64,000 bases of DNA from Phallusia mammillata (lineage: Eukaryota). Each line of letters begins with the position of its first letter. The first letter of the stretch is position 1. This document shows, piece after piece, positions 1-64,000 of this stretch. Both the position numbers and the translations under genes were made by a program. The stretch is taken from the NCBI GenBank assembly GCA_965637545.1, contig OZ281500.1:17174001-17238000 (forward strand). The letters are read 5' to 3'. The notes below the pieces were generated by a model. It did not search any database. It was not told the origin of the DNA and saw only the letters and a list, made by a program, of their open reading frames with translations.

Positions 1-119
1 TTACAATTTTCATAGTTTAAACTTAATAATTGACACATGGAAATAGCCAGTAAGTTATTGTGTCACACTTCATGGATAAATCAATAAATCATTTTCAGTT
101 TATCTGTTTTTATGTGCAG

Positions 120-3100
120 AAAATACGTGGAAGAAAATCGCAACTTGGAACGGTCGTTACAAGACAAGGAGCAGGAACTGACAAAAATTAAATATGATTA
201 TGTTAGTAGGTGTTGTATATTTAAAGAAATATTTATAAACATATCTATGACACACATTAATCAAATTTAGTCAAAGATTTTGTACACTTTATTAGTGGAT
301 CTTAAAATATCATTAGTTAAGAAAATATTCAGCTTTAATGCAAAATCTTGGTAAACTGTATTATTTGTAATTAAAGTTGCACAAATTGTTAATTTAGTAT
401 CTTAAAGTGCTGGTGATTAAATGTTAATATATGTAGGAAAGATATAAGAATTCAGATCAAAAGATGCAACAAAATATTCTTGAACTTCAAGAAGAGTTGA
501 GATCAAGCAAACAGTAAGTGAAATGTAAAGTAAAGGGACATATTTGTTTTTTATATATACACTGGATTGCACAGAACTCACCATGCAAAGGAAAAGGAAT
601 CTTCGTACATGTTGAAAAAGCAAAAGGAAGAACTCAAGCTCCTTGCACAAGAAAAAGAAAGGGTACTGTTTAACTTATTGTTCACAATCCTAATGTTGCT
701 ATTTTGAAGACTGCGTTTTGCTTTCAGACAAATCAAAGTTTGCATTTCTTAGAACAATAAGAAATAAATAGTTTTTTATGTATTAGATTTTTCAAGTATA
801 ACTACAAGTTAATTAATTCTAAAACTAATATTCCACTCCAAATTTGTAATAAAAAATTAATTTACAAAAATTATATTTTTTCACATAAAAAACTAGTGAC
901 TTTTGTGGAAATACATTTTAAAATATGTATCTTTATTGGCTCTATCAGCTAAGAAGGTTCCTCGCCCCTCTTTTAAACCTATCTCACCTGTAATGAAAAA
1001 AAAATGTGGCCTAAATTTAAAGATAATAGTTTAGACATGCAAATACATCTTTGTGTTGATTGCTGTTAATATGACTTATCTGCTTAATTTTCTTTTCAGT
1101 TGAAAATTGCCAAAGAAACTGTTGAAGCTAAGATGTTGTCGAAACTTTCTAACCAGGAGTCAACTTCCAATGAAATATCGAACAAACTTGCAGCTGAAAA
1201 TCAAAATCTTAATCATGAGATTGAAAGGTATTTTAGTTTAATACAAACCATAACTTAATGTACAGTTTTGCCAATTCAAATCATGTCATATTTAAGCCAA
1301 CTTGTTACTTAGTTAAATCATGAACAAAACAATTGTGTAATTTTCTTCAATTTCAATTGCTTTTTTTCTAACATTTAGGTTAAACCGAAAAACAATGACA
1401 CTTGAAAGTCAAGTTGAACGTCTCCAAGACTTCGAGAATGAATGCCTGAAATTAAGTCGCCGTAATGATGAACTGCTGGAGAATGTGAGGAAGCTGGAAA
1501 ACAGCCAGGAAAAGCATAAAACAATATCCAAAGAAAAGATAGCTGCCATTGAGCTTGAGCTTGAGGAGTCGAGGTCTTCATTGGCACGACAGAGAAAGGA
1601 AGCACAAGAGAATTATGAGGATTTAAAGAAGACTTGTAGAGTCAATGAAGAGGAGTTAAAGCAGGAGCTTAGGGATGCAGAGGCTGCACAGAAAAGATTG
1701 GAGGAAAAGTCTGAAGAGGACTTAAAACGGTATTCGAGTTTTGGTCATCATTTTAACCTATTATTTATGATTTATAATGTGTAAAAGAGGAATCTATTTT
1801 AAGCCTTCAGACTAAACTATGTGTAAAGTTTGTTTTTTGTATTTAAGTTTTCGCTAAAACTGAGTTTCAGTGTCCAATATCACCAGTCAAGAAATTACAG
1901 TTATTTTTTAACATTTTTTGCAGGTTAAACGAAAAACTCAGCAAGTCTAATGATAAGGTTAAAGGACTGAAAAGTGAAATTGTTATACTTAACTCCAAAG
2001 TTTCTGAAAGGGACGCACAGGTATTGAAATTTTACCACAAACTGTGTTTATGACCAGCACGTTTTGCACAAATAAAACTTTGTTTTGAAGATTGAAGAAT
2101 TATCGGAAAAATCTCAGAAACTCACCAAACAACTTGAGGAGACAAACAATAAGCTGCAAGAAACACAATCCAATTTTACAGCTGAGCAGAAAAAAGTAGC
2201 AGAACTAAATGACCAGTTGGATGGAGCTCATGTGGAAAAGGAAAATTATGAAAGACGGGTAAGGTGTTGCGATACACGAGAGTGCAAGTGGCCTCTTTTG
2301 CTTATTTTGAAAAAATAAGTTGTTAGTCCACATAAAAGTACAGTACATTACTCTATGTTTTTGGAAAAAAACTTCCAATTAAAAAATAATGTAAAATGGG
2401 CAATAGAGTAAAAAAAATCATGGACCTATCCACTGCTTAGGTCAGTGGTTCTCAAACTTTTTTGACCGCGACCCAAATCTGAGTTTTATGAACATCTCAC
2501 GACCCAAGCCTCAAACATCAAAAAATGTATTAACGAGATGGACGGCAATTTCGAGGCCACGTCGTCTCCGCATAGGAGTCTGCCCATGTCAAAATGGCTG
2601 CAGACTTAATCGATTCGTTCGACAACACTGCATAACACAACACACATTGTGGCTTTGCAGCACTATGATCATTGATAGAAGTGAATACCAATTCTAAAAA
2701 TGTTTCAATCGCCATGTGCAGTAAAGTAAAGTTGGAAGCCTATTGTCGTCTTTATGTGGTAACAGTTGGTTCTGTTTAATGTACAACGTGGTCGAGTGAG
2801 GTGACTTTACTACTACATTGAGAAAATTCGTTTGTGTTTACTTAATGCAGTAATTGTTCGTTTGGTCAGCATTGAATCAGCATAGCGCGACCCATTTTTT
2901 GACCCTGCGCGACCCATGTTTGGGTCGCGACCCATACTTTGAGAACCACTGGCTTAGGTCAATTTACAGAGCAAATTGAATTCAAATGTGGATGTATTTT
3001 TTTCGTTTCTAGTTGGCTCTTCTCAGTGGAAAATCGACTAGTGCCTTGGCTGAGAAGGAAAAAGAATCAGGAGAACTCAGAATGGAAGTAAATAAAATGC

Positions 3101-6100
3101 AACATGTTCTGCAAGCAGAGAAGAGGAAGAATAATGACCTCAACCTGAAGAATAAGGAGATGCAAAGAAAGGCAAGTTGAAAAAAACAACAATTTGAGCC
3201 AATTCAGTAAATAATTGTGACAAAATTTTAAAACTGTTTCCTTTTTTATTTCATTTAAGTTTATAATTTGACATGAATTTTGTATTCTAGTTTTCAGAGC
3301 TTGAAATCAAACTGTCAGAGGAACAAAATGCTCACCAAAAAGCAATTGAATCCACTAAAGAATCTCACAAACATGCTATATTAAAATTCAAAGCTACCAC
3401 TGCTATCACCAGCCAGGAACTGAAAGACAAAACTGCAACACTCCAAAAGTCAATCAGGTAATCCCTAGTCTAAAGAAATACACTTCAACTTAGTATTTGC
3501 TGAAGTAAAGCAGTTGAATTGTATAATGTTTTGTAAATAATTTATTGAGTTGTATAATGTAAGTGATTCGTGCTGCAGATGCCTGCAATATTGTATAATG
3601 TACTCTCTTTTGTTCATTGAAATAAATCAATTTTAAATCATTTCTGTCATTATTTGTTGTTTGACTGGTATCTGCTTGTGTCATCACACCAAGAAATACA
3701 ACATCATTATCAAACTTGGTCAATTTATTAAGCAAACATTTTGACAAATACAATTGTCACTATTAAACTTATATACTAACTTTTCCATTGTGTGGTGGGC
3801 AAATTGCTCCATTAATCATTTATTCACTTCATTGGTCATTTATTTTTGTTTAGATTGATCACAACTGCACTGAAGCAGATGTCACATGACAATGCATTAT
3901 TGAGAAAAGAAGCTCTTAAGTTTCCTGAAATGATCAAACAAGCAGCAAAACTTGCAGGAAAACAGGTAGTTTTGCAGTTAGGTACCACAAAATCACTCTA
4001 ACTGTTTATGTATGAAGAAAAGAAATATCATTTTTTTTTCTTGATCACACCAAACAACTTTTCTTTGACGAATTCTTGCCAGAATTTGTCTTGTAACATA
4101 TTGAGTATGGTTTTACCTTACAGCAATTCTTAAAACCTGTACAATAATATGAATTCAATATTTATAGCAAATCACTTTTTAGGTTTGTGTCTAGTTTTCC
4201 TTAGCCAGGTTATAAATACCACTAATTTGCAGATGTTTAACAAATTTCCCCTAATATGCTCTTGTTTAAGATTTCTGAAGCAGTCACAGAAATGAATGAA
4301 AACAGCAAAGATCTTGTGAGAAAATACAGAAAGGAAATGAAACTGAGGAAGAAGTACCACAACGAGTTGGTGGAATTGAGAGGTTGGTTATCATATCCAC
4401 TTGAATACAGTATCAGTGGCAGAACTGAATTACAACAACCATCGAGTTTTTTTTCAATTCGTTTTAGTCCAGGGGTCTCCAACTCAACGGTTGTCCCGGG
4501 CCAATTTTCAAATTTTCTGAGGGCCGCGGGCCACATGCAGTCTTGTATGTCAAAATGTTCTAGTTCATGGTCCCTTAGTGGCTAACGGCGTTATTTTCGT
4601 TGACCTTCAAGAGCTCATGCCTTTACATTGTTTACAATCTGTTCATCAATGCTTTTTTATTTCATAAAAATCAACAAAGAAAGCAATTGTTTGCGCATAT
4701 TTCCCTATCTTAGTTTTGTCTGTGATGTCACAACCCGCTCTTATGATCCTTGATATGCGTAACCAATTGATAATATTTAGGTAAAATAAATAAATAAATT
4801 TGGAAGTTTAAATTATTTTTAGCAGCTTAAGCTGTTTAATTGGTTTTAGCATTGAATTCATCGTGGACCGCGGAAAATTACGAAACGTCTGTTATGTAAA
4901 TGAAATGGTTTGAAAACCACTGGCCTATAGGCATCTGAAAAAGTCAATGCGGCCAACATAAGTGTCAACAAAATGTTGGTTGGCTTTCATGAACCTAAAA
5001 GTTCCATATCCCTAAGCTAAACAAATATAGTGGACACAAAAAACTCAACGGATTTTATCTTTACGCTTTGATGAGCAGAATAAGGTTACATTATTTCATA
5101 ACAACAATAATAATATATCACAAAGGTTAAATTTGGTCTTTTTAACTTAGTGATATATGATTTTGAATTGTGAAATACTTGAAGGGTGAATAAAACAAAC
5201 ACATCCTTTAAATTTTACGAGATATTAATTTATTTTTTCATTTGCTGATATCTCCGCGGGCCACGGAAAATTGCCTGGCGGGCCACATGTGGCCCGCGGG
5301 CTGCGTGTTGGCGACCCCTGTTTTAGTCAGTGCCTCCTAAGCCCCCTGATAGGTTATAAATGTTGTTGACCACACAATAGGTTTGAAAGGTCCATACAAA
5401 CATAGAGGCCAATGCGAAAATCGTCCTGAACCACGTGTACACCCAAAACAGAATATGTGTTACCAATAAACTGTGGCATATTAAAACAGTGATAAACCAT
5501 TAGCTCCAGAATAAATCTTTGAAACAAATTATAATTTCTATTTTGTGGAAAAAAGCAGGGGACAGCAAATAGTGGACCGTTGCCCCATAGGTTGATGTGA
5601 GTACTATTACAGTATCACAGAGGTTAAAGCACCTTTGTTGCAAAAAATTAAATCAACGTCTTGGCCCAAAATAATAAGAGCAAATGGACATTCGTTTTTA
5701 TCATTTTAACCGGTTCTTGTCTCGAAACGGTTTTTGCCCCTTGAAATAAATGACTTTTTGCGTAGGCAACATACGAGTCTTTGTACGTGCTCGTCCTCGC
5801 ATTAGTGAGGATGGCCCAAGTGCCAAGATGATGCTCACCTATGACGTAAACGATGACGCAGTTGTGACGGTGAACAACACCCAGAGAGGACGTTTGCAAA
5901 CTTTTGAACTAGATCGTGTTTTCGCTGACGATTCCTCGCAAGAAGAGGTAACAAATACTGTCTCAAATATTTTGACAGCTGATTTTTCGAATTATGATTA
6001 ATAGAATTGCTTGAAAAGTTCTAAAATTGATAGTTAAACTGTAACTGATGTGACCTTTTATATGACTGATGATGGCATGAGCATTTGCCGAAACGTTTGT

Positions 6101-9100
6101 ACAATAGAGCATGTCGCTTTTACGTCTATTTGGGCCGTTATTTTCATCAATAAACTTATGAACAGATTCGTGTATAGTGTTCTAATTAAACTGTATTTTA
6201 TAAAAAAAACACTCAATTTGGAATTTTTACCACAATTGTATGATTTAATAATATACGTTTTCCCTATTTAACGGGGAAGTAGAATAACGCAAATTACAAT
6301 TGCCAGTTATGTAAGTAAATGTAATGACTATACAGTTTCAAATTTTACATGCGATTTATTGTCTTGTTGCTGCAGGTTTACAAGGAGGTACAAGCGTTGG
6401 TGACGTCATGCATGGATGGTTACCACGTGTGCATATTCGCATATGGGCAAACCGGGTCGGGAAAGACATACACCATGGAGGTAAGAAAAATGTCAGTAAA
6501 AAATGTATTGAGCGCGAGTCTTTGGGCCTCAATGCACAGTCGATAGGAAGTATGGAAAGGCAAAAATAAGTGCAGTGATGAGGGGTTCAGAAACTTTATT
6601 AAATTTGGAACCATTGAACATTACATTGTATGATTATTTAGAGTAAATGATATACGTTATACTTTGTGAAGCTAATAGTAATATTGCCAGTCAGTTAGTA
6701 AAACTATTGTTTATGATCATTCCACTTCAAAGTCCCTGCCCTGCATTCCAATAAAAACTGATTGGAAACAAATACTTTCCTAGGGGAAATGATTGCCTAA
6801 AATCATAAAAAGCGATTTTGTCCGTTTTCTGCGGTAAATGTTATGAGAAATAGCTGCACGACAATACATACTTTCATCCAACTGTTTTTTTGCGATTCAA
6901 ATTCGAGTACATTATTTAATTAGTATGATATGAAACGTCAAGTGTACTTGTAGGGTACTGCGGCCAAGCCAGGAATCAACCAACGGGCCCTTGCCGATCT
7001 TTTTGCCATCATTGAAGATCGAAGTGCCGATTGGTCATATACTATTGCTGTGTCCCTGGTGGAAATTTATAACGAAGCTCTAAGGTAAGTGAGTCTCAAT
7101 GGCCAGTCTTAAAGCTTGCACATTCAGTGATGCTAATTTTAGTTTCTCCAGACAACACAGAAGTGCGTATAGCTACATCGACATTTTGTTTTTTTCCAAT
7201 TTATATTACAACATTGAATAAATAAGTTTTACCGTCCTAATATTAATTAATGAAACATCAAGGGACTATTGTTGAGTGACCAATATGGAAACAAATATTA
7301 AACAAGTTTTATTCTGTGTTTTGTCTTTTAAGTTATACTGTCGATTTGTAGTTAACTTGTTGGCGTTTAATTTGGTCTCTGTTTTACAGGGACCTGCTTT
7401 CTTCGGCCAGCCAACAGAAGCTAGACATTAAGATGAACGTCGACGGCAGTTTGTTTGTTCAGGGCCTGACAAGTCGGCAAGTGAATAATCTCGATGACGT
7501 CAACAAGGTAAGGGGAACCACCGCACGTTGATTTCATTTTGTGAATGAACGGCAACAATACCGCTAAATGTCTGGACAAATATTTTACAGTAATACGTCA
7601 ACAATTGAAAACAAATACCAATAGTAAAGCTTGCGTTTAAATGTTTAATCCGAGGCCCCTTAGATGGGAATAAAATGTAATGGTAACGTTTAAAACCTAT
7701 TTGAATAATTCTTAATTTCATCACACAAATGTACAGGAATTGTTCACCACGCTGTGTGATTTTAAAGGTATTTGAGACTGGGAAATTGAACCGGGCCACG
7801 GCATCGACGAACATGAACGAACACAGCTCGAGATCTCACGCCGTTCTCATGGTAACCGTGAGTGGAGTGAACAAAACCACAGGAGTCGAATCATTCGGTA
7901 AAAAATAGTAAACACTTTTTTTGTCAAACGCTGTGAACCTTATGTTAATTCTGTGGTATCACACAAATGATTTTGTAATCAAAACCTAAATTCACTCTAA
8001 CAAAAATTTAGAGAATGTTCTAAAGTTAGTGGTTGTTCACTTCTAGAACAGTGGTTCGCAACCTTTACTTTGCGACCCCCTTTAGAGGTTTTCCAACACT
8101 GCAGCCCTTTTACAAACACATAAATGAAGTTTTGCTGCCACAATGTGACCATCACAGACCTACTATCAAATGTCGATGTACAGGGTTTTTTTAAGGTTTG
8201 GTTTGGGTGACCGCTAAGTAGTTTTAAGAGACCGCAAGTGTTTCATTTAAATACCAAAAAATAGCCATATTTGCAAAAAATAGCCATAAGTCCAAATTTT
8301 GAGACGGTCCCCCAAAACACCTTAAAAAAATACTTTCGATGTAAGTTCGTGCTTTTTGTCAAGAAAAGTCAAACACCAAATTCATAGAAATATTTAATCG
8401 CAAATGCTGTTGTGTCTATTCTAAATCTAACCGTCGTGTAAAATCTTCCTGAGGTTGCGTTGCGTCTTCCTTAAAAGTGCTTGGCGACCCCCAGGTTGAG
8501 AAACACTGAACTAGAGTAAACTTCTCATAGATTTAATCTCTTTTGTGTATTGGGTATTTCGGAAACCTTAAAACTACCGTTTGATGCGTTCATAAATAAA
8601 AATACAATAGTTTACAGGGCTTCGACATTTAAATTGCATTAAACATTACCAATAAAACTGAAAAAAGTCTCAATGTATTTAAATAAAAACACAAAATTGG
8701 GCACAAAAAAATAATAAATTGACAACATTTGCCATTTAAGTTCTTTTCCCTGCATACAAACACCTGTTGGTTTTACATACATGACCCTGCCGTGTTGTAT
8801 GCAATTATCATGTTAGCGCCTTTATTTGTTTGCTGCCAAAATACCATTAGGGCCATCACGGCCATGATTTAGATTTTATCGAAACTGCAAGCGTTTTTGG
8901 TACTGCATCAACCACAATGTAACGCCTCTGATAACGTCGAGATTTTCTTGTCTTTTCAAAGTTGCATACGATTACGGAAACTCATTGGGTCGACGGATTT
9001 GCATGCAGACGCATCTTAAAAATAATCGCAAAAAATGCCATTAAAACTGACCCGTTTCCGACAGTGCTTAAACTGACGATCACTGTTTGAGCAGTTTAAA

Positions 9101-10414
9101 CTGTGGTAAAAGTAAACGCCGTTCCAGTAAAAGAATGCTGCGGGTAAAGCGTTGCACTAAGAGTTTCAACCCAAATGTCTTGCAAGTATTGACTATCTTA
9201 TTAATTGACCAAACAAATCTTTTACTAATCATTACATTGATTGACAACATTGTCTTGTTGTTGTTTAAATCATTGTTATTTTTATTTCTGTAAAATAATA
9301 GGTATCCGCCCTTTAAGCTTTTGTGACACCGACAAATACCGGGTCGTTGTGGAAATTTTGTCAACTTTTATTACTAAGTAAACCAAACTTGAGTCGTTTA
9401 TGTTGATCTGTATTTTAAATGATTAAACCGTAGATTTTAATAATAAAGTGGTGGGGCCGCTATGTCCAAATGCTTTATGTGCACAAGAAACAGTCCACAA
9501 AAAGATTTAAAACACGTTAGTCGGTCAAGTTACGAACTTTTCATTCAGTATGTTTCACCTCAGATAAATTGGAGGCTGCAGGGACTTAAATGCATACATT
9601 GCTTATCTTACATAGCCCATGGCAAAGTATACTCCAACGCTAAACACCGAAACCGCTTAAATGCAAATGAAGTTAAATACAACAAATTGGCAATTTTTCC
9701 TTGCACGCAGGTAAACTGAACTTAATTGACCTGGCCGGATCTGAGAGGGTTTCAAAGAGCGGAGCTTCGGGCGACCGATTGAAGGAAGCGCAGAACATCA
9801 ACAAAAGCTTGTCGTCGCTCGGTGACGTCATCCACGCGTTGCGTAACAAACAGTCCCATGTGCCTTTTCGGAATTCGAAGCTGACGTACCTATTGCAAGA
9901 TTCGTTAAGTGAGTATTTCCAGTTATTAGTATGCGACAAGTTATGTTCACGAAGCCCTTATTAATGCTCGTCAGACTTAAAACAAACAAGGAGTTTTTTT
10001 CCTAAAATAATTGCACATCAATATAGCATAATAATAAATATGCTCAGCAGTCTGCGACCCGTTTTGATTTGTAAAAAGGTGTTAAAGGTAAAAAACATTC
10101 AGTACAACGTGTCTCGCTGTCTACGTCTCCTTGTACACAAAAATAATCATCCAAGATTTATGAAAAACAAAAATGTATGGCTCGTTTGTCCCCTCTACGA
10201 TATTGGCACTGCTACAAGCCAAAGGGTCTTGGTTTGATTCAAGCCACATTTTTGCACGTTTTGTTTTTGCTTTACAGGCAAAGACAGCAAGACGTTGATG
10301 GTGGTACAAGTTTCACCTGTCGACAAGAACGTCAGTGAAACGATTTGTTCGCTTACATTTGCTCAGAGGGTGCGTCTTGTTGAATTGGGCCAAGCAGCCA
10401 AAAAGACCAAATAA
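120..10414 (+). CDS. KIFC3: Kinesin-14 family C-terminal motor protein, KIFC3-like (5'-partial, 18 exons in window)
   Basis: Phase-consistent exons: 120-201, 437-513, 575-662, 1100-1227, 1379-1729, 1924-2020, 2091-2258, 3013-3171, 3291-3457, 3854-3965, 4271-4382, 5766-5947, 6376-6480, 6954-7084, 7390-7507, 7768-7897, 9711-9908, 10278-10414 (TAA). A long coiled coil is followed by the neck [24 protein letters not shown]-loop GQTGSGKT, switch I NEHSSRSH, switch [11 protein letters not shown] and [17 protein letters not shown]. The neck and motor resemble vertebrate KIFC3. Confidence 0.93.
2443..2951 (-). mobile_element. Internally deleted hAT (Buster/Charlie-type) DNA transposon retaining a BED zinc-finger remnant
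   Basis: TIR CAGTGGTTCTCAAA at 2443 and its reverse complement ending at 2951. Perfect 8-bp TSD GCTTAGGT (2435-2442 and 2952-2959). Repeated subterminal GCGACCCA motifs. The minus strand encodes [25 protein letters not shown], like the N-terminus of Buster/ZBED5 transposases. Lies in a KIFC3 intron. Confidence 0.9.
3172..3290 (+). other. Non-canonical GC-AG intron in the KIFC3-like gene
   Basis: The exon ends AAG|GCAAGT and the frame hits TGA just after. The acceptor TTCTAG at 3290 restores the coiled-coil frame (FSELEIKL). No usable GT donor precedes the stop. Confidence 0.75.
4470..5320. mobile_element. Non-autonomous hAT element (MITE-like, 851 bp)
   Basis: TIRs CAGGGGTCTCCAAC and GTTGGCGACCCCTG (one mismatch). 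Perfect TSD TTTTAGTC (4462-4469 and 5321-5328). GCGGGCCAC-type subterminal repeats at both ends. Confidence 0.9.
8049..8508. mobile_element. Older hAT MITE carrying a nested insertion
   Basis: TIRs CAGTGGTTCGCAACCT and AGGTTGAGAAACACTG (two mismatches). GCGACCCC subterminal motifs at both ends. The flanks TTCTAGAA and AACTAGAG look like a degraded TSD. Confidence 0.7.
8181..8335 (+). mobile_element. 155-bp MITE nested inside the 8049-8508 element
   Basis: Starts CAGGGTTTTTTTAAGG and ends CCTTAAAAAAATACTT. Perfect 8-bp TSD TCGATGTA (8173-8180 and 8336-8343). A close relative lies in opposite orientation at 24617-24792. Confidence 0.85.
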
Positions 10415-11001
10415 TCACAACTGCCTTAATGCTTCCTATTATGCTCTGCAAGCAGTATTTAAAGCCACACTGATGAACCGCTAGCCAAACTGCTAAGCTT
10501 ATTGTTGCATTTAATCCTATGTTAAACAGAAGTGCACTTTTTGTATTTGTTACTACACGCAGTAGACGACCAATCATGTATTCACCTTACATTGTGTGGG
10601 ATTTTTATGATACACATTCGCTATGCCAATCCGTTTTAAGCCAGCAGTATTTGTATACCATTGGCGCTACACTAGTTTTATACACATTATGTTTTGTGTT
10701 TGAACATTACTATTTAACTGTGCCTGTTCCTTATTTTCAAGTGCATTGGAAGCTTTTTCGTTGGTGCTTGTTGCTCGCAGTCCGTCGTTTTTTTTTGGCG
10801 TGCGACCTTTTAATGACAATTTTTCGTCGTAACAGAATTAGTAGCCAAAGGTATACAGTAAATTCGGGTATACAGTAAATGCATTTTGTTCAGGTACCAC
10901 AAATTTGTTTCCTTGATATAAACTGCTTCAATCCGTCTGTTGAAACGCTCCTTGATTTTAGGCGTATTCAAAAAATGTTCCACCGTTCGGTGGCCGAAAA
11001 C

Positions 11002-11170
11002 CAGTGGTGGGATTTAGCCGGTTCGTACCGGTTCTATAGAACCGTCTAACGAAATTTTATGAGATCAGGGAACCGGTTACTGTCAATGGAATTTTTGTAA
11101 CAGAACCGTCTACGAAATTTTATGAGATCAGGGAACCGGTTACTGTCAATGGAATTGTTGTAACAGAACC
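11002..11170 (+). mobile_element. Orphan hAT-like end followed by an internal ~64-bp tandem repeat
   Basis: CAGTGGTGGGATT start with ACCGGTTC/GAACCG motifs. Near-identical units at 11038-11101 and 11102-11164. No matching opposite TIR was found. Confidence 0.55.
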
Positions 11171-13298
11171 AGCTGAAGAATATGACTTTTGTGATAGAAC
11201 CGGCTTACAAAAGAAATGGTGTTCGCAATCTTGGTAGCACCAACATCTGTTCGTTTTGTAAATTTAGTTGGGCAGTGCGCAGTTTAGTTATACAATACAT
11301 CGGCGTTTGGAAACGATATAACTGCATTAAAAAATGCAAAGATGAATTGTGGAGTAAAATAGAAATGATAAGAATTTCACATCACTTCTCTTAAACCATG
11401 TTGGAGTGGTCATGGGGTGTTTAGTTACACAACAAGCCATAAAGCAACGCAAGATTAACAAGACTTGTATCAGCCTTCCCATCATGAATAAAAATCATAC
11501 GTGTACAAAAAGGTGATAAAAATAATTTCACTATAACCGCAAGTCATCCATGATCGTCTGCTGTCTTCAAACAGCAGGCCACAGATGATGAGTTGATTAA
11601 AGCCAAACCACAACTTTTCTGATTAGATCTTATCTGTAGCAAGCTGATGACTGCTTTTCAACTGATGTTTATTGTTGTGGATTGTTTTATTGTAAATTTT
11701 GGCTTTGACAAATTCTTAGTGCGTTGGTAATGTAATCACACATTATATTCCAGCTTCAGAATTCGCATATTTATTGTGGTTTTCTGTGACTTGCTGCATT
11801 TGATTCTTAGGTTAAAACATTTCTTGACCAATTACAACTGTCAGAAAGAGTTAAGCTTTTACAGCAAAAAGGCTGACAGATGTAAAGCCTAATAAAAAAG
11901 CAAAAGTGTTTATTTATACATGTAGGCACATTTTTCTTTCCTAAAAAATACAAGAGCCAATTTACCTGAAATTTAGGTGTTTCTGACCATGTCTTCAAGA
12001 TTGCTTTTCTTATTTTGTCCTTACCACATTTAGCCAATTTTATTTAATCATCAGTTCTAGAAGCATATTTATGTCCTGTTTGGTTTGTGACTCATTCATC
12101 CACAAATTCTGGATAATAAGCAAGTTATGAATTTATAACTGACAAAAGAAACTCTTACCTTCATGCGTTGTTGACCAGGATTAAAGTAGAAATTCCCCAA
12201 CTTCAGGTTCAGTGTATTATCATGATTACACACAGAAATGTATTGCTGTCCATCAATCACCCATATTTAATCTGTGGTCAATCAACCAGTATTCCATGTG
12301 GTTTTAAAAAGGTTCTGCACAATGCACACAATGTACTTTTGGACAGTAATTGATAATAATTGATGCGTTAGTTTTGGTCATCAGATTCATAAAATGCTAA
12401 TGTATAAGGCAAGGATAGTAGAATATTTCCACTCTAAAATAGTGACATTTTGATGCTTGGATGATGCATCGCTTCAGTAGGTATACCAATCATGTTGCGT
12501 ATCTCATATTTCCATTTGTAACAAAACATCAAGAAGTTAGTAGTTACTCAAAGTTGCTTTTAGCTTACAATGAAGGTACCATTTTAATGAAAACAATTTT
12601 TATGAAACAATGCGTTAAACCTACGCTGCTTAAATTTTACTTTTTTACGTTCAGTCGGCGCATAATTTTTTTTTCTGTAGTCAGAGAATAGAATTATCAG
12701 AGACTCAAAAGTTGATTAGCGCGCCAAATTCATAGATATCGTGGCATAACTTATTTTAAACTGGTAGTTCACACTTCATGCGTTTCTTTCTTAAAAGCTA
12801 AAATATCCTGTTTTTACTATATTCTCCAACAAACAAAACAACCTAAATTTGTTTGTGTACATTTTAAGGTTTCTGTGACACCAGCACTGGTTAAAATGTC
12901 AAAAAATTTTTGCAAACTCATGCAGACGTAGTTTTCGGCTAAATGTAGTTGTTGCATATAAACCAGTAACATAATAATTACAACAACCACATTTAACAAA
13001 TAAGTTCATCGAAACACCGATTGATGCAATAACCAAAAATATTTAAAGTGTATCGGATGTTTACTAAAATAATGGTCATGTCATGCAGTGGACATTTACA
13101 TGCTGACAACAGTTAACTGAACCGGGTAGCTCGTTGACGAAGTACCAAGCAATAAGTCCCCCCAAAAACGAAATACTGCCTGAAGATACAGTGACAAAAA
13201 ATTGTTTATTTATGGGATTATAAAAACAACTATTTTTATTACGATATTGCACGTAAAAAGAAAATCAACTTAAACTTAAAGTGAAATGCAATAGTATG

Positions 13299-13382
13299 TT
13301 AGGCTTTTGAAAATCCGGCCAGAATCGCTCCAGTGATTGTAAAAGTGTATGCAAATCCCATGATTAGAAAGTTTCTTAATCC
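13299..13382 (-). CDS. TMEM144: Second, sequence-identical copy of the TMEM144 terminal coding exon
   Basis: Acceptor TTTTGCAG then GLRNFLIMGFAYTFTITGAILAGFSKA*, identical to 14720-14803. Confidence 0.7.
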   Translation of the reverse strand, partial: GLRNFLIMGFAYTFTITGAILAGFSKA

Positions 13383-14719
13383 CTGCAAAATACACAAAAT
13401 AAAACAATTTATTTGCAGCTAATATGGAAGAAATGCCTATAAATGTACAAATACAAATTTGCATTTCACAACAAGCATTAATTTTTTAAGCAATAAGAAT
13501 TATTTTAATCTAAAAATGCTTTACGTATTGGATAACTTAAGCCCAAAGTGTTGTGATTTGTAAAAACATGGCAGTGCCCTTTGGAAAATGCGTAAGTTTG
13601 CTGATTAGGTGTAAAACCACATGGAGAAACCATAGGTCCCAAACAACAAACGAAAGTTTAATTAACACAAACAGTCGCAAGTACTTTGTGGTCGGTTATA
13701 ATGCACTCTCTGCGTCGAAGAAGCAATCTTATCTAAAGTCTTCATCACTCAAGTTGAACCCAAACTGGAGAAACAATTACGATGCATATTCTTTTGGTTT
13801 GTGGCAAGTTAATCCAACTAAGAGAGTTATATTGAAATGTCTGTTGTGGCAATGTTCCTGTTGTTTACACACTCGACAATTTAATTTCTGTGCTTTTATT
13901 CTATGCCACATTTTTTTTTAAAAGAGCTGCTGTGCCTCCCCAAGCAGAATACAATTTTGGTCATCAGATTCATAAAATGCTAATGTATAAGGCAAGGATA
14001 TTAGAATATTTCCACTCTAAAATAGTGACATTTTGATGCTTGGATGATGCATCGCTTCAGTAGGTATACCAATCATGTTGCGTATCTCATATTTCCGTTT
14101 GTAACAAAACAGCAAGAAGTTAGTAGTTACTCAAAGTTGCTTTTAGCTTACAATGAAGGTACCATTTTAATGAAAACAATGCGTTAAACCTACGCTGATT
14201 AAATTTTACTTTTTTACATTCAGTCGGCGCATACATTTTTTTTCTGTAGTCAGAGAATTGATTAGCGCGCCAAATTCATAGATATCGTGACATAACTTAT
14301 TTTAAACTGGGAGTTCACACTTCATGCGTTTGTTTCTTAAAAGCTAAAATATCCTGTTTTTACTATATTCTCCAACAAACAAAACAACCTAAATTTGTAA
14401 GTTCATCGTGTAACAACCAAATAAGTTCATCGAAACACCGATTGATGCAATAACCAAAAATATTTAAAGTGTATCGGATGTTTACTAAAATAATGGTCAT
14501 GTCATGCAGTGGACATTTGCATGCTGACAACAGTTAACTGAACCGGGTAGCTCGTTGACGAAGTACCAAGCAATATGTCCCCCAAAAAACGAAATACTGC
14601 CTGAAGATACAGTGACAAAAAATTGTTTATTTATGGGATTATAAAAACAACTATTTTTATTACGATATTGCACGTAAAAAGAAAATCAACTTAAACTTAA
14701 AGTGAAATGCAATAGTATG

Positions 14720-19998
<5,279 letters not shown>

Positions 19999-22900
19999 AT
20001 TGCTCTTCTATTATCGCTTGTTCAAATCGATCTGTCGTTTAAGCAGAAAACAAAACTGCAAAGCACAAACAAATGCAAAGTAATAGCACTGCTACTTCTG
20101 TGCTGTGTTGTGTGTTTTCTTGAAATGCAGCCATGCGTAAAGCAAAACTTTTACGAAACCATTGCAGGCACCACACGTACGACGTCACCATTGCGTCAAA
20201 AACAACAAAAAACAGGACACAATAAACAAACATAGTTTTTTTTTTATTATTTAAAATACTACAAGAGTAAATACATACCCTATCATTTTTATCACTTATG
20301 CAGCTTATTCGGTCATTCGGTCGGTTTTTTGTGCCTATCTATAAGGTGGACATTGCTTTGAAACAATTACATTTACACATTGCGACAAGTCCGTGCGTCA
20401 ATTAACCACTGGGGGAACAATAATGTGCATACTCCGCGCATTTTGTATTGATTTGTTTTCTGTAAACCCCGCAGCTACCACAAATTTGCCGGGTGAGTGA
20501 AACTGTTGAAACCTTTCCGATTTCGTCTGCGGAATTAGGGCATTGGCCCCAGTGATTCCTTCGTCAAACAAAAATTGCGTGATTCGGAGCGTATTTGTTT
20601 GTTAAAGTTATTCGAGTGGAAATCGTTCGGCTGCAGAATTAGTCTGTTTTGTTTCAGTAGGGCATATTTGTGGGTTTGGAAGAAGCAGAAATTACAAGAC
20701 CATTGGAAACTCACAAATCGCATAGTTTTATGGCTTAGTTGGTTCAACTGCCCTAAAGGTCGACAATTAGGCCTACAGGTATACATGATATACAACATAT
20801 AATTTTTGTTTCATTTCTTTAAAAATGTTTGCCTAGCGTATTTTATTGCTTTTCTAAATGGTTTGCAGGAAAAACACAAATGTCAAATTTTCACAGAAAC
20901 CTGCTTAAGAGGGTAAAGTAAAAATCGGGCACGGTACTTTATTTGGTGCCAAGAATCATCTTGTGAAAACACACAAACAGAAAATGTGTTCTGGTTTACA
21001 GATATGTCACCTATCTTTGCCACGTTTTTTCTTTGCAAGTGACGCCTACCCATTTCTCCTAGCATACATCGCGTTCCGTTTTCATTGCGGAGAAACCACC
21101 GCACGTTTCCAGCACAATGAGAAAAGCGTTGATCGCCTGATAAATGCATCGAAAAGGACACTATCAGTCCACCGAGAAGAACTGAATTTCATGGCGACCT
21201 AACAGGACTGTGAAAAATTCCGAACCCAAGGTGTCACTCGGCAGAATTGACCTTTGTGCCACAACAGCAGACCTGATCTACTCACAGGCCACTAAAAGAT
21301 GTTTAGAAGCCTAAGGAGCTTATGCTTCAGGGTCACTGACCTTAAGGACTCGGCACGTAAAGACGTTTGGCTGGCAGAAGCGTTATGGTATGCAAATTTA
21401 AATTAAACCAAAAAATACTTTGTTCTCATTTCCAAAAAATAGCTTAGAAATATACTAAACTAATATTGTTTAACATTTAAGAGATTGCTCTTTTCTAAAA
21501 CGGGCATATGTTTTACACTTTAGTGGGAAGTTTTCCACATAATAATGTATTTGTAAACAAACGACTTCGCAGCAAATGTTTAAATGAGTAGAATTTACAC
21601 TTGTTGAAGCGTTTCGTTGTCTTTACCGAAAGCCGACGTCGCTGAGAGCGGTTGTGTTGAGTGAAAACTTCATCTATGAGGTTATTGCAACCTTGACCTT
21701 ATCACAATGTTTGCACTAACGTCGCCCTGCGTTGTACGAACTCTAAGCTGCCAGGTCACACATGTGTTTTGATTTGTCGCCGAATTTGTAATGTTGTTTG
21801 CCGTAAAACACAGAAGACTCCTGTTACTGGTAATACCAAATTTGTGTTAATAGTTTATTTACGGTAGCGAATACTGGAATAGTTTTGTTCCGTGAACTTT
21901 TTAGTTGCGGTGATAGAAATATGTAACATGCAAATCGGGTTATTAAGTGGCATTCCTTTGGGCAAAAGCAACTATTCTATGAAAATGGCCGCTATTGTCT
22001 TTTTCCCGACGCACGAATCAGGCTAAGCAATCCAAAATGTCACATTCTTATGTAAATCTAGTGATAGACCCCATTAATATATCAATATACCTAGAATACA
22101 CGCGTTTATAGGAAGGAATGCTGTAAAAAAAACGCGATTGGTGAAAGCCTACTTTATTGCAATATGTACACTTGTCTTGTGGAAACTGCGGTGCGCCTTA
22201 GTCATACAATAAACTTATAACGGTGGGTGGTCAAAAAGCATACGTGTATTGCACATTATGTATACCACATAACTATAACCTACATTTTCAAATATTTACA
22301 ATATAAGAATGTTTAAGACACTTACTATTTACGCATACTGAGTGATTTTTACTTAGTTTGTCGCACCCCCAGGCAAGCAAAATCATTTGCATTTCGTACT
22401 GTTGTCATTTGCTTCGTTTTACACGGTTTGGCAGCATTAGCTGTTAAGTGCGGTTGGTGTTCTAGCGTATCGTGGTTCAAGACAATTTGGGCGGTTTGTA
22501 TAGTCGCCAATCCATCGTTTTTGTCGATCTCACTTCTCGGAAAATTTGGATGCAACCCGTGGGAAGCAGGGACCGAGCGACAAGTCCAAAATGCTTTTTC
22601 CCAACTGTAAACAAGAGATGGTGCACCAAATATGGTGACACGCTGGTGCACTGAAAATCGCTTAGAATGGTAATTGCGAGGGCTACAGAGGAATGTTGTT
22701 TTTGACGCCAGTTTAATTCCAACCGAATTCTGCTTTTTTGGACCTTGTTGGGTAAAACATCTGATATGCCAAACATGACATATGAAACGATAATTTCCAG
22801 TGCTACGAACGAATTCTGTTGGCAACGCTGGTATAATCCTAATCAACAAGATTTACTACCTTGGCCTGAGAGACTCTAGTTTGACTCAAGTTTGAAAACA

Positions 22901-24616
22901 GTTTTTGTGATTATTACTAATTGCTATGGCTATGCATGTGCTTTTTGTACTTTTATGGACAAAACACAACACATTTATTAAAAAAATTGCCTAAATTACA
23001 AAACATGGAATTGCATAAACACAGCGCCTCATATTGCACAATTCTGCAAAACTAAACCATAACTTAATACGTATACGGAGAATACACAATATTTGAAACA
23101 GAATTATCTGTATTAAGTGACAACACATGACAAAATGATGGATGGTCGTATATCACATTGGCAACCGTATGGTAAACGTCTTAAATAATGGATTGTGTTG
23201 CGCCTCTGCATTTAGCAAGCTGGGTCTGCTGGAAGCGAAAAATCGAGCTTTCGAGAAAGTAGGTATAGGCATATTCTTTTTCCTTAGGCACCAATTTTGC
23301 AAGCGCGGGTTTTTATAGTAATATGGATATTTTTAATTAATGTAAACTTTCAAAAGTTTACTGCGTGTCCATTAATTTACAGAATTCATGTGCACAAAAC
23401 AGGGCATTGTGAGTTTTTTGGGGTTCGGTACTATAGGTATGTAACTACAAAATTATGAACTGTACCTTTTGTAGTTCGTAAATAGCGTTTCTCCTTGCGG
23501 TCTTTGTTTCTGAACAAGTTACAATTGTGTGGTTCAATGAAGGATAAATGCAATAAATTATTTACATGAAACATGCTCTTACTTGAACTTGCTGTCATAA
23601 GGGACTAGAATGTATTGAAATTTTGGGCCGCCAAATGTAAGTTTATACAAGTCCTCAGTTTATTCACTGTATATTTGCCGCACAATTCTTTTGCAAGTTT
23701 TCGCATGCACCAGCATAATCTCTAACGCAATCACTTTATCTTACCGCCAAAAAAACAATAAACATGTAGCAAAGCTGTCGCGTTTAGTTTGGATAAATTT
23801 TCTGTTTTAGTGATGTTTTTACCTTTTAACTCGGTAAATATTTAATCCTTCTTGTTCATGTTTACGAAATAGCATCTCTAGGTTTACTGCGCGGTCTTCG
23901 CCGTCATTTAGTACCTTTAATCGCGGTCGCAATCGCAATATTAGGCAACAAACTCGTACTGGTTTGAACCCAGCAAAGAATTCCTTCCATGCAGAGCGCA
24001 GCCGAAATCCAAAGCGTCAACACGGCTTCGCTTTGTAAAACAATGCTGCAGCAGCGCTCGACTAGAGGTGCCTTTAGTTTGTTTTTGTCGCTGCGTTGAG
24101 CTCAAATTGGAAAAACACAAGCGGCAAGGTAGCGACGAGGTCACCACACCGCTACCTCCAGGCTAATTGTCACGGGTTTTTCGCCTCTAACTTGCCGTAG
24201 GGGCCGTTTCCGAGAAGTCGTGACGTATTTTGGGTCACGTTTTTGAAGTCATATCCGGGGAATGGACAAACTTTGCCCCGTGGTGATTTTTAGACCTGCT
24301 TGTGAGAGCACTAAATTCATTCAAGATGATCATCCTTTTCAACGTAGTTTTCAAATATTAATTATTTATAGTTTTGATTGTCGAACGATCCCCTGAATTT
24401 AAACTTTGTGAATGATAAATGCACCGACGTCCGGAGTTTAAAAACTCGGTAAGCGAAGCTGCAATTACTTTGTTAATTCCAAAAAATTTAAGGTTTAAAT
24501 CGATTTTTTTCTATCTTTGCTATTCGACTTTTTTTGTTTTTGTTGAAGCAAGGGTGCTATGCTAGGTCACTGGTTTAGATGTCTGTTATTTGTAAACTTC
24601 GGCATGCCTGTAAGTC

Positions 24617-24792
24617 CAGTGTTTTTTTTTAAGGTGTTTTGGGGGACCGAAACGGTCCCACAAATTTCTCCAGCGGTTTCCCAAAATTTGGACTTGCAAC
24701 TACAACTACAGTTTTTGGTATTTCAATGAAACACTTGCGGTCTTTTAACACTACTTAGCGGTCACCCAAACCAAACCTTAAAAAAAACCCTG
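24617..24792 (-). mobile_element. MITE of the same family as 8181-8335
   Basis: TIRs CAGTGTTTTTTTTTAAGG and CCTTAAAAAAAAACCCTG. The body is the reverse complement of the 8181 element (GGTTTGGTTTGGGTGACCGCTAAGTAG...GACCGCAAGTGTTTCATT). GCCTGTAA is repeated on both flanks, with 3 extra bases on the left. Confidence 0.8.
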
Positions 24793-26995
24793 GCCTGTAA
24801 CTCTATAAGACAAGACGACGCATAATAATTCAATTTCTGTGTTCTTGAACAAAAATAAAAACTGAAAACAATAAGTAAAAAAACATGAAAACAAAAAAGA
24901 TAAAAGGGACAAAGATCGGAGAGGCGGAGAAGAACGATAGTTCCGCCCCCAAGCGTCTAAAATCAACACCACTTTATAAGGCGATGTGAAAATTTGCATG
25001 AAAAACGGTGCAACTACGGTCACAACATCAGCAGTACGATACAGTATCGAATCGCGCAAGCAAGGGGGATACGATCTTGCTGAGTGAGTGCGCACGCGCC
25101 AGCAAACAACGTGTAGCAAGGGAAGAATGCGCTGTTGGATCGCTTATCTTGCCGATTATCGTATCTCGCAAAATCATCAAATTCCCGCGTTGGCGCGTCG
25201 GCGTCGCGTAAAATGCCTGTCGCGTCATTCGTCAAATGCGAATCCACCCTTGGGGCCGGGGCAACGGATTAATTGAGTCACCGATTGAGTTGACTGGGGC
25301 TAGCGGGGGCGGGGTGGGTGATCCACTGAGGCGAACCCGTCACTTTCCGGCGCTGTTTCGATGAGAATCACGTCCCGATGACAGCATGACGTGGACAGTT
25401 GGACCACCTCGTCTGAGGCACGATATTGTATTCCAAGAAGGAGAGGCTCCCACGCCTGTGCATCTGTCTGTTAAGCCGATTACGAAACGCAACCGCAAAC
25501 GGCTTATTTCTTCAGCCGCAACAAAAGAGTGCTGTGATTTTATAGCTGTACGAGCGAGGGCGATGACTTTTAACCGACAAACCTAGATTGCAGCACTCAT
25601 TTTGCATGCAATGTCTGGGAACAACAAAGGAAAATCACTTGCTTTAACTTGAATTTTTTTCATTATTTAACGGAATCTGCATTTACAAGTCTATTTAATG
25701 GCATAACACTCAATTATATAGTAAAGAACTACGTACCCAAGCTGCACACGTTTCAAAAGCCTGTTTTTATCAAGAAATCTGTTGCAATTCGCTGAAATTC
25801 TAATTTTCCAAAATGTTTTTGCAGATCGTGGACTACAGGCATTGATTTAAACATCCTGTGGTTCACGTTAAATTTAGAATTCTGTCGCTAAGGCTCTTAA
25901 GCCTTGTTTTTGCTGATGAGTATTTTGGGCTTTGCTGTGCCGGTCGCCTTGTGTACGCAGCGCCGTGCTTAAGTCCCCGCAATTACGCAAGCGGCATTAC
26001 CCCCAACAAGCTAGGCCTGGTTGCCCGAAGGTCTATTTTCGTAGGCTTGTTTTCGTTGGAGCGGCGACTGACTCGGGGTCGTGATTTCCTGGCTGTGATG
26101 CGACGCGTGTTTTTCAAACGTGACACTTTCGCCTTGAAATGCTCACTTGGTTTGTCACGCGATTTCGCAGTGACACAAACCCCAGATCCCGTGCGCTTTG
26201 TCGAAACAACATCAAAGTGCTTGAATCCGCCAGGAACCACGCGGCGTCCATTTACTGTTGTACGTAGTTGAAGGGTGTGCGTCGTGTATTCAGAGTACTC
26301 AGGAAAGGGTGTTTGCCACTGGAGTAGAAGTCTAGGGGATTTTGTGCGTTGAAATATTTAAGGCTTGACATGTTAATTGCTTGGATTGCAGTTGATGACC
26401 AATTTGGGAATTAGACATCAAAAAGTTTGTCCATTTGGCTGGCAGACAAAACAAGCAAATCGGCAACATTGCACCTTGCCCATTAAAGACGCGCTTTTAT
26501 CACTCAGTTAGAAATAATAGATAAGAATTTGAAAATACATTTGAATTTATGAAGGTTGAATTTTGCGAAAATGGGAAAATACCAACTTTTCAATTCCTTC
26601 AAATTACCATAACTTTACTGTTGTTTGCAGACATTTGGAAGTAAATCCTTACGGAGCGCTTAAAACCGGGTTCTTATAGCTCCGTCACTCGCAAACAATT
26701 GCGTTTGCTTTACTTGTTTTGAAAACACGAAAGTTGAAATGCTTGTAGCGAAATTTCCGTCCCATTCACAACACGATCCGTTTCTGGGTTGAATCGGCGC
26801 CGCGCTACGGGCACATCACGATGGAGCCTGTGTCAAGTCGACGCTCAGACTCAACACAAACAGCGGGAAGGTAGGAAACTGGTCCAACAAGCACGCACAT
26901 GCAATCACGTCCCTACTTGTTTTTTTAAAAAGTTTTGCTTTTTAAACAATTTTTTCGTTACCGGTTCCGGAGAAAAAGCAATACTGGTACATTTT

Positions 26996-27011
26996 ATTCT
27001 ATTTGAATAAG
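26996..27011 (+). other. Exact match to the Ciona-type spliced-leader exon, not followed by a GT donor
   Basis: The sequence reads ATTCTATTTGAATAAG, the 16-nt ascidian SL as I recall it. The next bases are GAACTAACG ATG, so this is not an intact SL RNA gene. Confidence 0.6.
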
Positions 27012-28333
27012 GAACTAACGATGGCCAGTATACCTCTTATCAGCCAATTTAAAAAACAAATAAGCCAATTATTATTTTTGCAATGGATTATGAATGATCA
27101 CGTATGGTATTATGTTACTGCATAAAAATCATCGAATTTTTTTACCAAATCGAGTGCGCATTTATTTAGTGATTAGTGATTACATTTAATAAACAGTTTC
27201 AAGCCAATTTCGTCATTTAGGCTGGGCGTACTAGTTTCAACTTGGACACACTTCATTTAGCATCACAAATGCAAATAGTGTTTGGCATGATAGTCTTGTG
27301 CTGTTTGCTGCACGTGCTACCAGCATGTGTAAGATCAGAAGCGAGAACATAAATAAATAGGCGATTCACAGATAAAACATGACGCTTGAAAATACAGGAC
27401 CGTCGCTTTTTTTCGCTCGCGCGCCTGAACTATTGCGGCGAAATGACTCGACGTGTAAAATATACAGAGAAGCAATAATGGCAAATCGAAAGTCACCTTG
27501 ACAACCACTTCGTGGCGCTGTGCAGGGGTGCCCGAACGAGGAGTGGCTCCTAAAAAGTAATCCATGGCTTTACAGTCAATGGAGTTTGTAGAACAAGGTT
27601 TTTTTGGTGTTAATCCATGTTAGCCGTATTGGTGTGCTTTAGATGTTCATCTTGTGAAACCGAGGTTTTCAATGTTCCAGTTCACGACCTTTGACCTTTC
27701 AACTTCGCGTCCGAAGCTCTTTGCTGAGATTTTGCCCGCGTGGCCGAATAAATTGACCCACTGCGGTTGCAGCGGTCAGAGAGGTACAGACGGCATCCGC
27801 AGAGCCCCTAACTGCATGAGTCCTGTTCAGTTTGATATGTTGTGAACGTTTGGGTGGCTCGAGCTGGGATTCCTGGTCGGTTTTCTGAAACCCCGATTTC
27901 TGCACTTTGGTCGATCTGAAGATAAAGTTACATAGACAAATTCATGAAAGGACGTTTTTAAGGCTCCAGTCTTTACTTGCGTTGACCCTTGTTTTTCTGA
28001 TATATTGTTTATTTTTTAAGTAAACGTTCTTATTATATTACAACACCCCTCCTATTTATTTTGTTTTCACTCTAAACTGAGGTTCCTACTCATAACTAAA
28101 TGCTACCCATAACACCAAGTCAAATCTTTTTCCAAGAACTTGAATTAACTTACTTTTTTATTCCAACATAACTTCATTGAAAAAAGGCAAAGTGACCGGT
28201 TAGTTATTTCTAAAATTTATTTCAAGTGTATGAAAATCGGGATCAATTATAAACATCTATATATAAGCTGTTACTGTCAACTTATAGAGCGAAACAATTG
28301 CCAGAAGAGCTCTATAAATTTTAAACGTCTATG

Positions 28334-31300
28334 TCATCCGAAATCAGCATGCAACACGTTAGTAAATAAACTTAAAAATGTTGTGTAACATTTTTGCTTA
28401 CTTCTGCATCTTAAAGGAGACTTTAGTCTTTTCGATTTTTGGCGATTTTTGCATTTTTTTCTCATCTTCTTGCAAGTTTTTTTGATTTTTCGTTTTTCTC
28501 TTTTCTTGGCGCATATTAATCCCGACATACATTCATTATATTCAACACAGCATGGATTACTGCATTTCTCTGCAAAAAAGAGATCATCATATAAGTCTGC
28601 TTATCAACACAACAATTCCCAGTACGTCAGGGCTTGACAGCTTTCAGCCAGCAGGCCAAATCCGTCCCGCCAAGGAAAATCATCACTTCACATATTGTCA
28701 ACGTACGCAAAAAACGTTATTTTTCAAACAATATCAATTTCATTTTATTGTTAATCTATGGCTGAATAATTATTATTGATTATATATGGCTGGCCTGGAA
28801 TAAGGAGTTAGTCTGAGAAAATTACCTTAATTTTTGCGAGATATAACAAACATAATGAGCAGTGGCCAAAAACAAAGCTTTTGTAAGAACAATGATGGCA
28901 AGATGTTCATACTAAGGTAAAATTTACTATTTCTAACGACATCTGAAAATTTATTCTTTAGCTTTGATCTTAATATTTGCTTTCAAGGCCAAGTTTAAAA
29001 ACCATGAAAACTATTCCTAAAAAAACCTAGACAGTATTACAGACACTGACAAAATAGGAAGACATTTTCCAGCGTTGGTATAGGTAACAAAAGGTTCTTT
29101 TTAAATTCACGTTTACATATTAAGATGAAAACAAGCTTACTTTTCTTAACTTCAATGCAGGTATTATTACTTCGACAGAACCTTGTATGACTGGGGCAGC
29201 GACTGTAGCAAGCACGATTATAATAATAGTAGTTGTCCATGCAGGTGTTGCATGTGCTCCGTGAATCACAAGTACGACATCCCTCCCCGCAAGCTGCAAA
29301 GAAAAAACACGTGACCGATTCAAAAACGTGACGTCATTTCGTAAAAATTATGACGTCATTTTGATCTGGGTATGGGTATTTCTTTTGATGTGGACGTTTT
29401 TTGACAACGGGGAGCTAAATGTTTGAAATTGCATTTTTTCGTACAAATAAAAACAAAATGCATCTGGTTTAAAACACCAGAAACAATGCATTCTTTTAAA
29501 TGTATGTGCGTTTGAGCAATTCAAAATTTTCCTTTTAACATGCATTTTATGTCTGACAAATGTTTCTAAAACACTATATAGTTGATGAACCCGGCAAGTT
29601 GTCATGTGACATTTCGGTGCAAATTAGTTTGTTTTTGAATAGGGTCTTGACAAAAGCATGTACAGTATTTTTAACATATCAATAAAATCCACAGAAGCAA
29701 ATTGGAGGAGAACGTTCATTTATTCTCCCATTTTCGCATTTTTCAGTCTTTAAAGGTTAATCGTGCAGAAAAAATGAAACGACTGTTTGATTTAAAATAG
29801 GCCAAATTTACGTGTTGCTGCATGCGCCAGTTTTTTTAGATCAGATAGGCGTAGTGAACTTTTTGACCTGTTAACCTTTGGACGGGCATTGACCTTGACT
29901 TGTTGACGTCACGGTCGGTGACGTGTCTTAAGGAATCGAAACCTTTTCTGGCAAGTTGATTTATGCTGTTTTGAAACATAGCAACAGAATGTCATAATAT
30001 GCCGTAATGCTATGCCGGATCGTTAAACAATGTAGTACGAGTCAAGTTGTACAAACATTTGCAGTGTATGTGGCCTTTTACCTTAAGCTTGAAGATTTTC
30101 CACTAGATAAACTGAGAAGAGAGGTCAAACCAAATATGGCACGAACCTATTTAAAGTTCCCATAACAAACCAAAATGGAGCACTGAGTATAAGAATAGAC
30201 GCATGGCATGTTATTATCATGTGGCCAGCTGAAATACTGGCTAAAAATAATACCAGAAAATTTGTTCAATGTAATCTCCGGGACAAAATAATTAAAAAAT
30301 GAAATGTAATCTTCAGGCCATGAGTTTGGGAAAAATTGGGTTTTCCAAAATCTAAAAATCTTTTGGGAGATTTTGACAGTAATCTGATACCAGTAGGCCT
30401 ACAACCCAAAAAATGTGTAGGGGTTACAACAACATAGGATCAGTGGATTTATGTTGGTCGAAAAAGTGTTGAGAAAATATGTTCATGCTTAAGATGCGCT
30501 GGGCCTCGTGATATTTATCGAGTTAAAAAGACTGATATAAACGTTTAATGCTCTTTTTTGGCGTATATAGCAACACGAAAATTTGTGGTAGCTATATTTT
30601 ATCTTGAGTTAACGGCATTTATACATGAAAAATGCCCAAACTATTTTGATAGCTGATTATTTTTCTGTTTTTCCATGTAATCTATTTTAAGGTTGCTTCC
30701 TAAAATCTAATTGTCCATAATAGTTCGCCCAAAGTGTCGCTGCTGTCAGAGCAGAGCCACAAAGCGACATGGCTGACCAAAATTTGAAATCTGACCCAAA
30801 TCGTTTTTTGAGGCCAGTTGCTCAGTCGATTGGTCAACTGAGTAAAACTGTTGCAATGCATAACTTTAGACTCATATCTATTATGTGTCGAAATATTTAT
30901 TAGTTTAAACAAATCTTTCTTCCCCAAAGAGCCAAAGAATCAAAAACATCAGACAGGAAAAAATGAGAAAAAAGACAAAAAAACCGCTTCAAGAAATTAT
31001 TACTGAATTTCTCAATATTAATGGTCAGTATTATCACAATATCTATTACACATCCTAAGTCACTAAAGTAAAAAAAATTACCAAAGCAGAGATTTTTTTG
31101 TTCGTCTTACCTTTACAGCTGTCAACCTCAGCTTTTGAACGGTGATTGTAGTGACCGTCCGGGCAGTGGTGAACGCAGTAGCTGCGTTGTGATTGCTGGT
31201 CGAGGTGGAGGTATGATTTCGCCGAATCTTGGTCACAGGAAGTACATCCGTTCGGTTGATCGGGACACTTGTCGCATGAGTTCCCACATACAAAGGCGGG

Positions 31301-34300
31301 TCCCGACGTGCCTGTGAGCAAAACAGAAGATTAAAACTTTGCCGAATGCAATTGGACCTAATGCAACTATTTGTACAAATACATGGGGATAAGGAAGGGG
31401 CATAAAGCTATTCATAACGCCACGAACGAAAAAAACAGTAAGTCGAAAGTGTCGTTTGTTAAACCCGCATAATAATTTTTATTTGCTCGTCTTTTCACAC
31501 AATGTATAATGATACGTGCAATTTGATCCGCCAGCGAACCACATTACCAGTAAAAAAATCCATTTTCGTGAACCGTTCATGTCAAATCAGACATTTCCCT
31601 TTTAATATACACATTAGCAATGTTATGCACATTAGCAAAAAATAAGCAATGTTTTTAAGTAACATTAGAAAATAAAACCGACAAAAAGCTCGCATGAGTA
31701 TCGCGTTCCTAATTCCCCGAAGTTTGTTTTGCATATTGTCACCTGGCGGACTTTCTAGCATCAAGCTGCTAAACATAAGACAGTAGTTCGCCGCTTTTAG
31801 TACTAAGTAACGCGTTTCAATCGTGCAATTACCGCAAGTGTTGGAGCGAAACCCACCACAAATGCGGTCATTAGCAACTTGATACCAAAACAAGCTGCCA
31901 GGCTTTGTATTCTCTTCAAGTAGGCGGAAACAAAAAGGTGAGACCAAAGGCACAACAGAAGTGGCCGCAAGCCTAATGACACGGAAATCTCAACAAACTT
32001 TGTCTCTTTTAAGATATTTCCAACAAAGTAATACGGAAGCCCTGGGTGGTGCAATTGCATAAATGCCATGGCAACCGATATATAGTGACGTCATACATGT
32101 GCGACGCGCGCTGGCGTCATGAAGAAGCACGACTCGGTCAGGTGCACACGTAGGAATGTTCAAAATAGGTGCAATTATCGATCAAATCACAACATAAAAA
32201 CAAATGCGCATTGTGTTTGGCGTTAAGCGGTTGTTGCAAAACACGTTTTTCTACCGCCATTACGCTCTTTTGTATAAGAGGCGTGACAAGTGTTGATCTT
32301 GTCACAGCTAAGTTGCACCTGCGCATCTTAACTGTGGATTATCTTTCCGGGGTTAGGGAGGTTTAAGCGCGATAATAACCATCCCGCGTGCACCTGGCTT
32401 GTGCGGTTAACCCCAGGGCGCGAAAAAGCCGACGCGGTTTGAAAACGTATATCCTCTGTCTCCGTGCATAATGCATGCATGGAAAAATGTATGATGCCGC
32501 GCTAAGAAAAAGGGGCTTCAAATTTTTTATTTAGGCTCCGAAGACTTAGATATGTCTGTGATAGGTTTCGTGACTCGATTATCTTACAAAATACAAAAAA
32601 AATGGGCGAGGGGGTCTACTTTACATTTACATGGGTTACGCAATTGCATGCCGAATAGTCCAATCCTGCGGTGACCTTTAAATACAGACTTTAAGTCAGA
32701 ACTGTCCCCACACTTAAGAAATATAATTCTGACATTCCCTTGCAAAACTGTTTTTGCATTGCAGCGAACGAAAGAACGTTTAGGTAAAGGTACGTTTGTG
32801 ATGCTTCGAGTACCTCGAAAACGAAGACGATGTCTTGAAATTATTGTCGGCCCGGAGCGTGGTATCCGCCGGAGGGCGTAGTGTCGGCCCCAGCTGAGCA
32901 TCAGCAGACCGAGCAGAGTCAAAATCTCGACAACCAGTCGACACGTCATGCTCGCGCCACTGTACGTCATCGATACACGCAAAAATTTGTCTAAATTTGA
33001 ACCTTATCGCTGGCGCCTGCTGCGATAAGAAACGCAGTAAAAGGTACGTAAATGACTGCAAACGCCGAAAACAGAATCGAATAACGCCGCGCCGCTGGTG
33101 GAGCAATGCAAGGGGGAAGTTCGCACATTGCTGTTGTGGCGTTTGCCCTGGTTTCATTCCATTAGGTTATCAACAGCCAGCTTGCCATTAGAGTTTTTTT
33201 GTGATAAGGTTGTGGGTCTTCGCCGAAACTGCTATCAAAATGGTATCTTAGTTTGGCCTTTGTTTGCCGCAACTTCGCTTTTAACAGCATTCAAGATCTT
33301 GACTGATGCGGTTCTCGCGCGGGGCTTTTTTACCATTTTTGCGGTAAAATGCGTGTCAAGTTTGGGTGCAACCTGTAACCTGTGCTCGATGATGAAAGAA
33401 GGACCGCTTCAAAAAAGTAGAGCAAAACCAGAAAATCAAAAGATCGGCAGTTTGTATTGATTTGAATCTGTCAAGATATAGATATCGAAAACCCCTACAA
33501 AATAGCGTAATACACTGTCGCAGATACAGCCAAATTGGGTTCCGATTTATTACTTTAAAATTGAAAAACAAATGTCATGAGATGCCCCTGGACAAAACCA
33601 AACTTTGCGCTTTCTTCTCAAAACTTCACGGACTTTCTGTTTTATCACTTAATAAACAAATATACGCAAGGTAACTTAAACATCTTATTCTGAGAAATTT
33701 AATTCAAAATATATGCAGCCTTTAAGTTATGCCAAGAGGTGCTTTTCGCAATTACACCACAGTTGATGCTTATTTCAGACACGAGGAAATTTGGATAAAT
33801 CAAGTTTCTATTTGTATTTTAAGCCAATCGATTGTGACCTGCTTCAGCGAACCGACAACAAAATTGCAAGTGGTGCTCTTTAACCGCAAACAAATTGCCA
33901 AGACGCGCGTGCTACGGCCTGCATTCCCTAACAAAGCGGACAACTTTTGTCTCACTCCATTATGGGATGAAATTACAGCGTGCTGGGGCATTAGCGCCGC
34001 AAAGAGGCCGTAATTGCGCCAATTTTCGCCTTCGAATCAATATAGCTGATGAATAATGCATTGCGACTCGCGCTGTTATTAAATAAACGTCGGAAAGTCG
34101 CGACACTTCCGACCCTGGAGCCGCCGAGATGCGATGACAAGCGACAAGCGCGCGCGGTTTTCTGTTCTAAAATGCCGCTAAATCAAAACCGACAGCGCCG
34201 GGTCAAAGTTGCGACGCGGCCCACTTGTTTTCCACTAATTCATTGTCTTTTGTTTGTGACAAGCACTGACGCAATAATCGAGCAAGTTTCGCGCGCTCCA

Positions 34301-36665
34301 GTTGTCGCGACCGGGATGATTTTTCCGCCGTCATGGGAAACTGGAACGCGCAGCGAACTTGTGTCGAACGCCGCGGCATACGTCATAAGTGATTGGCGGC
34401 GCGAATCGAAGGCGATTGGTTAATCCGGTGTTTGGCTCCCATCGCTTCCAGCGTGCTCACGAACCGTCAAAGCGCGTCTAATCCGCATTGTTTCGGCTCA
34501 AAAACCCTGCATAAATGCTCCTCGTGCCTCCGTGATGCGTCAAATCAATTATTTGCGTTGAAACGATCCGGTTCCGCATCGGGTTCCTGTCGTAGCACAG
34601 GCCGCCGACGTTCCTTACAGCCACTACAAAGTACGCGCAGTTTATCTGCATAACCGGATAAGGTAACAATACTCGTGCCTGCATAACACCGTGCTAGCGA
34701 TCCTCGATGTCGCGAAACCTAAGACACGATCAAAGCCTTGCTGTCCTCACGACGCAGCCTCACCGCGACAAGAATCCCATCCGACAGTGGACGATAAGAC
34801 GGGCTTCCAGCAGTCAGAGAGGTGCAATAATAACAAATCGCGACGCTGAAAGTCCACAAAAAAGGAGCCCTTATGTGTTAGAAGTTCTATCGGCGACGGC
34901 GCGAGACCCAGTCGAAATAAACGTGTGTCAAAGACGATTTGTGTGAAGCTTTTCAACGGGCGAGAGGCAGAAACGTGGCCGACCACTCGACTTGGGCACG
35001 TTCCCGTTTGAGGCGTTGTTGATTTCTGTGACAGCATTTTCAATTGGGGAAAAATGTAGCCTTTCGGGAGATGTTCCCAAGCATGAGAGCTTGACATCCG
35101 GTACTCCGACTTTCGTTTTCACTTTGCCGTGTCTGGGACAGCGCACGGTGCTTGCAATTGTTAGGGCGATGTCACCTGTTGATGATCAAAGGCCGCATTC
35201 CACCTTCGATTCGCCGCCCCCCAAATGACGCTTTCCCTTGTCACAGCCGCCGGGGTCGCGACCCACGCTAATGGCAACAACTTTCATGTTACCACGGCCG
35301 TGCAATGAAAAAGGGTTCCAGGTTAGGGTAAAAAGATCCCAAAGTGGAGTTCCACAGGGATCATTTTTTGGACCAAACAAGCCACAATGCCAACCATTGA
35401 AGGGTAGAATAACTGGAAAGGTATCGGGTTTTCTGTCGCATGCGTTTTAAGTTTAATCATCGATGTAGTGCCTTGGCGGCGATGCCGATTGAAACAAGAT
35501 AAGAGTAAGTACACAGAGGCCTGAGTTCAAGGGAAACCTGTAACGTACTTGAACCCTGACTTGCTTTACAAGCGTTTTGAAGCCTCGTTAAACGTTGGCA
35601 ATGAAGATTAAGATACCACATGTGAAAGGGTTGATGTCTAATGTTTCAGCGTTGCGTTTTTTCAAACCTAAACACATTCCAGTTCCTCAACATGCAGCGC
35701 AACTCAACACCACAATGCCCGACACGCTAATTTACGAGGGCACAACAGGCCGCTGGTGCTTGTGCATATACACACAGGCCACTACACCGGAGTGAGAATT
35801 GCATAAAGTCCGTGGGATAAGTTCATCGATCATATAACATAAGGAACGCAAGTTATGGTTTTTGGTAAAGGTTAAACGAAATTGAATTAGCGAAATCAAC
35901 AAAAGCCACCATGGAATTTAGCACGAAATCTACACCATGACATTGAAAGTGCTTTACATTTCTTAAGTATGACTACAACCTGTTAAGAACAAAAAATTCA
36001 ACAGTAAATTCTGAGTAAAATTGTTGTCATGCAGATATTGTTTCCTCAGTTTTGCTACAATTCATTTTCCAGTTGGACACTAATGGCGCGCGAAATAAAC
36101 CTTTCGTTACGTTGCGTCAAAAAATTCTTCGAAAAGCAACCATTTCGGGGGATTTTTGTCGATATGTACACTTAAAATGCGTTTGTAATTGCCCGTAACA
36201 AACAGAACAGACGCTAGTTAAGTTGACACGGTAAATGAATGCCATCATTTGCGCAGTGTGGTATTTACATGGCTTTGCGAGTAATGTGCACTCTCACATG
36301 CCAATGCACGTAAAACAGCGACCAGTTGGACTTGACGTGTTGCCAAGCGTTTCTTACGGCTCAGTTGGCCTTCAAACGGCCACGGGTCACTTATCAGCAC
36401 CAGTGAGGTGGTCCACTTACCTCTCCAAGCAAGGATAACTACTCTTGATCCTCAAAGTAAACGAGCTTCAATAAAGGGATTAGTAACATTGTTTAGGTCG
36501 CTCACCTCTTCGGTTCCGAGGATGCACGAGAACTCGGTTGCAGTCCAGGCAAAACGCGGCCATCAGAGCGAAAACGACGTAGCAAAGGCTGATGATGTAG
36601 CAGAGGTCTCCTCGTTTGACGGCGATCACCAGCATAGCAAACAGCGACGACTTAAGCTTGGGCAT
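28334..36665 (-). CDS. RSPO: R-spondin-like secreted protein (signal peptide, two furin-like repeats, degenerate TSP1, basic tail), about 249 aa
   Basis: Exons (minus strand): 36506-36665 (hydrophobic leader ending HPRNRR, GTGAGC donor), 31111-31311 (FU1: CGNSCDKCPDQPNGCTSC...CVHHCPDGHY), 29141-29293 (FU2: CGEGCRTCDSRSTCNTC..YYYNRACYSRCP), 28334-28569 (Cys and Lys/Arg-rich, TCKKMRKKC). All junctions are phase 1, as in vertebrate RSPO genes. RxRR sits exactly 8 residues before the first Cys, as in RSPO1-3. The first and last exons are less certain than FU1 and FU2. Confidence 0.8.
32814..32970 (-). CDS. Candidate alternative first (signal-peptide) exon of the R-spondin-like gene
   Basis: ATG at 32970 or 32949, MTCRLVVEILTLLGLLMLSWG plus an Arg-rich stretch, ending CGAG|GTACTC in phase 1, compatible with the FU1 exon. 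Confidence 0.4.
35319..35375 (+). mobile_element. Short decayed non-LTR retrotransposon reverse-transcriptase fragment
   Basis: Encodes QVRV..SQSGVPQGSFFGP, resembling the SGVPQGS(V/I)LGP motif of CR1/L2-type RTs. Other RT motifs are not recognisable. Confidence 0.4.
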
Positions 36666-39600
36666 GTTACCATCAAGTACACATAATCACCCGGTTTTGT
36701 CACACACATGCTTGAGCCTTCAGGGCAGGTACGTTGCCTAATTGCTTGCAAGACAACAGTGGGATAGGTTTAGCGCTACGCGACAGGTGCACATGTTGAA
36801 AGTAGACTAAACAAAGGCAAAAAAGATATGCAGAATATTTAAAACGGTCACACACTCCTTACACAGGCTACAGTGGTATACCAATACTCTAATCAAACAT
36901 TGACACAAAAAAACCTTAATATAGCTATCTATCTGGTCCTTACTCTTCAAAGTATAATCTCGAAACCCCAAAAGAGAATTATTTTTACGTACGCAGGTCA
37001 ACAAAAGTTAAAAGGACAATGAACTGAAATAAAATTTTTTAGATCAGTTCTGAGCCTTTCATCCTGACTGAACTTTTTTCTGACACAGTACACAAAAAAG
37101 GGATACAAATTAGTTACCTTTTTCTCTGGTACACACTAAATATGTTTACGTCTTCCAACTTAGCTTTCTGCATCTGTCCCACGCCTCGCCTGTTGGATTT
37201 AAAACATTCGATCTAGCAGCAACACGACTGATTCGCTTTGAAAAAGTTTTTGTGCAAGGGAATTACGGTCTGTACGAGTACCTACTATTAGCGGCAACCC
37301 TAAATACTTGTTTCGGTTTTAATTAGATTTTCAGCTCCTAATTTCGGTGTAATGAGGCAAAACGGGTCAAACTTTAAACGTTTTTGTAAGAACTAATCTC
37401 TAGTTCGCATTTTTACACAATTTACCAAGACATACCTTCGGATTTCGGTCAGGTTTTCTCAAAGAAAATTACATTAAAAAAAATAAACTCGTCAAAATAT
37501 TATGTATGAAATAATAGTGAATTGATATTACCATATACTAATCCACTTCATTTTACGAAAGCGGAGGCCAAGTTGTCATATGTTTATTAAGAATTTATGT
37601 GTTCGATCAGGGGTGGGCCAGACAGAACAAATAAAGCAAAGACATTGTGTCCACATGCTGATTTGCAACCCTTATGAGAGTGATCACTGATGAAAAAGGA
37701 TTGCGCAAGATTGACAAAACGCCAAGCAAAACAAGGCTTTTAGTAGCCCGAATTCCAATGCCATTCATTTCATTCTGTTACGCTATATGTTACTTAAATG
37801 CCCTGATATTGCCCTAGCTTATATTTGTCTCGAGTAAACATCGTGAAGTCGCACGGCACGCTGGGGATTGATTACCCCGCGGTTACTTGTACCCATTCTT
37901 ATTTGCAAAACTGACGAGAGGCACAGGCTGGGCTGGCGAACTGAGTTAAGTCGATCCCGGGCCGCAGTGAAAGTTATAGCTTCGATCGTGGCTCATGTTT
38001 GTCAATGCCAAACTCAAGATCATGCGATCGCGCTTTCGAAGTAAGCCGCATTTGCCACTGATCTACGATCCGTTGATATACGGACGAGGTGTGGTGGAAC
38101 TTTGAAGGATTTGGGATTCGCGCGACTTGGAATAATCAGAAAGCCGCAAAAATGTGAATAGTTCGGTTTACAAACTGAGTGCAAACTTTTATAGATGCGA
38201 TGATACTCCAACGAGGTTTGCTATACATGAGTGGTTTCATTACCTAGCTGAGCGGCTGTATTTATTTCTTTTTCAAAACAACACAAACGGGCTTAGAAAA
38301 ACTTCAGAAGTTTTTTTAAGGAAAAATGTTCTCTTTAACCAAGCGATACGCGGACAAAATGTGCTATAAAAACTTGACTATGGAATGCGCACGCCTTAGA
38401 ATAACTGTCGAGATAGACAATACAAAAGCGCCTTGCACTTGGCCCATAATTTTGCTACAAAGTAATTCAAGAATAGTGGATTCTGTTTGCGCTATGGATC
38501 GCACCTACCCTCGTGGTCAGTATTTTCTATAGCTTGTGACGATGCCGCCTTCAACTCGTTGTCATGCGACAATGGCCCTTCAATCCAACACCAACATACC
38601 TTGTTTGATCACGGCTGCCTTAAATCAACAAAGGATACAACAGAGTGCCACTTTAAACTCAACCATTTCTGGCGACACTCACCTCGACCTAAGGAATCTA
38701 ACACTTCCGCTAAACACATCTCTCGCGGATTTTTCCCTCAAAAGCCCGCTGGTTCCTGCCGCGAAGACAGCCCGTGTCTCTCACATCGCAGCGTTCCGAC
38801 AGTCACAAGCGAACCATCCGCTGTTGACTCTGTTACGCTCATCCCGTCAACGCAAATAGCGAAGAAGGGCCCAGCAACAAAGGCGGGCCGTGTACACACA
38901 CCAGCGCAATGCATTTCCAATATCAATTATCTTAAATCGCAATACGCACGTTTGATAGCAAATCTTAGCGCGATGAACCTCAGTTTACTCTGGCATTCGA
39001 CCAAGATCAACACTGTAACGTTTTCCTATTTGGTCTGCGTCTATAGGTTCTGCCTGGGATTATTTGTGCTTTATATCTTTGAGTGACCTATTTTGATTTC
39101 GCGTCAAGCGAGAGTATAGGAACTCACGCTGGTGTTAGGAAATTGAGAGCTACATTCACTAGACTTCCGATCAAGCTCTGTCCTCCCATTTTCTTTCTTT
39201 ATCGTTGCAGCAGGTGTAGGAATTATTCTGCATCTCTGAACAGTTTTTTTCTTTGCATCAATTATTAAAAGTCCACCTGTTTGGATGTCCGAAACAGGTG
39301 CTATCTGCAACAGGTGCTCTAAACGCGTAGACTGCAACGGACAAAATTCCAAACAATCTGAAAAGTTGATTGTTTTAAAACCTAACTAAAACTTCCGTTT
39401 CGTGAACACGACTTTGATACTAAAAGGAAAGGTTTTTGTTAGTTTATAACCACCTTATAACATACATACACATTTTTCGAAGTTATAAATTTTTCACGTG
39501 TTTCGTGCTTTGCTGAGATAAATGGTTAAACTGGTACACAAATAATCTGACTGAAATCTTGTAAAAGGAACACTTGTCTATAATACAACAACATCAATAA

Positions 39601-42600
39601 TTCCAAGTCCAAGCAAATCTTCAATGCTAAAACACGGTCAAACAAACCAACTAGACTGGTGCTTAAAACTATGTTGCTCTGAAATTATTTTATCCAAACG
39701 CCGTCAATGGACCTTCTCTGCCCGAGCCAGACTTGCATGCTGCACGCGCCCATGTCAGATCTATTTTGCCGATTTCAGGCACGTCGAGAATCTCTCGACA
39801 GCAGTCAACTAACAAAGCCACACCAGTGTTCACGCTCACAATGTTTTCGCGTCTAATTAGCGTGCCACAGGGGACGTCTGTCGCACCACTCGCCTCAAAA
39901 TATACAAGCGCGAACTAATTCTCTTCAGCCAGATATCGCGTATCGGGTAATTGTATCTCGAATTTTTTGGGCAAAGGCCCAGAGCGTCACTGCAAAAGTC
40001 ATTTCACCCCAAGAACATTCTTGGCAGACCCTTGCGCTTTTTTAGGCGACAGTGGTGAATATATAGCTGCCTGCGTGCGTTGTGCTTGCGCATTCGAGGT
40101 GGAATGCCTGGGGTATTTCTCCAGTCATGCGCCTCTCGCTGTAAGAGGCAAATATTTCATTTCCAGGCTTAGATGTCTGCCCGTGTTTACCGACGACGCG
40201 CGCTCCATGTGTATTTATGGAGTAACACAATTTGGTCGGATGTAAACGCTTTGTTCTGCGTGGTCCCCGCTCGCTTATTGGAACTCCACCCCGCGACAAG
40301 TGGGTGTCTGTCAACTTTTCAACTCGAGTTGTAAGAACCGATCTTGCGTGCGTACAGACATGGCGCCCCGTTTAAAACTGGTTGACTCCAAACGTGTTTC
40401 TCCGCATCATAAATGTTTCAAAAAATTCGAATTTGTAATTACAAAAGTTATTTTACAAAACGTATTTGTTTCAGAGATTTAAATGCAGTAAACCTTTGGA
40501 TAATAAAAAAATAATACGAGAAAGTTCACACGAATATAAATTCCGCAAATTCGGCTTGATCACTTCTTTATTCAAATGGAATCTCAAAATCCATCTACTA
40601 CACTATTATTTCCTTGTTTGATGCGGATGTGGGACTGAAAAAACGTTTGAGCGGAACGTTTAACGCGTTCCGATGATTCCTTTTCCATTTAACATTCCAG
40701 TGAAAGGTTACATGACCCTCATTCGGCGCCCGGTCGAGTGCCTTCCGAATTGTCGGGTCAAGGCGGTATCACAGCGGCCTGAGCAGACGCAGCCGACTGT
40801 CTGCGGGCAGTTAAATCAGCAAACGAACTTCAACCGGCACTGGTTTATGTTTCCGGAAGGATTTATGGCAAAGTGGCGACGTTTTCGCCCCGCGAGGCAT
40901 TGTCTCTTGCAAAAGGGGGGTTGACGGACTAAGGGAGGTTCCGGGGCGATCACCAAAAGCCGACACGCAACAAAGGACGACCGTAACGCAGAACATGCTA
41001 CATGACCCCGCAGTGACCTGATTAGCTCCGACTGATGGCTGGTAGACTTTGTTTGTGTATGTTATTGAAACACTAACGCCGCTTTGGATTAACAGCGCAG
41101 CTGTGTGCCTCACATAACAATTACTCTCTTTCGATTGATGCCAGCTTTTCCGAAGTTGTTTTGATACCAACAAAGTGACGATGAGTATAAGCGTCACCTC
41201 GGAGACCAAACTTTTTCAGGAGTGCACCACTCCTATAAAGATGCGTATTTTGAAACATTATCTAGTCCCGTGCCACATGATCAAGATGATGCTTGTATTT
41301 CGAGTGCTTCTTTTACCAAATTGCCCCAATTATTCCAGACGTAATGTTTAAATACGGAGCCAAAGGTAATTCCATATCATTTGCAATGCCTGTAATTTAT
41401 TGGTTATACATAATGTATGTCTTAATTTTGCCTGCGCAGAGTTGTAAGTGGGCTTGCAATCGATGCCCGAATAAAGGACTAAATATGCCGGGGTCCTCGT
41501 ACTCGAGTTGTACACCTGTTAACTAACCCAACTTCGCACAATCCTTTTATTTCATTTGTATTATAACACGACATTAAAAACAGAATCAACTTGACCTTAA
41601 ATCTACAGCTTAAGTTTTCTTTCCTCTAAAAGAAATTTTGCCACAGGTAGCAGCTTCACATACATTTCTGCACGACTCTTTCGAGCGGCAAAGAGGCTTA
41701 AAAGCTTAAAACCCCGGTCTATAGATTACTATCGCAGGCTCGCACACATCCAAGAACCTGACGACGTTAATCCACTAACTATTCAATTAAAGCTGTGTCT
41801 GTAGCACTGCCTTCGCAAGCAAACTACTGTCGAGATATCAAATCTACTTTATCTTGCTGTTGTTAACCCCTAAGCCTGTCATTGCATTGCTTGTTTGAGC
41901 AACGGGAGAACACTTGACGGTCGGAAACCGTTTTGCCCTGGGTTTGGGAGCGACATGAGCTTGTAATGCAGTTTTTGACCACAAACGAAAGCGAAGTTCT
42001 GGCGGTTACGATGGCAAGGTTCTTTTAAATGAACGTTTGTTTCAACTAGGGCTCATCTTGAAATATGTTGCCTCTTAGAAAAAACAGCGTTTGTTACAAA
42101 ACTAATTCGTTAGCCCCTAAAATAAAGATGAGAAGCCTATTTATTATACTGCATGAAAAAATTTAATTCAAATTAGGCAAAAAAATTGAAGTAAGCTTAG
42201 CGTCATAATACCATTGAATATAAATCACCAATAAAGGCAAGTGTATAGTGTTCCTATGGGAAATATCATCTGGACAAAACACCTCCGCATACACATACAA
42301 TGTTTTTGTCTTTTGATGCTGCGCAACCCACTGCAACCAAAATTCTAAAGCGGCCCACATGGGGCTAAATATACAAGCGGCTCACAGGTTCCCTATACCC
42401 TGCCTTGGAATAAAGATCTACAATTTTCACTCCTTGATCTATTACAAAAATATGCAAGTTCATCAACACCTGACCAACCCAATGACGCATGACAAATAGA
42501 CTTCGAGAAAAGGCATAGCATACAAATATACATGTGCAATCGAAAACAAAACAGATGTATGCGCAAATTCATGAAACTCGACGTCAACAACATGAACCTT

Positions 42601-43405
42601 ACTACAACTGAAACCATGTAATACTACGAAAACGCTTTCTTCGAAGTAGTAAAAAGGACGACGCAAGAAATACTTCTAACGTGAATGCTAAAACCTTGTA
42701 TGGTAAAAATGTCGACCGACCTTTCCGAAGCCAACAAAGAGTTTTGGGTCACACCAAATTCTAAATGGTATTTGAAATATGTGCTACTTTTCAAATACTA
42801 AAAATATGAACCCTATCGTGTTTTCCACAAAACACACACACCATGTTTTATATCAAAACCTTTGCAAAAGAGCTGTTTCTAACAACAAACTATCCATCTA
42901 TTTCGGCCTCAACAAACACGAACCCTGAAATGCTAAACGATCTTTCATACCGACATTTAAATTCTATGGGATCTACCTTCCTCTCTCATAAATCAATGTC
43001 AGCTGTTCGTAAAGCGATCCGTCTCAACCTGGTTGTGAACGCCATGTTATTGCTCAGCGCGTGTGTTCACAGCGGCATTATCGCTAGGACGCAGGTATCT
43101 TTTTTCTGTTGCTTTACAACCAAATACGCCCTTCTCGTACCTGTTTTGGCAACAAATTGCGCTGCGGCAAGTACGTGTCCTCGAATAAGGGAAATACCGT
43201 TTTTGCTGTGTGCTTGTTTATATTTCATTTAAGAGAAAGGGCATTAATTGCAATACACAAGTCAAAAATTCATAACAGGCGTTAACTAAATTTTTAAAAT
43301 TACTTTCAATTTAAAAATAAATAATTATGTTGTTCAACGCCATAAATAATCAAGAAATTATTTTATAACTTTATACTCCCCAACGTGAAAAAAATATTCA
43401 GCATA

Positions 43406-43441
43406 CTACCACCTGGCGGCCACCCAAATTGTCATGGTAAC
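43406..43441. promoter_or_regulatory. CTCF-like motif abutting an RFX X-box upstream of TTC29
   Basis: The minus strand of 43406-43422 reads TGGCCGCCAGGTGGTAG. 43428-43441 is ATTGTCATGGTAAC (X-box consensus GTNNCC-AT-RGYAAC). It lies about 370 bp before the TTC29 ATG, with forkhead-type TAAACA near 43667. Motif match only. Confidence 0.5.
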
Positions 43442-43805
43442 AAACTAATTCCAATGAGCACGCTGCAAATTGTTCAGTGTTTATTTTGAACAGAAAACCG
43501 CTTATAAAAGCAATTTTCGAACTTGTTTTGGGTAAATAGTTGCTGTTGTTTGTAACAAGTGGCAACGTATTTATATTGAAGTTAAATTATACTGAAAAAT
43601 ATTATATTAAAAGCTCCAGGTTAGACTCTTGCCTCAGAGAAAGCGAATAGTTGTGCTGGAAACAAATAAACATTGTTTAAATTAAGACTATTTGTTTTTG
43701 CAACTTTGCTCTGCAGATGCTTTAAAGTCCTTAATGTGCACTATTTACCATTTTATGTAAAATAAATTGTTTAAAACTAATCTGGAAAACATTCTGCTCA
43801 AAAAT

Positions 43806-46800
43806 ATGACGACCTTACCAGCTATCAAGAGAAAAGGAACGGCAGGATCAAATAAAGACAGAAGTAAGTTTGAATATAGTACCTATTCTGAATGCTGTGT
43901 GTTATTTTTTTACCTATTCTGAATGCTGTGTGGCTAAATGGTGTGGCCACAGTTAAGGCGTACAGAGTGAAACTATGCATTTGTGAGATTTTGCTTATGG
44001 GCTACTGTATAATGCTTGACATCAGTCTTTAACTAGGTTACTGTGATTGTCTGTTAGGGGGCTGTGTCAAACAAATGTCAATAAAAAGGGATACTTTTTA
44101 AATTATGTGCTTGCGAGTTTAGAAAATAAGCATTTACTTTGAATGGTATCATTAATGGTTGCACATTTTCTCTAAAAGTTTCTAAATTGTTTTTGCAGCG
44201 TCTTCACTAAGTACTAAGAATATGAGGTTCATGACATGGAAGGATCGGGAATTATTAAAACAACAGAATATTCGAGATGAAAAGCCGACCATGACTAAAG
44301 TTGAAACAGCAACGTAATGATAAGTTCTTATGAATCTGATCATGTTTACTAAGTGTTCCTATAATGAATTAACAATATATGAATAGCAAACACTGTATTC
44401 TATTTTAGACAAAACCGCTTTTGTTATAAATAATACAAGATTGTTCTATCAGGTATCGAAACTCATACAAACACAACCTGTGCATAGCGATGCTGAAAGA
44501 TGGTTTTCATAAATCATTTGATGAACTGTTTAGTCTCATTGAAATGCGGAAAGCTGAGCGAGAGGAAAGTGGACCAGACTCTGTACTCTGGCAGGTATAA
44601 ACTGGCATGCTACTACAGACAACTGGTTAATTGAATCCTCATTCCACCAAGTACATTATGCAATTGCCAACAATTAGCTGTAGATAAGTTGTATGTTTTA
44701 TATGCAAGGAGGGAATAGCTGTGGCTTTCTGAAAATATGAAGCAATATGGTTAATCGCATGCTGGCGAATATGCAATTATCTGTTTCATTAAACATGGGT
44801 TGGGAATCTAAAGCCTGTTACTTGTGAGCAAAAAAATCTAGTTATTTTTCTTGGTTAATTGCATGAAATAGATTGGCAATATGAATACTGCCTTTGATAA
44901 ACTAGAACCTGCAATAAATATAACACACCATGCAAACTTAAACCTGCAGTACAAAATGCCTTTGTTCAAAATTGCCAATTTTTGTGATGAACAGGAAAGG
45001 TCTCTCGAAGAACAAGAAGAAAAACTAGACCAAATCTGGTTGTACCTAACCAAAGCTGAATCTTCACTTCGTGCAGGTGAACTTGCTATGATATTGATGT
45101 GATAAAAATTCTCTCTTATATACATGTATGTGTATACCATTCAAGACAGGTATGCATCACATCCACTTAGACTGGGTCTCTTGGCTCAAAATTGCCACAA
45201 AAATTTACATCTTTTCATTTATTTACAAATTTCAGTGACAAAGTAAGATACAGTGTCTAGACTGCTGACCAAAGCTGATAAATTTGATGAGTCGCTATGC
45301 ATACAGGATTTTATCACAAGGCGATGAGTCACCCTTTCCCCTAGGAAAGCCGTAATGAGTAATTTTTTATAGGTAAATGGGAAGAGGTGTACATGTGCAG
45401 GCATAAACTGGCCGAGTACTTTCTGGAATCGGAAGACAGATGGCTTTCGGACCATTTCTACAAAACTGCCCTTGAATCAAGCCTCAATATTAGACTGGAT
45501 GGACACAGAAGAGAAGCTGAGGCACGATGTAATATGGGATTGTCGCATGAAAGAAATGGTTAGTCTTAATTAAATGCAGTGGTTTAACCTTTACAATCCA
45601 CATTTTTGTATAAATGGTAACAAAGTTTATGTAAATGCCAGAGTTTAAGAAGCATAAAGTCATTGGTTTACAACAGTTTGACATGTGGATATGCAGAATG
45701 TTATGTTGTTTATGACACTTTATCCTGCATACAGACAATTTGCCAAGGCTAAGTATTGTTTAATTTAACTTGAAAATCTAATGTGATTTTGTACCTGTTT
45801 GTAAAGGAAAAAAGGTATCTTGTGACCTTTACAAATTGCGACAACAAACCGCCCTGTGTCTCAAATTTGACCTCTAAAATGGACCCGATGAAATTCTTGT
45901 GTGCGCATTTGTGCAGTCATGCAAAGAAACACACCGCTGCAATTTAACAAGCCTTGTAATGGTTTTGACTCCATGGCTAGACACTTATTTTGCTACATTG
46001 TCCTTTTGGTCTGCAAATTTTATAGATCCCAAATTGTGTATAAAATCTACAATACATCGTTACAACTTTAGATACACATGTGGGTTTAAAAAGGAACATA
46101 TGGCCCTTTTTGGTGTTGAAATTCCGGTTGTTTAATGAGCCGCTCGCATGATTTAAGCCCTGGCGATTCATTGAGGCGGCGGGCCGCGAGATTGCTCTTT
46201 GAAGTCGGGCAATAGGCTGTGTTTTGGTTTTCCGCGTGGTGCCGACCCACCTTGTGTTGCTAGGGATTAACCGGTCTATCTCGAGTTTAAATATTGACTC
46301 GCTTACCTTTTCCTGTGCCCAAACGGTGTAGCCGATTAGGGGTCCTACTACTCTCTACACAACGCTTTTAGTGGGGTTTCGCCGGTGAAAAAATGCCCTT
46401 TGTTTGCCGGCGTGGCTTGGCAAACCCCCATGTGATTGTTTACTAGGAATTTGCTGAAATCACTTTCGGAAGCAAACTGGTTTCCGACTGATCTATTGTT
46501 GTTGCTAGGTAACCCTTTGCGGACGGTGTTAGAGCGTTTTTTCCACTGATTTATTTTTGTATAATGTAGTTTTAATTGACGCCGGTAAAACAAAAGCGTG
46601 TAATGTTGTGTTTCTTTATGATTCATGCTCTTTTTCAGAAAATGTTTTTCGATAATATAATAAACATATATTTGATCGATAACATAATAACAATAATATG
46701 TGACAAGTCACGGCTTTTGTACAATTTTTAGCATTTTACAGCGAAATTATTACATCGAAATTTGCATTTTACAAATCCCTGCAAATCCTGTGACTGACAA

Positions 46801-49800
46801 TAGATAATATTTCTACCTTTAAATCGAATAACATTACAAATTTTACTTGCACGCGACCAATGTGACATATAAATCCAGCAATGGCTGACAGGAGATGATA
46901 TTTTTAGCTTTAAATCGTACACTATTTCTGATTTTTCATGCACACGAGTAGTATATAAATACTCACCGACGAGACGACAAAATTTTATCAATATATGTGA
47001 TATCAGATTTGAGTCAGCGACTTTAGCTGTCTCCGGCTCAAAACAGACAAGCTATATATTATATGCATCACACCTTCCTTTTGCTGACTGTAAATAAATA
47101 CAACGCGCTTGTAGTTGTCGCAACAAATCAGATGGTGGAGCAAAAGTTTAGGACAAGGTCGCATTAAATGAGTCAATCATGACATGCCTTCCGGGAAAAA
47201 GAAGTCTGCAAGTTATTTAGTATGTTGGAAAAACTAATAGTGTTGTTTCTCAATTCCCAATAACCGGTTCAAGGTTCGGGTAGAATCATCCAAATGCGAC
47301 TAAATCTGAAACGATCGGTGTGGTTGTTGTTTAGGAGAGAAATGTGTTTAGTAATCCGAAAACTCGTTATTGACGCCCCAAAGGGCTTTGCATAAACATA
47401 ACCTACACATCCAACATTTTTGCTTACGAGACTGGTATTTTGTTAAGGCATTATTTTTGATAAAAATAGCTATCTTCTCGTGCGGTAATTCGGCAATAAT
47501 CAAAGTTGTTTTGCATCAAAAACTTCGGTCAAAATTTGTGGTCAATATATGGTTTATATAGGTCGATACTTTGGTTACATCAGGTTTTGATTTTTCCGCT
47601 TCGGAGCAAGCTTGCTATCAAAAGCAAAAAAAATATTGAAATAGTGCTCAAAATCGCACCACAAAAGTGCTTTTTATGGCGGAGTACAACATGTAAACAA
47701 TGAACTTTTCATCATTACCCAAACAACGGCCAAATGAATATGACCATCAGGCTTTCAAACGCAAACACAAATTTGGACACTTCACAAACTAAGCACAAAC
47801 ACCAAATACCCATAACAAAACACAAACAACAATGTTTCCGACTTCATAACAAATCCTTGTAAACCCAAACGCCCCATGACTACAATGTCGACAATTCCTA
47901 TTATGGAAGGTGTGGTTCGCTGTTTGTATCGGTTTCAAAACAAGCGACTGATGTTAACCCATCTTTATCCGGGTCAAGCCTCTATCTGGATACCTGGGGC
48001 ACTTAACTTACCCCGGGGTTTGCGCAAATTCCCCACCCTTACCCCTTTTGTACATACAAGTGTTGCAACTATCGTCTTTTATGTTCAGGCGACTTGAAAG
48101 CGGCCGCCGATGAGATGGAAAAGGCGCATCACTTGAGTTTAGGTCGGATGTGGATGGCTGGCGCGGCCTCGACGCTCCATAAAGTCGTGTGTCGGCATTT
48201 ATCCAGGTGGGTTACGCCTCTGTGCTTGTGGGAGTTTACCGAATGCGAGAATCCTATTTGATTCAGGTTTCCCGTAGTAGGGTTTAATGTGTGGAATATG
48301 CCATCATTTTTGAACCAAGCTTAATATGCTTCTAAAGTGAATAGAAATGAAAACGAAAGTTTGCACGCAAAAGGTTAATTTTTGAGCGAGAGACATTTGA
48401 CTCTTTGGCTTATTTGGGTAAAATCAACATCACTTTTTCATCAGAAGATAAATGCAACTATGCATTGTCGCGAATTCGGTCGGTAAAATGTCATTAAACG
48501 TGCCGTATGTTGTTTGCGAAAAGCAATGCCTTTGCTTAACGTTTCAAATCTTCAATAAAAATATCAGCGAACTCTAGGAATGATTAACGAGACTGGCAAA
48601 TCTTGAAAGGCCAATGAGTTAACGTCGTGGTTTAGTGACCCCTGTTTCAAATCAGGTGAATCCAACAAAAACACAGATTTGCCTTTGAACTTAATTGCGC
48701 GCAATTCCTGAACTTTCGTGCGTTTCAACACAAAATATCGAATCCCACGCGCAACGAAACAACACAAACAAAAACGTTTTCCCAACAAAATCTCGTCGTG
48801 CCTTCCGCCAAACGACCACATTCGAAATTTCAAATGTTGCTAACTGAGGAGAAAAGCCTTTCCGACCTTCGTGACCCACCAAACCCATACAGCTGGGACA
48901 CGTCATCTTCCGGTTGCTTTGTGTTGCGTTAGGTGGGACCACATGTGTGGTGTAGATAAAGTATGGGCGTGCTGGGCACTTTACATGTGTGTGAAAGGGG
49001 ACAACCCTAATTTCAAAGGCGTGTTTGCTCAATGACGAATATGGGGATGGTCTTACGCTGCTCGAAATGGCAAAAACGTTTTACTTTGTCTAAATGTTTT
49101 TGTTTGTTTAGTTTTGTTTCAGTGCAGTTGCGGCCTTAATCACGGTGACATAGTAATTCTATTTTTAACGAGCCATACTATCCGACATTTCTGCGCAACC
49201 CGTGATGGTGAAATAACCTTAGTTACCACATGGCGCCCGTATACCACATGACCCGGACGAATGGGCGTTATTTGCCAGTAACATAACTACATGGCCCCCC
49301 TACATGCATCAGATTTATTTTATTTGTGATATGCTGCGTGTAATTTGTGTAATTTAAAACTTAACTGCGATTTTGTACAATATTTGTTAATCACTCTGTG
49401 AAACATCGCTTAACAAGGTTACTGACTGTCGGTTCTGGGCGATTTTTTCGGGGAGAACAATTTTGTGACCTTATGACAGTTCATCCCAAATGCTTTTTCA
49501 GTGTATCCAACATGTGCAATTTTATTGGCGGATTTTCCCTTGTCTAACAGTCAAAGGCCTTCGGTAACAGCCCACTTATCTTTACATTTGTGCCCTGGAA
49601 CTTTTGTTAGGGCGCAGGATAATATCGAACTACAAACCCTTGGACACTAAAAACACTATATTTTAAGCCATTCGGCATGGCAGCTTATTTCAACATATTA
49701 TTTTGTGGCAGAATGTACACGACCTTGGCCGAGCGCTCATCCACAGTTATCGACGCGCAGAAGCTGTTGCACCGCTCATACGATATGTCAAAAGAGGGGG

Positions 49801-52800
49801 AAGACCCGCTACAAGAGGCAACGGCTGCTTTGAGACTAGGACGAAACTACGAGCTTGCCAAAGACTCGGAAACTGCCATCGAGGTAAACATACAATTTTG
49901 CAAATCAATAGATATTTTTTTATGTTTGGAGGTTTCAGTTTAGACTTAGGGGAATTTGAGTACAGAAAGAGAGATATTCTTTCCATTTCTAAATTTTTGC
50001 GCAGGAAAATGAGGATAAGCGGCGTTCAAACCAAAAAAATGAAAATAGTCCTTCACTACCAAACCGCTTTTTCTATATCTATGTTTTATTAATAGTAAAC
50101 GAACAAAATTAATGATTTTTATTACCAGCAAATGCCTTGTTGGTTGTATTTATAAGTCGAAATAGTAGTACTAATGAAAAATAAGTACGGAAAAGATTGT
50201 TTATTATTTTTTAGGCAAAATTTGCCCTTTGTAGCACACATATTAACCCATATTACGTGGTCACAAATAACTTTTCCCCATGCATTCCAAAAATGCCATT
50301 CAATCATCACAATAGCCAATACTCTTCTCATACAGCGTGTGAACTTGGCTTGCTTCTACTAAACGCCTGTCTATATTTGGCACTGAATTTACGCAAAGGT
50401 CTGACCGCCATACTTAGGGGATGACTGGCGCGTACTAAAGCACTATGTGATGTGGCTTGTACATGATATCTCATGGATAGCAAAGTTACGTTTCTCTTTC
50501 ATGATCGTCACTGATAAACTGTTGCCGCATAAGAAGTGGTGCAAAGATAAACGTCGTTTTTTAGTCAGTTGTGGCTTGCTGACTCACTTTTGATTCGGTT
50601 TTTGGGGCAAGATACTTTGTAACCGTTTGAAGTACATCCGTAAGATAAAGAACCGAGATTTTTAATATAGATTGAAATTGTTGCATGATGCGCCAAAAAA
50701 TGTTTGTAACAAATTTTAAATGATTGCCTCGTAGAAAAAAATACTTTTAAAAGAACGAGTATATGTTTCAAAAGCGAAATTTTGCCTTTAAAATACTTTA
50801 GCACAGTGGCTCCTAACCTTTGTCCACGAATTCAAAAACCCTTAATCAAGATTAAAAAAACACTTTTTCATTTCTCCCCAATAAACTACATAGTAGATGC
50901 CAAACTGTTCAAATATCATTTATTGGGTCTTTTATCAACCTCATTGGGTATATTTTCAGAGATGAAGTGTCCATTTACAAACCACATGTACGAATTTAAG
51001 TAAATTCCTCCCTAGTTGGGAACCACTGCATTAGCATGACAAAATAATTTACATGTAAGATTTTATTTGACAGATTGGATTAGAGTAAAATGGTTTTACA
51101 TGCATGAAAATTACCCAGCAATGCACCCACGCTGTAAAAACCGCCTATCAACCCATTTGGCTCCGTACCAATCTGTGTGCAAACGGAGCAATTACACTAA
51201 ATTATCCTTACGTCAAAGCCTACCAATTACCCCACTTTTTCCCGACTATGCGGATACTTTAGGCTTGCCTATGTACGCAGCGATTAGTTAATAAAGCCCT
51301 CGTCAGAAACTCTTCACTTAATATAGGTCTTCACTTACCTCGCTTGACCGCTGCCCAACTTGACAAGGCAAAGTCCCATCCAAACGAAACGCTTACTCAA
51401 CGTCGCCTAGTTGATGAAGCGTTTTTTTTTTTAATCGACTTGTACTCCCGGGTTGGTTTGTAGTAAATGACGACTTATAGCTTAGTCAGAGTTGCTTTTA
51501 AGATTATGGACAGAAAAGAATATGCCCTGAAAAGTTACGTGTTTAGCGCAACCACATGAGCATCTTAAATGCAACATATTTTGTGAATGAACAGGAAAAT
51601 CTGAGGGACATTGATAACACATTATGTCTATAAACGTATTTTTATGGGTAAACATTGCAAGAAATTTGATCCTGTTCATTTATCGTGCATTTCTGCAGCA
51701 TTGTATCACGGGCATTTACAAAGCACATGATTGCAGAGAGTGGGTTAGGGTTCATTGCAAGGTACAAATAATGCGGTCAAAATGCAGTTTCCATGCAACA
51801 AAATGATCGTGAGGTATATACAATGATCTTGCAAATATAGTTTCATAAAATCTTATATCTGAACCGAAATTTACCTAACTACACAAAAAAAACACGATGC
51901 GCTTGTCAAAAACGAATGGACAATCATCTTAATTTAATCTCAATTTTGTACAGCATTTAGGCCGATGCCTGGAGGGAGCCCAGGACCTTGGAGACAGCGA
52001 GCTTATTGGTGAAGTGTGTGAGGCACTGGCCAAGTCCCACCAGACTCAGGGTAATGTGGGACGATCTATCGAGTGCCTGGAACTCTTCGCCGAAACATCA
52101 CGCACCAATAACCACAAACGAAAACTCGTTGATGCGTGCAATTGCCTCGGAGTTGTTTATAACACGCTGGTACGTATTAGCTTTATATATGTCCTCATAT
52201 TTTTGGGCATACTTAATAATTTGTTCATTAGGATGTGATTTTGAGTAGGGGATGTTGTACAAACGAATGTTTGTTTTAGAAATATTATTGACAAGAACTT
52301 GGAAAGTAGCTTGATCAAAAGCAAAACTGCAGTAAGCTTTTGCAGATAGTGAATGCATTATATTGTAAACGTTCAAAAATCGCCATTGTTATGACCAGTC
52401 TAAAGCGATTTTGGCATGTACAGTGTATCATATTGCTCAAAAATCTATAAAGAGGTTGTATGTTTGATCGAGTGTTCGTGTTTACGACAAATGTGAGATT
52501 CAAAATTGACATGTTGCACGAAATTTAGCACAAAGATTAGATAATGTTTTATAAGAACCTCGGTTCTATTATTTAAAATTGCATTTAAAAGCATCTGAAA
52601 AATTTTCACGTTCTTAGATAACCTTGATGTTATTATACACCGGTGTTGTTTTCGCCGAATTCGGTTTCTAAACTTTCAACCCAACAACAAGTTTGTCAGC
52701 AATTAGTAACGTTTGCATTGACAAAAACAGGTGGGTTCCCACAAAACCGAGTGAGTCATTACTCGTCCGGGGTTTTACCCGAAAAAAAGAATTTTATTCA

Positions 52801-54650
52801 TCAAAAAACAAGTGGGTACGTGGGAATTCCAGGTGACGTCACGTGTTACGTCATTCGATGCACATATTACCGTGACGCAGCAAAACAAACCGTTACACAT
52901 CAAAAAGTGACAATTCATGTTATTCCTATTGCAGTCTAAATCTCAGTCGCAGTGTTGACTCGTAGCGCCAACTAACGACCAAACTCGCCTGACAACGAGT
53001 TTTAATATTATCAAGTATTTGTGCTATTATTTTGGTGCCTAAGAGCACAAGGATTAGCTTGATAAAATGCGGTGAATCGTTTAAAAACATAGAAAGTTTG
53101 GTGACCACACGAATTGTTTTAATTTACTTATAAGTGTTTTACTGCACAAGATCTCTGGCAGATCAGTCAGATTTCCGATCTCTTTGAAGAAAAAAAATAT
53201 AATTGTGCATTCTATTTATGCGAGTTTTAAAGCGCATTTACTGATCGTTGTCGGTCGTTATGGCAGTGTTTCATAATCATTTTAGGTCTGGGAATATTTT
53301 GCCTTAACAAATTTTTTGCGGACTAAAATGTGAATAATGAAACAGTAAATCATATTACGTCACGCGAATTGAATACCGAATCAATTTGATTGAATACGCG
53401 TTACACCGAATCAAGCCAGTCTCCCAAGCATTCCCATATGGTGCCTTGCTTTCAACGGGCCTGGCCTACCATAATTTATCGATATGTATGCCGTGATCGC
53501 TCGTCTGGGTGGACGCTTCAGGGCTGATCCCAGTATGATTGTATGCATCTTAACAGCTAAGAGCTACCACTCAGCTAATAAAACAGTATGTATAGTTAAA
53601 CTTATTTTTGCATCGAAACCTTTTTACGGACTTGGGTTTGGAAACTAAGCAACATACAACCATGTTTTAACACGCATCCCCAAAGTAGCACAAGCGATCT
53701 TTAATTCTTCACAAAAACGCAGGGTCACTACGACAAAGCTGTGAACCACTTTGACTCGGCTTACGGAGTGGCGACGGAGTTACAGCAAGATGTGGAAGAG
53801 TCCGGAGTACAATTGGGAATCGCCAAGGGCAACCAGCTGCTAAATGCATTCAAGCAGAACATGGAGATTCCGTCACGCTTCATGCTTGACCGAATATCGA
53901 TTTGGAAAGACGAACGAGCAAACGAATTTGGGCAACCATTACCAACAAGTAAGAAATTACTTTGTTCAGTTATATTAAACCAGGCCTTCTTATCCTTGGT
54001 GAAACCGTCTACCTTTCGAGGTTATGTATAATTAGGTGGCGAAAGCGCGTTAGTCATGTGACACATTGGCTCAGAGTTGTAAGCGGGCCCGAAATTCGAA
54101 CCCGAACCTGGTCCAAACCCAAATCGTTTTTGAGCAACCCGTTTATCCCCGAGAGATTAACAATTCTTCATTAGGTCACGTCTGTGGTCAAAACGGCTTC
54201 TTGTTGTAAAAAATAGTGCAAAAGTAGCCGCTGGCATTTAAAAGATGAGAAACCCTGGATCCGATGGAAAACAGTTTTGATGGAACAATTGTCCACTTAA
54301 CTAGCATTATGTAAAGTTTCACGAAACACTGAATCCTAACTATTTTCCATGAGTTGATTGCAGTGTACATAAGCTGTCATCAACTTCAACCAACTCTGAA
54401 AGTTACACAAAACACATTAATGTCGTATCACTGAGTTTGCATAGATTCCCAACAAAGCCGCTGTGCGTATTCAACGATTTTAATTCTCCCTACCTCTTTT
54501 TAAGCCTTAAACTACTATTGTCAGGCCCAATACAACGTCTTACGTTATGCTCTAGTTTCTTTTTCAGAGTACGAAACTCCTCCTAAGACTCCGGAGAAAA
54601 TCCCTGATCCCACGGAACCATTCCGGGAGGTAGAAAGGATGCAGACGTGA
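43806..54650 (+). CDS. TTC29: Tetratricopeptide repeat protein 29 (cilia/flagella protein), about 465 aa, 10 exons
   Basis: Exons: 43806-43863, 44199-44313, 44453-44594, 44995-45076, 45373-45558, 48089-48206, 49712-49883, 51954-52169, 53723-53948, 54568-54650 (TGA). All phases join. MTTLP start, [61 protein letters not shown] and ISIWKDER all parallel human TTC29. AATAAA lies near 54965. Confidence 0.92.
50804..51028. mobile_element. 225-bp hAT (Buster-type) MITE in TTC29 intron 7
   Basis: TIRs CAGTGGCTCCTAAC and GTTGGGAACCACTG (two mismatches). The flanks CTTTAGCA and CATTAGCA match at 7 of 8 positions. Confidence 0.8.
52819..52853. promoter_or_regulatory. Dense motif cluster: Su(H)/RBPJ, NF-kB-like, E-boxes and two CRE-type sites
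   Basis: CGTGGGAA 52819-52826, GGGAATTCC 52822-52830, CAGGTG 52830-52835, TGACGTCA 52834-52841, CACGTG 52840-52845, TTACGTCA 52846-52853. Motif match only. Confidence 0.4.
54085..54152 (-). repeat. Possible tRNA-derived SINE fragment
   Basis: The minus strand has a B-box-like GGGTTCGAAT. CCCAAATCGTTTTT(T)GAG is shared with about 30794-30812. It does not fold as a complete tRNA. Confidence 0.3.
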
Positions 54651-57600
54651 CCTCCACGGCCGCATACTCCGTCTTCCTATCTTACTTCGTGTGTTCGGTA
54701 ACTTTGTCATAAAACTGTGAAAAAAAATGTTTATCCGCATGATGTCGCTGTTGAGTAAAATGGTTGGAAACACGCTTTTTCAAATCAGAGTTTTATTTTT
54801 AGGGGTCATAAAAAGTCTTGGAGTAAAAATTGCTAACCACACATCTCACTCCGGTATTGATTTTTATGCTTTATGTTTTTTATTATTGATTTTGTGTTAT
54901 ATTATTTATGTATCTCCTACACGACGTTGTCAATCCAGGTGTAATGCCCCTGAGTTTATCACCTAATAAAAACATACGATGCATATTTTTTTGAATTCAC
55001 AACATTTTACATTAGTACAGCTCAACGCAACGACTACAGAAAATATGTTATAATAACGTCGTTGGTTAGGAAATGCAAATTTGAAACCGTAAAGTTAAGG
55101 ACCAGTGGAATAAAAAAATGCTTCATGCGCTAGATGGCGATGCTGGGCTTTGGGCCATTAAACTTTTCCACGACGTTATTGATTGGTTGGTGGTCGTAGT
55201 GTTATGCACAATTTCGGGTCCCCTATAAAGCTTGCCACACCCTCACGAAAAACACTGTTTGAAAAGCACCTTCAGTTAAAATTACCATGAAAAGCAACGG
55301 TACAAACCCTAATAAAGTGTCAGCCATGTTCAGACATATCTAACTATGCCACAAACCGTTAATAACTGTTATGATAAACACTACATAAGCAATGGTTCTT
55401 ATCAAATGATGTTAGTTTATTGCCAAAATCTGATCAACCACAGTAACGTTGTTACATTGTCATTTACATATTGTTTTCATTTTTACTTGCAAAATTTTAT
55501 ATCATGGTTATGAAACAAAATTTTTGACCCCGCTTCTGGAGTGTTTTTTGAACATCGGCTAAAATGTGAAAATTGTTTACTTAATAGTCAATTACGCTGT
55601 TTATTTTGGTAAAAATTAAACTTTTTCCATTTTCAAAATACAATCGACCTTGTTGCGTCATCAAACACGACATTTGGACAAATTGGTCCAATGATTGGAA
55701 AGCGTCCAGGCAAGTAAAACCAACCCCATTATGGCTTGTACAATTTAAGCCGGCCTGTCGTATAGCGAGAACATGTGGTAAATTCATTGGCAACGCAAGG
55801 TGCAAAGCGGACAATGCCATTCACCTTCCACAAAACGATGAATATTTCATACAACTTTCGTGCGATAGTCGTACGCACCTGTTCCCTGCATCAAAAATTC
55901 ATTGTGCAAAGCGCATGATGCTTACGCGGCCTGAACGAGAAACAGGAGAGAAGATAGATTAAAATTCGTGTTTTCGTCACAGCATAAGCATAAGCAAAAA
56001 ACGAGGTATCATGTTTGGTTTGTGCGGATTCAGGGTCCTGCGTCTCAGGCCTTGTGCATTGCATGTCGATCGATTATCCTCAATTATTAATGACTGGGGG
56101 TGTGTGGCGTCCGCTTTGAATCGTCGATCGCATTCAAGCCCGAGTCGTGGCAAAATACAGAAGGCAACCAGCGTAAACACCCAAGGCCAAGCTCCATGCA
56201 AATACATAGCCTAGCTGGCTGGCGAATCCCCAAGCTGCTGTTAATCACAACTGGAGCTCTCCCGCTACCAGTAACGGCCATTAACGTTTCGAGATGCGAA
56301 ACTCGTTCATCAATTCGCGAGACACGGCGTAGAGAGAAAATTTGCCGGATCGGCCGCTGACTAAGTTTTCTCACTGTTATTTGACCGCAAATTTGCGCAT
56401 GCAATTACGACCACAACCCTGTCTGTAAACCGCATGCGTGTTTCATTTTTTCATCTACTAGTTGCTTATACATGTGCATACACAATACGACATACGTTCA
56501 AAAATTTCAAATTCAGATCAAATTTAGTTATTGTATTTTTTCCATAATACATTCAATTTTTACGATTAGTAGCAATGTAGCCTACTATTTAAACAGCATT
56601 TAGCAGTAACATCTTTCGCTCAAATCATCGTTTTTTAAGAATCTAAATTTGAGTTCGTTTAGGGGTAACGAAGTCGTAAAATTTCATTCTTTTTAGGTCG
56701 TTCTTGCTTAAGCGCGATGAAACCTCGTCTGAAAAATGCTTTCGACTACGAAACTGCTTTTATGTTTGGAATACGATTTGGTCAAATAAAAAAGACAAAA
56801 TCCTGAAAAATATATTTTCTACGCTTTCATACAACGCCTCTAGTTAAACAATAACAACACGTTTGTGTATAACTACGAAAATCCCGATTGATATATCTTC
56901 GTAGATCGAAAGACGCGACGTTGTATGAAGCTCGGCACCCAAAATAGCGATTTAATAGAAAATCCCGGCAAGTGATTTGGCCCTTCACCAGTTTGCCTTC
57001 ATCGCTCACCACTAATTGATCACATTAATCGCAGTCGTGAAACACAAATTGAAGAGACGCAACGAGCATTTAATATTTATTGAAGTTGGTCATGCATTCG
57101 CAATGAAGGTCTGAATATTTTATAAAACATTCGCTTGATAAAATATTGAAAGCACCAGGAAAAAGCCAGTCACATTTTTCTGATCACTTCTGTGTTCGAT
57201 GTTACTTGTGACACCGAGAGAACAATCTAGGATAGCAGATCTGTGAACAAGGTAGACAAGTATCAAGCTCTACACGCGTGAACGAGACGCTTGCATAACG
57301 TGGATTACCTTTTGTGGATTTATGTATCGGAAGTTTTAAGAACAAAGAACTCGGATGTAAAAATACGATGTTGCATAACGAACAAGCCAGCGACAAAGGC
57401 AAACGGAAACTGGATTACCTCAAAACCGGCAACGCATGATCCAGTCGAGGATGGTAAACCACGTGACCTGTACGCGTGCCGTCTGCCACGATGCGCCCCG
57501 GGGGTGCAAACGCGCGACAGACTCCTTGTGTCGGGATGGGCATTTAAATCGGACGTCACCCCCTCATGCTACCGCAGCAACGTGAGTCACGTGTTCAAAG

Positions 57601-60600
57601 GCACCTGTTGATCGCAAAACTGCATGGAAATCTTATGCATCGAGATTTTTTGTGATTGGGTGCAATTTGTGCACTGCGACAACCAATTCAAACTTTGGCA
57701 GCTTGCACGCAATAGCAGCAATAAAGTAAACGCTATAATATGCACAAGAAGCCATACATTTGATTCCCCCACCTAAATGCTCTTTAACATCCAAACACGC
57801 GCAATGTAAAATACAATAGCGAGGAATTGAACCCGTGGTCACAGATTCTGACTAAATAACTTTTTAAAACATTGCAAAAAGTAGCGATTAAAAAAACGAG
57901 TATAACACGTGTTTCAGATAAACCGTACCCGCATAACACCACAATAATATGTCAAAATATATATTACCAAATTGGCCCTTAGATAACTATTTTTGGCACA
58001 GACAGGGAATTCACAAAGAAAATGTATTACGCGGTGAGATAAAAACTCAGGATCATTGGCCTAAAGCGAAAATGGTCGTTTGACATTGTTAAAAGATGCC
58101 TGTGATACACAACTTTCTTCGCTGTAAAAATTACGGCATGGTTAACGTTACCTTCGTAAAAATAGCTGGAAAATGGAACTACACAATATTTTTGATGTAA
58201 AATGAGGGAATGTAATTTACTTCGTCCTGTCCTTTGGTAACAAATCCCAGTTAATATTCGGAGGACGGCACGCGCGCACGTCGTCTCAATTTGATCAATA
58301 AATGTGGAAGAAAACTAACTTTCCGGCCACTCGCTACCCATTGTTCCTTTGTGATTGTGACGAGCGCTGACAACAATGATACGTTTTTTTTACCGATAGA
58401 ACGCGTCAAATTGTTCGCAAAGTTGCCAAAGCGTGAAATAAAGAGACGAAAAAAACGACAAATGAAATTACCAGCAAATTGCTACGACTTCAATGGAATC
58501 AAAATCCGGGTACTAATTCGCCATCAAAAGAACGCGCGTGGGCATTTTGTAATTTTGGGCTTTTGATTGGCGACCTATTGTCAATTGCGTGTTGTTAAAT
58601 ATGATGTTTTCTTCAAACATTTTGGTCAAAAATCGCACCTAATAATGGTAACAAATGTTTTTTTCTGGGCGTTATTACAACAAACTACAAGTGAGATAAC
58701 CGTTGCTGTGTAATAAAATCGAAAAATCCGACTGTTGTAGAATTGTTATGTTTAATTGAAATTTAATTATCGAACGTTTTCGAAAACAAACCTTGTTATG
58801 TTTAATTGAAATTGAATTAGGGCCATTTCCAGGAATGTCATGTCGCCATAAAAAGCCCAAAACACAACTAGAGAATTTTTATGCGGTTACTATTTGGTTG
58901 CGTTATTTTTGGTTATTTTAGAAAATCATCAACTGCAAGTGAATGAAAAAAAATTTTTGCTGTCAAGTTTGGGTAACGAATTTTAACAAACCATCGGCAC
59001 AACTAGAAATGTACGCAACCGGGGATTTCAGGTATACCGGTACATTTGGGTAGTGATGTGAAAGTCATAGGTTGTGACGGTTTTCTATATGCTTATACTC
59101 GGAATTATTTAACCTTGCCGCACTTAACCGGGTACCTGTTTCAAATACAGATATTTATGGAAAATGCTAATATCATCAGACACGCCCGAAGTAGATCACT
59201 AAGAAAAACAATGTTTATTAGCTACAATATACAGGTTCTCGGGTATCAGTTTTCACCACTATCGCCGAATTTAATAAAACGTCTGATTACAATAAAATTA
59301 TTGAAAAGTTATCAACAAAATGCAAGCTTTTTTTACGTGAATACCGCATTTGCAATAATGTATAGATGACAGATTGGCCGGCGCAGTATTGAGGTTAACC
59401 GAAGTTCAATCCACTGTGATTGCGTTAGACAACTGACAAGCCAGAAAGCGCAGAAAAGTGTGCACACTGAGCGAATAAACGGTTGAATGTCAATTCGTGT
59501 TTTATCTTTTCCAGTCGCAATGTGTGCGTCGACCAATAACTAAAATTCCCGACGGGTTGCCTCCTCGGCCTAATGCGCAGCACGCTCTGTAATGGTTCAG
59601 ATCGGTACTAATGTGATGACGCTAATCGATTCTGCGCGACCCAATGACAGATTTTTCGGCTTCAAAAAATGAAGCATATGTTTTCAATGTCAATTTTTTT
59701 TAAACCATAAGATTTTTACCGACCCCATATCTCTTTGAAAGTGTGATTTTCCTAGCAGTTCGAATTAACTTTTGATGCTTGATCAATTTAACGTTGACTT
59801 AACACCTCTAAAAACAAATCATTCATTACTGAAATTTACATAATGGTAATTGATACTGCAATTTTAAAATTCACATCGTTGCTGTTTAAATTCCACACAT
59901 TGGCTTTGCTTTCCAAGATTAAAAGCGAAATTGTGTTTTTGACTGGGCAATAATTTTGAAGTGAGCGCGTTGATATGGTCACGCACTTCGAAGCGTAAGG
60001 CAAGTTCTTTGCGGCCAGCAGGACACCGAATTGCGGCCGGTAGCCTGCTGTTTCCCCGATGTTAGCCGTCGGACGTGCGACAGGAAATAAATTAGTAATG
60101 AGAAGCGAGAAGGTAAACTCCTGAATATTTTATCCTTTGATGAATTATTCAACCAGTGCAAGTGGCGATAATTTGCCTATGTCTGAATATTAATGAACTA
60201 CTTTAGTCAATTGCTGCTTTTAATATTTTATTAGGCCGCCATGGTCGTGTTTCCGATGAGGCTGAGCCTACACCTTCCGTAACAAGCACGGCGTTCGTAC
60301 CGTATTGGTCCCATCCCAACCGAAGTTACATTTTCAAAGTTTGTCACCAAAAACACAATTTTCCGTTTGTTAATTGAGCCATAGTCATGCTTACATAATA
60401 CGTGGTTGCCTATTTTGCTGTAATTATAAGCATATAATGCAGATCTTGAATAAGCGATAAATTGTCTTTAAACCATTCATGTTCTTGTAAATCTCTTGTT
60501 TTTGCAGAACTAATGAAAATTAATACCTTTTTTCAAACATTTGTTATTATTTACAACAGCCCCAGGGCTTGCAGAGAAAATATGCATTAATATACACCGC

Positions 60601-61843
60601 TTACTTTAAAACTAATTCGTGTAAAATTAAAGATTTACCTTTCAAACATGAAATAGCATTTGTGTATGCAGGTTCGACCACAAAACGCGTGCCAGCAAAG
60701 TGTTTGAATCCAAAGACCACCTGCTGGTAAAATAGCCCAAGGCAAATGTGGCAAATCAAGAAATGGCGTCTGGCATGGGCACGGCATGTAATGGACGCCC
60801 TTCGCATATCTACCTGAAGAGGCAATCACCAGGGACACAAGCAGTCATCTAACAATTGTCAAGCATCTGTCATGTATCAGTCACTCTGCTTTCTAAAACT
60901 TGGTTTAATCCGAGTCGAATGTGTTCAATTCGATCAAATCACAAAGCGAGTGTATGCGAAACAAAACAATTGCCGTTTGTTGATTGTTTATTTACACATA
61001 ATCACTGTCGAATTTATCTCTTATTGTTTGTTTTCTGCAAAGGAACCATGCATTTTATTAAACTAACATTAAATGTTGAAAATATGTCTAATTAAAATGT
61101 TACCCGACCAAATACTAAAATATCAACAACAAAAGCTAATCGTTTAATTGAGACCAAAAACAATTGCTGAGCTGAATCCAAGTGTTCCAAAAAAATCTGC
61201 CTACAATATAACACATTCTGAAACTACAAATATATTAAGTCGACTTGTATTTTTCCAAGCAATGTATTGCAACGTGCGACGATAGAGGAACTCAAAAATA
61301 AAACGAAACAAACTGAAAAGCGTGAAAAACAAAACAGAAACTTTGAAGCCTCTAGAATCCCGAGCAGCAAGGTGCATTTACATCCCATGCGTTTAGGAAA
61401 GCTTGAAGAATAACAACAATATGGGGAGTAAAATGTTCACAGGGCAATACTTCGTCACAAAGCAGACTAAATGAGGTGCAAAGCTGTTGTGACCAGCAGC
61501 TATTTGTGAGATTGCACCAATTTTTGAAGTCACAGAGATATCCAATAGTTTGATCACAGTTGACAGCTTATCGACTGGCAATGAGCAGCGAAGTATTGTA
61601 CAAAGAGTACATGTGATTTCGTTTTGATGCACAGTGCACACTGCAGAGATGGTGATCGACAAATTAAAGCATTGCTTCCTGCGAAATAAAACAAGTATAT
61701 TAGATTATTGACCTTGTCTAGTTCAGAATGACCCTTGCTCATTTGATGCTTGTAGCTCAGTTAAAAACTATCTTTGTTACAAAATACAATAAACGTTGCT
61801 TAAAATCACTTCAAACAACAAACATTGATATAAAATGTCAATT

Positions 61844-63526
61844 TCATTGTTTAACTATTATATAGGTTCTTACCGCATTAAAAGCTGAAAATTTCATTCT
61901 TTTTTGTTTTTGCCTTTGATTGCAAAACCAAACTCTCACAACGTTTTTCTTGAGGTCAAGCTTTTCAGCAATGGCTGCTATTTTCTCGGATGAAGGCCGT
62001 GGCTGCAAAAATTAAATACAATTTTATTGATTTTACACAAGCCATTATCTTGTTTACAGTTGGTCAGAATATTTTTAGATGTAAATTTTTACCTGAACTG
62101 CAAAGTAGGCTTCGAGGGACCGTTTTTCTGGAGCAGCAATTGAAGTTCTTTTCCTCTTTTTGTCTCCTAGTCCTGCACTTTCCATCTTTCTTCTATGTTC
62201 CTCTTCAGCCTTTTCCAACCAGGCGATAAGGATTGGCTTAAGAGCCACCATGTTGTTGTGACTAAGGGTGAGCGATTCAAACCTAAAAAAGAAAGTTTGT
62301 TGAAACTTAAATAAGCTTTTAAACATTAATTTAAAAACAGAATTTCATTGTTGTAAACTTGATACCACCAACAAACGATCTATAGATCGTTATAATTATT
62401 TCTTTTTAATAATTATAATTATTTCTTTTTTATTAAAATATTTGGTAGTTTTTAGTTTAGCAGTTTGTGTTTGGAAAACTAGACATTATCTTACCTGCAA
62501 ATTGTGCTTTGACTTAAGGAGCCAACTCCAGGTAACTTAAGGTTGGCAAGTGCTCTGCCCACGTCGTTTTGTGTAACTCCAAGCTTAATACGTCGTTGCT
62601 TGAATCTATTTGAACACATAACAATCGAGGTTTAGTTTGTGCCTTTTACCAAGTTTAAACTTTCTCGTCAATATTAACACCGACCTTTCAGCAAATGCTT
62701 CCAATTCTCGTGGGTCTGCGTCGTACTCACTGGCGGGGAAGTTTGCCACGATTGTGTTAGGAGACGCTACAGACAGAAAACAAAGGTTTAAAATTCAAGC
62801 AAATCTTGCCGCTTTTTCAGACCAACTAACATTTCTTGTATTAGACCAAGGTAACTTTCACACAACCTGAGAACAAAACACAAGATAATTTTGAGGTTCT
62901 TACCTGGCTGTGTTGTTGTTGCCGTCGTACTGGATGGTGGGGGTATGGAGGGGTGAATCGATGACGACACTGGGTGAAAGTGGCTGGTGGGGTTGTATGG
63001 GGGCGCAGTGTGGCTGATGTAGTGCGGTTGTGACACTGGGTCGGCGGATGACATCATTACTGATGACGTGTTAAAGGTGGGATGCTGGTATGTGGGAAAT
63101 GCCCTAAAACAAAAGTTGAGCGTTAAGAAACATGAAAGTTAGAGTTTTTTTTAAATGTGCGGATTTAAAAAATTACCCGTGAGAGGAGCCCAGCTGATCG
63201 ATGACGTCATTTGTTTCGAGGGTGGATTGTAGAGCGGCTGTGTGGTGAAAAGCTGACGGCGGATGCATTGAACTGTACACTGCGAAAGTTGAAACGGTCA
63301 AATATACGTTCGTCTGTTGCTAACCAACCGATCAGGTTGCCAAGTTACCTGGCGGTGGCATAGCTGGGGCTGTATGCTGCTGCGTAACATAATGTGTAGC
63401 TGATGGGGCATAATATGAGTGGTTTGTCGGTTCCGGTTTAAACTGGTTCTTTCCGGTGTAATCCACAGCGGCCAGAGCCTCCGCTCGCGCGAGAAAAGAT
63501 TCGTCGAAACCAGCGAATAAGTTGCC
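61844..63526 (-). CDS. POU4: POU class 4 homeobox transcription factor (Brn3), 5'-partial, 7 exons in window
   Basis: Exons (minus strand): 63349-63526 (POU-IV box [22 protein letters not shown]), 63177-63279, 62904-63103, 62685-62766 ([13 protein letters not shown]), 62495-62605 ([25 protein letters not shown]), 62093-62282 ([39 protein letters not shown]), 61844-62002 ([35 protein letters not shown]). These motifs are diagnostic of class 4. The first exon lies beyond the window and the exact C-terminus is uncertain. Confidence 0.96.
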
Positions 63527-64000
63527 CTGAAAAAGTCAATGTTTTGTAAGTTTAATAAATCCCATCATCCGAAGCATATGTTTCCGATTCGCTACCCGTG
63601 CGACTTTGGTGTTTACAATGGGATTTGACCCCGATTAAAAAGCGATGGGGGGCTTATGAGAGAGAAGAGTATGGTGTGAGCCGCGACGCCATTTTGTCAG
63701 TCGTGAAATTTGCAGATGTCGGCGAAAAATTTACGGCCACGCTTCACAGTATTGCGTAATTACGATGTGAGTGCATCGCGACGCAGCACGCAAACCATTT
63801 ATCTGTGACGGTTTTCGACACATAAAAACTGATTGATCATCTGTCAGTTTTCAAAAACTCAATTTTTGCATAAGTGTAAAAAAAGACTAAAAATAAAATT
63901 TTGTTTTTTGTTACTGTATTAACCATTCTTTATGAAAACACAAAATCAGCGCAAAACATACTTAATTTTATGACAGGTGACAACAAGAATTAAATAAAAA

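What the first reader, a model, noticed from the sequence alone, without database searches (positions are those of the whole stretch)
28334..31311. R-spondin that appears to lack the LGR-binding residues and has a collapsed TSP1 domain
Seen: FU2 reads CGEGCRTCDSRSTCNTC, against vertebrate CKADCDTCFNKNFCTKC, so both Phe positions are D and T. The FU1 loop LHLDQQSQRSYC keeps the Gln but not clearly the Arg of LERIGMKQIGVC. The TSP1 region has no WSxW tryptophans and is shortened, though TCKKMRKKC matches KCTVQRKKC. Known: the two FU2 Phe residues (F106/F110 in RSPO1) bind LGR4/5/6, the FU1 Arg/Gln bind ZNRF3/RNF43, and RSPO2/3 can signal without LGRs through heparan sulfate. Inference: this could be a naturally LGR-independent, heparan-sulfate-driven R-spondin, or one with a different receptor.
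Basis: partly seen in the sequence, partly recalled or inferred. Interest (0 to 1): 0.7.

Follow-up and report, generated by a model that had tools for sequence, protein, structure and literature searches.

The report
Sea-squirt R-spondin-like gene without TSP1
This sea squirt expresses a small secreted protein that keeps the two-repeat core of the Wnt-boosting R-spondins but has lost the two phenylalanines that grip the LGR receptor and the whole thrombospondin domain, so it is a natural, untested candidate for an R-spondin that works without LGR.

Summary
The window comes from the ascidian Phallusia mammillata. On the minus strand lies an expressed five-exon gene (CDS 36665-27827) for a 256-aa protein already in databases under the wrong name "FRAS1".

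- **R-spondin core:** residues 64-166 match Pfam Furin-like_2 over its whole length (42 bits, cut-off 28). The only significant solved-structure matches are R-spondin-1 and -2 (E down to 1.5e-10).
- **LGR clamp lost:** the phenylalanine clamp (RSPO2 F105/F109) is Asp130/Thr134, in an alignment with no gaps.
- **FU1 partly changed:** the Gln is kept (Q95). The Arg position is Leu90, the Met-finger position is Gln93 and the Gly position is Ser97.
- **No TSP1:** the protein has no tryptophan and no TSP1 match. FU2 is followed by 85 residues with 30 Lys/Arg (net +27) and 9 Cys.
it missed exon 1 and the last exon, and read 22 intronic codons as C-terminus.
- **"Collapsed TSP1":** only weakly supported, by exon position and Cys spacing.
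- **LGR independence:** a plausible inference, but weakened because the ZNRF3-binding face has also changed.
- **Open:** no tunicate orthologue, LGR or ZNRF3 sequence could be retrieved, so orthology and receptor co-evolution remain untested.

This is a new variant of a known kind, of moderate interest. The scan had not noted this gene on other DNA.

The parts
36506..36665 (-). Exon 1, coding part (M1-R53 plus the first base of G54). It has a hydrophobic N-terminus (cores at residues 7-16 and 21-40) followed by RNRR (residues 50-53, 36518-36507), a furin-type site just before FU1. The 5'UTR extends to about 36790.
   Evidence: The loose end of all four transcript contigs at the exon-2 junction matches ...CCTCGGAACCGAAGAG ending at 36506. 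The spliced CDS equals P0001. The signal-peptide call is heuristic, as no predictor was available.
31111..31311 (-). Exon 2, furin-like repeat 1 (T55-K120, 8 Cys). The hairpin L88-C99 (31210-31175) carries L90 (RSPO1 R66 position), Q93 (Met/Ile finger), Q95 (RSPO1 Q71, kept) and S97 (Gly).
   Evidence: Contig junctions. Pfam and PDB alignments. Codon coordinates.
29141..29293 (-). Exon 3, furin-like repeat 2 (A121-K171, 9 Cys including an extra C160). D130 (29267-29265) and T134 (29255-29253) stand where RSPO2 has the F105/F109 clamp. An N163-N-T sequon lies just before the last Cys.
28402..28569 (-). Exon 4 (K172-R227): a Trp-free Cys-rich polybasic segment with 8 Cys, 23 K/R of 56 residues, and an REKR site at 195-198. 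It occupies the exon position that encodes TSP1 in vertebrate RSPOs.
   Evidence: Contig junctions 28569 and 28402. Composition. No TSP1 hit.
28334..28401 (-).
   Evidence: All four contigs skip 27916-28401, a GT..AG intron.
27827..27915 (-). Exon 5, coding part (N228-N256 and stop TGA 27829-27827): a basic tail with C232 and an N253-I-S sequon.
27025..27826 (-). 3'UTR. Contig ends fall at 27025, 27041 and 27145, and one contig runs on further. Four polymorphic sites lie here.
   Evidence: tables 3 and 8.

Best explanation
This is an expressed, intact gene of the ascidian Phallusia mammillata. It encodes a 256-aa secreted protein derived from the R-spondin lineage: signal sequence, RNRR site, FU1, FU2, then an 85-residue Trp-free, Cys-containing polybasic tail in place of TSP1 plus the basic region.

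Shown:
- the gene model and its expression;
- the R-spondin-type FU1-FU2 scaffold, with all 16 canonical Cys;
- replacement of the phenylalanine clamp by Asp/Thr;
- the changed Arg, Met-finger and Gly positions in FU1, with the Gln kept;
- the absence of any detectable TSP1;
- the extreme positive charge of the tail.

Inferred:
- It cannot dock on an LGR4/5/6-type ectodomain in the vertebrate way.
- Its tail tethers it to heparan-sulfate proteoglycans or matrix.
- If it still modulates Wnt receptor turnover, it does so as an HSPG-tethered FU1 ligand of a ZNRF3/RNF43-type ligase whose interface has co-evolved.

My confidence in the R-spondin-derived identity is about 0.8. My confidence in the LGR-free, HSPG-tethered mechanism is about 0.35-0.4. 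The single figure given (0.55) is for the statement as a whole.
For: - Gene model: splice junctions are identical in contigs from 4 runs in 3 studies, and 12 RNA-type runs hold an exon-sized share of the region's words. The spliced CDS is identical to database protein P0001 / CAB3247060.1.
- Family: PF15913 42.2 bits (cut-off 28), covering 2-102 of 102 profile positions.
- Solved structures: the 13 best matches are all R-spondin-1/-2, E 1.5e-10 to 1.7e-5. No EGFR, insulin-receptor or furin chain appears below E 0.6.
- Fold: the ESM-Atlas model's nearest folds are the R-spondin-2, -4 and -3 clusters (TM 0.40-0.55).
- Gene structure: five coding exons with four phase-1 introns, one module per exon. 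Mammalian RSPOs also have five exons (PMC10491879).
- Clamp: RSPO2 F105/F109 'pinch' LGR5 A190 (PMC4533229). Here these positions are D130/T134.
- Tail: 30 K/R of 85 residues, net +27, pI 10.8. TSP/BR-heparan sulfate binding drives LGR-independent RSPO3 signalling (PMC5800842).
- Derived state: amphioxus, acorn-worm, oyster and Lingula RSPOs keep aromatic residues at both clamp positions and a WxxW TSP1 (supplement of PMC12111769). The Phallusia state is therefore derived.
Against: - No orthologue from any other tunicate could be retrieved. No phylogeny against other furin-repeat proteins (FRAS1, PCSK5/6) could be built.
- By the field's own definition (two furin domains plus a TSR-1; PMC3937510) it is not an R-spondin.
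- The FU1 face is also altered (L90, Q93, S97). This argues against simple ZNRF3 binding, and so against the published LGR-independent mechanism.
- The AF2 single-sequence model was unusable (pLDDT 47).
- The window shows no synteny with vertebrate RSPO loci. Its neighbours, according to unchecked first-reader notes, are TMEM144, TTC29 and POU4.
- Heparan-sulfate binding is inferred from charge alone.
Confidence: 0.55

Rival explanations
1. It is a true R-spondin orthologue that still uses an LGR-type receptor. In the fast-evolving tunicate lineage both sides of the FU2-LGR interface, and of the FU1-ZNRF3 interface, have changed together, so the missing Phe clamp does not mean LGR independence.
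For: - The FU1-FU2 scaffold and all canonical Cys are kept.
- The gene is expressed, and no variant was seen in 611 nt of CDS against 4 in 826 nt of 3'UTR (p = 0.14, weak).
- Capitella's RSPO also lacks both aromatic residues (A/S) yet keeps its TSP1, so clamp loss occurs elsewhere too.
Against: - Replacing two buried hydrophobic residues with Asp and Thr is a radical change for a hydrophobic clamp (PMC4533229).
- The LGR-type receptors noted so far in this genome by other readers lack leucine-rich repeats (unchecked notes).
- No LGR4/5/6 orthologue could be examined.
Confidence: 0.2
2. It is not R-spondin-derived. It is an independent small secreted protein built from two generic furin-like repeats, related for example to FRAS1 or proprotein-convertase Cys-rich repeats, plus a basic tail. 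It resembles R-spondin only by convergence of architecture.
For: - The source database names it FRAS1.
- PF15913 also occurs in protist and other non-RSPO proteins. Language-model neighbours are generic furin-like or VSP clusters with scores of only 0.78-0.91.
- There is no TSP1 and no conserved receptor-binding residues apart from one Gln.
- There are no sequence relatives in 1.8 to 5.8 billion proteins.
Against: - All significant solved-structure hits are R-spondins, over both repeats in order.
- The best fold neighbours are RSPO2/4/3.
- Size, the RxRR site before FU1, the N-glycosylation sequon before the last FU2 Cys, five exons with phase-1 introns and the basic tail all match RSPO.
- FRAS1 is a roughly 4000-aa multidomain membrane protein (general knowledge).
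Confidence: 0.15
3. It is a decaying or function-less remnant of an R-spondin gene.
For: Loss of a whole domain and of most known receptor-contact residues. There are no detectable close relatives.
Against: - Intact ORF with four canonical GT-AG introns.
- Consistent splicing in transcripts from three studies.
- All 16 scaffold Cys are retained.
- No CDS variants among the contigs.
Confidence: 0.05

Closest known systems
Vertebrate R-spondins, especially RSPO2/RSPO3 (LGR-independent, HSPG-dependent mode)
   Same: - Secreted protein of about 250 aa with a basic RxRR stretch before FU1.
- Tandem FU1-FU2 with the same 16 Cys, the 'NGC' and 'CPxG.Y' motifs, and an N-glycosylation sequon at the end of FU2.
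- Strongly basic C-terminus.
- Five coding exons.
- The Gln of the ZNRF3 face is kept.
   Different: - No TSP1 and no Trp.
- The Phe clamp is Asp/Thr.
- The FU1 Arg, Met-finger and Gly positions are Leu, Gln and Ser.
- One extra Cys in FU2 and nine Cys in the tail.
Invertebrate single-copy RSPOs ('RSPO4-type': amphioxus, Saccoglossus, oyster, Lingula; PMC12111769)
   Same: The likely ancestral gene: one copy with FU1-FU2 followed by a basic tail.
   Different: Those proteins keep the WxxW TSP1 and aromatic residues at both clamp positions (Y/F, F/F, F/F, F/Y). Only Capitella has A/S at the clamp, and it still has a TSP1.
FRAS1 (the name attached to this protein in NCBI and UniProt)
   Same: It contains furin-like Cys-rich repeats.
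   Different: FRAS1 is a giant multidomain basement-membrane protein. This protein is 256 aa with two repeats. The name is an automatic mis-annotation.

Membership tests
R-spondin (RSPO1-4) | Two tandem furin-like Cys-rich repeats (Pfam PF15913) with the 16-Cys scaffold | tested here: met
   PF15913 scores 42.2 bits against a cut-off of 28, covering residues 64-166 and profile positions 2-102 of 102. The alignment to RSPO1/2 chains reaches E 1.5e-10 with all Cys aligned.
R-spondin (RSPO1-4) | Thrombospondin type-1 repeat after FU2. The field's definition is two furin domains plus a TSR-1 (PMC3937510), and the 2025 survey required PF19028. | tested here: not met
   No PF19028 or PF00090 hit even at E 10. 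There is no Trp in the protein and no WSxW/CSxTCG exon near the gene. The tail has no TSP1-like sequence or fold neighbour.
R-spondin (RSPO1-4) | FU2 phenylalanine clamp (RSPO1 F106/F110) that binds LGR4/5/6 | tested here: not met
   D130 and T134 occupy these positions in a gap-free C-x5-C alignment. The clamp's role is described in PMC4533229.
R-spondin (RSPO1-4) | FU1 residues R66 and Q71, which bind ZNRF3/RNF43 | tested here: inconclusive
   The Gln is kept (Q95). The Arg position is L90 with H89 adjacent, the Met/Ile finger is Q93 and the Gly is S97. One indel lies earlier in the loop.
R-spondin (RSPO1-4) | Signal peptide and basic C-terminal region | tested here: met
   Hydrophobic N-terminus (heuristic only). 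The tail at 172-256 has net charge +27 and pI 10.8.
R-spondin (RSPO1-4) | Five-exon gene with one module per exon | tested here: met
   Five coding exons and four phase-1 GT-AG introns. Mammalian RSPOs have five exons (PMC10491879). The intron phases of vertebrate genes were not checked here.
R-spondin (RSPO1-4) | Phylogenetic placement inside RSPO, separate from other furin-repeat proteins | not tested
   No RSPO, FRAS1 or PCSK sequence could be loaded as a tool object. The word and profile searches returned only the protein itself.
R-spondin (RSPO1-4) | Potentiation of Wnt/beta-catenin signalling through ZNRF3/RNF43 clearance | not testable with these tools
   This needs a cell-based assay.
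FRAS1 | Protein of about 4000 aa with VWC, many furin repeats, CSPG and Calx-beta domains and a membrane anchor (general knowledge) | tested here: not met
   The protein is 256 aa and its only Pfam domain is one PF15913 unit.
Thrombospondin type-1 repeat | WxxW tryptophan ladder, CSxTCG motif and six Cys | tested here: not met
   There is no Trp and no motif. The Cys spacing C-x10-C-x5-C…C-x6-C partly mirrors RSPO TSP1 (C-x10-C-x6-C-x23-C-x8-C-x6-C), but it occurs in 2.4% of shuffles and was chosen post hoc.

The most novel reading that the evidence does not exclude
Ascidians, the sister group of vertebrates, carry a natural 'FU1-FU2 plus polybasic tail' R-spondin that has dispensed with both LGR docking and the TSP1 domain. 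It acts purely as a heparan-sulfate-tethered ligand of a ZNRF3/RNF43-type ligase, or of a new receptor. That would show that the LGR arm of the module is evolutionarily dispensable in a chordate.
Probability: 0.25. Interest if true: 0.65.

Novelty: new variant of a known kind. Interest (0 to 1): 0.45.

Why it matters
R-spondin, LGR and ZNRF3/RNF43 form a central control of Wnt receptor levels in vertebrate stem cells. Whether LGRs are needed is an active question.

A recent 430-species survey contained no tunicates and required a TSP1 domain. It reported the Arg, Gln and Phe-Phe positions as nearly universal (PMC12111769).

In the closest invertebrate relatives of vertebrates, this expressed gene keeps the FU scaffold but lacks the clamp and the TSP1. 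That gives a ready-made natural mutant for asking three questions:
- what FU1-FU2 plus a basic tail can do alone;
- whether ascidians have an LGR-free R-spondin pathway;
- how the module was assembled in chordate evolution.

It also corrects a database mis-annotation (FRAS1).

Tried and rejected
- **Word-index searches.** Three searches were run: the FU1 exon ORF, the whole protein, and residues 58-170. They returned nothing or only the protein itself.
- **Exhaustive phmmer.** The FU1 exon was searched against 1.84 billion representatives. The only hits were the protein itself and two junk repeat proteins.
- **Consequence of those searches.** No tunicate orthologue was found, and no alignment could be built for a tree or for AlphaFold.
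- **AlphaFold2 on the single sequence.** Mean pLDDT was 47, so I did not use the model for fold searches.
- **The tail alone.** The PDB hit to a designer PPR protein is a repeat-summing artefact. Atlas fold neighbours are unrelated helical proteins. No Pfam hit is relevant.
- **Hidden or alternative TSP1 exon.** Rejected: no W..W or CSxTCG motif lies on the gene's strand between 26000 and 37000, and all four contigs show a single isoform.
- **Paralogous FU exons in the window.** None were found by tblastn.
- **Literature on tunicate RSPO, LGR4/5/6 or ZNRF3.** I found only gene names used in passing ('Rspo3' in Ciona, 'RSPO2' in Styela) and no analysis.
- **RSPO sequences in a paper's supplement.** I compared them by eye only. 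They have no tool reference and I did not retype them, so no computed alignment or tree includes them.
- **Other exon-1 candidates.** Candidates at 31499-31580 and 32814-32949 were rejected, because the contig loose end matches 36506.
Full report
**What is in the sequence**

Each is bounded by canonical splice signals.

I laid transcript contigs from four public runs, belonging to three studies, on 27001-33000. All four gave the same junctions: 31111|29293, 29141|28569 and 28402|27915. All have GT..AG ends on the minus strand. Twelve RNA-type runs hold 10-15% of the words of 28000-32500, which is about the exon share.

The unaligned 5' ends of all four contigs read ...CCGAGTTCTCGTGCATCCTCGGAACCGAAG (minus strand). 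That sequence is the end of a candidate first exon at 36506. It has a GAG|GTGAGC donor and an ATG at 36665.

An exhaustive phmmer of the FU1 exon against 1.84 billion representative proteins returned one real hit, a 256-aa protein 100% identical over the exon. Splicing 36665-36506, 31311-31111, 29293-29141, 28569-28402 and 27915-27827 from the window reproduces that protein exactly. The gene has four phase-1 GT-AG introns of 5194, 1817, 571 and 486 bp, and the stop is TGA at 27829-27827.

The protein is CAB3247060.1 / A0A6F9DCH2 of the ascidian Phallusia mammillata. It is named 'Extracellular matrix protein FRAS1' and is alone in its 90% cluster.

**Check of the observation**

The two motif strings are correct.
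- It lacks exon 1.
- It reads through the exon-4 donor (AGAA|GTAAGC at 28402), so its last 22 residues are intron.
- The real C-terminus, NRPKCRNRGFRKPTRNPSSSHPNVHNISN, comes from a fifth exon.

HMMER aligns residues 31-168 to human RSPO2 residues 7-143. The chain numbering equals the native numbering.

Between C129 and C135 there are five residues, as between RSPO2 C104 and C110. So F105 maps to D130 and F109 maps to T134 without ambiguity.

In FU1, counting back from C99 (= RSPO2 C74):

| P0001 | RSPO2 | RSPO1 | State |
|---|---|---|---|
| Q95 | Q70 | Q71 | kept |
| L90 | R65 | R66 | changed (H89 beside it) |
| Q93 | M68 | I69 | changed ('Met finger') |
| S97 | G72 | G73 | changed |

One single-residue indel lies earlier in the loop. 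The protein has no tryptophan.

**What it is**

- **Pfam:** one domain, Furin-like_2 (PF15913), at 42.2 bits against a cut-off of 28. It covers residues 64-166 and profile positions 2-102 of 102. The separate exons scored 24.7 and 17.9 bits.
- **Solved structures:** the 13 significant matches are all R-spondin-1 or -2 (E 1.5e-10 to 1.7e-5). No other furin-repeat protein appears below E 0.6.
- **Fold:** the ESM Atlas holds a model of this exact protein (pLDDT 0.66). Its nearest folds are the R-spondin-2, -4 and -3 clusters (TM 0.40-0.55), followed by PCSK6.
- **Language-model neighbours:** only generic furin-like or VSP clusters.

Further R-spondin-like traits seen in the alignments and in published sequences:
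- an RxRR stretch just before FU1 (RNRR 50-53);
- the xNGCxxC and CPxG.Y motifs;
- an N-glycosylation sequon just before the last FU2 Cys;
- a length of 256 aa;
- five coding exons, as in mammalian RSPOs (PMC10491879).

**The part after FU2**

Residues 172-256 hold 30 Lys/Arg of 85, a net charge of +27, pI 10.8 and nine Cys. FU2 has one Cys more than RSPO2 (C160). After RNRR the mature protein would have 26 Cys, an even number. It follows that C160 may pair with the tail, but this is inference.

No TSP1 signal was found:
- No TSP1 profile matches, even at E 10.
- The tail has no meaningful PDB or Atlas neighbour.
- No W..W or CSxTCG exon lies near the gene on its strand.
- Only one isoform is seen in the contigs.

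In favour of a TSP1 remnant:
- Exon 4 sits where the TSP1 exon sits in vertebrate RSPOs, and has the same phase.
- Its Cys spacing is C-x10-C-x5-C…C-x6-C. RSPO1 has C-x10-C-x6-C-x23-C-x8-C-x6-C (sequence), and Y182 falls at the second Trp position.

That spacing pattern arises in 2.4% of shuffles and I chose it after looking. I rate 'degenerate TSP1 exon' as plausible, about even odds, but unproven. It cannot fold as a canonical TSR without the Trp ladder (established knowledge of the TSR fold).

**Comparison with other animals**

A 2025 survey of 430 species found R66, Q71, F106 and F110 'near-universal'. It contained no tunicates, and it required both PF15913 and PF19028, so it could not have found this protein (PMC12111769).

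Its supplementary sequences show these residues at the two clamp positions:

| Species | Clamp residues |
|---|---|
| Amphioxus | Y/F |
| Saccoglossus | F/F |
| Oyster | F/F |
| Lingula | F/Y |
| Capitella | A/S |

All of these have a WxxW TSP1. So the Phallusia state is derived. The combination of no clamp and no TSP1 is not seen in those species.

I compared these sequences by eye only. They have no tool reference and I did not retype them.

**How it most likely works**

Published work:
- The clamp pinches LGR5 A190 (PMC4533229).
- F106E/F110E abolishes RSPO1 signalling (PMC5800842).
- RSPO2 and RSPO3 signal without LGRs if FU1 binds ZNRF3/RNF43 strongly and TSP/BR binds heparan sulfate. R67A/Q72A abolishes this mode (same paper).

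Inference for this protein:
- Asp and Thr at the clamp make vertebrate-type LGR docking unlikely.
- The polybasic tail should bind heparan sulfate or matrix.
- The FU1 face has lost three of four key positions. An HSPG-driven mode therefore needs a co-evolved ligase interface. Otherwise the protein has another partner.

Furin-type sites (RNRR 50-53, REKR 195-198) could release or trim the tail. This is speculation.

**What could not be done**

- No tunicate orthologue, LGR4/5/6 or ZNRF3/RNF43 sequence could be obtained.
- The literature held here contains only passing uses of 'Rspo3' in Ciona and 'RSPO2' in Styela.
- AF2 without an alignment failed.
- Other readers' notes on this genome mention only LGR/RXFP-type receptors without leucine-rich repeats. 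These are unchecked leads.
- No variant lies in 611 nt of CDS against four in 826 nt of 3'UTR. That fits constraint but is not significant (p = 0.14).

**Verdict**

The gene is real and expressed, and its protein has an R-spondin-type core. By the field's definition of two furin domains plus a TSR-1 (PMC3937510), it fails membership on the TSP1 and on the clamp. I therefore file it as an R-spondin-derived variant, not as an R-spondin.

This is a new variant of a known kind, of moderate interest.

Noticed in passing
window 26996-27011 (+): The Ciona-type spliced-leader 16-mer ATTCTATTTGAATAAG is written in the genome on the plus strand. It lies inside the 3'UTR of the minus-strand R-spondin-like gene, so the two features overlap on opposite strands. 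One transcript contig (X1) runs about 310 nt beyond 27001.
   Followed up: partly
window 32296-32496 (+) and 32806-33000 (-): Two short, low-depth contigs from run X1 lie inside intron 1 of the gene. They could be unspliced RNA, DNA carry-over or another transcript.
   Followed up: no
window 36666-36700 (-): Two short upstream ATGs, each with an early stop, lie just 5' of the start codon at 36665.
   Followed up: no
window 27174, 27387, 27629, 27724: Four single-base differences between the window and the transcript contigs all fall in the 3'UTR. None falls in coding exons 2-5.
   Followed up: partly
database record CAB3247060.1 / A0A6F9DCH2 (= P0001): The public name 'Extracellular matrix protein FRAS1' is wrong for a 256-aa protein with two furin-like repeats.
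   Followed up: yes
supplement of PMC12111769 (Capitella teleta CAPTEDRAFT_mRNA225532): The annelid Capitella's RSPO also lacks both clamp aromatics (A and S) while keeping a WxxW TSP1. The paper's claim of 'near-universal' conservation therefore has at least this exception within its own data.
   Followed up: no

What the first reader, a model, noticed from the sequence alone, without database searches (positions are those of the whole stretch)
43806..63526. TTC29-POU4 tail-to-tail linkage matches human TTC29-POU4F2
Seen: TTC29 (+) and POU4 (-) are adjacent and convergent. TTC29 introns lengthen from about 0.1-0.4 kb to 1.5-2.5 kb toward POU4 and are CpG- and motif-rich, as is the 7-kb gap between the genes. 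Known from memory: human POU4F2 and TTC29 are convergent neighbours on 4q31, and TMEM144 is on 4q32. Tunicates have lost most microsynteny, and retained pairs often reflect enhancers of a developmental gene inside a bystander gene. Inference: an ancient genomic regulatory block for sensory-neuron POU4 expression.
Basis: partly seen in the sequence, partly recalled or inferred. Interest (0 to 1): 0.75.

Follow-up and report, generated by a model that had tools for sequence, protein, structure and literature searches.

The report
Conserved TTC29–POU4 tail-to-tail gene pair
In this sea squirt the sensory-neuron regulator POU4 and the cilia gene TTC29 lie tail to tail as they do in mouse and human, three other sea-squirt genomes keep the arrangement, and the conserved non-coding DNA lies between the two genes, not in the long TTC29 introns.

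Summary
TTC29 (+, 10 coding exons, 43806-54647) and a class IV POU gene (-, about 63535 down to 61231) are convergent neighbours about 7 kb apart. TTC29 introns grow from 0.13-0.40 kb to 1.5-2.5 kb. CpG density rises about fivefold from about 46.0 kb onward.

The linkage is not chance. Three other diverged tunicate-like genomes have TTC29 convergent with POU4, 11-13 kb apart. Published mouse and medaka work places Pou4f2 enhancers within and beyond Ttc29.

The proposed mechanism is only partly supported. Five colinear conserved non-coding elements (CNEs) lie in the intergenic gap at 60.1, 59.6, 57.5, 57.1 and 55.9 kb. None was found in TTC29 introns. Long introns are not shared: in one species exons 8-10 are fused. 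Tested motifs are not enriched.

RNA contigs show two new features. One is a spliced, probably non-coding + strand transcript in the gap that starts beside the best-conserved CNEs. The other is an extra 3' intron in POU4.

In amphioxus no POU4 lies within 10 kb of TTC29, so ancestry beyond tunicates plus vertebrates is unproven.

Verdict: a new member of a known kind (a genomic regulatory block or conserved microsyntenic pair), of moderate interest.

The parts
43806..54647 (+). TTC29 coding region, 10 exons (boundaries approximate, taken from tblastn): 43806-43865, 44201-44314, 44445-44594, 44992-45099, 45372-45560, 48085-48222, 49674-49883, 51948-52169, 53717-53947, 54564-54647
   Evidence: tblastn of P0001. 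phmmer hits to TTC29 chains 9fqr, 9d2f and 8j07, colinear at residues 106-134, 143-196, 249-303, 318-366 and 376-442.
45561..53716 (+). Long TTC29 introns 5-8 (2.5, 1.45, 2.06 and 1.55 kb). They are CpG-normal and unique sequence. No cross-species conserved element was detected.
43501..46000 (.). CpG-depleted patch (o/e 0.25-0.68) covering the compact 5' part of TTC29. A sharp boundary lies near 46.0 kb inside intron 5.
61231..63535 (-). POU4 (class IV POU homeobox) gene. Approximate exons: 63413-63535, 63131-63286, 62911-63039, 62684-62779, 62476-62607, 62084-62287, 61873-62008, and a last exon 61231-61677 (four codons plus 3' UTR). The ATG was not located.
   Evidence: Pfam Pou and Homeodomain. 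Class 4 POU best hits. tblastx exon blocks against three tunicate loci. RNA contigs with a splice 61873|61677 that end at 61231-61244 in runs X1, X2 and X7. C-terminus read. POU-IV-box-like peptide.
60083..60236 (.). CNE1, about 150 bp, 71-75% identical to species A and C by BLAST. 79 of 176 alignment columns are invariant in four species. It abuts the acceptor of exon 2 of the gap transcript.
   Evidence: (nhmmer E 2e-23).
59589..59646 (.). CNE2 (probable). Invariant ATCGAT-containing block, in colinear position.
   Evidence: A/B/C; nhmmer E 0.0016.
57458..57520 (.). CNE3. Invariant GC-rich block with ACGCGT and CACGTG. It lies inside exon 1 of the gap transcript.
   Evidence: (E 2e-7).
57063..57157 (.). 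CNE4, about 90 bp, 76-79% identical to A, B and C, as high as the POU-domain exons. 58 of 109 columns are invariant. It ends about 60 bp before the 5'-most base of the gap transcript contig.
   Evidence: (E 1e-17). No RNA covariation. No Rfam match.
55838..55906 (.). CNE5 (probable, weak), colinear, about 1.2 kb from the TTC29 stop.
   Evidence: A/B/C; E 0.013.
57218..60913 (+). Spliced transcript in the gap, on the TTC29 strand. Exons 57218-57581, 60235-60338 and 60672-60913, with GT..AG introns. The longest ATG ORF is 56 aa, so it is probably non-coding. Its ends are not defined.
   Evidence: read laying joints in runs X1 and X2. Splice-site and ORF check.

Best explanation
TTC29 and POU4 are a retained ancestral tail-to-tail pair, dating at least to the common ancestor of tunicates and vertebrates. 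In tunicates the interval between the two 3' ends holds a colinear array of at least three firm and two probable conserved non-coding elements. These most likely are 3' cis-regulatory elements of POU4: enhancers, and possibly the promoter of an associated non-coding transcript. TTC29 marks the far edge of this landscape. Rearrangements that would separate POU4 from its 3' elements are selected against, which keeps TTC29 next door. In vertebrates the same landscape has expanded into and beyond TTC29. Shown: gene identities, orientation, linkage in four tunicate genomes, the CNE array, and the transcript. Inferred: that the CNEs regulate POU4, and that this constraint explains the retention. The long, CpG-normal TTC29 introns of this species may hold lineage-specific elements, but nothing found here says so.
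For: Gene identities. Convergent linkage in three further tunicate-like contigs, with 11.35, 11.9 and 13.4 kb from the end of the POU4 homeodomain exon (the extra 3' intron was not modelled there) to the TTC29 3' exons. Five colinear CNEs in the same order and orientation in all loci; identity equals or exceeds that of coding exons, while the rest of the gap does not align. The CNE cluster is POU4-proximal in A-C: CNE1 lies 1.6-3.7 kb from the last homeodomain exon, and 2.7-6.5 kb of unconserved sequence lies before TTC29. More CNEs lie 5' of POU4. Mouse: 11 putative Pou4f2 enhancers over about 350 kb, many within or beyond Ttc29, track Pou4f2 and not Ttc29 expression. Atoh7 CUT&RUN peaks lie in the Ttc29 terminal intron. 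A medaka ttc29 exon remnant acts as a retina/tectum enhancer overlapping pou4f2 expression. Pairs of a developmental gene with a non-developmental gene make up 54.6% of conserved pairs in tunicates.
Against: No CNE was detected inside or beyond TTC29, so a break between CNE5 and TTC29 would spare every conserved element found. In species A-C that leaves 2.7-6.5 kb of apparently free sequence, yet the pair persists. So either undetected elements exist or retention is partly neutral. No enhancer assay, ATAC or Hi-C data were available. Candidate motifs are not enriched. Amphioxus shows no POU4 within 10 kb of TTC29, and a different gene lies 2.2 kb downstream. Species A-C are unidentified, so the phylogenetic breadth is inferred only from sequence divergence.
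Confidence: 0.6

Rival explanations
1. Neutral retention. The two genes are simply close (7-13 kb), so few breakpoints have fallen between them. The CNEs regulate POU4 but play no part in keeping TTC29 adjacent.
For: All detected CNEs are intergenic. 2.7-6.5 kb next to TTC29 is unconserved in A-C. TTC29 intron lengths are lineage-specific. Amphioxus lacks close adjacency.
Against: The same pair in the same orientation persists in four strongly diverged tunicate genomes (TTC29 exons only 28-56% identical) and in vertebrates. These are lineages with little conserved gene order: 197 conserved pairs in Ciona against 842 in amphioxus.
Confidence: 0.22
2. The conserved elements belong to an independent conserved non-coding RNA gene in the gap, as its promoter (CNE4, CNE3) and splice signals (CNE1). 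That RNA gene, not POU4 enhancers, is what is conserved between TTC29 and POU4.
For: A spliced + strand transcript starts about 60 bp from CNE4 and contains CNE3. Its exon 2 acceptor AG falls on invariant columns at the edge of CNE1.
Against: Exon sequence outside CNE3 is not conserved. There is no RNA structural covariation and no Rfam family. The transcript is known from two runs of one study only, and nothing is known of it in species A-C. Transcripts from active enhancers are common, so this is compatible with the main explanation.
Confidence: 0.1
3. Co-regulated pair. Shared elements in the gap drive both genes in ciliated sensory cells, POU4 as determinant and TTC29 as axonemal component.
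For: CNE5 of species A-C contains an RFX X-box-like palindrome (GTTNCCATGGCAAC type). TTC29 is an axonemal protein by its solved-structure relatives. POU4-dependent Ciona sensory neurons are ciliated (general knowledge).
Against: The X-box is absent from the window's CNE5 and gap. In mouse retina Ttc29 is barely expressed and does not follow Pou4f2. Conserved co-regulated pairs are typically head-to-head, not tail-to-tail.
Confidence: 0.08

Closest known systems
Vertebrate Pou4f2-Ttc29 locus (mouse, human, medaka)
   Same: Same two orthologous genes. Ttc29 lies on the 3' side of Pou4f2, with its terminal intron nearest to it. Regulatory DNA for the POU4 gene lies on that 3' side.
   Different: In mouse the putative enhancers spread over about 350 kb, within and beyond Ttc29. 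Here the whole interval is about 7 kb, and the conserved elements found are all intergenic. No sequence homology between tunicate CNEs and vertebrate enhancers was tested.
Genomic regulatory blocks and conserved ancestral microsyntenic pairs (Irimia et al. 2012, PMC3514665; Kikuta/Engstrom model)
   Same: A developmental transcription factor is kept next to an unrelated non-developmental gene, with conserved non-coding elements and a bystander gene with long introns in this species.
   Different: The defining feature that elements lie inside or beyond the bystander was tested and not met at this evolutionary depth. Conservation is shown in only two major lineages here (tunicates, and vertebrates by literature). 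Whether the pair is in the published list could not be checked because the supplement is not held.
Positionally conserved lncRNAs next to developmental transcription factor genes
   Same: A spliced, apparently non-coding transcript arises beside the best-conserved non-coding elements near a developmental regulator.
   Different: Conservation of the transcript itself in other species is not shown. It rests on contigs from one study.

Membership tests
POU class IV (Brn-3/POU4/Unc-86/Acj6) | POU-specific domain followed by POU homeodomain | tested here: met
   Pfam PF00157 on two exons and PF00046 on the last homeodomain exon.
POU class IV (Brn-3/POU4/Unc-86/Acj6) | Closest relatives are class IV, and an N-terminal POU-IV box is present | tested here: met
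   All named top hits are class 4 POU, Brn-3 or Acj6. The exon 1 translation carries a [16 protein letters not shown]-type motif; calling it a POU-IV box rests on my own knowledge.
TTC29 | Colinear similarity along the protein to TTC29, not to other TPR proteins | tested here: met
   Five exons match TTC29 chains of axoneme structures in order. GPSM2 and other TPR hits are weaker and confined to one exon. Full-length near-identical protein P0001. Amphioxus orthologue.
Genomic regulatory block (GRB) | Target is a developmental regulator and the neighbour is functionally unrelated | tested here: met
   POU4 against axonemal TTC29. The role of Ciona POU IV as sensory determinant comes from PMC8794889.
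Genomic regulatory block (GRB) | Linkage conserved across distant lineages | tested here: met
   Window plus three other tunicate-like genomes. Mouse, human and medaka by literature. Amphioxus: not within 10 kb, inconclusive.
Genomic regulatory block (GRB) | Array of conserved non-coding elements around the target | tested here: met
   Five colinear CNEs 3' of POU4 and further ones 5' in other species.
Genomic regulatory block (GRB) | Conserved elements lie within or beyond the bystander gene, so that a break would separate them from the target | tested here: not met
   No BLAST or nhmmer hit in TTC29 introns. In species B exons 8-10 are fused, and C has 0.5-0.6 kb introns. Sequence beyond TTC29 in the other species was not available.
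Genomic regulatory block (GRB) | Elements act on the target and not on the bystander | not testable with these tools
   Needs reporters, deletions or contact maps.
Conserved ancestral microsyntenic pair (CAMP, Irimia 2012) | [quoted passage not shown] | tested here: inconclusive
   Two lineages shown. Amphioxus was seen only within +/-10 kb. The published list is not held.

The most novel reading that the evidence does not exclude
The 3' CNE array, especially CNE4 and CNE3 with the transcript that starts there, is the tunicate counterpart of the Atoh7/Pou4f2-bound enhancers now found in and beyond the last intron of vertebrate Ttc29. That would make it a sensory-neuron enhancer module (with an associated lncRNA) dating to the tunicate-vertebrate ancestor, and the reason why TTC29 has stayed tail to tail with POU4 for over 500 million years.
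Probability: 0.15. Interest if true: 0.7.

Novelty: new member of a known kind. Interest (0 to 1): 0.45.

Why it matters
Tunicates have scrambled most gene order, so a pair kept in the same orientation as in vertebrates points to a functional constraint. Non-coding conservation across diverged ascidians is uncommon. The five small elements within a 4.5-kb span (55.8-60.2 kb) therefore give a short, directly testable list of candidate POU4 enhancers for the cells that make chordate mechanosensory neurons. If they work as proposed, the locus would link the compact tunicate arrangement to the 350-kb mouse Pou4f2 landscape. It would also show how a regulatory landscape can spread into a neighbouring gene.

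Tried and rejected
1. P0003/L005, a 3836-aa protein, was a false positive caused by a repetitive protein.
2. Full-length TTC29 relatives P0002 and P0004 came from transcript contigs without genomic context. P0001 is not on record.
4. The word search with TTC29 exon 5 found no candidates.
5. L014, a fifth tunicate-like contig, covers mostly the POU4 5' flank and says nothing on linkage.
6. Hidden genes or transposons in the introns and gap: no Pfam hits in eight ORFs of 89-118 aa, no repeats within the window, and no tandem repeats.
7. A non-coding RNA reading of CNE4 was rejected: no covariation and no Rfam match in 43-64 kb.
8. Motif ideas: a MORE-like palindrome ATGAATATTCAT is not enriched. 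There is no RFX X-box in the window's gap. POU IV 6-mers, E-boxes and Fox sites occur at chance level. Only a recurrent invariant AATATT core inside CNE1, 4 and 5 remains as an unexplained observation.
9. CpG profiles of species A-C give no clear methylation boundary, so the CpG step inside TTC29 intron 5 cannot be tied to POU4.
10. The supplements of the two microsynteny papers are not held. No published Ciona Pou4 cis-regulatory dissection was found.
Exons were searched one by one. Joining was done only inside a local script, to read the POU4 C-terminus and the ORFs of the gap transcript.
12. No human sequence was fetched or compared.
Full report
**Observation**

A 465-aa protein from the representative search (P0001, 83-100% identical per exon) maps to ten + strand exons between 43806 and 54647. 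Five of these exons, searched one by one against the sequences of solved structures, hit only chains named tetratricopeptide repeat protein 29. The hits are colinear, at residues 106-134, 143-196, 249-303, 318-366 and 376-442. Other TPR proteins hit only weakly and on one exon.

The introns measure about 335, 130, 397, 272, 2524, 1450, 2064, 1547 and 616 bp.

On the - strand, exons between 63535 and 61873 carry the Pou and Homeodomain Pfam domains. Their best database matches are all class 4 POU proteins. The first conserved exon encodes a POU-IV-box-like motif (the name of the motif is from my own knowledge). The genes are convergent.

**Transcript evidence**

Contigs of four public runs from three studies of the same organism were laid on 56001-62000.

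- All four runs show a splice 61873|61677 (GT..AG on the - strand), and contigs of three runs (X1, X2, X7) end at 61231-61244. POU4 therefore has one more intron than the ORF suggests.
- Its reading frame ends four codons into a last exon at 61231-61677.
- The distance from the TTC29 stop is about 7.0 kb to the POU4 stop and about 6.6 kb to the POU4 mRNA end.
- Two runs of one study also show a + strand spliced transcript inside the gap, with exons 57218-57581, 60235-60338 and 60672-60913.
- That transcript has canonical GT..AG introns. Its longest ATG ORF is 56 aa, so it is probably non-coding.
- The runs are labelled 'RNA?' by guess, but the spliced joints show that they are RNA.

**Linkage in other genomes**

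The middle POU4 exon found exon-sized ORFs on long contigs of three ENA assemblies. Fetching these and walking one step further gave three loci:

- A: ERZ22157276 ctg13321l (L007+L013).
- B: ERZ21736675 ctg13799l (L008+L011).
- C: ERZ25067590 ctg30237 (L009+L012).

All three share the POU4 exon structure. In all three, TTC29 lies downstream of POU4 on the opposite strand, at 11.35, 11.9 and 13.4 kb (measured from the end of the POU4 homeodomain exon; the extra 3' intron was not modelled there).

They are distinct and diverged:

- POU-domain exons are 71-81% identical at the DNA level.
- TTC29 exons are only 28-56% identical at the protein level, about as far from the window as amphioxus TTC29 is.
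- I take them for tunicates because of the shared POU4 intron positions and the alignable non-coding DNA.

In Branchiostoma lanceolatum (GCA_035083965.1, identified) TTC29 is a 5-kb gene. It has no POU4 within 10 kb on either side, and a different gene lies 2.2 kb downstream. This is inconclusive for looser linkage.

For vertebrates I used only papers:

- In mouse, many of eleven putative Pou4f2 enhancers, spread over about 350 kb, lie within or beyond Ttc29 on the 3' side of Pou4f2. They follow Pou4f2 expression, not Ttc29 expression.
- Atoh7 binds two sites in the terminal intron of Ttc29.
- In medaka, a remnant of a lost ttc29 exon is an enhancer with pou4f2-like activity.

**Conserved non-coding elements**

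Comparing the four loci gives five blocks in the same order and orientation, all between POU4 and TTC29.

| Element | Window position | nhmmer E-value (profile from A-C) |
|---|---|---|
| CNE1 | 60083-60236 | 2e-23 |
| CNE2 | 59589-59646 | 0.0016 |
| CNE3 | 57458-57520 | 2e-7 |
| CNE4 | 57063-57151 | 1e-17 |
| CNE5 | 55838-55906 | 0.013 |

- CNE4 is 76-79% identical to A-C, as conserved as the POU-domain exons. The surrounding DNA does not align at all.
- The invariant blocks are AT-rich with a recurrent AATATT core (CNE1, 4, 5). They include an ATCGAT block (CNE2) and ACGCGT plus CACGTG (CNE3).
- CNE4 shows no RNA covariation and no Rfam match.
- CNE4 ends about 60 bp before the first base of the gap transcript contig. 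CNE3 lies in its first exon. The acceptor AG of its second exon sits on invariant columns at the edge of CNE1.
- In A-C the array sits on the POU4 side of the gap. It leaves 2.7-6.5 kb of unconserved sequence before TTC29.
- Further conserved blocks lie 5' of POU4 in A, B, C and a fifth contig, L014. These fall outside the window.

**The intron, CpG and motif claims**

- No conserved element was found in any TTC29 intron.
- Long 3' introns are not a shared feature. Species B has exons 8-10 fused, C has introns of 0.5-0.6 kb, and A has one of 4.8 kb.
- The introns and the gap are unique sequence without Pfam-bearing ORFs, repeats or tandem repeats.
- CpG density is about 0.8 per 100 bp in the short introns, 3.6 in the long ones and 4.6 in the gap. 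There is a sharp step near 46.0 kb.
- CpG o/e near 1 is the default for most of 20-64 kb of the window. The unusual part is therefore the small depleted patch over the 5' end of TTC29.
- Species A-C give no matching boundary. I cannot tie the CpG step to POU4.
- Candidate motifs occur at chance frequency.

**Mechanism**

The best-supported reading has two parts. First, the tail-to-tail pair is ancestral to tunicates plus vertebrates. Second, the interval 3' of POU4 is POU4's regulatory territory. Confidence in the ancestry part is about 0.9. Confidence that the constraint from this territory explains the retention is about 0.5-0.6.

The specific idea that TTC29 introns 5-9 of this species carry POU4 enhancers is possible but has no support here (about 0.25). 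Rival readings are neutral retention of a tight pair, an independent conserved non-coding RNA gene, and co-regulation in ciliated cells. The last is suggested by an RFX X-box-like palindrome in CNE5 of A-C, which is absent from the window.

**Comparison and novelty**

The kind is known: genomic regulatory blocks and conserved microsyntenic pairs. Pairs of a developmental gene with a non-developmental gene make up 54.6% of conserved pairs in tunicates, and bystander genes have longer introns. The vertebrate Pou4f2-Ttc29 regulatory relation is published.

I found no paper describing the tunicate linkage, the CNE array or the gap transcript. The pair may be in an unavailable supplementary list. 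The GRB criterion that conserved elements lie within or beyond the bystander was tested and not met. I therefore call it GRB-like and a new member of a known kind.

**Limits**

- There is no outgroup beyond one amphioxus locus.
- No functional or chromatin data were available.
- Species A-C are unnamed.
- Exon boundaries are approximate.

Noticed in passing
window 57218-60913 (+): Spliced, probably non-coding transcript between TTC29 and POU4. It starts beside CNE4, contains CNE3, and its exon 2 acceptor abuts CNE1. Small unspliced contigs also cover 57603-57794, 59387-59660 (over CNE2), 59963-60115 and 60988-61171.
   Followed up: partly
window 61231-61873 (-): POU4 has an extra 3' intron (about 61678-61872). 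The open frame does not stop at 61844 as the ORF suggests. It is spliced to a last exon with four more codons and about 430 nt of 3' UTR.
   Followed up: yes
L007:4169-4254, L008:4995-5082, L009:3269-3355, L014:4867-4937: An 87-bp element about 3 kb upstream of the first POU4 coding exon. It is 88-98% identical among three tunicate-like genomes and about 80% identical in a fourth. The window ends before the corresponding place.
   Followed up: no
L007+L013 (A 20213-20436 in merged coordinates), L008:15761-16015, L009:18214-18443: CNE5 of species A-C carries an RFX X-box-like palindrome (GTTNCCATGGCAAC type) and a CAGGTG E-box. The X-box is missing in the window.
   Followed up: partly
window 43501-46000: Small CpG-depleted patch (o/e 0.25-0.68) over the compact 5' exons of TTC29, inside an otherwise CpG-normal 20-64 kb region. 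It suggests germline methylation of only the 5' quarter of the gene.
   Followed up: partly
window 32000-42000: GC-rich (0.41-0.52), CpG-normal 10-kb stretch upstream of TTC29 without long credible ORFs. It may be another regulatory or small-exon region.
   Followed up: no
window 1395-4585 (+): Coiled-coil ORF and an exon with a kinesin-neck-like NELVELRG motif. This is possibly a C-terminal-motor kinesin gene, judged by my own reading of the translation only.
   Followed up: no
L010 vs L009: Two contigs of assembly ERZ25067590 carry the same POU4 exon product. Their last-exon offsets differ by about 100 bp, so they are probably haplotigs.
   Followed up: no
L005 (GCA_040954505.1 CM082423.1): A 93-kb gene model of 3836 aa built from about 1.16-kb tandem exon repeats scored as a TTC29 hit without any aligned stretch. 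It is a false positive of the representative search.
   Followed up: yes
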